NCBI GenBank assembly: GCA_035221665.1
Contig: CM069134.1
Coordinates: 20,584,001 to 20,648,000 of the forward strand
From: Okamejei kenojei
Lineage: Eukaryota
DNA: 64,000 nt
Reading direction: 5' to 3'
A program made the position numbers and the translations under genes. How positions within the stretch are numbered: the stretch's first letter is position 1; each line of letters opens with the position of its first letter. The notes beneath the pieces are model-generated. The model did not search any database. It had not been told where the DNA came from and worked only from the letters and a program-made list of their open reading frames with translations. Positions 1 to 64,000 of the stretch are shown piece after piece.

Positions 1-2444
1 ATCTGATGTCATAAAATAGTAAAGTGAAGTCTGAAAAAATTAATCATGATTTCCCACCTGTGGGAAAAAGGCAGCCTGATTCTTGCTGTGTCAATAATTG
101 GAAATCCAAAACATTTAGTGTTTAAAATTTGTGATACCAGTTGAATAGTCTGCTTTCAAAATGTTTCAATTTTTGTTTAAAATCATTGGCAGACTTTTTT
201 TTTTCAGATTTGCAAATATTCATTTTATGAAATGGGTTTGAACAATAACAAAAGAAATTGAAGCAAGAGTAGGCATTTTAGTCCATACTACCTGATTTCC
301 TTAATATCCAAAATCCTATCAATCTCTGACTTGAGATACTGAATCTCCACATTCTGCTTGAACAGAGAAATCCAAAGCTATACAGCTTTCCGGGTAAAGA
401 AACATCTTCCTACCTGGGCCTTGCATAAAGCCCCTTATGTTGAGCCCATGCCCCCATAGTTCTCGACCTCCACTCTCACTTCTGTATTTATTCTGTCAAG
501 TCATGTAGGAATTTTGTATATTGCAATGAGTTTACCATTTATTTCTCTGAACTCACAATAACATAAACTCGTTCTATTTACCTTTATTCCTAGCACTACA
601 AACTTGTCTAGGAATTCATCTGGCGAACCTTTACTGCAATCTGTCAATCGTAATTTACATTTCCATAAGTAGTGGGATAGGCCACGTACAAAATATTTCA
701 GATACGGTCTCAGCAGGATAATTGGAGTAAGGCATCTGTACTTTTCCACTCCAATCCTTTGTAGTAAAGGCCAACATGCCACGTCTTTCTAATGTGACTG
801 TACATTAACTGTAAGAAAAATACACCAATTTATTTTTGAACATTAACACCTTTTAAGCACTCTTCAATTAAAGCATACAGTGACCATTTATTATTTCCAC
901 CAAGATGACCTTGTATACAGTATTTTCATTTATCTGCCATACCATTCACCTAGTCCATAAATATCCCTTCTCCCAAACCATAATGTCAGCCAGTTTTGTA
1001 TCATCAGCAAATGCATATATCATCTTGTTTTTGTTTGTCAGTCGATTACTCTAGCTTTATGCTTCCCATCAATCGTTTTTTGATCCACCATTGCTAAATT
1101 TAAGATTTTTTCAAAACTCATGCTTCTTTTTTCAACAATAGTATGAGCCTTTCCTTTGTTCCATTACGATCTTTAACTTACCTTGATAGCCACAACCAGA
1201 CTATTTATTGCGTGTTTAAAGGGAGGTATATTAGTTGCAAACTTTGTATTAAATCTTTCAAATGTTAGCCATTATTGCTACACCATTGAGTTTATTGGAG
1301 CATCAAATATGTTTGATTAGCATTTATAATATGTTAAGTAACAGATATAATATTTGCAGGTCCTAGGTGCACAATTAATGTTACTTATCACCACCAAAGA
1401 ATAGTAAGACCCCAAGACTGCCACTTGGTAATACTTAAGACATGGTTTACCAATAATTTTTCAGGGGAATGATACAAGAAAATAACTTTTATTTCCGAGT
1501 GGTAGAAAGTATTCCAGGTTAAGATTTTGCTATGTTTGTTTATTATCTAATCTGAATAAATGAGAGTTTTTTTTTAATATGACTGATGAAATAGATGGAA
1601 CAGTATCAATCCAATTTCCAATCAGAATAGGGTAGCATCGGAAACTGCCAATGGTTTGACACATAATCACACATTCTATAGTTATAGGATGATTGTCGAA
1701 ACAAAACTTTAAAAAATAAAATGTTGTGTGATATTAGCAAAGCTGTTAAGCCAAATTAATAAACTTTTTTTTTAAAACTTTACCATATTTCACCCATATT
1801 TGGGTGTCGAGTTGGAGCATTTGATATTGGTTGGTGATTGGTTTAGTGACAGTGTATCATTTTGCAAAGTAGAGATCTGAGAGACCAGATAATATTTTAA
1901 CCCTTGGCATTGAAATATTTTGGTTAGTTGTATGCAAAGTGACTAAATGCTACATTTTTTTTGTTCTCAATATTACACATCTCAGCCTTAATTATTTCTT
2001 AAAAACAAGTTGTGTAATCACATTTGTTGATGTTGAGGACATTGTTTAACCCTTATTGTGCTGTTTCCAAATTACCTGTAGGTCATTTTGCCAGGATATC
2101 TACAGTTCTTAACATTATTTCTCTTTGAATAATCTCAGTTTTTGTTAACAGGAACTTCAATCCGAGAGATCATCTTGATAAGACAGCCGCAGCAAAGACG
2201 ATAACTTGTTCCTGCAGCATTTGAGCAATGCTCTGATCACTGATCTTTTCACACTGTTTAGATGTCTGCATTAACTAGTCTGTTTATAGAAATATCTTAA
2301 CTGTTAAAAGAGATCAATTCAAGTTTGGGATTGCAATTCAGATCCTGAGATAGATTTTCTCATTTACATATCAACAGAAATAATCACTTTGACAGAGAGA
2401 ATATAGTCTTTGGAGAAATGAATGTCACAGTGGCGCCTGCTAAA

Positions 2445-2715
2445 TTTAGTTTTGTTTAGAGATACAGTGCATAAACAGGCCCTTCCGCCCACCAAGTCCG
2501 TGCTGACCAGTGATCCCTGCACATTAACGCTATCCTACACACACTAGGGACAATTTACACATACACCAAGCCAATTAACCTACATACCTGTACATCTTTG
2601 GAGTGAGGAAGGAAACCGAAGATCTCAGAGCAAACCCATGCTGTCACAGCACCAGTAGGCGGGATCAAACCCGAGTCTCCAGCACTGCAAGGCAGCAACT
2701 CTACTGCTGCTCCAA
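2445..2715 (-). mobile_element. tRNA-derived V-SINE (HE1-like), with an internal deletion
   Basis: Same sequence family as 15644-15860, 31220-31513 and 49605-49911; the tRNA-like head (gcagtagagttgctgcc...tttgatccc) is on the minus strand. Confidence 0.75.
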
Positions 2716-3035
2716 GGGGCCTCCCCTTTTTCATTTTTCATAATCTATAAATGGGCGGTGGACCGCTTTCTGCCTTTGGCTAATTTTTGGCCAGTAGAGG
2801 AAAGTCATCAGTACGGAGTAGAGAATGAGCTGCTAGCATGCAATCCCCTGCATTGTGTGGTTTTCTGTGACTAGATTGACAATTAGGAAAAACACAAATC
2901 ACTCTAATCTTGCTTATAAATAATATTAAATATTCAAATTCTTCAGGTATTTTTAATTTACACTGTCCTTTTATTTGTACCTCTTGTTTCTTTTGTTTTC
3001 CTGCATTTCCTTATGACTTAGAATGAGGACACTCA

Positions 3036-3036
3036 A

Positions 3037-3068
<32 letters not shown>

Positions 3069-3163
3069 ATTTTATTTATAGGGCACCTTTCAGGACTCTC
3101 AAGGACACCTTACAATTAAAACAAGCATGACACCATACAATTAAAACACGCATGAAACAAAAA
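3036..3163 (-). mobile_element. L2-type LINE 3' end with (TAT)n tail
   Basis: The minus strand reads tgtaaggtgtccttgag...gaaaggtgccctataaataaaatg(tat)n, typical of fish L2 3' termini. Confidence 0.6.
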
Positions 3164-4080
3164 CAACATAGAAACATAGAAACATAGAAAATAGGTGCAG
3201 GAGTAGGCCATTCGGCCCTTCGAGCCTGCACCGCCATTCAATATTATCATGGCTGATCATCCAACTCAGTATCCTGTACCTGCCTTCTCTCCATACCCCC
3301 TGATCCCTTTAGCCACAAGGGCCACATCTAACTCCCTCTTAAATATAGCCAATGAACTGGCCTCAACTACCTTCTGTGGCAGATAATTCCAGAGTCTCAC
3401 CACTCTCTGTGTGAAAATTTTTTCCCGCATCTCGGTCCTAAAGGAATTCCCCCTTATCCTTAGACTGTGACCCCTTGTTCTGGACCTCCCCAACATCGGG
3501 AACAATCTTCCTGCATCTAGCCTATCCAACCCCTTAAGAATTTTGCACGTTTCTATAAGATCCCCCCTCAGTCTTCTAAATTCTAGCGAGTACAAGCCAA
3601 GTCTATCCAATCTTTCCTCATATGAAAGTCCTGACATCCCAGGAATCAGTCTGGTGAACCTTCTCTGTACCCCCTCTATGGCAAGAATGTCTTTTCTCAG
3701 ATTTGGAGACCAAAACTGTACGCATTACTCCAGGTGTGGTCTCACCAAAACCCTGTACAACTGCAGTAGAACCTCCCTGCACCTATACTCAAAACCTTTC
3801 GCTATGAATGCTAACATACCATTTGCTTTCTTCACAGCCTGCTGCACCTGCATGCCTAATTTCAATGATTGGTGTACCATGACACCCAAGTCTCATGGCA
3901 TCTCCCCTTTTCCTAATTTGCCACCATTAAGATAATAGTCTACCCTCCTGTTTTTGCCACCAAAGTGGATAACCTCACATTTATCCACATTTATCCACAT
4001 TATACTGCATCTGCCATGCATTTGCCCACTCACCCAGCCTATCCAAGTCATCTTGCAGCCTCCTAGCATCCTCCTCACAC
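3164..4080 (-). mobile_element. CR1 LINE, 5'-truncated (RT C-terminus and 3' UTR)
   Basis: ORF 3266-3637 (GLSYEERLDRLGLYSLEFRRLRGDLIET...RTRGHSLRI) and NVDKCEVIHFG upstream; (CATAGAAA)n octamer tail at 3167-3190. Confidence 0.93.
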
Positions 4081-4229
4081 CTAACACTACCCCCCAACAT
4101 ATACAGCAACAATACACAATCCCATGCAGTCAGCAATCCCATTCCCCCACTTTCTCACAAGTGTATTAACATCTTCCTCATCCAGCCCTGCTTCGGAATG
4201 TGGGAGGAAACAGTTTATCCAGGGTGAAC

Positions 4230-4660
4230 CTAATTTATTTTTCTTTCAAATTTCAAGTAATAAATATATACAATACAGGAACCATGCAAAAAATTAATCA
4301 GACATTCTCAGAGGTTATACAAGCATTCAATACTGTTTACACACATTGCCCAAATTTCACAAATTTCTCCACCACCCTTGCCACTCAGGTGGCCCACTGG
4401 TATGGAATCCCTTCCATTATTTTAGAAGGGCGTCTCCCCCTCCAGCAGCAGAAGGACCCTAGACTGTGGTCCTCACCCACAGAGCCTTGGCGTTGGCATA
4501 CAAACTCCACACAGACTGCACCGGGGGTTGGATTTTGAGCCTGTGTCACTGGAGCTGTGAGACAGCTGTAACATTTGCAGCACATTGAGTAGATAAAAGG
4601 AAGTCTAATCTGCAGGACCTCTCAATTGGGTTAATTGCAGGTCATTGGCTGATCCAGCAA
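4230..4660 (-). mobile_element. L1/Tx1-like LINE 3' fragment
   Basis: A minus-strand frame ends ...ANAKALWVRTTV* (stop near 4459), resembling Tx1-clade ORF2 C-termini, followed by a T-rich UTR and aataaa. Confidence 0.5.
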
Positions 4661-7354
4661 GAAGCATAGTTTCGGAATAATAGGTAGGAAGGAACTACAG
4701 ATGTTGGTTTAAACCAAAGATAGACACAAAAAGCTGGAGTAACTCAGTGGGTCTGAATGTCTTTCATGACTTGATTGACTAGCAAACAGATGTAAAGAGA
4801 AAACCAGGTTTTTAACAGTCTGCTAATATTTATAAAAATTATATGGGTCATAATTTGAGACCCTTGCTTGAGCTGTGCTTTCTGGATTTAATTGTCTTGA
4901 AACAAATGTGGACGTCAGGTTTCGAATAAAGAGCAGGTTTAATGAACCCATTAGCTCTATAACCAGTCGTGATTCAACAGATGTTATTAGCTTGGCAACA
5001 GAGAAAGTAGATTGTCAACAAAGCAACTGACTTTCCTATCAATGGCATACAACCACATTGCTGGATATAGAGTAGAACAACCCATTCTCTAATACATTCT
5101 TTCCGAATGCATTCTTCGTGGTATGCATATAATTGAACTCCAAAATGAATTCAAGTTCTGTGCCTTATTTGAGAAGCTCTGTTAAAGACTTAACCTCGGG
5201 CTAAAGATCAAATAATTCATAATTTGTGCTGCAGTAAAGCAGAAGTTTATAACTAATTTTTTGAGAGCCATTCATTAAAAGTATTTCTCACGTAGCATTA
5301 AAAATGTTTTGAAAATTACCAAAAGGCTTATTTTTCAGTATTGTCAGCCTGATGTGTTACTATTTCTATTATGGTGGCTAAAGGCAACTGGTTTGGACAA
5401 CATAATAAGAATAGTAACATATGAATTGATGGCAAAAATAGTAATATATAATTAAAACAAAGCTTTAGGTATTTTCTTTATGTTTAGATATGGTTATTAA
5501 TGCCCATTGTCCAGTTGTCTCATGCCATGTAGTGTACCTTGATGGGAGATTAGGTAAGCATCTTGATCATAGCTCCATGTCCATGCTCACTGCAGTTGGT
5601 TATTGGGAGTGGTCCAGATGAAGCCTGGAGTAAATCTGGCTACAAATTCTATTCAAACAAGTACTGGTTATTTTTGCTTGGTCTCACCTGCAATGGAAAA
5701 CCAAGAATGAGACTAGACTCCTGCTTCTGCCACCATTGTGTTCTCCTTTGTGGAGGAGAGTTATAAATATCAAGGGTGATTTCTGCATTACTATAATTAA
5801 TTCTAAATTAAATAAGCCAAACAATTTGAACAGTTAAGGAAGATTTAGAATTAGGTGTGATTATTTGACCCAAATGACTTTGAAAATCTTCTTTGTAGGT
5901 ATTGTGTGTTATCTTATTCTTCAGCTAAAATGGCAATTCAGAAGTAGTCTTGTTTTGCTCGGTTGTTCTTTTTACAAAAAGGTTGAATTTGATTCTTATG
6001 AATAGTCAATTGCTTCTTTGAACTATTTATAATTCCTAAATTGGTACTACAATACAAATTGATGGATTTCTATCCTGTGTATTGAATTTTTTTTTTTTAA
6101 TTGCTTGCTACTTTAACAATTTTAGCTTGGCCACTTTGTGGTAGATGGGTGGCACATGAGTTTGAAATGTATCCGCTTATCCATAACTGAGCATAGATTT
6201 GTTTAAAACCTGGACCTGATTTAAATTCAATTGCCATTGACTTTGCACCAATTTCTAGTCGGAAGCAAGGGCATTCCTTGCAGCTCTGAGAACATCTGCT
6301 GATACGAGGTGCTTGCTAGGATTGGTTTCCATCCCACAAATCCTATCAATTTAGTGGTGCTTGAAGAGTGAGTAACTGGGACTCTGTTAGCTTCCCACCA
6401 CTCTATTCCACTGGATAGATGGGATTAAAATCTACCCCATGTTAAATGTGATAATGTGATAATCTTATTAACAAAAGGAATGGGGTAATTTTTTAATGAA
6501 AACTTAAATAGCAATTGCTGTTCATTGTAATTTGATTTGCACTTTACCAGAAACATTATTATTAAGGCAAATTGACAGGGTTCACATAGTTTGAAATTCT
6601 TGGTCATAACGCATCTAATTTTTGAAGTGAATATGAAGTTTTCTGTTATCCACATTTCATATTTTCAAGCAATTTGGCAAAATTCCCCATTCTTCCTTGC
6701 ATAGGTTTCCCATTCCTCTCTGCGGACCTCATCATTCCCAGTAGGTTTCGTTTAAGGTGCTGGACTTGTACCAATGCTTAGGTATGGGCTGGATTACAAA
6801 TAGGAGCAGCAAGAAAGCAGACACCATTGACTTGACACAAAAGCAAGAAGGAGAAAATCTAAACATTTGAAAACTCGAATGGCATTAAATAGGTCAAGTG
6901 ATGGCAACAAAACACAATTAATTGGGAATAAGGAGTAAATAAAGTTAAAGAGAGAATGGTAGCAACTAAAAAATAACTAGATGGCTGGTTTAAGTAAAAA
7001 CAAAAGTAAGTGATAATTGAAGACATCAAATGGGAAAACTGTTTTTTTGTGATGGGTCCAGTGGAATAAGTGCATACGGTTTTTGTGTGTATGGGTGTGT
7101 GGGGGGCATAAAAAGGGAAAACAACATGTGAAAATTCAAAATTGTATTTCTACACTATTGTTGTGGGAATTGGTGCAAATTGGCTTTTCCAAATTCTGAT
7201 TTCATGTTTCTAGTTAGCACAAGCATAGACGCTTTGGAAGAATAAATGTTATGGGATGCAATAACTAATTTTTTTTCTTTTTTTTTTTGTCTTAATGTTC
7301 CCGCTCTTTTGTGTTGCCCCTGCATCATCTGGGATTTTCTGTTTTCCCCCATAG

Positions 7355-7921
7355 CCTACCTATGATGAAACAAATTCATTTTGCTCATCCTCTTATCCTT
7401 TGCCTTTGCACTGTGACTCCCCTGCATTATCAATGGACATTCAGAGGAGATGTAACGAGAATGTTTCAAAATCAGCTGATAATGGAAAGAACGACGACCC
7501 CCTAAGTACTTGCCAATCACAGGTTGACCATGATCCTTCAACGTCAATTGATAAAAAAGCAATGGGTCTAAAAACAGACCAGGATCTGGCATCTAGAAAA
7601 GAAGGAACCTTGTTTTCATTCTACATGCATCTCCCAGCAACATTTTCTTTGTTAGATGATGATGGCTACATATCCTTCCCGAGCTTCTCTGAGGCCAATT
7701 TCTTACCTGAAAGTTTTCAGTGTTACCTCCCCATTCAATCACCATCACTTGTCCCCTGCTTCCTTTTCATATTCTTCTTCCTGCTTTCAACCTCTTTCTC
7801 TGTACCGTATGCTCTCACTCTCTCATTCCCCCTTGCTATGTGTCTCTGCTATCTGGAGCCCAGGGCAGCCTCCTTGAGTACCTCTGTTGACAATGACCTG
7901 AGTGACAGTTCAGAGGATGAG
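7355..7921 (+). CDS. EPB41L3: EPB41L3 coding exon (U2 region, hydrophobic cassette), 189 codons
   Basis: Acceptor ttttcccccatag|CCT at 7354/7355 and donor GAG|gtgtgt at 7921/7922; open frame, phase 0/0. Peptide LLDDDGYISFP...LPIQSPSLVPCFLFIFFFLLSTSFSVPYALTLSFPLAMCLCYLEPRAASLS...DNDLSDSSEDE matches the human protein 4.1B long isoform as I recall it. Confidence 0.9.
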
Positions 7922-10900
7922 GTGTGTACCTCAGCCTGAACACAATTCTCTGTGTGTTCAGTGCTTGAGTGTCCTGCACAATATACTGTCCTGCAAAAGT
8001 ATTATTTTCAGAACCTCATTGCTGCCTTTGATTATTTTAAAAGTTGTGTTTCAAAGAGACATGACTAACTTGACGCATCAGATTAGACAAAAAGTTTTTG
8101 TATTCTTGGGGAGAAAGGTTCTGAAATGCAGGTCCCGTTTTTAATGGTGGAAAACATGAAGTAATTGGCATGTGGTACATACTTTGTATTCTTATAGATG
8201 TAAATTCCTAAATTGAATGTGGTCATTCAAAAGAGCCATGCTGACATTTCCCTAGGAGTTGGAGCCAGTTGATAGTCAATTAATTTAAATTCTCTTGTGT
8301 GAGACCACAGTCACAACCTCATTAGTATTACAGTAGATCATTTGTTCCTAAATGAACATTGTGTTCATTTGGTTCAGTCAATGGCTGAGTATGATTAGAA
8401 ATACCAGACATGAAGGGCTTGACTATTCACCTTTTTAAAAAAAGACCAAAATGCCTCATTTTACATCTGACATGATTTATTAATATTTTTTGATAATATG
8501 ATGGCATGTTTAAGTTCATGAACTATCTTATTGAAAGTTGCTTTGCGTATTCAGTCCAGGAACTGACTGCATGAATTACTGTAAGTATGACCTTATTCAG
8601 TTTCCTGCTTTGGCACTGTCATCCAAAAGGAAACAAAAGGAATACCTTTGATAAATAATTATAGTTTCTGCTTTATAAATGGACCTATAAAGTTTCAGAT
8701 AGAGAATATTGCATATACAGGCTCTAAAAATGATTCAATGCATAGATTAGGTTAATGACTTCACTGCAGGTTCAGAATGAAAACTTGGTGTCTAATCTCA
8801 AATCATCCAGTATTGCTGATAGTGAAGTGTATATGTATATATTAATGTGCATGCTCTGTGTTTTTCTTGGAAATTATGTAGGAAATTTAATCTAGTGGTC
8901 ATTGTTTGGTCCAGATTGCATGTACGGACTGTTCAATGAATAAGGGTCTGTTTGCATCATAATCTTGTTTATCTGTACATTTAGGAGGATGTCAGAATTG
9001 TAAAATAGTTTAAAGTCCTTCTCTTACACTATGTTGCACTTACCATCTCAAGAGCAGAGCTCAATTTTCATACTTAATTCACTTCAGACTTTCGTATTGT
9101 GGATTCTTCAGCTATCTATATCATAGTATGCTGAAGAAAGTTTGGTTAATTTAATTGGGTAAATGTATTATACACTGAAAACCTTCAGTGTGATGCTGTT
9201 GAAGTCTTTTAAAGAGACTTCCTTTTTTTTACAACTGACTATAAAATGAGACGGGTATTATTCAGTAGATCTTGAACATTATATTAACCCTTAACATAAA
9301 ATACTAATGTCCTGTTGTTATTAACCTCCACATTTTGCAAGTTTACACACCAATGTATCTTCAGCTTGTATTGTTAATAGCTAAATGTGCTTGGATAAAG
9401 AAAACACAATTTTCCGTTGCTTTACAAGTGACCTTTCAGGTTTCTCAAAAAAATAGGAAAATAATATTTTGTTATTATGATTTGAATTTGAGAAGGCTAG
9501 CTTTTTGAACTTCAACGATCTTGTTTCCATTATGTGAAGTATTGCGATGTCATGACGTAAAAGAGTAAAATGTAGTTATTTAAAAATATATATTTTATAC
9601 TCTTTTAGTTATTAATTGTTAGCCAATGAAAAATCAACGTTGAAGGTACCATTTTTTAATTTCTTCTAATAGATATGTAACAAAGTACCCTGACAATAAG
9701 ATTGTCCAAATCTCATACAGTTTAATTCCAGCTTGAGCTGCTGGACTTTTTGACTTGTTACAGATCATTCTTTTTATAGAAATGTTGCAAGCAGACCTGT
9801 GTATATTACTGTATATTTTAAAGAAAGTAATTCTACAAATGAGGGCCTGAAAGTTGGGCTACTCTGGCTGATTGTAAATAGTTGTTGAGTAAGCTTTGCT
9901 TCTGGTGTAAATGAGCTGCACATTATTAACAGAAATAGTTAGTTACAAAATTGTAATATACCGAGTTTATACCATGCAAATCAATTATGTATCTCAAAAG
10001 AGCTATGTAAGCATTTCGAAGAAACTGTGCATTATTCTGATTTGAAATTGGGATAATGATCTAGTTTTGAGGGGCTATATCCCAAGGTCACCTTATGTGC
10101 ATTCAGCATCTTAGTCATCACTGGCGACCATATTCAAGACTCATTTAACCATTTGTGAGCAGATGCCAGGGTCCTATCACTTGATTGTAAGGACCCCTCT
10201 TGGAAAGTATTCATTACTAAAAGGAACATTTGCTGGGTTTATACTTATTACAACTGCTTATCAATTTGTCATTAAAAGGACTGCTAGAAGGTTAGCGATA
10301 AAAATCAATTATTTTAAAAGCTGCGTTAGGGCTAGAGTGCACTAAATGATCCCATGGCATTTCTGCGAGCCAGTGCTGACGTGTGCTTTCACTTCTCAAG
10401 ACTCGCAACCCTCAAGACTACCGCATTGCAGCTGCTCAGAATTGGTGGGGTGTTAGTCAGTGAATGTTTTCTGGATGCCCAATTTCTACTCATTACTCTT
10501 TTCCTCAAGTAAAATATTGTGCATATTTTTATCTCTGTAATCACAGGATTTGTGAGTGTGTGAAATTGCATCTATATTTGGTGCATTTGAGTATATTTAG
10601 CCGTCGCTTTCATGATCACTTGTTGACACTTTGTCATTAGTTTGAGATACACCATTGATTATTTAGCTCTGCGTGCTTAGCCCACACATTATTTATTCAA
10701 GTTATTTCTATTAACCATCTGCTTTACTTTGGAAAGGGATTCTCACTGCTTGTTATTTTCCCCATTAATTGGAATGACTTAAAATGTGATTCCCTTGGAC
10801 TGGTATTTCCAAATTTGTTGGTGAAAGTTACTTGTTAATATTTGCCTTCCTCCAAAAATTAAATTTTTAGATCTATTAAAGAAAACTGAAATACCATTTT

Positions 10901-11176
10901 GATGAGGGCTTTAAAAATTGTGAGTTTCTTTTTAAAAAGATATTCAATCTTGTAACTTGCTATTGCACTTCCCATTTTGCCTTCAGCCTTCCACTAATCC
11001 AGTTCCATTCATTTTATTTGTTTGTGCTTCTAATAAGCCTCTTTTATTTTTGTTACTGAAGCAAAGGCACAATGAGTAGTACATCTTGCTTCAATAAGCT
11101 TAAATGTTCTGACAAGGCTGATGTATTTTTATTCCTGCTTTCCTGCTGGACATCTTGGGATGTTGCTGACAAATAG

Positions 11177-11233
11177 ACTGACAGTGAGCAGACTGACACT
11201 ACTGGTCCTGCTGATGGGGAAACCACCGCAGAG
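11177..11233 (+). CDS. EPB41L3: EPB41L3 exon TDSEQTDTTGPADGETTAE
   Basis: aaatag|ACT ... GAG|gtttgt, 57 nt, phase 0/0; corresponds to human TDSERTDTAADGETTATE. Confidence 0.9.
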
Positions 11234-11583
11234 GTTTGTACATTCCACGGGTCTACACTTCCCATGGAAATTGTCCTCGTGATCTCACTCGTTTGCCTGA
11301 GAGTCTAAAGAGTGCAGCTGTTAATTTGACATTAATGTAGCCACAATGTGGTTTGCAGATTAGAGTGAAGGAGTGCCAACTACAAAATAACAGAGTGCTT
11401 ATTCTAAGTTAAAGTAAGAATTAGCTGCCAAGAACAGTAGGCCAGAATGGTTCAAAAATACACTGAAGAAATATGGTGCATGAAAATTCGATCTGTGGCA
11501 TTTCCAGGAAGCCCCATTCTACAATTGATTCAAGAGCTTCTGTGTTTCCTCTTATTTCTTTATTCATTCAGTGTGCCTTCTTA

Positions 11584-12093
11584 AGACAATAGACAATAGG
11601 TGCAGGAGTAGGCCATTTGGCCCTTCAAGCCAGCACCGCCATTTAATATGATCATGGCTGATCATCCCCAATCAGTACCCCGTTCCTGCCTTCTCCCCAT
11701 ATCCCCTGTCTCCGCTATTTTTAAGAGCCCTATCAGGCTCTCTCTTGAAAGCATCCAGAGAACCTGCCTCCACCGCCCTCTGAGGCAGAGAATTCCACAG
11801 ACTCACCCCTCTCTGTGAGAAAAAGTGTTTCCTCGTCTCTGTTCTAAATGGCTTACTCCTTATTCTTAAACAGTGACCCCTGGTTCTGGACTACCCCAAC
11901 ATCGGGAACATGTTTCCTGCCGCTAGTGTGTCTAAGCCCTTAACAATCTTATATGTTTCAATGAGATACCCTCTCATCCTTCTAAACTCCAGAGTGTACA
12001 AGCCCAGCTGCTCCATTCTCTCAGCATATGACAGTCCCGCCATCCCGGGAATTAACCTTGTAAACCTGCGCTGCACTCCCTCAATAGCAAGAA
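11584..12093 (-). mobile_element. CR1 LINE 3' fragment
   Basis: ORF 11891-12076 QRRFTRLIPGMAGLSYAERMEQLGLYTLEFRRMRGYLIETYKI; (AGACAAT)2 tail. Confidence 0.92.
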
Positions 12094-13014
12094 TTGAGTA
12101 GGTGTAATATGTCTAATTTGAAAATGCAGCATTGCACAGACTTTAATGGCTGATCAAATGTTCCCAAGATGAGGATACGGCCCATGCAGGTTATTTTCCT
12201 GCAGAATTGACCTTGTGCAACTTGTCCTTTGGTGCCCTTCCATGTTTGCATGCAAAGACTTGATTAGCGAGCTGATATCAAAACTCATTTTGTGATATAT
12301 CATGGACATGAGTGCCTTTTACTATTTTGTGGGGATAATGGATTCTGCATTACCAAGCTTCTACTTGTCGCTGGTTTTGTAAACAAACTGTAACAGTTCC
12401 AGAACAATGGTAATACAAGGTGTGAAAAAATGCTGCTCAGTCCTCTTGGTATGTAACAAAATAGTGCTTCTATCCTGCTAATTTTCTGCTGTCATCTCAT
12501 CTTTTATTTCCCTATTTGAGATTTACATGTCTCATTGTTCAACTGTGTTAGCCAGTGGTCTATTCCTTGGGTAATCTGAGAATATATAAATAATTGCCTA
12601 GTGGATTTCACATTATTGAAACTGGAAGGTGAGTGATTGCTGGAGACATGAAGTTACAGCTCTAACCATGATTTTATTTTTGTCCTCAAATGGTTCACTT
12701 AAACTTAATTCACATTTCACATAGTCACTTAATGTTACTCGTACTTAAGGAATTTTATTTTGCTCCGTTTAAATGATGTGTTCAGCTGAAATGTTTTCAC
12801 CTGTACCACTTTGTGGTTTCACCAATTACTTAGCACACTTGCTGAATACAGTATTCACTAAAATGGGAAAAAGTAAGTTTACATTTTATCTATCTTAGTG
12901 GTGACAGCAATTAAGAACATGCATGGAACTAATAAGAATTTGTATAGTTACAACATTTTTAGGTTTATCTCTATTTAAATAATGTATTAATAGTGTCCCT
13001 GAGCGCTCATACTT

Positions 13015-13050
<36 letters not shown>

Positions 13051-13469
13051 ATGCAATTTGTGTGAACAGTGTTAGTTGTAAGAATTTGGACTGTAACTGA
13101 ATATTTTATGTTGGTTTGTATTGTCTTCTTTAAGGAGGAACTGTTGACTCTGTAGATGGTAGATTATAATCTTCAACTGTTTTAAGGTGGCAAGTCTCTT
13201 AGCTTTTGTTTTCCATTGGTTATTTTCAAGTTTTCAAATATTGTCATCTATCACCATCAAGGGTTATATCAACCAGCCAATTTGATCATGTTCACCGATT
13301 TCTTAACCTTGCCATTCATACTTTATATAATTTCACATCCTTTCAAAATAATGCCAAACTATGTTTGGTTAAATTGGTAAGGATTTTATGACACCATAAA
13401 TTTGAATGTTGACATAAGTGATTAAATGTTGTTAAAGCTATGATTTTAAATCCTCCTTCATGCTATCAG

Positions 13470-13505
13470 TCTGATCAAGAGGATGAAATGGAATCCAAGA
13501 CCCAG
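13470..13505 (+). CDS. EPB41L3: EPB41L3 micro-exon SDQEDEMESKTQ
   Basis: ctatcag|TCT ... CAG|gtacaa, 36 nt; corresponds to human SDQEEDAELKAQ. Confidence 0.88.
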
Positions 13506-13743
13506 GTACAAGAAAGTCCTTTTTATGTCAATGACTAGATTTTAGTGTAGTCTATCAAATAAATTATTATTTCCTACTCCCTTTCCATTTCTGTTGTAAA
13601 CTTATGTTTTCCTGAGCTTAGCTTAAGAATTAGAACTTGTTTGATATAAATAACGTTTCCTCCTTTGCCAGCATTTAATTCCCAATACCTACCTTTGTAA
13701 TTCTTCCACAATTATGTCCATTTTATTTTTGCTTTTTTTGCAG

Positions 13744-13809
13744 AATAGTCTTGTAGAACGAATCAAAGGTGAAAATGTATATGTCAAACATAGTAACCTT
13801 ATGTTAGAG
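13744..13809 (+). CDS. EPB41L3: EPB41L3 spectrin-actin-binding cassette exon NSLVERIKGENVYVKHSNLMLE (paralog of 4.1R exon 16)
   Basis: Strong polypyrimidine acceptor ttttttgcag|AAT and donor GAG|gtttgt, 66 nt; GENxYxxHSNLMLE is the protein 4.1 SAB signature. Confidence 0.92.
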
Positions 13810-15289
13810 GTTTGTATGTTTTAAGCTGCACATTACTATTTGTTTGTGCACTCTGGTGGTTCAACATAGCTAGCGATTAGCTGATCTGTCATTTAACAAG
13901 GATTGCTGTGAGTTTAATGCATGTAGTGCATTCATCCTGACTAGCCACAATAACACCACACAAAAGAGGTTGTGTGTTCCTTCAAACTGTGTATAATTAA
14001 AATATAAGTGTGTTAATAGTGCTGTGTAACATATTTATAGTGTGCGTATACTTTCTTAAAAACTGCATAATTATCAGTTGTTCAAGTTAATTGTTTTCTT
14101 CTCTGGAAAGTAAAACATAGTAACACTTATTACTGAGGTTTCTACAAGGGCTGGTTTACATCAAAGAGCTCAATTATGGAATGCAGTCAGGCCCTAGCCT
14201 GCCCTTGATTCTTCTGCAGTAGTAAGTGTTACTATGTTTTACTTTCCAGAGAAGAAAACAATTAACTTGAACAACTAATAATTATGCAGTGATATTAAGT
14301 CAGAACCTCCAGCCAAATATGACCACCCCTCTAATCTCAGTGCAGTTAATTTAAGGAATTCAGATGCATTATATCATTCCTCTCCCCCCCCCCCCCCCCC
14401 TGCCCGCCAGTGTTGGCTGATATAAAATATAGGTGTGGTTTTTGGGCCTGGTTACTGTTTAATCTCCTGGATGAGCACCAACTCTTAGAATGGTTTTGGA
14501 CAGAATAGAAAAAAATAAACCATTTGCAGGGCTGTGAGAATTATGGCAGGAGATGGGGAAGTGAAAATAATCACTGTGTTATCTGCGTGCCGATCAGCAC
14601 AGTGCCAAATGGCCTCTGCTGTCTGTTGCTTAATGCTGAGGGCTATCTTTGACAGGAATTGGGGTCAGCAGTGCCACATATATCTGCTACCATTTCTTGT
14701 CTTTACTGCAATTTTATGGGAAGAGAGTTGTTGTTTGCAATAGTTTGCTTAGATAGGATGCATGGAGCCCCGTGTATGAAGGCATTAATTCCTCATTGGG
14801 CTACAATTGCACTGCACAGAAGCATTCAGATGACATCTCTTTCAATCTCCCATCACACTCCCCCCACCCACCCACCCACCGGATATACGTCAGTATAGAC
14901 ATGATCTGTGACATAGGCAAACCTGGACCATATTAATTCTCATCCACTTCCAGAGATTCAGCTGACCACAGTTTCGGGTCTGCAAGTCATCAAAGTAGAT
15001 GATCCTCTAGTAAAATTCTCCAAGGCGTTATTTTTTTGACATGATGAAGTATGTCCAAAATTAATTTTTACTGTTCAGCTTAAGAATTGCTGCTTAACAC
15101 TAGGCACATGTATTATAAAGGCACATTCGATCGATCTTTTGATTAAGTGGCCATCGTTAAATGATTCACGTTTTCAAACAAATGGAAGCATCCTTAACTT
15201 TCGTTAAGACGACATAGAAACTCACAGTTTGAGCAATACAATCTTGAGATAAAATGGTATTTATTTTTTGTTTTTGATATGTGACAAAG

Positions 15290-15478
15290 GAATATGACAG
15301 AACTCAAGAAGAGGTAGTTAAGCACCATACCAACATAAATGAGATGAAAAGAACATTTCTGGAATCAACCTCAGAAACTGGACCTGATGAATGGGAAAAG
15401 AGGCTATCTGCCTCTCCAGTTAGATCCTTTTCAAAGACTGATGATTTACCTATGATTGAACCCCTTGTGCCTGAAGAG
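15290..15478 (+). CDS. EPB41L3: EPB41L3 SAB core exon EYDRTQEEVVKHHTNINEMKRTFLE...EWEKRLSASPVR...PMIEPLVPEE
   Basis: gacaaag|GAA ... GAG|gtaatt, 189 nt; the EWEKRLS and PMIEPLVPEE motifs of 4.1B are present. Confidence 0.95.
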
Positions 15479-15643
15479 GTAATTCTGTTATTTTAATACT
15501 AGTCCATTCAAAATTCTGAGACTCTGCACATGACAACACACCAATCGTTTTTCTAATCTCTTTGTTGCTAAAGTTATATATTGTAACATTGTTTAATCTC
15601 TTTAGATTGCTTTATTTTTGCAAGTGTAGTAATCTAAAGTTGT

Positions 15644-15860
15644 GGCGTCACAGTGGTGCAGCGGTAGAGTTGCTGCTTCACTGTGCCAGGGGCCCAGTTT
15701 TGATCCTGATCTTGGGTGCTGTCTCTACGGAGTTTGCACGCTCTCTGAGTTATCGCGTGGGCTTCCTCCGGCTGCTCCCATTTCCTCCCCCGCTCCAAAG
15801 ACACGCGGGTGTGTAGGTTAATTGGCTTCTGAAAATTGTAAGTTGTCCTTAGTGTATCTC
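15644..15860 (+). mobile_element. V-SINE (HE1-like), 3'-truncated
   Basis: ggcgtcacagtggtgcagcggtagagttgctgc (A box) ... ttgatcctg (B box) ... cggagtttgcacgctctc ... gggcttcctccgg (V-domain-like core). Confidence 0.8.
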
Positions 15861-16783
15861 TAAAGTCTAAAGCCATTGGACAACAATATGCTTTCAAAGA
15901 TGGTGTTCTGGTTATTTTGTGTTTCTGTTTTAATGTTACCCATTCTGAAAGATTTCATGCATGTCACTGAAATGTTTTAACATGTCAGACCAAAGCAGAT
16001 GTTGGTGAGATGCAGCAAAGCAAGTCGGATAAACAGACTGTTGCCACATCTGACACTGTGATGAAAGATGATGGAAAATTAGCAAAGGTATCATATCTGA
16101 TGTATTTTGTTTATTCTTGTGTATAGCACAGCTTTCTTTTGGCTTAGTTTCCTTCATCTCCTATTTCATATTGGAATGTAACCACCATTGGGATAGAATT
16201 GAGATTTTGATTCTGGACACTGATCTGAGAGTTTAAGAACAGGATCTTGTGTTCCTGGCTGTATTTTTGAAACACTGACAATTTCAGTGCCACAACATAG
16301 GCTCTATTTGCAGATTGCTATGATTAAGCATTGCCAGTAAATTACATGAAAACGCATTAGGACTGACAAGGATCTAGACCTCCTGGATAGATCTTTGTCA
16401 ATGACTGGGTATTTATTTAGAAACAAACCAATTGCCAAAAGTGTTCTATCTTTTGTGGCCAGCATCTCTCATTTTCAAAGCCCACAAAGGATAACTTTGA
16501 AAGTAGGTCAGACAGCAATGTTTCTTGCAAGATTTGCTGGATGAGCTGATTTGTGTTGCATCCTACCACTGGTGTTGATTGCAACATGCTTGTTCAGTGC
16601 CATTTATTTGGATTGAAAATGAAAATGCTTCACACTACTTACTCAAAATTAAGTACTCAATTTTTTAATTCCCATTTATTGAAAAATGTTTCTCTGAAAA
16701 AAGAGGAACAAAAACAGGAGATAGTGGAAGCATGTAACTGATTAATCAGCATGTGCAGAGAGAGCAAATATAGATTCATCCAG

Positions 16784-16964
16784 AGTAGACAAAAATGCTG
16801 GAGAAACTCAGCGGGTGAGGCAGCATCTATGGAGTGAAGGAAACCCTTCTTCACCCGAAACGTTGCCTATTTCCTTCGCTCCATAGATGCTGCCTCACCC
16901 GCTGAGTTTCTCCAGCATTTTTGTCTACCTTCGATTTTCCAGCATCTGCAGTTCCTTCTTAAAA
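16784..16964 (+). mobile_element. Penelope-derived short insertion in fold-back configuration, with 14-bp TSD
   Basis: 59-bp inverted arms at 16785-16843 and 16870-16928; TSD ATAGATTCATCCAG at 16770-16783 and 16965-16978. Confidence 0.8.
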
Positions 16965-17310
16965 ATAGATTCATCCAGCTCATCTATGCTTGTGCACTGG
17001 CCCATTTTTAATATTTTAATTAAATGTTTGTATAGAATCCAGTTAATTCATTGTCCTAATGTGAAGCCTTATCAGTCACAAATGTACAATGGGGAATATT
17101 AAGAATGCCCCATTCAGTCTTCCACTTGTGAAGGGAAAAACTGCACCCATTTACAAATCTCCACATGTGGCAGCTAAGGATCTGTGTCTGAAAATTATTC
17201 CACTGCACTTTTTGTGCTGCTGGTTTACTTGGAATACTCATTGGAGCTTGAAAGTTACTAAAGCTATTAATTGGCTTGTAAATTGATATAATACTTTTCT
17301 TCTCACTCAG

Positions 17311-17415
17311 GCTGAAGAGGAGCGTAAGGAAGTAGATAAGGAGCCAACTACTAGTCACAGCACATTGGTGACTAATGAAATTGTGATCAGCAAAACAGCC
17401 TCATCTCCCCCAGAG
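17311..17415 (+). CDS. EPB41L3: Candidate EPB41L3 cassette exon AEEERKEVDKEPTTSHSTLVTNEIVISKTASSPPE
   Basis: Good acceptor cttttcttctcactcag|GCT, 105 nt open, phase 0/0, purine-rich; the donor GAG|gttgtt is weak. I recognise no homolog. Confidence 0.5.
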
Positions 17416-17861
17416 GTTGTTACCTTTATTAAATTCATTTGTGCAAAAAAATCAATATTTGAAATTATTGGCAGGAACATTTCAGCATATAATAACTCAA
17501 CTCTAAGCTATGAAAGGAAAATTAATGATTGATTTGAATACATGCAAGCTCTCTTGGTCAGCAGAAATGTTAAAAAATAATAGTTATTCTTAACTAATCT
17601 CAATACGAATCAAAAGGGAAAAGTGCAAGAATAATGGGTTGTTCACGGAGCAAAAAATAAGTCGGTAAGTGCTTAAGTGAGCTTGCTTAATCCACTGTAG
17701 CCCTGCTTTGGTGACTGGTATTCCTGTGGTATGTTTAAAGTAGGTTTGTTCATTTTTGTAGTGTCAATAATATTACATGAAATTAGATTAAATTTGAAAA
17801 CCCAACACAATTTGCCGAATAAAACATGGGGAAAAGATGATCACATGCTGGGTCACAAAAT

Positions 17862-18075
17862 TGTAGACACAAGGAACTGCTGATGCTGGTTTGTACAAAA
17901 AAGGACACTAAAGTGTTGGAGTAACAGGTGGTTAGGCAGAGTCTCTGGAGGAAATGGATAGGCTTTGTTTCGAGACCAGACCCTTCAGATTCTGAAGAAG
18001 AGTCCTGTCCCAAAATAACCTATCCATATTCTCCAGAGATGCTGCCTGACCGTCCAGCACTTTGTGTCTTTTTCT
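17862..18075. mobile_element. Older inverted pair of the same Penelope-derived short repeat
   Basis: A minus unit (...gagaccagacccttcaga) joined to a plus unit (ttctgaagaagagtcctgtcccaaaa...ctccagagatgctgcc). Confidence 0.65.
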
Positions 18076-19554
18076 GGGTGACAAAATGCTTGGTCCAAGA
18101 GATGAATTTCAGGGAGAGCCTTAAAAGGAAGAAGGGGTTGGAGGTGAACTATTTAGCAGAGGTGGGGCGGAGGATCGGAAGACATGGGCATCAGTAACTG
18201 GTGCAGGAAATGTGTAATTGGTCAAAGTCGGAAGGGTGGAGTTTGAGAAATGTTTGTGAGGTTAGAGTTGGGGAAGGGAACACCATTAAGAATTTAAACA
18301 AGTGAATGCTTCCCTGTTTTATTTGATGCTTTGGGGGGCAGTGGGGAGTATATATGAGACAAGCCTGATCAATGAATGAGACAGGATAAGCAAAAACCTT
18401 CGCAGTCAATTGGACGGGTAATGGAGATTACAGGAGTGCCCTAATCTAGAAGTAGCTGAGGCACGGAGATGAAGTAGGGAGTGCAATAGAAGTAAAGTAG
18501 ATATCCATGAAAGGTTATGGCATTGTCAAGTCCAGGCTCTTGTCACCTATTCTGAGTTACCAGAGCTGAGCATTTGATGACCAAGTTTTGCAAATCTGGG
18601 CAAAGGCTGCGAAGGGAATGCAAGACAAAAAAAAATCAGTGATTTGTTTCAGTAGAATTTATTTCAACCTATTAAGGTACATTATTAAGGTACATTATTA
18701 ATTTACAGTGCCTCAATGATCCAGTTGCATAGCCAGCATGGTTTACTAGCAAAGGATATAATTTCATTTCATACTACAGTTTCATACTGTATCCTGAGCA
18801 GGGAATGGTGGATATTCATTTTTTTCCTAACATTTAAAGTGTGGTGATTCGATTTAGGTGTTTGTTACATGCAAGTGATCTAAAGGTTTGTGAAAGACTT
18901 GTCATGTTACAACATATTTAGTTCTAAAACAGAATCCCCCATGTAGTGCCAATGCATGCTTGTGTGCTTTCCCCTTTCAAATAGGTCAATAATATATTAC
19001 AGCAAATAGAGGGGGTAAAAAGATTGTTAAATTAAGTTTGAAGCATAATGTCAGTGTAATTTCAGTGAATTCTTCATTGTTTAAAGCCCTTCCTTACAAA
19101 ATAGCTAGTAGACCTCTCAATGCCATGGACTAAAACGAATTTTGTACACTAAATCTTATATTCCTTTGGAAACATCCAAGTAATTGTGGTTCACCACATT
19201 GCTGCAAACCTGGCTGATGTTTACCCATCAGTTGCAGAAGGCACCAATTTCTATTCCATTGATTAATTGCAGCATGGCTGGCTCACTCTAGGACTGCTGC
19301 TCTGGAAACGAGGCCAAACATTTAACTTCTGCATTCAAGGTTACAAATGTGTTTATCGTTTTACATATGCTGCATTGAACTTTTATTAATCACTGAAAAA
19401 ATCCCAATCTAGATCAAAATGAGTGTTGAAAGGCATGTTTGTAGGGGAGGGAGGAGAGGAACTCTCCCAATAGACCGACACCATTGACAATGCTATAGTT
19501 CACATTGTTTAGCAGAGATGGAGAAAGTTGAAGATGAAGGGAGATGTTTATTAG

Positions 19555-19839
19555 TCAAAACAACAACAATTGGTAGATTTTGTGTCATCTGTCAAACAGC
19601 AGAAAACTGTGCTGTCCACTCTGGAAGAAACTATCATTTCAAAGAAGGTGGCAACAAAAAGTGATGATGATGAAGGTAGTCTGAAACCTAAAGAGATTGC
19701 AAGACAGAAAGGAATTGAAAGCTCTGATATGGAGCCTGCCATTGAGACTTCAATGACCAAATGGAAGACTGGTGAAGAGCCTATGTTTACTATTGCCACA
19801 GCACACTATTTTACTGAGACATCGGGATCAAGATTTTTG
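19555..19839 (+). CDS. EPB41L3: Candidate EPB41L3 cassette exon (U3 region) SKQQQLVDF...EEPMFTIATAHYFTETSGSRFL
   Basis: Open acidic, S/T-rich frame of 285 nt with a good donor TTG|gtaact at 19839/19840. The acceptor (ttattag at 19554) is weak, so the 5' boundary is uncertain. Confidence 0.55.
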
Positions 19840-20370
19840 GTAACTGTTGCCTTTGACTGTCACAGTCTAAAGATAAAACGCATGACTTTCAGGCAGCACT
19901 TGCTTCAGTACGCTTAAAACAGCTAAAACCACCGTTGAGTTTACCTGCAATTTGCTTGTACCCAGCCAGTGATCCTCCAATATGGTTTTTACTTTTTTTT
20001 GCGATTACAAATTGTTTTGTTAAATTATCCACAAAATTTAGGCTTTATCGTGCTGATCCCGATTTTCATTTCACCAGATGCACACTTCATCGACTACTGC
20101 GACTTTTTGCACAGATTGTTCACTTAAGATTCTTTTGCATATCCCTTCCTCCAAGCAAATTATTTGTAATGTGTGACTTTTCTAAGTACTAACCTGTAAT
20201 CTCATCCTCTTGCCTGTTTTCCTCCTTTATTTTGCTTTTCCATACATCCTATTTAATCTTGTGCTCTCTTATTTCCAATCTGTATCTCTGAAACAACTTT
20301 TGTCTGTCTAATGTTGACCTAGTTATGTATGTCAGTTAGCTTTATATGTTGACTTTCTGTGTCTACACAG

Positions 20371-20493
20371 ACAAAGCAGTCTGGTTCTGAAGTAACCTCA
20401 AAAAATGTAGACGTCTCCAATCTAATAGATTCGGCACGAAAACAAATGGATGGAAAGGAATGGGCTGCTGCTTCATCTTACAGCTGGGTTCAG
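20371..20493 (+). CDS. EPB41L3: EPB41L3 exon TKQSGSEVTSKNVDVSNLIDSARKQMDGKEWAAASSYSWVQ
   Basis: ctacacag|ACA ... CAG|gtgttt, 123 nt; corresponds to human TKQSSGEK...LLESARK...SQSWVQ. Confidence 0.9.
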
Positions 20494-23400
20494 GTGTTTT
20501 TTATTCCTTTAAGAAATCTTCCACCCTTAACTGGTCTTGCCATTGTTGTTATTTCTACTTCTAGCTATTTGCTGTGCTTTGACTTTCTAGTATGTTTTCT
20601 GCATTAAAAAAAAACATACTGGGCTCAATAGGACTCTCCTTTCCTGTGAGACTGATGGTTTGCCTTTTAACATATTCTTTCCCAGTCACACACTATCCTA
20701 CTTTTACAGATTTCTGTAGATTTCATCGTGATGATTAGTCTCCTTTCTCCCATACTCATCGTTTGCTGGGCATGGTATTCCAACTGGGAAATGATTTGAC
20801 AATTTTGACGATGAGTCAAGTTGCTGTATTTTAACAAACAAAAATGTTCCTGTTTTTTTAAAATTATCCTTGTTATCTCCAGTTTCTTTTAAAACATTTC
20901 TTTACTTCCTGATGACTCTTAGACAAAGTTAAGGCATGAGGGTCTCCATCAAGTTTCCACAAGGAGCCTGAGCTGTGTCCATGGTCTTAAACTACATATC
21001 CCCGATGGTCATTGATATTTAACCTGTGTACAGGTGCTACAAGAGATACAAAGGAACATCACCCTACCTTGTGCAAATAAAAATACTTTGAAGCACAAAT
21101 CTCTGGCGGACAAGCTCTAGACTTCTCCTAGAGTGTGATCTCTTCTATGCTCTTGCCTAGTGTTACTTTCCATGCCCAAGCCAGAATGATGGCCGCTGTA
21201 ACCTGAGAGTGAGTCTCTTCCACTTTTTTTAGTTTGAGCAGGGAAGGATCTGGCCTCTCCATGCTGCTTTCTCACAGTTAAGCAACTGGTGATCAGTAAC
21301 TTAATGGCAAACCTGCGCTGAAGCCACTAAGCCACGACGGATCATTTGTAACAACACTTTAATATTGGTCGCACATCAAAAAAGCACATCCCATGTGTAA
21401 AATATAATGGTTTAGGCTCCTTGTAAATTTGCTTTGTGCTCCTTATTGCCTTAACTGTGCAATAAGTGTGCAAGAATCTTTATGCTTGGAGATGGACTTT
21501 CTATGAATCCAAGGATGAATTTATGATGCTTGAATAAATAATTGGGAGTTCTCAGCCTGTGTTTAATTCCCCTGTTCCATGAAGCTCCACCTGCAGGGGA
21601 GCACAACTGGAGGCGGCAGAACAGTGGCATACATCTGAGAGTAATATTCCCTGGAAATTCCACAACATTGACACTGTGAAGCTTCATGACATGAATATGT
21701 ATATTGTAATAGACGATGCCTGCTTGGCTATGCTTTCTATCTTTCTTTACCAAATAAATTAATGATCACCCATGATCAATATCACTTTGATTAAGCATGC
21801 GATTTATGAAAGTATTTGGGAGTGACGCATTAGTATGTGACCAAACTGAGTGCGTGTGAACAACACAAGGCCATTTGGGTAATGTTAATTCGCCCACATG
21901 GAGTGGGGTGCTGGGGACAACTCTTGCACTGAGGATGCCCACCCTTTTATTGTTTGGGAAGAATCCTTCCATAACCCTTTCAGCAGTACTAAACTAGATC
22001 AGTTCTGAACATGCCTGATACTCTATCTTTGCATCCTTGAAGCAATGTAGACAGACCATAGGTGATCTTGAAGACCTGTCATATCCCTTCCTTTATTATG
22101 CTCCTCAAGCCAGGAGGATCTCTTCATTTAGGGATGGTGGTCCATGCCTTGAAGCTGCTTCAAGAACATTTTAAACTTAGAAGTTGTTACAACATGGAAA
22201 TATTCTATGTAAATCAGCAGTCTCTGGATGAAGCAGTGTAATCCCATCACCATGGATCAAGTAAAAGTTCTGCACTTACCAACTGGATATCATAATGGAT
22301 ATGATAAAACTTAAAAGCAACAAACCCCCTTCCAATATATTGTCAAAGATTGCAAAGCCATAAAATAAATAGAAAAGATAAATCTGAAACTTTTGTTGTC
22401 AATTTCATGCTTCCTGGTGAGGTCCCCACCACCATAGAGCTCATTTTTCAGATCATTCAACTCATAAAGCCATAACACTTTAAAAATAATGGCTTAGCCA
22501 TCTTATGACCTGCTGCATCTAGCAAAAACTGCAATTACACCATGGTCCAAAACCAGTATACTTGTCAACATGCTGTTAAATTGAATCTGAAATTTGATGT
22601 TACATGTTATGCGGCTATTCTTACCAATAACAATGCATATTTTGGATTTCTGTCCCGGCATCGTGATGTGTGACCTCAGTTTTTATTCATTTATGAACCA
22701 AAGTGTTGTATAGAGTGAGAATAACTATCACTGACATGAAGACAACATTTGAGCAACGGAAGTATTTAAAAACACTCGTAAAATTAAAGACTCTGGGAAT
22801 CAGTAAAACCCTTTCACTAGTTGGAAATATGTCCTGGGACATGTCTCTGGAATTCTTTAGGGCAGTGTCTCTTGGCCCAAACTATGGCATTAGTAAATTT
22901 CCTTCCATGGCATGCTTGAAGCAGGAATGTTTGCTGATGATTTCTGTTTTCAATTCCATTTGCAAGACTTCACATGGCCAAAGCAGCAGCACTCAGACAA
23001 CATTCAGGCTTGGCTGAATGAAGGCATAGCGTTCACATACTACAAGTGCCAGAGCTATTGACAGGTCCATCGCCATCAACGACCTTGGTTGAAGGAGGTG
23101 AAAGAGAATGAGAACTTGGCAGTTGTCACCGCTGACCAGAAACCTATCAGGAACAGCCATATTAATCCCATATCTGCATTAATCCCATACCTGCATGATC
23201 GATTCAGAGACTGAGAGCCCTGCCCTATAGTGAGCGACTCCCGCTCTGGCTCCCATCCCCTTTCCACTGCATATAGGGCACAATCTAGAAGTAGGAGTGT
23301 TGCTCCAACAGCAATCCAGAAGCTCCGGACAATTCTGGACTAAGCAGGTCATTTGTCTGGCATTCCTTCCCATCACCCTCCACAATCTCTCATAGCATCA

Positions 23401-24500
23401 TCAGCAAATTACAGGTGCTATGTTAACCTTCCGCAAGCTGCACTGGGCGCATGTCCTTTCACCACGTGCACTGCAGCGGGCCACAACGCAGTCCCCCTCA
23501 TCACCTTGAGGACCATTTAGATGGGATGTAAATGGCTATAACTATGACGATAGTTATTAATCAGGTTGAATTGATAGTGCTCAGTGGTTCAGAGTGCACC
23601 TGTTACAGGGGCATCAGTGATATGAGGACATCCAAAGGCAAAAACTTGGAGACGCTGAATATCTGAAATGAGCCCAGAAAATGCCAGAAATACCCAACTG
23701 GTCAGGTTGCATTTATGAGGGGTAAAACAGAACCACTCTTTTGGATTGCTGGCCTTTCCATGGAATGAGTCCAACAGCGGATGATCAGAAGGTGGTTGTA
23801 TGCAGGTGCACATGAGAAAAGCTATTAAACTTGCTGAATTACATATCACATTGTGTGTAATGTGCATATCTGTCCATTTGATTTAATTGCTTCTATTACC
23901 AAAAAATATATTCTTATGCTGTGGCTATGAAATTCTTCTTCGAAGTTCACTTTCAAGAAGAGATGTCCCACTACGCCTTTTATTTTGTATCTGGGCTGAT
24001 AACCTATTATATGACAGCAAACATTTTGCATCAACCAAATCAGCCGATGGTTTGAAAACTCTCGATGACTAGATAATGTTTGAGAGGAAGGAATGTACAT
24101 AAAAATGAGTGGCAGGGTCATGAAAACAATACCATGGAGAAAAATGATTACCTAAGGAAGAAAAATTGCCTGAACATTTTTGTAATTATAGAAGACTTTA
24201 CTTTGTATACATTCTGTGCCAAAAGCATGCCATGGATCAATTGACTACATCAATCTGTGCCGTGCATATGGAATATCTTACCCAGCTTTTGACTTTAGAT
24301 TTTATCATACTTCCACAGACTGAGCATTTAGACACAATAAAAACTGAATTTTATAAGTGTACTTTTTCCATATTTAGATTTTAAAACGTGCTGGTGAATT
24401 AAAGAGGGAGTTGGCTGGTAGCTCCAAACACAACGTGTCACCATAGTAGCTATTCGGGTTTTTTTCTTACACTTTCTCACAAGAGTTTTTATCTCTCCAG

Positions 24501-24896
24501 AAACCTGATATGAATTTGGATGAGATGGTGCAACAAGAAGTCCACAAGCAGGAGAAGGCCATGAAGATTATTCAGGAGACAATGGTGATGGAAAAAAAGC
24601 ATGAGATGAATGTGCATGCAAGCGAGGATGCTTCTGCTCTGTGCGCTAAGCTGGCAGGAGATGGGAGGGAAACTTTAACAGAGGAGAGCCAAGCTCACTC
24701 ATCGGGTGATGCAAGGGGTCTAAATTGCATGGTGAACGTGGACACCAAAGAGGACAAGAGGGAGGCAGCGAGTGCCAAGGTGGATCAACCAGGAGATGAA
24801 ATTGTAGAAGGGCCACCTTCTGCTCAAGGGTGGGAGGATCAGCCTGAAATAGCAGGCAAGCCTGCAGAAAAATCTGAAACGGAACCTCAGTTTGAG
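24501..24896 (+). CDS. EPB41L3: EPB41L3 exon KPDMNLDE...IIQETMVMEKKHEMNVHASEDAS...EPQFE
   Basis: ctctccag|AAA ... GAG|gtaact, 396 nt; QET-VHAS-DAS and PxFE motifs as in human 4.1B. Confidence 0.92.
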
Positions 24897-25238
24897 GTAA
24901 CTGGTTCCCCTCACCTCCTTACCAACTTTCATAACCATCCCCATTAATCCATCTGTTTCCTCGGACACCATTATCAGCACCTGCACTGTTTATTATTTTA
25001 CAAGCAAAATCACAGCAAAACACCTTCAAATGCTTTGCAAGTAATGCCTGTGTTGAGTAATTGCTATTGAGATTTGTATCACCCGTTACGCACACCTGAT
25101 ACTTTGTTCCTGTCATCAGGTTGTTTCAAATTTAGAAACATTGGGAGCAATTTGAATCCAACATGGCTGGTAGGAAACTGATGCCAGCTCGACTTTAGTT
25201 TCCTTCAACATCAAAATCAAATAACAATATCAAACAGT

Positions 25239-25520
25239 TAAGAATAAGGGGTAGGCTATTTAGGACTGAGATGAGGAAAAACTTTTTCACCCAGAGAGTT
25301 GTGAATCTGTGGAATTCTCTGCCACAGAAGGCAGTGGAAGCCAATTCACTGGATGTTCTCAAGAGAGTTAGATATAGCTCTCAGAGCTAACGGAATCAAG
25401 GGTTATGGGGAGAAAGCAGGAACGGGGTACTGATTTTGGATGATCAGCCATGATCATATTGAATGACGGTGCTGGCTCGAAAGGCCGAATGGCCTACTCC
25501 TGCACTTATTTTCTATGTTT
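25239..25520 (+). mobile_element. CR1 LINE 3' end
   Basis: ttaagaataaggggtagg...actgagatgaggaaaaactttttcacccagagagttgtg...ggccgaatggcctactcctgc...tttctatg; reverse complement of the 3' end of the CR1 at 3.2 kb. Confidence 0.9.
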
Positions 25521-26851
25521 TTAAAATTACACAGGCAGCTGACATTTTCCTCCATGAGCAGATAAAACCCCTCACTTGGCATGCCATCTTATCAACATTC
25601 ATTTTGAAAAAACGTGTAGTAAGCTGCAGCTTAATGTCTGGCTTCCGCACACCTGCAATGCTCCGAGTTTGTCTTACGCTGACACTGTGATGCATTCTGT
25701 TTCTGATTTCATTTTGCTAATTCCATTGTGCTATAGTCAGATTATTGCAAATGACTGAGAACCTCCTGTTGTCATCTAAAACTTAAACTTCATTCCTGAA
25801 TTGATTAATTCTAATTAGACCCAAGAAATTTCTGGGTGTTTGACAACGAAAGCTTTTGAGTTTTTATTTATATATGTTGAATACATTTTGACTATAATTT
25901 ATCTTTGTATTAGAACATGCCTCAAAGCAGTTAAACTTTGTCATCTGATTTATACACAGTATTTTGCATCTCTTTTTGGGACAGTTTTGATGATTATAAT
26001 TTTATAGTTATATATCTTGAACAACTTGTTTGTATCAGGGAAGCAAATAGCAATCCACAATTGAGTATTAATAACAACTAGCATAGGCCTTGGGAACCTC
26101 AGTGCCAGGCTATGGGAGAGATGTGCCGCTGAAAGTAGATAGTCTGCACTTTGTGCCAGAAAAAAAAATGAATCTAAAATGTGTTTTAAATAAAATTGCA
26201 GATTCCTGTCCTTAAACATTATTTGCAGAATATTTTCAGACTTGCAAATAGAGGCTTCTTGCCCCTTTAGTGCTCTTGGTCACTTGAGGAATACTGGACG
26301 TACTTTGGTACGAATAGCACTTGATGTTCTCCCACAAGTTCTGTTTCCTTTATGCTGTGTGCATTCGCCACATTTACTGTGAAATAGCACAGATATAACT
26401 GGAGTCCTCGCAGTGTTAGTGAGAGAAGGCCCCCAACTGGTCACTGTATGGAATAGCAAGGTGACAATTTATTTTCCTGCCCCAATGAGCACTACTTCAA
26501 ATTCATACAAAGCAATGCAAGGTAGTAGAGCAATACAGAAACTTGCTTTTTAAAGCTATATACATGCAACAAAACGATTCCCTTAATTCCTAATCATAAA
26601 TAGCTAGGTATATCTGGATTATTTAACTTTTTCCTTAAACCATACAAGTTTATGCTAACACACTAATATTTAGGAATGTAATGGACCAGGTTTAAGTGTC
26701 GTCTATATTGGAGTCATTCTCCCAAAGAGGAAGAATATCATCATGTGCAATAAGTCCCAAACTGATATGGCATGCATTGTGGTGTAAAGGCATAGTTTGG
26801 TAATGGTGAGCCTGAAAAATGTCATAACTATTATTGTCCTTTTGCACATAG

Positions 26852-26980
26852 CCACCTGTTGTTAAAACCGAATCAGTCAGCTTTGACAGCATGAGTAAAG
26901 AGGATGGAAAAGAGGTTTGCACCAAGGATGTACCGGTGGTTCACACTGAGACTAAAACAATCACCTATGAATCAGCAAAG
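26852..26980 (+). CDS. EPB41L3: EPB41L3 CTD exon PPVVKTESVSF...TKDVPVVHTETKTITYESAK
   Basis: cacatag|CCA ... AAG|gtaaca, 129 nt; protein 4.1 CTD signature VPVVHTETKTITYE. Confidence 0.97.
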
Positions 26981-27984
26981 GTAACAGTTTTGATGAGTCT
27001 CTGTGCAGTTCATCATACACTCTTTCGGCAATAATAAAAAATGTTAAAATGGTGCCCTGGCAACTATATTTCTGTTTGTTGCATACATTGAAATTTGAAA
27101 ATATGCCAGTGATTTAGAAGATGTTTTAGTTATGATTTAAACTGTATAGCCTGGAGCATACAAGAACAACAGTGATATATAAATGAAATGTGGTACTGGT
27201 GATGTATGGATTCAAAATAATTTTTGACCAGTGCTAGAAGGCTGTAGATACTAGAGGATCAGATTGGAGGTTTGAGATGTAACGTTTGAAGAGCTGCAGT
27301 GTGACTAGCACATGGATTACAGACACCATGAGCCTTTCACTGTAGAAAGTTGCACACTGAGTGGATTTGTGCCAATAAATTGGTTATGGAGCCACTAAAG
27401 TAGATTAGTTCAGAAAACTTAAGCATGGGCCAAGTAGCTCATTGGAGAGTGCTGAGAGAAGCCAGCAAAACTAGGCTAGTGATGGTAGCACTGAAATAAA
27501 TTTAAATTGTTTTTATTAATAGGTAAAATAAATACATTTACCTCGGATTGTAAGAGTAGGCAGCAGAGAATAGTAGATTTTGATACCAAGGGGCTGAAAG
27601 GCATGCAAATGTGCTTTGTGTGTTTGCATGCTGGATGACTATCAATGATATACACTTCTCGACGTGCATGAAAACAGTAGCCATTCTAAGACTTTAAATA
27701 ATGTAAAACTGTCATTCTAACTGATATTTGGATAGCTGAAGCCTTTTAGCCATATCAAAAATTTAGAAAAGACAATTCCTTTGCGAGCTTAACTATCATT
27801 CATATGGAAATAAGGTGGATGTTACTCATAAGCAATCCATGGCCTGTAACAACCGCTCTTTATTTCTATTAATTATAATAACTAAATACTTCTAGATGTT
27901 GTAATGCAAGACCTTTGTCCAAATCCAGAAGTGATTTACTCAGAGATTTTCAACAGAAATATAGCACTTTGCTTGTCACAATTT

Positions 27985-28445
27985 CTGGACCGAAGTCGCT
28001 GCCTCAAAAAAGGTAGCCAGCACCATCAGAGACCCACACCACTCTGACCACACACTTATTTCACCCCTGCCTTCGGGAAGAAGGTACAGGAACCTGAAAA
28101 CTGTAATGTCTAGGTTCAGGAATAGCTACTTCACTACAGTAATTTGGCTATTAAACACTACAACCTCACATAACCTCTGAACTACATATAGTTATTATTA
28201 TTGTTCATTGCACTATTATTGTTTGTTTTTTGTGTGTACGTATGTGTGTGATCTCTCTCCCTCTCTACACATATATATATGTGTGTGTGTATTTGTGAGT
28301 ATGTGCGTATATATACACACACAGAACTTTTTGTTTCTCGTTTATTATATTGTTTACAGTGTACTATGTTTACATATTCTGTTGTGCTGCTGCAAGTAAG
28401 AATTGCATTGTTCTATCTGGGACATATGACAATAAAACACTCTTG
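27985..28445 (+). mobile_element. Rex1/Babar LINE 3' fragment
   Basis: Translates as RCLKKVASTIRDPHHSDHTLISPLPSGRRYRNLKT..SRFRNSYF..LLN (Rex1 C-terminus), followed by a microsatellite-bearing UTR ending gacaataaa. Confidence 0.8.
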
Positions 28446-28498
28446 TAGTTCTGGTAAAGTTTAAGAAAAAGTCTGAGTATCTTTTTTTTCTTTGTTAG

Positions 28499-28597
28499 TT
28501 GGACTCAAATGCTGAAAGTGACCCAGGTGTTCTAATGAGTGCTCAGACGATCACCTCAGAAACTTCAAGTACCACAACCACTACACACATCACCAAG
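28499..28597 (+). CDS. EPB41L3: EPB41L3 CTD exon LDSNAESDPGVLMSAQTITSETSSTTTTTHITK
   Basis: tttgttag|TTG ... AAG|gtaatt, 99 nt. Confidence 0.97.
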
Positions 28598-29224
28598 GTA
28601 ATTTTCGTATCTGATGTAGATTTTAAGCCAGCTGCCTGGATACAAAATAGATCCTAATTGCTGAACTCTTTAACCTTAAATGATCTATTCGTAATTCTCA
28701 TTGATCTTCTGACTAGGTTTATTTTTTTAGAAACTTCCGCCTTTTTTCTTAATTTTAGGGAATTTAAAATTTTAAGTACAACTTTTTTTTTCAAGAAGCA
28801 GATAATATATTCTTGGTCAGGGAATCAAAAATGTTGTTGCTGTGATCGACCAGACCACGAGGTACACTTGTGATCTCCCATTACCAACATACATGATCCA
28901 ATGATAATCTTCAGAATAATAAAACAGATGTGCTTTACCAGAAAAGACTCTCTGCAGCTTGGGATTATAGCAAGTAGTATCAAAATACAGAGAAATTAGA
29001 ATTTAAATAAGCAACATATCAGTAACATATGCACTAGTTTGTCAGTTGTTGCATGCCTCACAGTATGGACCAAGGCCGTGTTATAAAAGCTTGAGGCCTT
29101 CACTTGGTGAGTGTATCAAAATGTTTTCAATTGTTTGTTGCACCCAGAAGATGTACTTTATGAGCTATAAATCCCTTTGGGAGCTTCACTAAAAACGGCA
29201 GTTTACAGGTAGTAATTTCAGGTT

Positions 29225-31200
29225 ATTCAAAGATCCCGAGAGTTATACAGTGGTGGAACAGGTCCTACAGCCCAACTCATACATGCTGACGTGCCTATAC
29301 TAATCCCAATTGCTTCCATTTGCTATCTATCGACCTATCCAAATGTTGTTTAAATGTTGTAATGGTACCTGCCTCTGCCACCTCTTCTGGGAGCTCTTTC
29401 CACATGGCCACCAGTCTCTCTGTGGAAAAACTTGCCTCTCAGATCCCCTTTAAATCTTTCCACACTTAACTAAAATCTATGTCCCCTTATTTTAGACTCT
29501 CCTAACCTGGGAAAAAGACTGTGACTGTCTACCTTATTTTTGCCCCTCATCATTTTATAAACCCCAAAAAGATCACCCCTTGGTCTCCTTTGCTCCAGAG
29601 AAAACAATCCAGCCTCTCCCACCCTCCTAACAACTCAAGCTCTTTCATCCAGTCAACATTCCTGTAAAACCTCCTGCATCCTCCAACTTAATTTGAACCT
29701 TGGCAATCAGGACTGCAGCAATTGCTCCAAATTCTTTCTCACCAATGAATTGTGCAATTGTAACATAACGTTCCAACTCCTCCACTCAATGATGATCAGC
29801 TGATGAAGCCCAATATGCCTTCCTCAACACTCTCAGGGAACGATGTACTTTGTACCCCATAGTCTTGCAGTTTAATATGCTGTCTTGCTGTTACAGAATA
29901 ATGAAAGGCATAGATAGAGTGGATGTGGAAAGCATGGTCACAGCATCAGAATTAAAGGGCGCTCTTTTAGAAAGGACGTGAGGAGGAACTTCTTTAGTCA
30001 GAGGGTAGTTTATCTGTGGAACACGTTGCCACAGTGGGCCAAGTCAGTGGATATTTTTAAGGCAGAGATAGACAAATTCTTGATTAAAACGGGTGTCAAT
30101 GGTTATGGGGATAAGGCAGGAAAATGGGGTTAGGAAGCCGAGATCAGCCATGATTGAATGGTGGAGTAGACTTGTTGGGCCGAATGGCCTAATTCTACTC
30201 CTATAACACTTGCCAGACCCTGATGTTCACTGTCTATGTCTTGGCCTCTTTTAACTTCCCAGAATGCATCACTTCCCACTTGTTCAAGTTAAATTTTATA
30301 TTTTCTCCACCACTTGCTGACCTGCTGCTCTGGTTCCTACACCATGCCAACACTAATCCTCCCAAATAACACTAGCAACTCTCCCTGTAAAGATATTGCT
30401 TCCACTCCAATTCAGGTGCAGGCCATCCCTCTTATACAAGTTCCACCTGTTCTTGAAGTGAGCCCAATGATAAATATATCTACACAGTTCATTGGCCATC
30501 TATTGGTCTTTCTATTACTTGCCACACTAGCTCATTGCAGGAGTAGTAATCTTGAAATTACAAACCTGGAGGTCTTGTGTTTGTTTAATTTACTCTGCAA
30601 ATTCTATTTGCAGGACTTCAACTTCCTTCCTGCCTATAGCATTAACACTGATATGGACCATGACCTCCCTGGCTGCTCACCCCTCTCAGAATGTCCTGTG
30701 GCCAGAGACATAACCCTATCACGAGCGAGGCAACACCCCATCCTGGAGTCTCACTTGTGCCCTCAGAAACCCATGTCTGCACTCCTGACTATAGATTCCC
30801 CATCACTATTGCTCACCTAAACGTAGGCCTATCCTGCTGTTCAGCCAAGCCCGAGATGGTGCTGGTGTTCTAGCTCGTGATATTGTTTGCCCCCGAGAGG
30901 GCATTTCCCCATCCCCCACTACCCCAGCAGCATCCAGTATTGTTAAACTTGTATGAGAGGGAGACAGCAACAGGTGACTCCAGCACCACCAGCCTGCATA
31001 TGCTGGCAATCACCCATCTTTCTGGCTGAACCTTTAGAGTGGCCACCTCCCTGAAACTAGAGTCCTCTTAGCCTCCCAAATGCTCTTCAATGTGCCAATA
31101 TACAGTTGAAAAGATTAAATGTCCTGGATTTAATGAGAAATAAATCTTAACCACCTTGCCCAATATTCACCAAATCCCACTCTTGGACCTTTTAGCAGCA
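29225..31200 (-). mobile_element. Old, internally deleted CR1 with a younger + strand CR1 3' end nested at about 29890-30210
   Basis: Degenerate CR1 3' UTR/RT at 29225-29870 and 30210-30310, upstream CR1-like sequence to about 31200; the nested copy ends ggccgaatggcctaattctactcc. Confidence 0.65.
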
Positions 31201-31219
31201 CTTTCACCTCACCGCAGCC

Positions 31220-31513
31220 CCTTTAGACGCGAGAGCTACAGCGCAGAAATAGGCCCTTCAGCCCACCGAGTATGCCATCGACCAGCGTTCATCCCGTACA
31301 CTAGCACTATCCTACTCGCTAGGGACAAATTACAATTTACAGAAGTCAATTAACCTACAAACCTACACGTCTTTGGAAATGTGTGAGGAAATCGAAGCAC
31401 TCAGAGAAAATCCACATGGTCACAGGGCGAATGTACAAGCACCATTCAGAAAGCACTCGCAGGCAGGATCGAAACCGGATCTCTGGCCCTATAAGATAGA
31501 AACTCTACTGCTG
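31220..31513 (-). mobile_element. V-SINE (HE1-like)
   Basis: Same family as 2445-2715; its head is interrupted by a 120-bp insert at 31515-31635. Confidence 0.75.
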
Positions 31514-32099
31514 CTTGGCTCCTTTGCTCCAGAGAAAACAATCCAGCCTCTCCCATCCTCCTTATAACTCAAGCTCTTTCATCCAGTCAACATTCCTGTA
31601 AAACCTCCTGCAACCTCCAACTTAATTTGAACCTTCCTGTGCAGCCCTACTAGGATGGAGAATGACTTTAAAAATTGCTAACATCAACTGCATTAATGTG
31701 CTAAATGAAGAAAAAGTGGTGAAGGTGGGATATTAGCAGAGTGGATAAATCCAAAATGAGAAGAGTTATAGATAAGAAAATGTGAATCACGCAGATGCAG
31801 GGATTTTTGAAAAGTTGAGAAGTGTGAGCGGAGAGGACCGATAAAAAGGCAAATGATATTTTTGGTTTTACTTTTCAGCTTTGAAAGAAGCGGTGAACAA
31901 TTTGTACAGTACATTAATTAGATTATAAGCCTACGTGCAGTATTGTGTGTTCTTTTAGACACTCGAATCATAGAATAATACAGCCATGGGTCCTATGACT
32001 TTGCCTAAAAACTACCCAGTAGTTTACTTGCTCAGCCATTGTGATTGAGAGTTTATCTAAACTTGAGACAACTAACTATATTTGTATTCCTGTTTAAAG

Positions 32100-32180
32100 A
32101 CTGTGAAAGGAGGTGTTTCTGAAACGCGCATTGAGAAGCGAATTGTTATTACTGGAGATGCTGACATTGACCATGATCAG
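32100..32180 (+). CDS. EPB41L3: EPB41L3 CTD exon [27 protein letters not shown]
   Basis: gtttaaag|ACT ... CAG|gtatgt, 81 nt; near-invariant 4.1 CTD peptide. Confidence 0.98.
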
Positions 32181-32794
32181 GTATGTTACCTATGAACATA
32201 TTCAAACTTTTTTTGATGTAAAATAGCTTTAAAGCACAATATATTTAAAACACAAATCTGTTTTTTTTGGCAACACTTCTCGCCAAAGGAAGATTAAAAT
32301 GTTATGTTATAAAATATGGCAAACTGCGTTTCAAGTTAAAGGAGCTGTAAGTCATTTAATAGGAGTATGGGGCCGAAAGATTGCACAAGATTCAATTTTC
32401 AATCAATTCACGTATTTGAACTTCGGGGGGTTGAGGACAAGAGCATCTTCACTGAAGTAATAGTACTTTGAGAACAAAAGTTCTGTCACATTGGCCATAA
32501 GACTCTCTTGGTGAACCGCAGCCAGCACAGAAGATGGTGAAACCAATTGAAAAATCCACTGCCCACTGAAAGAAAATACACGCCCTCAAGACGGATGAGA
32601 TCAAATTTAAAGTATATGCATTTAGCATACAAATATATGACATACTGCTCCTTCCTGTAAAAATCTTACGGTTTTCTTTAAATCATTTCCATCAGTGAAA
32701 TAATTGAGAACAAAAGTCATAATTCTCCATCCTGCTTCTGATCATGCATGTCCCACCTACTGTTTTTACACCTCGGGGGCTTTCTTTGGGTTAG

Positions 32795-32905
32795 GCCCTG
32801 GCTCAGGCAATTAAAGAAGCCAAAGAGCAACACCCTGATATGTCTGTGACCAAAGTAGTGGTACACAAAGAGACGGAGATCACACCAGAGGACGGGGATG
32901 ATTGA
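32795..32905 (+). CDS. EPB41L3: EPB41L3 last coding exon [36 protein letters not shown]
   Basis: gggttag|GCC; TGA at 32903-32905; the exon continues 6 nt to the donor CAG|gtaaga at 32911/32912. The C-terminus ETEITPEDG identifies 4.1B rather than 4.1R/G/N. Confidence 0.97.
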
Positions 32906-34077
32906 TCGCAGGTAAGAACATACAGCATCTGCCTGCTGTGCAGTATTGCAGCATTCTCTGCGTAGCTCCGATTTTAATTTGCAGCTTTTAACTCTATAAC
33001 CCATGGGCAAGTGCTTGGGATTGGCCTACTACCACATTTGGTTCATGAAATATAATGCTTACTTATTTAATTGATCTGGTTTAAGATTTTGAAAATATAT
33101 TGAAAATAAACAAATGTGTGTTGCACATATAGACCAAATCTGAACTGGTGCTAAATTGGCACACAATCTGTCGATGTCCTCACTTTTGCATAGAATTACT
33201 TATGGAGATCAAGACTTGTTTTGACAGGATGTATCTTCAAGGTGTTAAATGTTTGGGATGTGATACCATATATAATTAATCTGGACGACAGAAAAAAAAG
33301 TGTTTTGCTCATTTCTACAAGATAGATAGAGATCTGATCTAAAGAGTGTCCTCTATTATCATGGGAGATTATGAAACTGGGCCCAGAAAGTGCGAACAAA
33401 TTAAAATCATTTCATGTTTATCAAGTTTCATAAGGGTGAAACAAACCAGAAATATGGCACTTGTATCTCAGACAATACTACTGGCTAAAGTAAAAGCCCA
33501 AACCTAACACCATGGGCACTTAACCGATTCATTTAAATTGCACTTAAATGTGCCATTTTTCTTGCCTATCTTGTCATATTTCTTGCCTATCTTGCCATAT
33601 TACACTCAGGTTGACAGTGAGGGAGAATATAAGATTACAAGTAGTTCACAGGTTAACGGGAACAATTTATTTCAAAGATTTGTACTGTTATCAGTGGCAT
33701 GAAGAGTTGACTTACAAATGACATATACTAGGATCCATGGGTTAAAGAGTGATTTGCGTGGCTGCTTTTGGTTATTTGAAGAAATAGTTATTCCCACCCC
33801 TGTGATTTCATTAGTGTGTGTCTCTTCCTACTGTGCTTTTGCATGCATTTATCATCTCATATTTATGCCATAACCATTTCATTTTATTGACTGGAAATAT
33901 ACCATATTAAGCTTCTGTTCCATTACTATACTTATCCTTGGGAAAATGCTCTAATATCAGTAATTAAAATCGAGCATTTTTTAAGTTAAAAATAAATCAA
34001 GGGTTTAGTTAAATTAGAAAATATTAACAAGCTTGAAAAAAATACTGGCTTGTTGAAAGTTGTATTAATTTAATGGT

Positions 34078-34177
34078 AGTCTGAAGAAGGGTCGGGTCTC
34101 GACCCAAAATGTCGCCTATTCCTTCTCTCCATAGATGCTGCCTCACACGCTGAGTTTCTCCAGCATTTTTGTGTACC
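34078..34177 (+). mobile_element. 100-bp Penelope-derived insertion beginning at a hammerhead-like core, with 14-bp TSD
   Basis: agtCTGAAGAagggtc...tcgacccAAAAtGTC; TSD ATTAATTTAATGGT at 34064-34077 and 34178-34191. Confidence 0.8.
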
Positions 34178-35248
34178 ATTAATTTAATGGTGGTTATTTT
34201 TACTTCAATTAACACAATTTAAGTTTTGTACTGGGGAGTTTTATACTAAAAACCCAGGAAAAACAAAAATAGAATGTTGACGTTTTGGCATCAGGAATTT
34301 TGATTAAAAATCACATTTGCTTTGAATTACTGATTTGTCATCCGAATGAAATGGGAGGTTTAGAATGAGTTGATACTGGTCCTTTTTTCTGAAAAGGTTC
34401 TTGCAGTTCACTTGATCTCAATCGGCCAACTTTCCCTAATCACTTGCACATTAATTATTTGAGATCTCAAATAATTGATTTGCTATGCAATCCTATCTAG
34501 AAAACCCACGTTTTATCAGTTCACATTGTGGGATTAGTACCTTGGCCTTTGATTGTGGTGCTTCTGAAATCACCACTGACCTTTATAGTGTGGATTCTGT
34601 TAAATTCTTCAGGTAATTTGGAGGATTGGATGCATAATGGCCAACAATGCATGAACATTCACAACTAAGTGCACTGTTGTGGCATATTATTAGCCAATAA
34701 CTATAGCATTTCCTGAAAGAAAAATGCGGCAAGTTTGTGTGAAAGTGACATTTTTAAAATTCTTTAAAACCACGTCAAGTTTCAATGTACTGTTCGCCTA
34801 AAAACTCATCACACCGTCACGTCACATGTTGGATTGTATTCTTCTGATCCAATAATATACAATATTATCATTGCACAAATATGTAAATTGCAACTTTTGC
34901 CTTATTTTTTTATTTTAGTCCAAACTAAGCTTTTTGTTTGAATTATGTGGCTGCCTAACAATTGAACGCTGCAGTTTGCTGCTATGGACTTTTCCCAAAG
35001 TTTGCTTTTTTTTTTTGTTTCTCTCCAAAATGAGATGCATCAGCTGCAAGCTCTGACTCGTTTTGCCTTTGCATCGTGTTCTGTTATATGAAGCTGTAAA
35101 CACAAGATGGGGGTCTGCAGAATATTTTAAGAATGAGAAAGATGCAATTTATGGACATTTCAAACCAATATTGCATAGTCAGTATTTTGATATTTGTAAA
35201 TGAAATACTGATTGGAGTAATTATTGTTGTTTTATTTTCCTTTCGCAG

Positions 35249-36480
35249 GAGTAACCACATCGTCACAAAAGAAGTCATGCATACACGTCATTAGGAATGA
35301 TTTTGGAGTCTTAATGGAGTCATACACTTGACTTCATTTGTCATGAATCCATCCACTAATGATCTTTCACATCAAGCGTACTGGAGCACGTTGTATGATG
35401 ACCCTCTCACTAAATGAGAACATTTGCAAAATCTTTTCATTCCATCATATCCAAACGGCAAATGAATATTGCATGACTAGAAAAAAAATCTTTTATCACA
35501 AAAATAATTTAAAAACACACACATTTTCACACTCATAGAGTAAGGCATTCACACCACTTAAGTTATCTCTTAGCAGCACGTTCATGCAGCAAAAGGGTAC
35601 ATTGGGATATTAATATTTTAAATGAAACATGCAATCCTGCCTTTGACAGTTTAATAAAACTATAGCTGAGCAAGGTAGTAAGATAAATGATGTGGCAGTA
35701 ATTCGTTTTAATTGTACCTGGGATCATTTATAAACAAGCAACTTTCACCCCAGAGAACTGGTGAAATGTTAATTGTATCAAGGGATTATGTCATACCTTA
35801 CAGTAGATGTGCCAATAACAGTGTAAACCCATATCTATTCTCATACTACGGAACTTGAAGCTTGTAACTGGAAATCTTGATATACAATGGTAATGCCTGT
35901 GAAAACATGAATAACCTTCAACAGTTTAGAACAAGTTGTTTTGCTGCATCTTGTGCTTTGTCAGCATAATTTGATGTCACCTAACAGATTTTTTTAAAGG
36001 AATATATATAAATATATATTTGAATGATTTGGTTTTGTTAGATAAGCATATTCTTTTATATTAGAACCAAAAGGCCAGGTAGGGAGACCTCCATTGATTA
36101 TAGTTTTTGACTTCCCGTTGAGGAAACATCAGAGTTCCTTTTAAAACTGACTTTGTTTGCTCAGTTTTCTAATGCTAGTGATTGTGTCTGTTCTAGAAAG
36201 ATTCTTTCTGTTTATTACCTGTGACCTCTCATTTTAACTTTGATGGCATTGATTCTTTATAAGCACTCTGCATAGACTTCAGAGTCAGAGCAAAGCCTTA
36301 AATTAAACATAAAATAATAGCAAGCCCTCATTGAAAGTTTTCAAAGCATTTATAATTTACAGAAAACCATACATTGCTTACTGTAGGGTACAACATTTTA
36401 ATCAGATTTTCTGTTGCAATGTAATAAATGTTGAATGTATGTTTCTTCATGGTGAAATAAAAGTGGTAAAAGGCATAAAT
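35249..36480 (+). other. EPB41L3: EPB41L3 non-coding terminal exon (3' UTR); 3' end approximate
   Basis: Strong acceptor tttattttcctttcgcag|GAG at 35248/35249; repeat-free AU-rich sequence; AATAAA at 35653, 36423 and 36456. Confidence 0.7.
36423..36461 (+). terminator. Paired polyadenylation signals (AATAAA x2)
   Basis: AATAAA at 36423-36428 and 36456-36461, with a downstream T/GT-rich tract (ctgtcttattctgtt). Confidence 0.6.
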
Positions 36481-36826
36481 ACTCTACTGTCTTATTCTGT
36501 TCAAAATTCTTAACATGCAGGAATTTACAAAAAATATATTTTGGAATTCTTTAATCAGCCTTGGAATTCTTTAATCAGCATTGTGGTTGTAGTGAAGGCC
36601 AAGCTATCAGCATTATTATTCCTTGAAATTGATGGTAACTTCTGGTAACCATGTGTGCAGTTAATCATACAAATCCAGAGGCAATTCTCTGCATCTGCAC
36701 TGGGCTTATTGTTAAAATCTTCACAGAGGCAATTAACACATTCAGTGACTCGGCATAAAACAACTATTACTGCACTATTCCCCCTGTTAAAAACATTGAA
36801 AATATTATGCCTTGCTGAATGAGGTA

Positions 36827-38412
36827 CAGTGGCTTGCAAAAGTTTTCATACCCCTTGAACTTTTCCACATTTTATCACGTTACAACCACAAACGTAAATG
36901 TATTTTATTGGGATTTTATGTGATAGACCAACACAAAGTGCTGCATGATTGTGAAGTGCAAGGAAAATGATACATGGTTTCCAAATTTTATTACAAGCAA
37001 AAAAACTGAAAAGTGTGGCGTGCAAAAGTATTCTGCCCCCCTGAGTCAATACTTTGTAGAACCACCTTTCGCTGCAATTACAGTTGCAAGTCTTTTGGGG
37101 TATGTCTCTACCAGCTTTGCACATCTAGAGACTGACATTTTCATGCATTCTTCTTGGCAAAATAGCTCAAGCTCAGTCAGATTGGATGGAGAGCGCCTGT
37201 GAACAGCAATTTTCAAGTCTTGCCAGAGATTCTCAATTGGATTTAGGTCTGGACTTTGACTGGGCCATTCTAACACATGATTATGCTTTGATCTAAACTA
37301 TTCCATTGTAGCTCTGGCTGTATGTTTAGGGTCGTTGTCGTGCTGGAAGGTGAACCTTCCCGCAGACTCTAACAGGTTTTCTTCCAAGATTGCCCTGTAT
37401 TTGGCTCCATCCATATTCCCATCAACTCTGACCAGCTTCCCTGTCCCTGCTGAAGAAAAGCATCCCCACAGCATGATGCTGCCACCACCATGTTTCACAG
37501 AGGGAATGGTGTGTTCAGGGTGATGTGCAGTGTTAGTTTTCCGTCGCACATAACGTTTTGCATTTAGGCCAAAAACGTCAATTTTGGTCTCATCAGACCA
37601 GAGCACCTTCCCCCACATGTTTGCTGTGTCCCCCACATGGCTTGTGGCAAACTGCAAACGGGACTTCTTATGGCTTTGTTTCAACAATGGCTTTCTTCTT
37701 GCCACTCTTCCATAAAGGCCCAATTTGTGGAGTGCACGACTAATAGTTGTCCTGTGGACAGATTCTCCCACCTGAGCTGTAGATCTCTGCAGCTCCTCCA
37801 GAGTTACCATGGGCCTCTTGGCTGCTTCTCTGATCAATGCTCTCCTTGCCCGGCCTGTTTAGGTGGACGGCCATGTCTTGGTTGGTTTGCAGTTGTGCCA
37901 TACTCTTTCCATTTTCGGATGATGGATTGAACAGTGCTCCATGAGATGTTCAAAGCTTGAGATATTTTTTTATAATCTAACCCTTCTCCACAACTTTATT
38001 CCTGACCTGTCTGGTGTGTTCCTTGGGCTTCATGATGCTGTTTGTTCACTAATGTTCTCTAACAAACCTCTGAGGCCTTCACAAAACAGCTGTATTTATA
38101 CTGAGATTAGATTACACACAAGTGGACTCTATTTACTAATTAGGTGACTTCTGAAGGCAATTGGTTGCACTGGATTTTATTTAGGGGTATCAGAGTAAAG
38201 GGGGCTGAATACTTTTGCACGCCACACTTTTCAGTTTTTTATTTGTAAAAAAATTTGAAAACCATGTATCATTTTCCTTCCACTTCACAATTGTGCGCCA
38301 CTTTGTGTTGGTCTATCACATAAAATTCCAATAAAATACATTTACGTTTGTGATTGTAATGTGACAAAATGTGGAAATGTTCAAGGGGTATGAAAACTTT
38401 TGCAAGCCACTG
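36827..38412 (-). mobile_element. Tc1 (Passport-like, DD34E) transposon copy 1; transposase pseudogene 38033-37046
   Basis: TA|CAGTGGCTTGCAAAA...TTTTGCAAGCCACTG|TA, TIRs of about 220 bp with internal direct repeats; WSDETK, HDNDPKH and [11 protein letters not shown] motifs; nonsense codon at 37298, frameshifts, and a 6-aa deletion. Confidence 0.96.
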
Positions 38413-40930
38413 TATAGCTAAGATATTAAGTATGTTCTGAGACATAATTGCTGCTAGTCCCCCAAAAATAATTTTGTATATGGAGTCTAATTGCCTGAAT
38501 AATTATTTCAAAAAAATCCATGAATTTTAAAGTTATTTTATATATTTTAAGTTTTACATATTTCAGCCTCCATGTTAATCCATATGTATGTCCCACGTTT
38601 ATGTTACTCAATGTAAAATGTTTAAAATAAAACTTAGCTTTTTACTTGGTTTGCTGTCTGTCAAAGTTTTTCAACTGAATTGGATGAAAAACCAAGTAAT
38701 TGACCACACTTTTGCCGACACGAAAGATCCACTGAAGAAGGTGCCAGGCGTGAATATACTGGGAAGATCCAGGCCGCAGAACGCACTTATTTTTGTGAGC
38801 TGAGTTCGTTGAGGTGAAAGAAGATACCACTGCTCCCAATAGCATTCTGTGTTGACAAGGAGAATTTTGAACTTTGAAAATCATCCGTCTTGATACCGTG
38901 TGAGAGTTTATCTATTTTTAGTTATATTGCAAACTGTTTTCTGATGTGGACCACAACTACTGGGAACTTGATTACAAATGCTGATTTCAGTCCATGCAAA
39001 TAAGAGTCCAGTGTGAAGATTATGATCAAGTTTAAGTCTCAGAGATCATCAGTAACAGTGGCATTTATCTCTACTTTCCTTTTAAAAATCAATATATATT
39101 CAATACAATTTATAACATTTTTGTTTCATCTAAGTAAATAAAGTAACAATGCTGCTTTGCTGGTCACTGCATCCCAGGCCTATTTAATAACTTATGCCTG
39201 AAAGGGGACTTGCATTTGAGTGGGTGTTATGCAGATAGCAATCAGAGGCTGGTGCTATGAGCTCAATAGATAAAGCTATTTTCATATAACTTCCAGTACT
39301 AATAGACACCATTGTCTCTTTAGAACACCTACTTCCACCTAGTGAGACCACAGGAATTGACAAGCGATCACTTTTGTTGACATTTGTGCAATGATTAGGT
39401 AAACATGCAGCCTTTAGTAATTTTAGTTTGCAGTAACAAAATACATTTATTGCCCTTGAAAAGACTTTTATCTCCAAATACTGCAGCAGTAATAACTATG
39501 TTATTACAAGTTGCAAATTCTACCCTGGCTGCAATCCTCTTTTCCCCATTGATACAATTGTCTTTATAATGTGGTTTTCTGTAACATCAGTTTTTTTAGG
39601 AAAGCAACTATCATGTTTTAGCACAACTGCTGGTAAAATATATTCTTATTCTTGTCCTTCAATCACTGTTAGATCACTTCCTGCTACTGCTACTTCCCTC
39701 ACAATTACTTATGCCACTCTTCTGCCTTTGATGTCCTGCTGTGTACATCTTCATTGTGAATTTGATATTGGAGACTCAACTTACTCATGATACCAGAGAA
39801 AGGTTTGGTACAAATGGAACTCACTGGGCGGGTCTAGATCCAATGTCCTTGGCAGAGCTGATGCACCTGCGAAAACCTGTACCATTCCTACCAATAATAA
39901 AACCTGTAATATTGCAACCAATATTATTCATGTGTGTGGCATCACCTTCAAGGGGAGAGAGGAGGATTACTTTTCCCATGAAACATTTCAACAAGGGTGA
40001 GAGTATGTGTTTTAAGCCCTCTCAAAGGACTTGTTAGGATCTTAGGTCTTTAGCTTTCATCAAAGAGCTGGTCACTACATCCCAGGCCTATCATACTGCA
40101 CTGATTGGTGTATGAGTGAGCTGTAGTTGAACAATGAGGAGTTTGAAGGAACCTGCCTTCAACACATATGCACATTAGCTACATCAGCATATGGTGATGT
40201 AGCTAATGGAATGATCTCTGAACAGCATGGAGGCCACATTGATGGAACTGATGATGTCAGCTCTGATTCCATTGATAAAAATTTACTCTGTTGCTATCTT
40301 GTCTTGGATCTGATGTATTTAAAGAGGAAATGAGAATGAAAGAATTCGGCCCTTACCAACTGCCCTGCCATTCATCAAGATGATAGCAGATTTACCTCGG
40401 CTCCCTAACACAACCCACCAGCCCTCGATTTAACTGATAATATATCAATTCGTCTCTGTTTTGCATTAACGACAGCTCCTCCACCGTCCTCTACTCCGTA
40501 GAGAATTTCAAAGATTAGCCACTTTGTGAATGAAGAAACTTCTTGTTTCAGTTATAAACGGCCTACCCTTCATATGGGATTCCAGGTCCCTCAATAAAGA
40601 GAAACATCCTCCTGAAACCAGCCCTACAAGCACTATAACATTTTTTTTTAAGTTTCAATGAGGTTACCACTCATTCTTCTAAATTATAGAATGGGCCCTT
40701 CAGCCCATCCTGTCCATAGTGATCATCAAGCACCCATTCATATCAGTCCTATTGACCTGCATTTTGTCCTTAGCCTACTGTGCCTTGGCAATTCAAGTGC
40801 TCATCTAGATAGTTCTTAAATGTTGTGAGAATCTCTGCCACTTCTCGGGTAGTCCAATCCAACAACTTCTACCTTAAATCCTCGTATATTCTTACTCTTA
40901 AGTAAGGACACCAAAACCATGCACCTTACT

Positions 40931-41974
40931 TAGCAATGTTACAAAATTTTGAGATTTTAAAAATCAAATCTGCAATTTATCCCATCAGATAAAGCATAAA
41001 ATGAAGTTTAATTTGACACCTAATTCACTTTCATATCTTCAGTATTAAAAAGGTTATGGCCATTTTCATACTCGGAAATTAGCATCTTGTTCCCCATTGC
41101 TTTTCCATTGACTTAACTCAAAAGCTGTGATCGTGGACAGTCAAAAGCCCATAACTTTCTTAAAAATTAAGAGAACTGAATGAAATTTTCAGTTATTATA
41201 GATTGAAGCATTCTGAAACAAATATGAAGCAATCTTACTTGGATGACCTGAAATTAAAGCATATAATTAGTTAGTTACCTAATTGTAGCCAATTACAAAA
41301 TTCAATTACTAGATCTAAACAACTATCCATTTCTTAAGAAAAGATAACCATTTTTAAATTGTCTAAGTGTCCAAATAACATTCACACAATAATTCACAAT
41401 ATAACATGATTTTTAAATTTCATTTTCATGAATTTATAGGCCAAATGGAAGGAATTTAGTGTTTAATTCCCGTAAATTAATGGCTATTTAAATCAACTTG
41501 CGAGTGGGTTTTAGTGGAACACGGTGGATTGGAATGTTGCGGTTTGCGGTGAGTTTAACCCACAGTCGGCAGGAAAAATACTGCCGGTTCGTATATATTT
41601 TTTGTCCCCTTCTCGCAACATGAAAATTTGATTAAAGGCTTCCTAAGAACCACGTTTTTATGTAAAAATAAACTGTGTACCTTCTTTTATCCCCTGCTTA
41701 AAATCTGTCCCGTTGTCGGCGCTCACGGCTATAGAAGATGATTTTTTATTCACTCTTGCTAATAAATGATCTAGCGTAGTTTAAAAATACCTTCATAAGA
41801 CAAATGTCGGAGCGATTTCTCTTTAGCAACGAAATCCCCTGAGATGGATCGATTTGAATTGTCTGGAGAAAAACGGCATTTTAAACCCGCCCCCCTTTGA
41901 AAGGCGCCAAAGTCGCGCACACGGGGAGTGGCAGAACTGCAGCGCCGCTCAAGGTAAGTTTTGTAACATACCTT
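40931..41974. mobile_element. Non-autonomous DNA transposon (1044 bp, hAT-like termini) inserted in an old CR1
   Basis: Imperfect 16-bp TIR TAGCAATGTTACAAAA / TTTTGTAACATACCTT; duplicated CCTTACT at 40924-40930 and 41975-41981; the flanks rejoin into CR1-like accaaaac..gcaccttactccag. Confidence 0.75.
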
Positions 41975-42560
41975 CCTTACTCCAGCTGCAAAAGCTTTAT
42001 ACTCATTATTACATCCACTTGTAATAAAGGAAAATTTACCATTTGTGTTCAGACATGTTTGCTGTTTTGTGCATTAGCTGGCAATGATATGCGTGCAAGG
42101 GCATCAGGTCCCTTTGAACACCAATATTTCAAGTACTATATCTCCTTGAATCCTCGTTTTATTCTCCTCCCAAGTCAATTCAAGTTTATTCTCATATGCA
42201 CAAATATGGTGAGCTGCAGGTACATAGAAAATCTCTCCTGCAGCACCATTTACAGTCTCGTAGACTAGACAACACACAAAAAGGTAAATTATACATAAAT
42301 TACACATGCATCCTGCAAGACAGTGAAAAGAAAAAATACTGTGCATAAATGGAAAAAGAACACGATAGTGCGAGAGATTTTTTTAAATTTAATTTATTTT
42401 TAATAATACTTATTGTCATTGTCTTCAATGAAGAGACAACAAAATTATTTTTCCCTTACAGTCAAACAAAAAAAGTAAGATGGTCCATAGTGCTTCATTG
42501 CCATAGGATTAGGGTAATGCGGGTTGGTTTAAGAACCTGATAGTTGTGGGAAATTAGCTG

Positions 42561-42701
42561 TTCTTCTTCTTCTTGCATATGGTGTGCACAGCCTAAAATT
42601 GTAAGACAACTTGTTCTGTTTGATCTTCGGTTTGTGCACACCAGGTTGATTGCATTTGTCGAAATAGGGTGGACCCCGTGAAGGTTGCAATCTCCCTCCC
42701 C
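42561..42701 (-). mobile_element. 141-bp short retroposon with a 5' HDV-like ribozyme fold and a (GAA)n tail
   Basis: Minus strand: GGGGAGG-GAG-ATTGCA-ACC-TTCACGG-GGT-CCACCCT-ATTTCGA-CAAA-TGCAAT; tail (GAA)4 at 42572-42561. Confidence 0.65.
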
Positions 42702-43204
42702 AATTGGGCAGTTCAAGAACCTGTTTAATGAGTGGCTGGCATCAGTTCAATTTACTTGAAATGAGCATTGCTGTGTGGCTGGAGTTTGTGATGTCTTGTG
42801 AAGCTCACAATGTTGTGGCAGAAAGAATGCAGTAAATGCTACATATCTTGCATCTTACTCAAAGCCCTCTAGATAGCCACAGTAGAAGGAATGGAACGTG
42901 ACAGCATCAGCAAACTCAATCAGAGTTTAGACCTAACTTTCCATTGGTCAAACAAATCTTAACCACTGCTCAAAGCCCCAGCTCACAAGGTGTGTGTTGA
43001 CAACCACTCAATCAAGTCAGCCAAATCCCCCAAACATGTCACAACATTTATTCTCACACTTCCTCCAGTCTTGCAAGTAGTAGATGGTGTTTGATCAGTA
43101 TCAGCAGCAAACCTGCAGAGTGCTTCTCTGGCTCTTGCCTCATTCTCCTCTGGAGGGGAGTATGCTCATCATTGTTGGAGTCCCTGTCTCAGTGTCTATG
43201 GCTA

Positions 43205-43311
43205 AAGATAGACACAAAAAGCTGGAGTAACTCAGTGGATAGGCAGCATCTGCGGAGAGAAGGAATGGGTGACGTTTCAGGTCGAGACTCTTCAGACTGA
43301 GGGACTTCCTA
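43205..43311 (-). mobile_element. Penelope-derived short insertion with a hammerhead-like core and 17-bp TSD
   Basis: Minus strand agtCTGAAGAgtctcgacctGAAAcGTCacccattcc; TSD CTCAG(T/C)GTCTATGGCTA at 43188-43204 and 43312-43328. Confidence 0.8.
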
Positions 43312-44784
43312 CTCAGCGTCTATGGCTATTGACAATTGAATATGACTACGCACTCATAGATATCCCTTGTTGAAAATGTCATTGTGGGGAGATGATTTAA
43401 GCAGACCTCCTTCTATCTCCACACCCTCCTCTTTGCAACTGGTTTGGAACCGGCTCGACATAGTTCAATGAAAAAGACTTCCCATCAGATCTTCCTCATA
43501 TCCACCAGTTCAGACACTGACATTTGTCGTTTAAAGTTAGTTTTGCAAATAATGAGCAACTGAGCAGCCTGAAGGGGAGAGAGTAGCTCCTGACACTCCG
43601 CAGCTTCCACATCCTTCCTGTAGTGTGTGTGTTGGAATAATCAAGGATGGTTGTCATGGAAATGTGATGAGATCCTCAGCAACAGACATTGGGATGCAAG
43701 GACAGAACAATAATTTTAGGGAGATGCAGAATTCAGAAGCTTAATGATTAAACCTGCAACCAAATTTTAAGTGGACATCAATGTCACAGAACATTTTATT
43801 AGTCAATAATTCTCATTGTCCGAAAAAAGTTATAGCTTCCACGATTAACTTGTTTTTGTGATAATTGTTGTTTCTCGTGGGTGGGTAATATCTTCATTGT
43901 AATGGATGTTTAGGATCAGCCTTGATCTTTTCATGGTCTTAAATACAGCTGAACCCTCTTGAGCTATGAATGTAAGAGATTGCTGTACATTCACATGCTG
44001 CCTTTCATCTATTTGTTCGCATGTGGAATGTGAGGACTTGATGGGAGCACAGTACCTAGTTGCAGAGAATCCCATGTTCCGTTAATTTTCAACAGGTGTA
44101 GGGATTACTTTAAAAGACATATCAACATTTTCCATATTATGCATCGTCATTGTTTTCCCTTCAGCGGTAATGAGTTTTGGAGATAAATAACAGATTGATC
44201 TAGAGTAGATACGTGGTCTGAAGTTCATCTGAGATTCAAATTTGATATCAAGCCTGAAAAGAGTTTCAGGCAACACAGAGATCAATGCCAAGGAAATATC
44301 CAAATATCCAATGATCAAGCTTCATACGTTTAGTTGGGGGGGGAGATTTCTGTTCATTATATGCCAGACCAGCTATCTGATAACCGAGACAAGGGTCAAG
44401 AGAGGTGGTGGTGAAGTGGTTATGAAAATGTACAGTATACATGCAGAAAAAGAGGCCTCAATATACTGGCTATTTTCCCTCTTCACTCTTCAAATCGATA
44501 TGTCAACAATTCCTAATCCCCGACAGTCGATCCATTGAGTTCTTCCCGCAGACTGTTCATTGTTCCTGTTTTCAGTATTTGCAGTATCTTGTGTCTCCAT
44601 ATTTTAAAAAAAAACTAATGCTGCATTTGGGTGGTGTTGCTGAGATAAAGCATGTGGAGCTGTAAAGAAAAAGCATTGGATGGATCCTTGGGAGACACCA
44701 GAGGAAATGGTGCTGATGCAGGGAGAAGTTGTTGAAAGTGATTCTGTTGCTGATGCCATTTTGTTCTGGCCTTCTATATCTTTC

Positions 44785-44873
44785 AATCTGAAGAAGGGGA
44801 CCAGCCCGAAACGTGATCTATTCTCTCGAGATGCTGCTTGACCCCGCTGAGTTACTCCAGCATTTTATGTCTA
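44785..44873 (+). mobile_element. Penelope-derived short repeat with a hammerhead-like core
   Basis: CTGAAGAaggggaccagcccGAAAcgtg...gagatgctgc...gctgagttactccagcatttt. Confidence 0.7.
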
Positions 44874-45459
44874 TTATAGATGTTTGTTCTTCTTTGGGAA
44901 ATCAGGCTGAATAATCTCAATCTGACGGACAAATAATTGAGTTTATAGCATTGACAGAGAATGAGTGTGGGGGAGGAAGGGGAAATGTTAAAGATGGTTT
45001 TCACACTCAAAATTATTTTTGCATTCCATAATGATTCTGGAAGAGTAAATAGTTTTGCTCGGTGACAGCGTTCACCATTATTGTGTCATGTGTTCAAGCC
45101 AGTTCTAACGACTAAACTAGTTGAATGCAATTTCTGTTCAATTTCATATTCTTGACGTTAAGGGAGCAAAGATGAAAGCAGTAACAAAGGGAGATGCCAG
45201 GATGATAAATTATAATGATTATGGTGGAGACAAAGGGTATCAAATATGAAGATATGGTTCAGCAGACTGAAAACAATAAAAATACAATGGCAATTGAAGA
45301 TGAATTTGAAAAAATAAATCAAGAGTCAAGTGTTTTATTGTCCTATGTCCCAGCTAGAACAATGAAATTCATACTTGCAGTAGCACGACAAAATATGTAA
45401 ACAGTGCACACTGTAAACAATGTAATAAACAAGAAAAAAAAGTTCAGCGTGCGTGTATA

Positions 45460-47047
45460 CAGTGGCTTGCAAAAATTTTCATACCCCTTGAACTATTCCA
45501 CATTTTGTCACGTTACAACCACAAACATTAATGTATTTTATTGGGATTTTATGTGATAGACCAACACAAAGTGGCGCATGATTGTGAAGTGGAAGGAAAA
45601 TGATACATGGTTTTCAAATTTTTTTACAAATAAAAAACTGAAAAGTGTGGCGTGCAAAAGTATTCAGCCCTCTTTACTCTGATACCCCTAAATAAAATCC
45701 AGTGCAACCAATTGCCTTCAGAAGTCACCTAATTAGTAAATAGAGTCCACTTGTATGTAATCTAATCTCAGTATAAATACAGCTGTTCTGTGAAGGCCTC
45801 AGAGGTTTGTTAGAGAACATTAGTAAACAAACAGCATCATGAAGCCCAAGGAACACACCAGACAGGTCAGGGATAAAGTTGTGGAGAAGTTTAAAGCAGG
45901 GTTAGGTTATAAAAAAATATCCCAAGCTTTGAACATCTCACGGAGCACTGTTCAATCCATCATCTGAAAATGGAAAGAGTATGGCACAACTGCAAATCTA
46001 CCAAGACATGGTCGTCCACCTAAACTGACAGGCCGGGCAAGGAGAGCATTGATCAGAGAAGCAGCCAAGAGGCCCATGGTAACTGGAGGAGCTGCAGAGA
46101 TCCACAGCTCAGGTGGGAGAATCTGTCCACAGGACAACTATTAGTCGTGCACTCCACAAATCGGGCCTTTTATGGAAGGAAAAAAGCTATTGAAACAAAG
46201 CCATAAGAAGTCCCGTTTGCAGTTTGCCACAAGCCATGTGGGGGACACAGCAAACATGTGGAGGAAGGTGCTCTGGTCTGATGAGAACAAAATTGACATT
46301 TATTGGCCTAAATGCAAAATGCTATGTGTGGCGGAAAACTAACACTGCACATCACCCTGAACACACCATCCCCACTGTGAAACATGGTTGTGGCAGCATC
46401 ATGCTGTGGGGATGCTTTTCTTCAGCAGGGACAGGGAAGCTGGTCAGAGTTGATGGGAAGATGGATGGAGCCAAAAACAGGGCAATCTTGGAAGAAAACC
46501 TGTTAGAGTCTGTCGGGAGGTTCACCTTCCAGCAGGACAACGACCCTAAACATACAGCCAGAGCTACAATGGAATGGTTTAGATCAAAGCATATTCATGT
46601 GTTAGAAGGGCTCAGTCAAAGTCCACACCTAAATCCAATTGAGAATCTCTGGCAAGACTTGAAAATTGCTGTTCACAGACGCTCTCCATCCAATCTGACT
46701 GAGCTTGAGCTATTTTGCAAAGAAGAATGGGCAAAAATTTCAGTCTCTAGATGTGCAAAGCTGGTAGAGACATATCCCAAAAGACTTGCAGCTGTAATTG
46801 CAGCGAAAGATGGTTCTACAAAGTATTGACTCAGGGGGGCAGAATACTTCTGCACGCCACACTTTTCAGTTTTTTATTTGTAATAAAATTTGGAAACCAT
46901 GTATCATTTTCCTTGCACTTCACAATTATGCAGCACTTTGTGTTGGTCTATCACATAAAATCCCAATAAAATACATTTACGTTTGTGGTTGTAACGTGAC
47001 AAAATGTAGAAAATTTGAAGGGGTATGAATACTTTTGCAAGCCACTG
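45460..47047 (+). mobile_element. Tc1 (Passport-like, DD34E) transposon copy 2; transposase pseudogene 45839-46829
   Basis: TA-flanked with full TIRs; ATG at 45839 (MKPKEHTRQVRDKVVEKFKAG), premature TGA at 45965, frameshifts, and the same 6-aa deletion as copy 1. Confidence 0.96.
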
Positions 47048-47065
47048 TATATATGGATATACACA

Positions 47066-48689
47066 CAGTGGCTTGCAAAAATTTTCATACCCCTTGAACT
47101 TTTCCACATTTTGTCACGTTACAACCACAAACGTAAATGTATTTTATTGGGATTTTATGTGATAGACCAACACAAAGTGGCGCATAATTGTGAAGTGGAA
47201 GGAAAATGATACGTGGTTTTCAAATTTTTTTACAAATAAAAAACTGAAAAGTGTGGCGTGCAAAAGTATTCAGCCCCCTTTACTCTGATACCCCTAAATA
47301 AAATCCAGTGCAACCAATTGCCTTCATAAGTCACCGAATTAGTAAATAGAGTCCACATGTGTGTAATCTAATCTCAGTATAAATACAGCTGTTCTGTGAA
47401 GGCCTCAGAGGTTTGTTAGAGAACATTAGTGAACAACCAATGTTCCTTGGGCATCATGAAGCTCAATGAACACACCAGACAGGTCAGGGATAAAGTTGTG
47501 GAGAGGTTTAAAGCAGGGTTAGTTTATAAAAAAATATCCCAAGCTTTGAATATCTCACGGAGCACTGTTCAATCCATCATTCGACAATGGAAAGAGTATG
47601 GCACAACTGCAAACCTACCAAGACATGGCTGTCCACCTAAATTGACAGGCCGGGCAAGGAGAGCATTGATCAGAGAAGCAGCCAAGAGGCCCATGGTAAC
47701 TCTGGAGGAGCTGCAGAGATCCACAGCTCAGATGGGAGAATCTGTCCACAGGACAACTATTAGTCGTGCACTCCACAAATCGGGCCTTTATGGAAGAGTG
47801 GCTAGAAGAAAGCCATTGTTGAAACAAAGCCATAAGAAGTACCATTTGCAGTTTGCCACAAGCCATGTGGGGGACACAGCAAACATGTGGAGGACGGTGC
47901 TCTGGTCTGATGAGACCAAAATTGAAGTTTTTGGCCTAAATGCAAAACGCTATGGCGGAAAACTAACACTGCACATCACCCTGAACACACCATCCCCACT
48001 GTGAAAACATGGTGGTGGCAGCATCATGCTGTGGGGATGCTTTTCTTCAGCAGGACAGGGAAGCTGGTCAGAGTTGATGGGAAGATGGATGGAGCCAAAT
48101 ACAGGGCAATCTTGGAAGAAAACCTGTTAGAATCTGCAAAAGACTTGAGGCTGGGGCGGAGGTTCACCTTCCAGCAGGACAACGACCCTAAACATATAGC
48201 CAGAGCTACAATGGATTGGTTTAGATCAAAGCATATTGATGTGTTAGAATGGCCTAGTCAAAGTCCAGACCTAAATCCAATTGAGAATCTCTGGCAAGAC
48301 TTGAAAATTGCTGTTCACAGGCGCTCTCCATCCAATCTGACTGAGCTTGAGCTATTTTGCAAAGAAGAATGGGCAAAAATGTCAGTCTCTAGATGTGCAA
48401 AGCTGGTAGAGACATACCCCAAAAGACTTGCAGCTGTAATTGCAGTGAAAGGTGGTTCTACAAAGTATTGACTCAGCGGGGCTGAATACTTTTGCACGCC
48501 ACATTTTTCAGTTTTTTATTTGTAATAAAATTTGGAAACCATGTATCATTTTCCTTCCACTTCACAATTATGCACCACTTTGTGTTGGTCTATCACATAA
48601 AATCCCAATAAAATACATTTATATTTGTGGTTGTAACGTGACAAAATGTGGAAAAGTTCAAGGGATATGAATACTTTTGCAAGCCACTG
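47066..48689 (+). mobile_element. Tc1 (Passport-like, DD34E) transposon copy 3; transposase pseudogene 47456-48471
   Basis: Full TIRs; left flank CA, right flank TA. D(WSDETK), D(QQDNDPKH) and E(NPIENLW) with 34 residues between the second D and the E. Two small frameshifting deletions (about 47953 and 48052). Confidence 0.96.
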
Positions 48690-48690
48690 T

Positions 48691-48692
<2 letters not shown>

Positions 48693-48746
<54 letters not shown>
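48693..48746. repeat. (TA)n microsatellite
   Basis: Pure AT dinucleotide run just downstream of Tc1 copy 3. Confidence 0.95.
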
Positions 48747-48749
<3 letters not shown>

Positions 48750-49604
48750 TATATATACTCACACTGACACGCACTTTTGGGGGAATCTTAAGTTTGGTCT
48801 AGTGAAGTGGACAGGAAAGAAATGGCATAAAAAGCAGACTGGGTAGTCCTATTTTCAGTGACAAAGAGGCTGTAAATTCCCCCATTATTATCTCTTCAAT
48901 GTCATAATTAAAATGTAATTTCCTTTTTCTGCATTAAAATTCACCTGCCATAGGCCCAAACAAAACATCAGCCTGCCTGAATTGCCCTGAGGTCTATTGC
49001 CGCCTTCTCATCCATACTTCCACTGTCATCAGCAAATTTATGCATCGTGCCCAATGCAGCCAAATTGAATTCATCAAAGTTATAAAATACAGCAGTGACC
49101 CTAAAGCCGCAGAATACCTCCCCCGTTCAGATATGAGTATGCATTACACCGTCAACTTGTGGCCTGGTATAAATATAAGTAGAAAGAGAAACGGAAGAAC
49201 AAATGCTTTTTTTTAATGGCTTCAGTCGTGCAAGATTACAGGATTGTGAACCCTCTATCAGTAGATGGATACCTTCTCCATTGATGTCCATGGATGAATA
49301 AAAGTTTTTGCTTTGCTATTTATAAAATTGTCTTGCACCTGGTGCCGATAGGAGTTTAGCTTATCTCCAAAGCTCTACTAAACACGTATTTCTGAGGATT
49401 AGAAATGTATCTGCGGCTATTGTCTTCAGGAAGCATGCAATCGGGTTACTGCGTGATTGTTCGCGGGATATTAAGATGTGTGAGGCACATTAGCATAGCT
49501 TACATGATGGCAGAAAGCAACAGCAATTTACCGTGAAAGAATAGTAGTTGTTTACGTAGTGAAATGTTGCCTGGTTGCTTAAGGAAAGGGTTGGAAAATG
49601 AGAT

Positions 49605-49911
49605 TTGTTTAGTTTAGAGATCCAGCGTGGAAACAGGCCCTTTGGCCCATCGAGTCTGCACTGATCAGCAATCCCCACACATTAACACTATCCTATACAC
49701 ATTAGGGACAATTTACATTTATGCCAAGCCAATGAACCTACAAACCTGTACATCTTTGAAGAGTGGGGAAAAAAACGAAGATCTCGGAGAAAACCCACGC
49801 GGTCAGTGGGAGAAGGTACAAACTCAATACAGACACCACCCATAGTCAGGATCAACCTGGGTCTCTGATGCAGTAAGGCAGCAACTCTACCGTTGCGCCA
49901 TCATGCCACCC
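49605..49911 (-). mobile_element. V-SINE (HE1-like), near full length
   Basis: The minus strand begins gggtggcatgatggcgcaacggtagagttgctgcc and ends in a (ctaaa)n-like tail. Confidence 0.8.
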
Positions 49912-50144
49912 CAATGATGGGCTCCCAAATGATACTGTGATACCGATAATGCTCAAGCAGGCTTTTGTAGGATTGTGTGGAAGAATATGAAAAATATAAC
50001 AACCCCAGCATGGTTCTGGTATACTACGTGTCATTAGCATTCTGTGCCAGCTCTTCCTTTGTCAATTGCTGTGGACCTATATGACTCAAATAATGTCTTG
50101 ACGTTTTCCAATTTAGAATAACATTCAGGTATAGAAACGTCATT

Positions 50145-51165
50145 GAGTCATAGATCAATACAGCACAGAAATAGGCCCTGAAGGTCCACAATATTCATGC
50201 TGACTCAGGCTTTCTGCACCAGTCCAATTTGCCAGCATTCGGCCTTGGGCTCATTAATCCACATATCTATCCAAAAGTCAGAATTTTATCTGCTTCTATA
50301 ACATCCTCGCAGCTCATTCCAGATACAGATGACCATGTGAGTGATAAGGTTATCCCTGAGGTCCCTCTTAAATCTCTCCACTCTCACCTTAAGCTTATGC
50401 TCTCTAGTTATAGAATTTTCTACCATGGACAAAAAACTGAGCATTCACTTTATCCAATCACCCCATGATCTTGTACACCTCAATTAGGTCACCTCTCAGC
50501 TTCCCATGCTCCAAAAAGTCCCAACCTTATCCAGCATCTCCCTATAACACAAGCCCACAAGCCCAGATAACCCTCTGGTGAATCTTTTCTGCATCCTTTC
50601 CAAATGAATGACATCCTTCCTATAGCTGTGCGATTAGAACTGCACATACCTGTAGTACTCCAAGTGTAGTCTCATCAATGACTTGTACAGCTATATCATG
50701 ATGTCCAAGCCTTTGTATTCAACATCCTTCCCAATGAATGTAAGCGTGCCAAAGGCCTTCTTCATCACACTGTTCATTTGACTCATCTTTTAAGGAACTA
50801 TGAACTCTACTCCCAGGTCTCTCTGTTCTGCAACACTCTCCAGTGCTCTGCCATTTGCTGTGTAGGCACACGGGGCTATTTTTTACTCGTGGACATTTTT
50901 CAACATGTTGAAAAAACGTCCCGTCTTACCTGATGCCCCTGGTACCTACGGCTGGCATAACCAGTCGCTACAATATATCCACGGCCTCCTACAGACTCGT
51001 AACAAACATTCTGCGAGTTTGAAAACTCTGGAGAATTTGTGAATAACTCGAGAAAGTGGGACAGGCCCTTAAGTCCTGCCTTGGTTTGACATAACAAAGT
51101 GCAACAGCTCACACTTGTCAGAGTTAAATTATATTGGTCATTCCTTTGCCCACCTTCTCAAGTTC
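50145..51165 (-). mobile_element. Old CR1 fragment interrupted at about 50866-51068 by a PIF/Harbinger-like MITE remnant
   Basis: CR1-like sequence on both sides rejoins as gtgtag|tcctgccttgg. The insert has the terminus AAGTGGGACAGGCCC and an internal palindrome ttttcaacatgttgaaaa; the other TIR is missing. Confidence 0.6.
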
Positions 51166-51885
51166 TGTTTATATCAGGATTGGCTATTTATGCGTGGCTT
51201 TTCTCTCCCTATTTTTCCCTTATTTGTATATTTTGACCTTGCAGGCATGACCCAGTAGGTGAAACTATATAAATAATAGACCATTTAACATTAGCAACAA
51301 ATTAGCGGACAAAGGAGATTAAATCCCCTGCAACAGCAACGTTTTAGCCCTTTCAAAGAAAACAAATCATTTGTTCCACCCATTTTCCTCGCCCACCTTC
51401 TCTGCTCACTATAGCAACTTATTCCTCTTTTTGTCAGTTCTGATAAAGAGTTTCAGATTTGAAACATCAACCTTTCCTCTTGCTACAGCTGCTGCCTAAC
51501 CTACTGAGTCTTTCTAATGTTTTCTGTTTCTATTTTAGTCACCTGCCTTTCTTTGGTGCCAATCCATGTCCAGTGAAACACTTTGGACTATTTGTCTACA
51601 TTAACAGTGCAGAGATTTTTTTCAGTTTTCAAGTTCATTGAACTTGAAACAGGATATCCTTTGATCTACTTTGAGTAGTATCGCAGAGGTTTTGAAAAAA
51701 TGCACCTGGTTTGAACATATTTTGTCCAGTACACATCATTTTTAAGACATAAATAAGACATTTGTACAGTTTGCAGTTTTAGATGCGCACATGTTTACTA
51801 TATACTATAAAAACTTTCCATCACCAAGGTTAAACTAACTGGTTCTGTATTGCACAAAATTAACTCAAACCCCTTTCAACATAGA

Positions 51886-52017
51886 GGCTGAAGGGTCTCG
51901 ACCCGAAACGTCCCCTATTCAGTCTGAAGAAGGGTCTCGACCCAAAACGACACCTATTCCTTCGCTCCATAGATGCTGCCTCACCCGCTGAGTTTCTCCA
52001 GCATTTTTGTCTACCTT
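51886..52017 (+). mobile_element. Penelope-derived insertion with two tandem hammerhead-like cores and 13-bp TSD
   Basis: ctgaagggtctcgacccGAAAcGTC (51888-51912) then CTGAAGAagggtctcgacccAAAAcgac (51924-51951); TSD CTTTCAACA(T/A)AGA at 51873-51885 and 52018-52030. Confidence 0.8.
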
Positions 52018-53279
52018 CTTTCAACAAAGATGTTACTTTGCTATTTTCGCATCCATGATATCTCCATCTGCACCAAATGATTAGTCTATTTTAACTGTTG
52101 ACAACTTTCTTAGGACCTCCTCATTGACTTTCACTCATCTATTATCTCCATGTTTCCTCCACCAAGATTTTGACAGTATCATTCTCCCTTTCTACATATT
52201 TACAGTTCTCACCATCTCCACATGTAGATAAACACATCTGTCCCTTTCTTCCCCTGCCCCCCTCTCTCTATCAGGTCACTGTTTACATGAATATGGTAGA
52301 ATTTTGTATTCTATTCTAGGCTAACTTCTCAGATTCTCCATTTGCCCTCTTGATTTTTTGCATGCGTGGTGTTTGTTATGGATAATGTTAATCGCTGTTA
52401 TTAGCAACTGTTTTGCACCCTCTTTCTGGTAAGAAAGGGGGAAGGTGACGGCAAGATCTAGTGCTTTCCTGACATTTCCAAAGGCACAAGTGACTCACTG
52501 CAAGTCTAAAACCCAATGTTGCATGAATGTTTATACATGATTGATTTTCTGGGCTGATTAAAAATCAACTGTAGTTAGATTGCTGATATCTATGGGGAGA
52601 GAGAGAGAGCGTGATTGTGCAGAGGGATTGCAGCAATGCCGGGAGGTGAACATGCTGCCATACTTAGCTTAAGACCTCAACATGACCAGTGTGACTGAGA
52701 CAGGGTATATCTGGCTATCAAGACCATCTCAGGGAGAGACCCTGCTGGCTAGTTGGGAACTAGCTTCCCCTCATGAATTGTATACAGTGTATACAAGATT
52801 GCACAAGGCTCAGTGATCATTGGGGGAAGATCTGGCCCATTGTTCGCTGGGGCTTCTCTGCCATTCAGCATCAGTGATATCAGTAAGTTAATCACACTGA
52901 AAATTTCACTTTTTAGAAATGCATTTCTCAGATGCAATCACTGCAGGAAAAGCCACCATACATTGCCCTCTTTAATTGCCCTTGAGAAGATGATGGTGTG
53001 TCGCTGAACCACTGCCATTTTTCTGATGTAGGTACATCCACCCTCTTTCGAGGTAGAGAATTCCAGGATTAAGACTCGATGACAATAAAGGACCAGTGAT
53101 ATATTTCCACAGTAGGGTAGTGTGCAACCTGGAGAGGAACTCATGGTGGAGATATTTCCATGCTCCTTGGTGGAAGGCACCTTGGGTTTGGAAAGTGCTG
53201 TTAAGGTAGCCTAGGTGACTAAGTGCCGAGCATTTTGTAGATGTTGTGTAACAAAACTGCTGTGCGCGGTGGGGAATAG

Positions 53280-54700
53280 AATTATTGGCATTGGTTTATT
53301 GCGGTGAGATACAGTGAAAAGCTGTGTTTGGCGTGCTTACTGGCCAAATTATATCATCCAGTAAATTGGGTATCCCCCCAAAAAAAAGTGTGCAGAATAT
53401 AAAGTAGATAAAGTGACAATTTAAAGAAGTGCAAGGGCTGCACCAAGTAGACTGGGAGGTCAGGAATTCATTCTTAGCATATGAGAGGTCCATTCAAGAG
53501 TCTGATAAGAAGCAGTTGTTGAATTGGCTGGTATACGCTTTCATGCTTTTCTACTTTCTGCCCAAAGGAGAAGAGCAAATAATAAAGCATGCATGGTGCT
53601 TGATTATGTTTGCTGTTTTCCCAAGGTATTGTAATATATAGTGATGTGTCGATGAACTCAATATTTGTGAGTCAATATATGTGGGCTGGGGGGAGGTTTC
53701 ACTAGTTTGCACAATAGACTGAGTTGTGTCCGTAACTCTGCAATTTCTTGCAAGTCTGGGCTGAACAGTTGCCATAATAATCTGTGATCCATCTGGATAG
53801 AATGCTTTCTATGGCGCATCTGTGGAAATTAGTAAGATATTGGAGACATGCTGAATAAATTTTGCCTTCTGAGGAAGTAGAAGCAACGGTGTGCTTTCTT
53901 AGCTGTGGCATCATGGCGGTTGAACCAGACAAATTGTTGGTGATATTTGTCCGTAGGTACTTGATGTTCTCAACCATCTACACTTCAGCACCATTGATAG
54001 ACTGAGGAATATACTCCACAATGCTTCTTGAAGTTAATGACGAGCCCCTTCATTTGACATTGAGAGAGGTTTTTGTCTTGACACCATGGAATTAAGCGTT
54101 CTATCTCCTTTCTGAACTCCACCTCGTCATTGTTTGAGTTCAACCCACCATGGCTGTGTCATCTCCAAACCTGAAAACGGAATTAGAGCAGAATTGGGTC
54201 ACACAGTTGTGAGTGTGAGTATAGTGAGGAACTGAGAATGCAGTCTTGTGATATTGAGAATTATTGTGAAGAATATATTATGATGCCTATCCTCACCGAT
54301 TGTGGTCTATGCGTCAGGAGGTCAAGGATCCCGTTGCAGAGGGATCCCTCATTCTGGGGGTTGGAGAGTTGGTTAGAATTAATGTGTTAAAGGCAGGGCT
54401 ATAGTTATAAATAGGTGTCTAACCTATGAGTCCTTGTTATCCAAATGTTTCAGCGATGAGTGTAAGGCCAGGGAGATGGTGTCTGCCAAGGACTTGTTAT
54501 GGCAGTAGATGCATTTTTCTGCTTTTCTGTAGTATTGGGATTATAGCAGTCTTAAAACAGGTAGGAACTGTCAATTGGGGTATAGAGAGGTTAAAGATGT
54601 TCACAAACACTCGTGCTGGTTGTTCCGCACAGATTCTAAGGACACAGCCGGGAACTTCAAATTAGCCAGATTTTTGTTCGCATGTTCACTCACAGGAAGC
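53280..54700 (-). mobile_element. Degenerate Rex1/Babar LINE (RT region to 3' end)
   Basis: ORF 53702-53977 VENIKYLRTNITNNLS...LTNFHRCAIESILSRWITDYYGNCSAQTCKKLQ is a Rex1-type post-RT motif. Confidence 0.8.
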
Positions 54701-55036
54701 CCCATCTGAAAATTGTGACAGTGCACTCAAGGCTTTCAAAGGGTGGGGATGATATCATTCCACTGATCTGATGTTCAATACGAACATAGCTTATAGGGGA
54801 GGGAAGCATTGTTATCAGCAATACTGCCTACTGTACAAAAACTGTAACATCCAGATTCAGGAGCAGCTTCTTCCTTACAACCATCAGGCCATTAAACCTC
54901 CAAATACTCTCTGAATTACATAGACATGGGGGCATTGTATTTGTCTTCGCACTATTATTGTTTTTTTTAAATATATTTATTGTGTGAATGCAGAGGGAGT
55001 ATAGTGAGGGACTGAGAATACATATATATAGTATAT

Positions 55037-56215
55037 ACTAGACCAAATGGGTCCCATTGGGTCCCAGTCACATGGGAGGCCTAGTCCCCAAATGCAACCC
55101 GTTCCCCCAACGCAGTATTCGACCACTCACCCATAGTCCCCACGGGAGGCCTGGTCCCCCAACACAACCTGTTCCCCAATGCAATATTCCACCACTCACC
55201 TGTTCCCCCAATGCAACCCATTCCCCCAACAAAATATTGAACCACTCACCCATAGCCCCCAACTGCACAGGGGTGGCTCATTTCTACTTATTCACCCTCC
55301 CTCTTTTTAAACTTAAAATAAATCCAATTGCACTTGCTGCCAGGAAAGAAAATACATTTGCACTTGCTGCCAGGACTCAGTGTCCTGGGATTTGCAACAT
55401 TGTAACGGGCAGAGCCAGCAATTGTATTTGGATTTTTTACAGTGAAAAGTTAAGTAAAAAGTTAAATTTGTATAGTTTTAAATGTGAATAACTTGTACAA
55501 TATAACATAAATCTGAATGAAACGTGATACGACACATCACAGGATAATGGTGAGTAAGGTGGTCCAAAAATTGTAGCGCTATCATGTACCGTTTTGGCAT
55601 AATTCAGGGCATGACTAACAGACAGACAGACTCACAAACAAGATGAGAGTTTTAGTAATATACATGACCAAGTTGGACCCGTTGGGCCCCGTTCCACAAC
55701 GCAATAATCCGCCACTCACCCGTTCCCCCAACGCAACCCATTCCCCAATGCATAGCCCCGACAGGAGACCTGGTCCCCCAACGCAAACTGTTCCCCAACG
55801 TAAGATTCCAGCTCTACCCTGCCTCCCCCAGCACTGGACTTTAAAATAAATTCCAATTGCACTTCCCCTGCCTCCCCAGCACTTCCAATTCCCCTGGCCC
55901 CTCCCCTCCTGTTCAATGCTTGCTGCCAAAACCACGACTAAGTGTTCTATGATGGCAAGATTGTTGCAAATGTCGAGTGGAGGACTGTGAGATCCCATAG
56001 TGACATCATAGCTGCAACTGCCAGCACTGAAGTGTTGAAGTGATTATCAAAGTGGATTTAGTAAATTAAAAAATGTGATAACTTGTGAAATATAACATCA
56101 ATTTGAATGAAACTTGATACAAATGACCACAGGTCAATGGTAAGGTGGTGCAAATATCTTTGCGCTATTGTGTACCATTTTGCCTTAGTTCCTTGAGATC
56201 GCACGCACGCACGAA
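55037..56215 (-). mobile_element. Two tandem non-autonomous Helitron-like units (about 55037-55660 and 55662-56215)
   Basis: ACTAG (CTAGT on the minus strand) at 55037 with a nearby GC hairpin (ggtcccattgggtcc; ggacccgttgggccc at 55675-55689), internal minisatellite, (CAGA)n near the other end, and shared blocks at about 55480-55600 and 56068-56190. No TIR or TSD. Confidence 0.55.
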
Positions 56216-56216
56216 A

Positions 56217-56403
56217 GCATGCAGTGCATTCGAGAGATACCGATAGTCGAGAAATAAAGAATGCATGCAGTGCATTCGAGAGATACCGATAGTCGAGAAA
56301 TAAAGAATGCACGCAGTGCATTCGAGAGATACCGATAGTCGAGAAATAAAGAATGCATGCAGTGCATTCGAGAGATACTGATAGTTGAGATACATGAATG
56401 CAT
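56217..56403. repeat. 46-bp minisatellite, 4 copies
   Basis: Unit GCATGCAGTGCATTCGAGAGATACCGATAGTCGAGAAATAAAGAAT starting at 56217, 56263, 56309 and 56355. Confidence 0.95.
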
Positions 56404-56429
56404 ACAGTTTTTCCACCCCTGGTGTGCTC

Positions 56430-57110
56430 GCTATTCAACGATTCCGGGCCGGGCCCGCGCGCTGCGCCCGCCCGCGCATCGCGTGCACGGCTGATGCTCG
56501 CGCCCGCTCCCGCTCCCGCTCCCGCCCCGTGCTTGCGCAGCGCGTCACTGCGTCAGCCTCGCCTGTGCTGGGGCGGGGGGGGGGGGGGGGGGTGGCGGCG
56601 GTGGCGAGCGTCCACATTGGCCACAAAGTTGGTGCACGGACGTCGCTTTCATCGTCTCCGGATATTCCCGTGTGCAGCAGCCCCGGGCGGGCGGGAGCGA
56701 GCCCGGCTCACAGGTAAGGCGGCGCCAGGGCTTCGCCGTCCCCGGGCGGCGGCGGCAGCGGCAGCGGCAGCGTTGGCGGCGGCGCGCGCGCGCTTGCCCG
56801 GAGCCCGGAGCCCGAGCGCCAGCCCCGAGCAGGCGCCTCTTCCCGTCTGTCTCACTCTTTATCTTCCTCCTCCCTTCGCACCGCAGAATGCAATGCAATG
56901 CACGCGGCGACTAACCGGCCCGCCCGGCCGCGCACTCGGGCTGGAGGCTGCGAGCGACTGCAGCAGCAGCAGACAGACAGCGAGCGCCAATCCGTGTAGC
57001 AAGATGGTCGGTCGCTGTGCGAGAAGGCGCTGTACTCGTGACAGTGCGGGCGGGCGGGCGGGAGGGCGGGCGCGCCGGGAGTGAAGCGCGGTCCGGGCTG
57101 CTTGCAGAGG
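56430..57110. promoter_or_regulatory. CpG island promoter
   Basis: Abrupt, very GC- and CpG-rich stretch in AT-rich DNA; GC box GGGGCGGGG at about 56570, inverted CCAAT (ATTGG) at 56616, NRF1-like TGCGCAGCGCG at about 56534. A second CpG patch lies at about 57440-57820. Confidence 0.9.
56640..56713 (+). other. Probable non-coding first exon of the next gene (ZBTB14 by synteny, unverified); start approximate
   Basis: Consensus donor CAG|GTAAGG at 56713/56714 inside the CpG island. No BTB or zinc-finger coding sequence is visible in the window. Confidence 0.5.
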
Positions 57111-58609
57111 GCGAGGTGAACGGAAGGGTGCATTCCACTTGTCCATTTTATTGCAACGATTTTGCATTGAAATCCAGAAGCCACTCTCCCCTGCAGCCTG
57201 TCAGCGTGCAGTCAAGATCAACAAACGAATATCAAAACGTGCACTTTTCAAAATGGAGCTTCCAATTATAATTAAAAATTCGCTTTGAATAAATCTATAA
57301 CCTATGCTCTGTAGAACTAAACCTTTCTGAGCACATTGTAACAAAAGTATTGAATGCTTAATTTTATGTTTAAAATGTTAAATCAGATTTGCCATATTAA
57401 TGTCATAAGTAAAGATAGGCCAGTTGTTACAATTAATAAACTCGTAGCTGCCGGGCAACGGCTACTGCATTTTAAAAAAAAGTAAAATGCAGAATAAAAA
57501 TCGCCGGGGAAGCGCGCGATCCCGACGGGGACGCGGGAAGAGCAGTTTGCAGACGCGGCAACGAGAGCAGTGCATGTCGCTCGCTGCCCGGAGAGTGGCA
57601 CGGTGGTGGGGCTTCACCCACGGACACGCTCCGCCGTGTGCTCCAATCTTCATTGCATGGTGGCGGAGAATCGCGACGATTGGAAATGGACACGTAAATA
57701 AAGGGGAGTTCGCGCACCTGTTATCATCCACCGATAACTCCACCCTTTGTGGCGGGCGAATGTGATATTAGCTACAAGCCAGTTATTATAATATCCAGCC
57801 TCGCCCGGATTGAGACCCGCTAGCTGATCTCTCAATGCCCACATAAGAAAAGCCCACTCCAGCCCTTTGCCCCCATTTACCGTTCAATAAGTCAGGCTGT
57901 TGTTTTTTTTTCCCGTGTCCCATTCATATATGTCCTTTCGGACCATGAGGTTCGACCACAAAAAGCTAGAATAACTCAGCGGACAAGGCAGCATCTCAGG
58001 TGACGTTTCGGTCGAGACCCTTCTTCATTACGAATTACTTCCAGCTTGTGTGTTACACGGTTTAAAACCAGCATCTGCAATTCCTTCTTACCTATTCCAC
58101 CATAGTTTCCCTGGAACAATTATTTATCACATCTCAAACACGCCTCCAAATCTAAAAACCGCCAAACAACATTGGAGTGATTTAAAGTAGACAATTTGCT
58201 AACCGACTAATGTGTTTTTGAGAACAAGAATATCCAGAGAAGATCTAGGCAATCTCTGGGAGAACAACTCCACACAGGCAGCCCCCAGTTTGGATTTCAT
58301 CCAGGTTGCTGAAGAAATGAGGCACCAAGGCTAGCTACTGTGCTATTTTACTGCTCACTTTCCTTAATATAATTATCCATCTATTGAATATACTCAGCAG
58401 AAGAGCTTACATTGCCCTCTTTGCAGAAAATTCCAACGATTCATCATTCTTTGGGTGAGGGAATGCCTTTTCATCTCTGTGCTAGGCAACAGAATCTTAT
58501 TTTAAGATTGGAATCCTTAGTTCCAGATAGTCAGCTTGGAGAAATAGCAGCCTGTATCTGTCAACAAGGTCCACTGAAGTAGGAATGAACAGCAGATTTG
58601 GTTAGACAA

Positions 58610-59540
58610 CAAAGATAGACACAAAATGCTGGAGTAACCGGGTCAGGCAGCATCTCTGAGGAAAAAAAGAAATGGGTGAAATATTTCTGGTCGAGACCCT
58701 TCTTCAGACCTCAAGGTCCATTGACTCACCTATCTTTAAGAGCTCCATCTAACTATCTTGAAAGCATCCAGAGAATTGGCCTCCACTGCCCTGAGGATGG
58801 GAGAAATTTGTGCGTCCTGGTGGGATACTAGGGAGGGGGAATGAAGGGTGCGCTGTGGAAGAAGGGGGAGGGGGGATTGTAGTTCCCTAAAATTGGAGAA
58901 TTCAATGTTCAGACAATTGGGTTGTAAGCAACCCAAGAGGAATATAATATGCAGTTCCTTCGCTTTGCGTGTGGTCTCACTGCAGCAACACAAGAAGCCC
59001 AGGCAGAAAATTCCGTTTTGGGAATGGGACGAGGACTAAATGATTAGTCACTGGGCGATCAGAAGGCCTTGGCAACCAAGTTAGTGTCATGAAACAGTCT
59101 CCAGTCGCCGACCACTTGGTTTTCCAATGTACGGGAGCCACATCAGAACTCTGGATGTAGGAGATGATTAGAGAAGTGATGTATCCTCTATATCTCAACC
59201 TGAAGACTGCTGGGTCCCTGATGCAGGTGAGGGAGGAGGTTTAGGGACAGAGTTACTCTCTTGTGTTGCAAGAGAAAGTACCCGGAGTGGTGTGTTTGGT
59301 GGGAAAGATAATAAACAAAGAATTGCGGAGGGAGCATCTCTGCGAAGCATAAATTAGTGAGGATGAGGTCACTTGGAGATACAGAAATTTCGGAGAAATG
59401 TGTTGTTGAATGCCTCTGGTGCGTGAAAGGGGTGAGAATCTGGGGAACTCTGTTGTTTTCCCATGTGGGGAAAAGACGAGCAAGAGAGCAGAACTGCAGA
59501 CGGCAAGTGAAGATTCCATCTATAACAGCAGGTAAATCCA
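58610..59540 (-). mobile_element. Penelope-like element remnant: GIY-YIG endonuclease region plus hammerhead-bearing terminal repeat
   Basis: Minus ORFs give ITSLIISYIQ...KTKWSATGDCF...PVTNHL and SETTRKAKELHIIFLLGCLQPNCLNIEFSNFR (PLE GIY-YIG C-terminus). The terminal repeat at 58612-58710 has gtCTGAAGAagggtctcgacc; a small CR1 piece lies at about 58725-58795. Confidence 0.8.
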
Positions 59541-61671
59541 CGTTTACTAAGATAGTGACATCTCGGACATTTTTGTCCTAGAGATCTATGTCTACCAAGA
59601 ATCGAGTCAGGAGTGTCCCAGCGATTTAAATTGCAAATGTTTCTCTTCTGTTCAAAAAGGGAGCAGGGGCTAAAGAGGGCAACTAAGTGTAGGAAGGAAA
59701 CGCCGAACGGTTTACACAAAATAGACTCAAAATGCTGGAGTAAACTCGGCGGGACAGCAGCATCTCTGAGAGAAGGAATGGTGGAGCTTTTGGGTTGAGA
59801 CCCTTCATTCAGATAGGCAAGAGAACTAGAGATATGGAGGGTACGGAGTGAAAACGCCAAGATCACAAAGCAGACGATTATCAATGAAATGGTAGAATGG
59901 TTCAGGCAACAATTAAATGGTTTTGGATATACCTAAACCTCATATTACGTAACCCCCATTAGAATGAGTTTCAGTTATAGTGGACAGATCTACCGACTTT
60001 AACTGCAGTTCGCCAACACTATCCCTGTCTCTGTCTTCTTCTCCGACCGTTTCCCCTCCAGGCTGCCTCAAACGCCACTCCAGGCCGATGGGACGACAAC
60101 CAACCCGGCCCTCCCACACCCCGCCACCCCCAGCCGCTTTCCCAGGTCTGGCAGAACTGGGCCGCTCACCCGCCGGCCCTTACCCTGCACTCCTGCCGTT
60201 CACAGGCCCACGCTCATGACTGCACCGATCCTCCCTGGTTTCGGCAGACAAAGTTTCAGATTTAAACCGTTTTGAAACAGGGGCATGATTCCTATGTTCT
60301 CCAGAGATGCTGCCTGACCTGCTGTGTTACTTCAGCACTTTGTAACCAGAATCTGCAGTTCTTTGTTTCTGCAGTTTATGCAATGATACTCTATTAATAG
60401 ATAATCCCTTCCGCAGTTATAGCGGACAGGGCACTTCCATGGACTGTTATAATGAAGGTTTACTGTATTGATCCCTGTTGGAATCTCAATCTTCAATTTA
60501 TAGAACTGAATGGGTGATCGGTGGTGGGCGTGGTCGAAAGGCCTGTTTCCAAGCCATCAAAAATGTGCATTCTACTTTGATCAGTTTGATCAAGAAAATT
60601 GTGAAGAAATATGCCCAAAGCAACTGAGCATTCTGCATTTTGTTTTCTAAGCACTCAACTTACATGCTACTTTAAGCTATGTGATGGTGGTGATAGTGCT
60701 TTAATTTTGTGCACTTAGTGTTTTCATTGTTCAGGGAAGAGGGGAGTTATGGCTGTTCACTGTTCTGATCTATTAGCTATATTTTACGTTGCAGTACATT
60801 TCCAGGCCTTTCAGCACCGTTAAACGTTTTAAATGTAATTGTTACATTTTAATGTAACTATTTAATTTTAATTAGCTTTACAATCAAAGAGGAGGGATAG
60901 AGAAATACTAAAAAATCAGGAATGTTAGCTGTGTCAACTGCTTGATCAAATACTTTTTTAAAAAAACTGCAACCAACATTTTCAGAAAATTCTGCAACTT
61001 TTTTTCATATCATAGCATTTTCCATCCTAATCAGATGCGGTGGTTTAAATATCCAACTAGAATTAAGTACACAATCAGATCAACACAATTATAATTGGTC
61101 ATGTCTCTGCAAACCAAAGCAAATCTATCAATCATTTACAACGTGATGGAATAAATGACTAACATTGATTTTGAACAGCAAGTGGTCACCAATAACCAGC
61201 TAATGTTTGGGTTGTAGCCAAGGGCCACTGATTCCTGGCTAATTTTGATATGAATTTGGAGAAAGCAGCTGAGTTCCAGACATAGAGCAAGAGCAATGGC
61301 CCATGTTAATCAATTGTGGCATTAAGAAAACGTCGAATCGATTGATATTTTGAGGTGGCTTCTAGAAAAGCAAAATGCTGCGGTTGCTGGAAATGTAAAA
61401 CTATCACTCTCACAGTAGCAGAATTTGTTAGAGACAAATAGGGTGATGTTTTGGGTTTGATGACTGAGAAGACTTACTTGTAGAGCAGCTTTAAGATGCA
61501 GAAAAAGTGGAGAGAGGGGAAGGGACCAAAAACCAGGTCGGTGATAGGATGAAAGCAGGAGAATTCAAGGGTCCCTTGGGTTCCATTTTAAGTAATTACG
61601 CTCTTGAAAGCCATCAAATTCAGCCAGAAATAGCTGCAATCATGTAACCTAATCGAGTGTTTTTTTGCTTA

Positions 61672-61980
61672 GGATTGACAAAAAGTTGGAATAAACCAGC
61701 AAGTACAGGCAGCATCTCTGGAGAGAAGGAATGGTGACGTTTGGATGAGACCCTTCTCAGAAGGTTTAGGGATAAGGGAGAAAACAGATGTAGGCGATGA
61801 TGAAGAACAATGAATTATCTATATGCAAACAATAATGATAAAAAGGGAAACAGGCCAATATAGCGATAGAATCAAATGAGAAGCTAGTGCGACAATTGGT
61901 GTGGGAGGGATAGCGAGAAAGGAATGCCGGGGTACCTTAAGTTAATCAATATCTTACCAGTGGCTTAAACTGCCCAATTG
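61672..61980 (-). mobile_element. Penelope-like 3' fragment with terminal repeat
   Basis: The minus strand runs from a degenerate LGSLxPxG..ID..F ORF end (about 61980-61935) through the UTR into tctgagaagggtctc...aaacgtcacc. Confidence 0.65.
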
Positions 61981-63084
61981 TGCCTTGTATTTTATCTGCA
62001 AGTACATTTATAGGCCTTTCAGCAACTTAAAAATTAACAATTACGATTTAAAATGTTTAATAACTATTTCATTTGAATTATATTTACTATCAAAAAACGC
62101 AAATTTACATTTCTTTCCACGAAAATTTAGTTTGTCATGAAGTGTCCCATTTTCCCCACCTCTATGCTTCAAGGAAATGTTCATATCTTGCTTACTGCAG
62201 TCCCTGAGATTCATAAAATGATTGCTGCATAGAAGGAACATTACAAACGCCCATATATCGAATGGGAGGACATATAGGATGAAATGGGGTTCAGTCCGGG
62301 ATGAATGGGGTAACAGAAATGCTGGAGAAATTCATCGGGTGAGCAGCATCTATGGAGCTAAGAAATTCGGCAACGTTTCGGGTCGAGACTCTTCTCATAC
62401 AGTTTCCCACCATCTTCTTGAATGGGAGATCAGTACAGGATGGAGGGGGGGGGGTCCACACAGATCATGGGGGAAGATCAGTAATGTTTGCTGTGAAGGA
62501 CCGCGAAAATTACCATGATATGAGCCAAAGCATGGTCGTTATTGCAATTGGCACAAGAAACACTCTGGCTTCGCACATAATTTATCACATAACAAAATAT
62601 ACAGTTTCAAAGGGAAATTTAAAAGGCCATTTTTATATAATAGCTGTTTAAACAACTTATACCTTCTGACCAGTTAAACATTACACTAACTGTCAAGTGA
62701 TGGCCAAAGGACAAAACTGCAGCAAATGTTCTTTTAGGAAATAGTTTAAAGGTCCAAAAACACATAATAACATGGAAATTAAAACACATTTGATTGCATT
62801 CCGTTATCATCACACAATAGCAATGTTCGCAACTCTGACAGAGCCATAGACTCACAACAGGGTCATGGGGTTTTGTGAATCAGTGGGGGTGGATAAGTGC
62901 GGGGGGGGGGGGGTTTGAGTAGACTGACGGGGCGGAATGGGATGGATTGAGGCAAGTGAATTTAGTACGTGTTGGATGAGTATGTAAAATTTGAGGGGAG
63001 ACACGGGGGATGTTAGTGGGTGTTGAATGGGGAATCAGTACGGATGGATGGGATGGGGGGTCAGTACAGAATAAATGCGCGGAT

Positions 63085-63390
63085 GGACAAAAATGCTGGA
63101 GAAATTCAGACGGGCGGCGGCAGCATCAATGTAGCTAAGGAAATTATGCAAACGTTTCGGGTCGAGGAGGAGCGGGTAGAACACTGTTCTGGCCGCCTGT
63201 TCGTGCCCGTCCATTCGCTTCCGACCCTTCGTCACCACCACCTGGATCTTTGCCCGCAACAAAGATACTAAGTCAATACAGGCCGCCCCGTCGCCACGAA
63301 ACGTCACGCTCCTATTCTCTCCAGAGATGCTGCCACGACCCGAGGAGTTACTCCATTTTTTTTGTTCTCTTTCTGGTATAAAACCAGTAT
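63085..63390. mobile_element. Inverted pair of Penelope-derived short repeats (degenerate)
   Basis: gacaaaaatgctggagaaa...aacgtttcgggtcgag at 63087-63166 and cgaaacgtcac...ctccagagatgctgcc...ttactcca at about 63297-63390. Confidence 0.6.
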
Positions 63391-64000
63391 TTGCTTGCCA
63401 AGCCGGGCAAAATGAGTCGGCGATTAGGTTACCCACGGCCCATTAGTGGTCATTGGCAACCCGGGCAACTGCTAATTTCGAGCCCTGCATTGTTAAAAAA
63501 TATTTTCAGGACTCTCTCAAACCCACAATTGTCTAAAATGTTTTTAAACTGCTTTTCCTCAGTCACACCCTGCCCCGACACATGAAATGTTTCAGCACAT
63601 AGACACTGCACCTGTTACACTGTTACATACACTAATATAGAAATAATAACCTTTATTCTATTTGACTATCTAAAATTTTCCAATGAAATGCATTAACACA
63701 GATCTTTTCCAGCCTTAAACATCATATGCTATACATCGCCCATCGTACCAGTTGTTTGTGTCCTGTTCCAACAGGGAATCGGTTACTACTTTCTCCTATG
63801 ATAAACCCACAGTTGACTATTGATTGCTTTTTATGCTTTTAGCCAATTTTTCATATCTATTGAATCATCGCCCATTAATCTTTCAGCTTTAATTTTTTTA
63901 ATGATGGGACAGGCATTTTACTGAACCACATTTTAAAGAGCAAAATGGAGCCACGGGCAATGTTGACAGTTCATAAGAAGCTATGCAGAACGGACAGAAA

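Follow-up and report, generated by a model that had tools for sequence, protein, structure and literature searches.

The 64-kb stretch of Okamejei kenojei DNA analysed here (the window) contains a short dispersed repeat, one copy of which, at 34064..34191, was inspected in detail. The original prediction had described this copy as starting 3 nt before a hammerhead CUGA box, which was confirmed, and the copy is flanked by a perfect target site duplication (TSD). With a profile built from the copies (E < 1e-4), the repeat was detected as 21 segments over 16 loci (L1 to L16, Table 1), which total 2020 bp and make up 3.2% of the window. Three weak profile matches (E 0.3-2.1) were excluded from this count, and the reversed window, used as a control, gave no match to the profile. 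All 14 repeat positions listed earlier were found to bear the repeat, and at least three sequence subtypes were distinguished by eye among the copies. A decayed open reading frame (ORF) end of a Penelope-like element (PLE) also lies in the window.

A systematic search of the flanks identified TSDs of 13-17 bp at six of the 16 loci, two of them perfect and four with one mismatch. An acceptance score of at least 10 was applied, which was reached at 0.1-0.2% per locus under two nulls of ~3000 random flank pairs each. Wider searches at L1, L4, L7, L8, L12, L13, L14, L15, and L16 gave best scores of 4-8, below acceptance. TSDs had been claimed at four copies; the lengths of 13-17 bp and the two perfect cases were borne out, but the number was not, as six loci carried a TSD and four of these had one mismatch. 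The TSD-bounded inserts measured 100, 107, 132 (partial tandem), 134 (with tail), and 181 and 212 bp (inverted pairs). The description of the units as about 100 bp long was therefore correct for two of the six inserts (100 and 107 bp) and incorrect for the other four (132-212 bp).

Table 1. Loci of the repeat and associated features (positions in the window; C3 is the zero point of the consensus coordinates).
Feature	Position	Strand	Description
L5, inspected copy	34064..34191	+	100-bp insert 34078-34177; perfect 14-bp TSD (34064-34077, 34178-34191); starts 3 nt before C3 and stops at the main 3' end, without tail
L5, defective minimal hammerhead	34078..34115	+	CUGAnGA box 34081-34087
L5, stem II region	34088-34105	+	contains a 5-nt duplication
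L5, core changes	34106; 34110	+	G12->A at 34106; C15.2->T at 34110
L5, cleavage-site homologue	after 34113	+	
L1	4685..4753	-	3' part with tail, without hammerhead; TSD search negative
L2	16770..16978	both	head-to-head inverted pair; 181-bp insert; perfect 14-bp TSD; arms 58/59 identical; tail on + arm only
L2, ATG frame	16887-16961	+	25 codons, open up to the tail end (copy 16851)
L3	17848..18087	both	inverted pair; 212-bp insert; 14-bp TSD (1 mismatch); both arms begin ~1 nt before C3; palindromic junction near 17990; tail on - arm only
L4	23635..23768	-	old diverged copy with tail; TSD search negative
L6	43188..43328	-	107-bp insert; 17-bp TSD (1 mismatch); begins 16 nt before C3; first 7 nt read by eye as an inverted piece of the tail end
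L6, core copy	43271-43295	-	all conserved core bases kept; 3 nt lost at start of stem II
L7	44782..44878	+	without tail; 8-bp match 44760/44883 at chance level (2-3%); pyrimidine-rich upstream flank
L8	51434..51554	+	old diverged copy; pyrimidine-rich upstream flank; stem II retained via one A-U for G-C change and G-U pairs
L9	51873..52030	+	partial tandem; 132-bp insert; 13-bp TSD (1 mismatch); 35-nt hammerhead piece 51886-51920, then copy 51921-52017
L10	57957..58090	both	inverted pair; tail on + arm only; TSD search negative
L11	58565..58724	-	134-bp insert including tail; 13-bp TSD (1 mismatch); begins 4 nt before C3
Decayed PLE ORF end (linker and GIY-YIG endonuclease)	58883..59336	-	stops and frameshifts
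L12	59690..59813	-	copy with tail; pyrimidine-rich upstream flank, may extend 5'; TSD search negative
L13	60288..60381	+	3' part with tail; start ~+32 from C3
L14	61671..61761	-	without tail; pyrimidine-rich upstream flank, may extend 5'
L15	62309..62402	-	degraded copy, without tail
L16	63082..63402	both	outward-facing arms 63082-63166 (-) and 63291-63402 (+), ~125 bp apart; tail sequence on + arm only

The 3' ends of the segments fell into two classes about 30 nt apart. Relative to C3 (C3 = 0), 10 of the 21 segments ended at +86 to +93, and another 10 carried a tail and extended to +110 to +122 in consensus coordinates; one segment ended internally, at +35. Head-to-head inverted pairs were observed at four of the 16 loci, two of them inside a single TSD, and in all four pairs the tail was confined to one arm. 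At one locus (L9), a partial tandem was found inside the TSD. Heavy 5' truncation, partial tandems, and an inverted 5'-truncated copy have been described as a signature of PLEs, whose insertions carry a tail of 30-40 bp at one end (PMC8557442; PMC3846280), and most PLE insertions are reported to be 5'-truncated with one terminal repeat (bioRxiv 10.64898/2026.07.22.740005). The anatomy of the repeat is that of PLE 3' ends.

The majority consensus, derived from a star alignment of the 21 segments, contained CUGAAGA, one extra A, a G-C-closed stem II, GAAA, a palindromic CG, and UC. All the boxes named in the original prediction (CUGAnGA, GAAA, stem II, the GUC triplet, and a palindrome in the place of stem III) were present in it, and the predicted stem I of about 2 bp was also found, at 2 bp. 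A stem II of 5 bp with a 2-nt loop had been proposed, but it is not a permitted fold in ViennaRNA, which folded the consensus stem II as 4 bp with a CUCG loop. The consensus has CUGANGA, GAAA, A15.1-U16.1, H17, G10.1-C11.1, and palindromic 15.2/16.2, and it fits the PLE minimal hammerhead of Fig. S3 in PMC4209133, down to the additional base that separates A9 from stem II; the assignment to the PLE-type minimal type I hammerheads thus agreed with that figure. The consensus core sits 90-125 nt from the 3' ends, i.e., near the 3' end of the pseudo-LTR (pLTR).

The individual copies were all found to be defective. A search with the full hammerhead descriptor gave no exact match in the window, and no copy had the core and stem II both intact; with one mismatch allowed, three matches were obtained, one of which was a family copy (34081). 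As a control, 10 Markov-resampled windows gave no exact match and 0-1 one-mismatch matches. The claim of at least one core mutation in each copy needs correction: at 43271-43295 the core bases are all retained and 3 nt of stem II are lost, so that the copies are better described as defective throughout. G12->A was observed in 5 of 17 copies. CpG positions differed from the consensus more often (45/166) than other positions (194/1699), as expected from neutral decay, and non-CpG core positions differed less often (11/171) than non-CpG positions elsewhere (183/1528, which include subtype differences; Fisher p 0.03). Among 14 aligned copies, 78.8% of cells were paired, a value reached by 3 of 500 shuffles, whereas the covariation score was reached by 30 of 500 shuffles and was not significant. 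Stem II showed a single two-sided change, and most of the changes in stem I fall in unaligned flank. The suggested check against Rfam hammerhead models gave no support, since no hammerhead family was among the 27 window matches at E<=10, and none of the four matches to 51860-52060 (the L9 region) was a hammerhead. Matches to miRNA families at 16806-16907 and 46964-47149 were below the gathering scores and were rejected as inverted-repeat artefacts. Judged from sequence comparison, the motif belongs by descent to the PLE minimal type, and self-cleavage is a putative activity.

To examine the link to PLE proteins, homologues of the ORF relic at 58883-59336 were sought. A Pfam scan of its three frames gave no family, and a word-based homologue search yielded 36 candidates, none of which was significant. 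An exhaustive search with the relic gave 19 relatives; the best match was a Rhinoraja (skate) gene model, and the longer relatives were reverse transcriptase (RT) + GIY-YIG proteins of Rhincodon, Mobula, Stegostoma, and Chiloscyllium. A GIY-YIG match above the Pfam cut-off was obtained for one of the eight relatives scanned, and the protein P0021 mapped to the relic at E 1.8e-10 (tblastn). These similarities indicated that PLEs are present in this genome, and they point to a cartilaginous fish, perhaps a skate, as the host. The relic and L11 are ~160 bp apart; because L11 is bounded by its own TSD, the two are separate insertions, and their interpretation as one element was ruled out.

The translated repeat was compared with 6905 12-residue windows in 26 proteins, which had been chosen by GIY-YIG similarity only. 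The top two matches were the C-terminal ends of P0022 (score 41) and P0013 (score 28), and the next best score was 23. In P0022, an RT + GIY-YIG protein of Stegostoma tigrinum, the motif lies ~120 residues after the endonuclease, with 9 of 14 residues identical. Both matches are short and belong to species other than O. kenojei, and P0013 may derive from a spliced model; indirectly, they would locate the motif 3' of PLE ORFs in related genomes. None of the copies is contiguous with a PLE ORF in the window, which contains no RT sequence of this family. Given the TSDs, the inverted pairs, the optional tail, and the link to GIY-YIG proteins, mobilisation by a PLE RT/GIY-YIG protein, as originally proposed, is very likely.

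The 5' boundary of the TSD-bounded inserts was unusually uniform. In five of the six TSD-bounded inserts, the 5' start or inversion point lay at -4 to +1 of C3: at -3 in L5, -2 in L9, -4 in L11, about -1 in both arms of L3, and +1 in the inverted arm of L2, the last being read by eye as an arm with an internal deletion, for which the automatic alignment gave +33. The sixth insert, L6, starts at -16. The clustering had a p value of 4e-4 to 2e-6 against a uniform null over 100-400 nt, which is a crude null with a post hoc bin and n = 6. Starts at +12, +13, +32, +59, and +67 were seen in other copies. Randomly distributed insertion ends had been named as evidence against the original prediction; the 5' ends of the TSD-bounded inserts were not random.

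Upstream of this boundary, the 300-nt flanks of 12 C3-containing copies showed no significant similarity to one another, and the one pair above the null was a self-overlap. Pyrimidine-rich upstream flanks were found at 4 of 13 C3-anchored positions (L7, L8, L12, and L14), in the top 2.4% of windows (p ~2e-4), and none of these four copies is TSD-bounded. The composition of these flanks hints at longer copies that would run into the 3' UTR; such copies are suggested by base composition alone, because the upstream flanks are unalike.

We consider it probable that the units are the 3'-terminal 100-135 nt (the pLTR end) of endonuclease-positive (EN+) PLEs of a cartilaginous fish, present as very short, 5'-incomplete insertions. 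A comparable picture has been given for other animals, in which most minimal hammerheads were dispersed single motifs "probably related to truncated PLEs" and some formed opposite-strand pairs (PMC4209133). The GIY-YIG endonuclease of the PLE would cut the target with a stagger of 13-17 nt, which corresponds to the TSDs observed. The PLE RT would then start inside the RNA, ~90 or 120-125 nt downstream of C3, and produce copies without or with the tail; the two 3' end classes are observed, and internal initiation is assumed from an Anolis PLE. Synthesis of the cDNA would usually stop just past the hammerhead, and the product would join the target directly; otherwise, the cDNA may restart or fold back, a presumed route to the inverted pairs and partial tandems seen in the window. 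The hammerhead would be a passenger of the pLTR, the template would be uncleaved RNA, and the copies would decay later. As the template we favour RNA of full-length PLEs of several subtypes over separate short masters, which is the least certain step, and the reason why synthesis would stop near C3 is likewise presumed. Four points count against this explanation. The uniformity of the 5' ends goes far beyond what random truncation would produce; the upstream flanks share no significant similarity and no copy is joined to a PLE ORF in the window; the protein link consists of two short translated matches in other species; and a search with the ATG frame of the repeat as the query found no PLE N-terminus, with none of the 14 candidates at E<=10.

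Some of these points also bear on a second explanation, according to which the repeat is an independent non-autonomous PLE derivative. Short masters carrying the RT-binding and initiation signal would be transcribed from near -4 and mobilised in trans in a SINE-like manner, for which cleavage would be unneeded. This would account for the tight 5' ends, for the density of 16 loci per 64 kb versus one ORF relic, and for upstream flanks without common sequence, and the in-frame stop that interrupts the ATG frame in the copy at 4753 is also in its favour. Moreover, non-autonomous PLE families are known in Chlamydomonas (PMC8557442), and a short 5'-truncated RNA was enough as a template in vitro (PMC11167929). 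However, at least three subtypes, judged by eye, have this boundary in common and would have had to originate independently more than once; four copies seem to extend upstream, starts at +12, +32, and +59 occur as well, and no promoter was identified. On balance, we regard such a derivative as rather unlikely, although it deserves consideration.

The original prediction had called the units retrozyme-like. In a retrozyme, the hammerhead would cleave as a dimer, a model summarised in PMC6765202, and the resulting unit RNAs or circles would be reverse transcribed by the PLE enzyme. Animal non-LTR retrozymes are 150-450 bp tandem repeats, mostly with a canonical type I motif complete in each unit (PMC7229834), and they yield linear and circular monomers (PMC7229834; bioRxiv 10.64898/2026.07.22.740005). 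The present units resemble them in being short, non-coding, and pLTR-related and in carrying a type I hammerhead, and animal retrozymes also have long TSDs when TSDs are present (PMC7229834; bioRxiv 10.64898/2026.07.22.740005). The proposed origin of animal retrozymes from PLE pLTRs (bioRxiv 10.64898/2026.07.22.740005), the type I core intact in the consensus, the better conservation of non-CpG core positions (11/171 vs 183/1528), and the two adjacent cores in L9 are in keeping with this explanation. However, no start or end of the 21 segments lies 3 nt or less from the cleavage site (+27/+28), the nearest ends being at +32, +33, and +35, which largely refutes it. Unlike the known animal retrozymes, the repeat formed arrays of full units at none of the 16 loci, L9 being a partial tandem of two defective cores, and its core is minimal: the canonical type I motif has a helix I of ~6 bp and a loop 1-loop 2 contact, whereas helix I here is 2 bp. 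In addition, in the dimer predicted from the consensus the palindromic stem II arms pair intermolecularly and helix III does not form, the natural core pair of L9 is not predicted to fold as a double hammerhead, and the covariation score lies within the range of the shuffles. The term retrozyme-like is therefore not supported, because cleavage-site ends and full-unit arrays are absent from the window. These results indicated that the inserted RNA spans the cleavage site uncut and that cleavage does not shape insertions in this window, and a retrozyme is accordingly highly improbable. Still less credible is an accidental hammerhead likeness in an unrelated SINE or other short repeat: the negative Rfam results for the window and the L9 region and the lack of an intact copy agree with it, but the consensus fits the published minimal hammerhead exactly, the descriptor had no exact match in the 10 Markov-resampled windows, and the insertion structures are PLE-specific and accompanied by the GIY-YIG link.

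The uniform start at -4 to +1 possibly marks an RNA 5' end or a splice acceptor. In the Penelope element of D. virilis, a 75-bp intron, which starts 46 bp downstream of the transcription start (PMC2377424), extends to 4 nt before C3 (PMC4209133), so that spliced and unspliced RNAs differ in the flanks of helix I. By analogy, the pyrimidine tract and the CAG at -4 to -2 could form a 3' splice site in the position that it has in the D. virilis element. In the TSD-bounded inserts L9 and L11, G-G replaces A-G at stem I. A more speculative proposal, which we think doubtful as a whole, combines three parts: -4 to +1 would be a true RNA boundary, the dominant TSD-flanked products would be "strong-stop" cDNAs of 100-135 nt, and the ribozyme would depend on splicing. 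The RT-initiation signal would then occur twice in the PLE RNA, and the RT would start at the 5' copy and either run off the RNA 5' end or halt at the splice junction before the hammerhead, with splicing lengthening stem I. The function of the PLE hammerhead is described as still open (PMC8557442, PMC11167929). With sharp TSD-defined ends and a high copy number, this family could allow cleavage, splicing, and transcription start to be tested against one another from genome data alone.

The motif was also compared with known systems. Like the minimal type I PLE hammerheads of PMC4209133 (Cervera and De la Pena 2014), it has CUGANGAH, a G-C-closed helix II preceded by an unpaired base, GAAA, palindromic 15.2/16.2 without loop 3, and UH, and it likewise occurs as dispersed single motifs and opposite-strand pairs. 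Helix II is 4 bp, and helix I, at 2 bp, is at the short end of the range given there, where D. virilis and Culex also lie. In contrast to that set, the present motif comes from a cartilaginous fish, and no chondrichthyan is among the species in the Fig. S3 alignment or Table S1 of that paper.

Internal RT initiation has been shown for the Poseidon PLE of Anolis carolinensis (PAc), in which the ORF opens at stem II of the hammerhead, the RT begins 111-118 nt into this ORF, and two start sites enclose the tail (PMC11167929, Frangieh et al. 2024). Hammerhead mutants of PAc insert normally, cleavage by the ribozyme requires the protein, and the cleavage site coincides with no RNA-seq read ends (PMC11167929). 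The present repeat resembles PAc in that the hammerhead lies ~100-130 nt upstream of the 3' ends, the two 3' classes are separated by the tail, and no ends occur at the cleavage site. Unlike in PAc, the sole candidate ATG here is ~50 nt downstream of C3, and the search with its frame linked it to no RT ORF. The fixed 5' end near the CUGA box was seen here and is not reported for PAc in the passages of PMC11167929 consulted.

Inverted pLTRs with a palindromic junction, one TSD enclosing the whole structure, and an optional tail, of 31-34 bp there, are shared with Penelope of D. virilis and Adineta vaga (PMC2377424, PMC3846280). The pLTR of A. vaga holds 12 codons, or 22 with the tail (PMC3846280), compared with the ATG frame of 25 codons up to the tail end here. 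Penelope of D. virilis likewise has a 2-bp helix I (PMC4209133), and in the present family the intron is only a candidate. The TSDs differ in length, 13-17 bp here versus 8-10 bp in the A. vaga examples (PMC3846280), as do the units, 100-135 bp here versus pLTRs of ~200 bp in D. virilis and A. vaga (PMC2377424, PMC3846280).

In the literature searched, neither a cartilaginous fish member of this family nor a fixed 5' boundary at the hammerhead was described; the family may already be catalogued in repeat libraries such as Repbase or Dfam. Penelope is not mentioned in the skate genome texts searched (passages of PMC12361510 and three supplements of PMC10115646). A first DNA scan of prokaryotic genome contigs for host-contaminated repeat copies gave no match, and a second contig scan gave six matches of about seed length only, which were taken as chance. 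Minimal hammerheads of PLEs and truncated PLE termini have been found in many animals, and the present repeat thus extends them to a cartilaginous fish. Its identification helps to annotate ~3% of the window, which is vertebrate-like with ~39% G+C and also contains LINE pieces and Tc1 transposons.

The 3' half of the repeat, whose copies are probably 3' ends of Penelope-like elements (PLEs) with a minimal hammerhead, was predicted to form a hairpin at 16884-16961 and homologous positions. The 5' arm of this predicted hairpin could pair with alternative partners, located either upstream of the main 3' end or inside the tail, the extra 3' stretch carried by some copies. The predicted hairpin was considered a candidate structure for recognition by the RT.

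Nine of the 21 repeat segments were packed into 5.5 kb (about 57900-63400). Single-base indels were numerous in the copies of this interval and may represent assembly error rather than biological decay. It was also observed that the similarity between a degraded copy without a tail (L15) and one of the two outward-facing arms of locus L16 extended past the 3' end of the element (62277-62440 and 63046-63082), and that the shared sequence sat in a short C-rich repeated context. This likeness is possibly the result of local duplication.

The decayed PLE endonuclease was followed by a pyrimidine-rich stretch and a LINE-like fragment. A PLE endonuclease fragment was also found inside two skate gene models, P0001 and P0026 (neuromedin-U receptor 1 and a myocardin isoform), indicating either exonisation or an annotation artefact.

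Other features of the window

Feature	Positions	Strand
Decayed PLE linker and GIY-YIG endonuclease	58883-59336	-
Tc1/mariner-type transposons (1.6 kb each)	36825-38416, 45456-47061, 47065-48707	
LINE-like 3' fragments, mutually related (66-82% identical)	3177-3688, 11581-12094, 25234-25524, 29966-30204	
Second dispersed repeat (200-300 bp)	2446-2649, 15654-15855, 29579-29701, 31232-31635, 49604-49900	
Open frames with many acidic and serine residues	7355-7939, 19555-19917, 24450-24947	+

The three open frames are possibly exons of a host gene; a Pfam search of these frames returned no significant match. An island rich in G+C (54%) at 56000-58000 may be a promoter region, and local tandem duplications were noted along with it (55029-55830 and 56213-56408).

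The three Tc1/mariner-type transposons, for which Pfam gave a DDE_3 match, shared 93-94% identity and carried terminal inverted repeats of about 215 bp, and two of them adjoined each other. The LINE-like 3' fragments are presumably of the CR1 type. The second dispersed repeat, whose copies were 70-81% identical, is probably a SINE.
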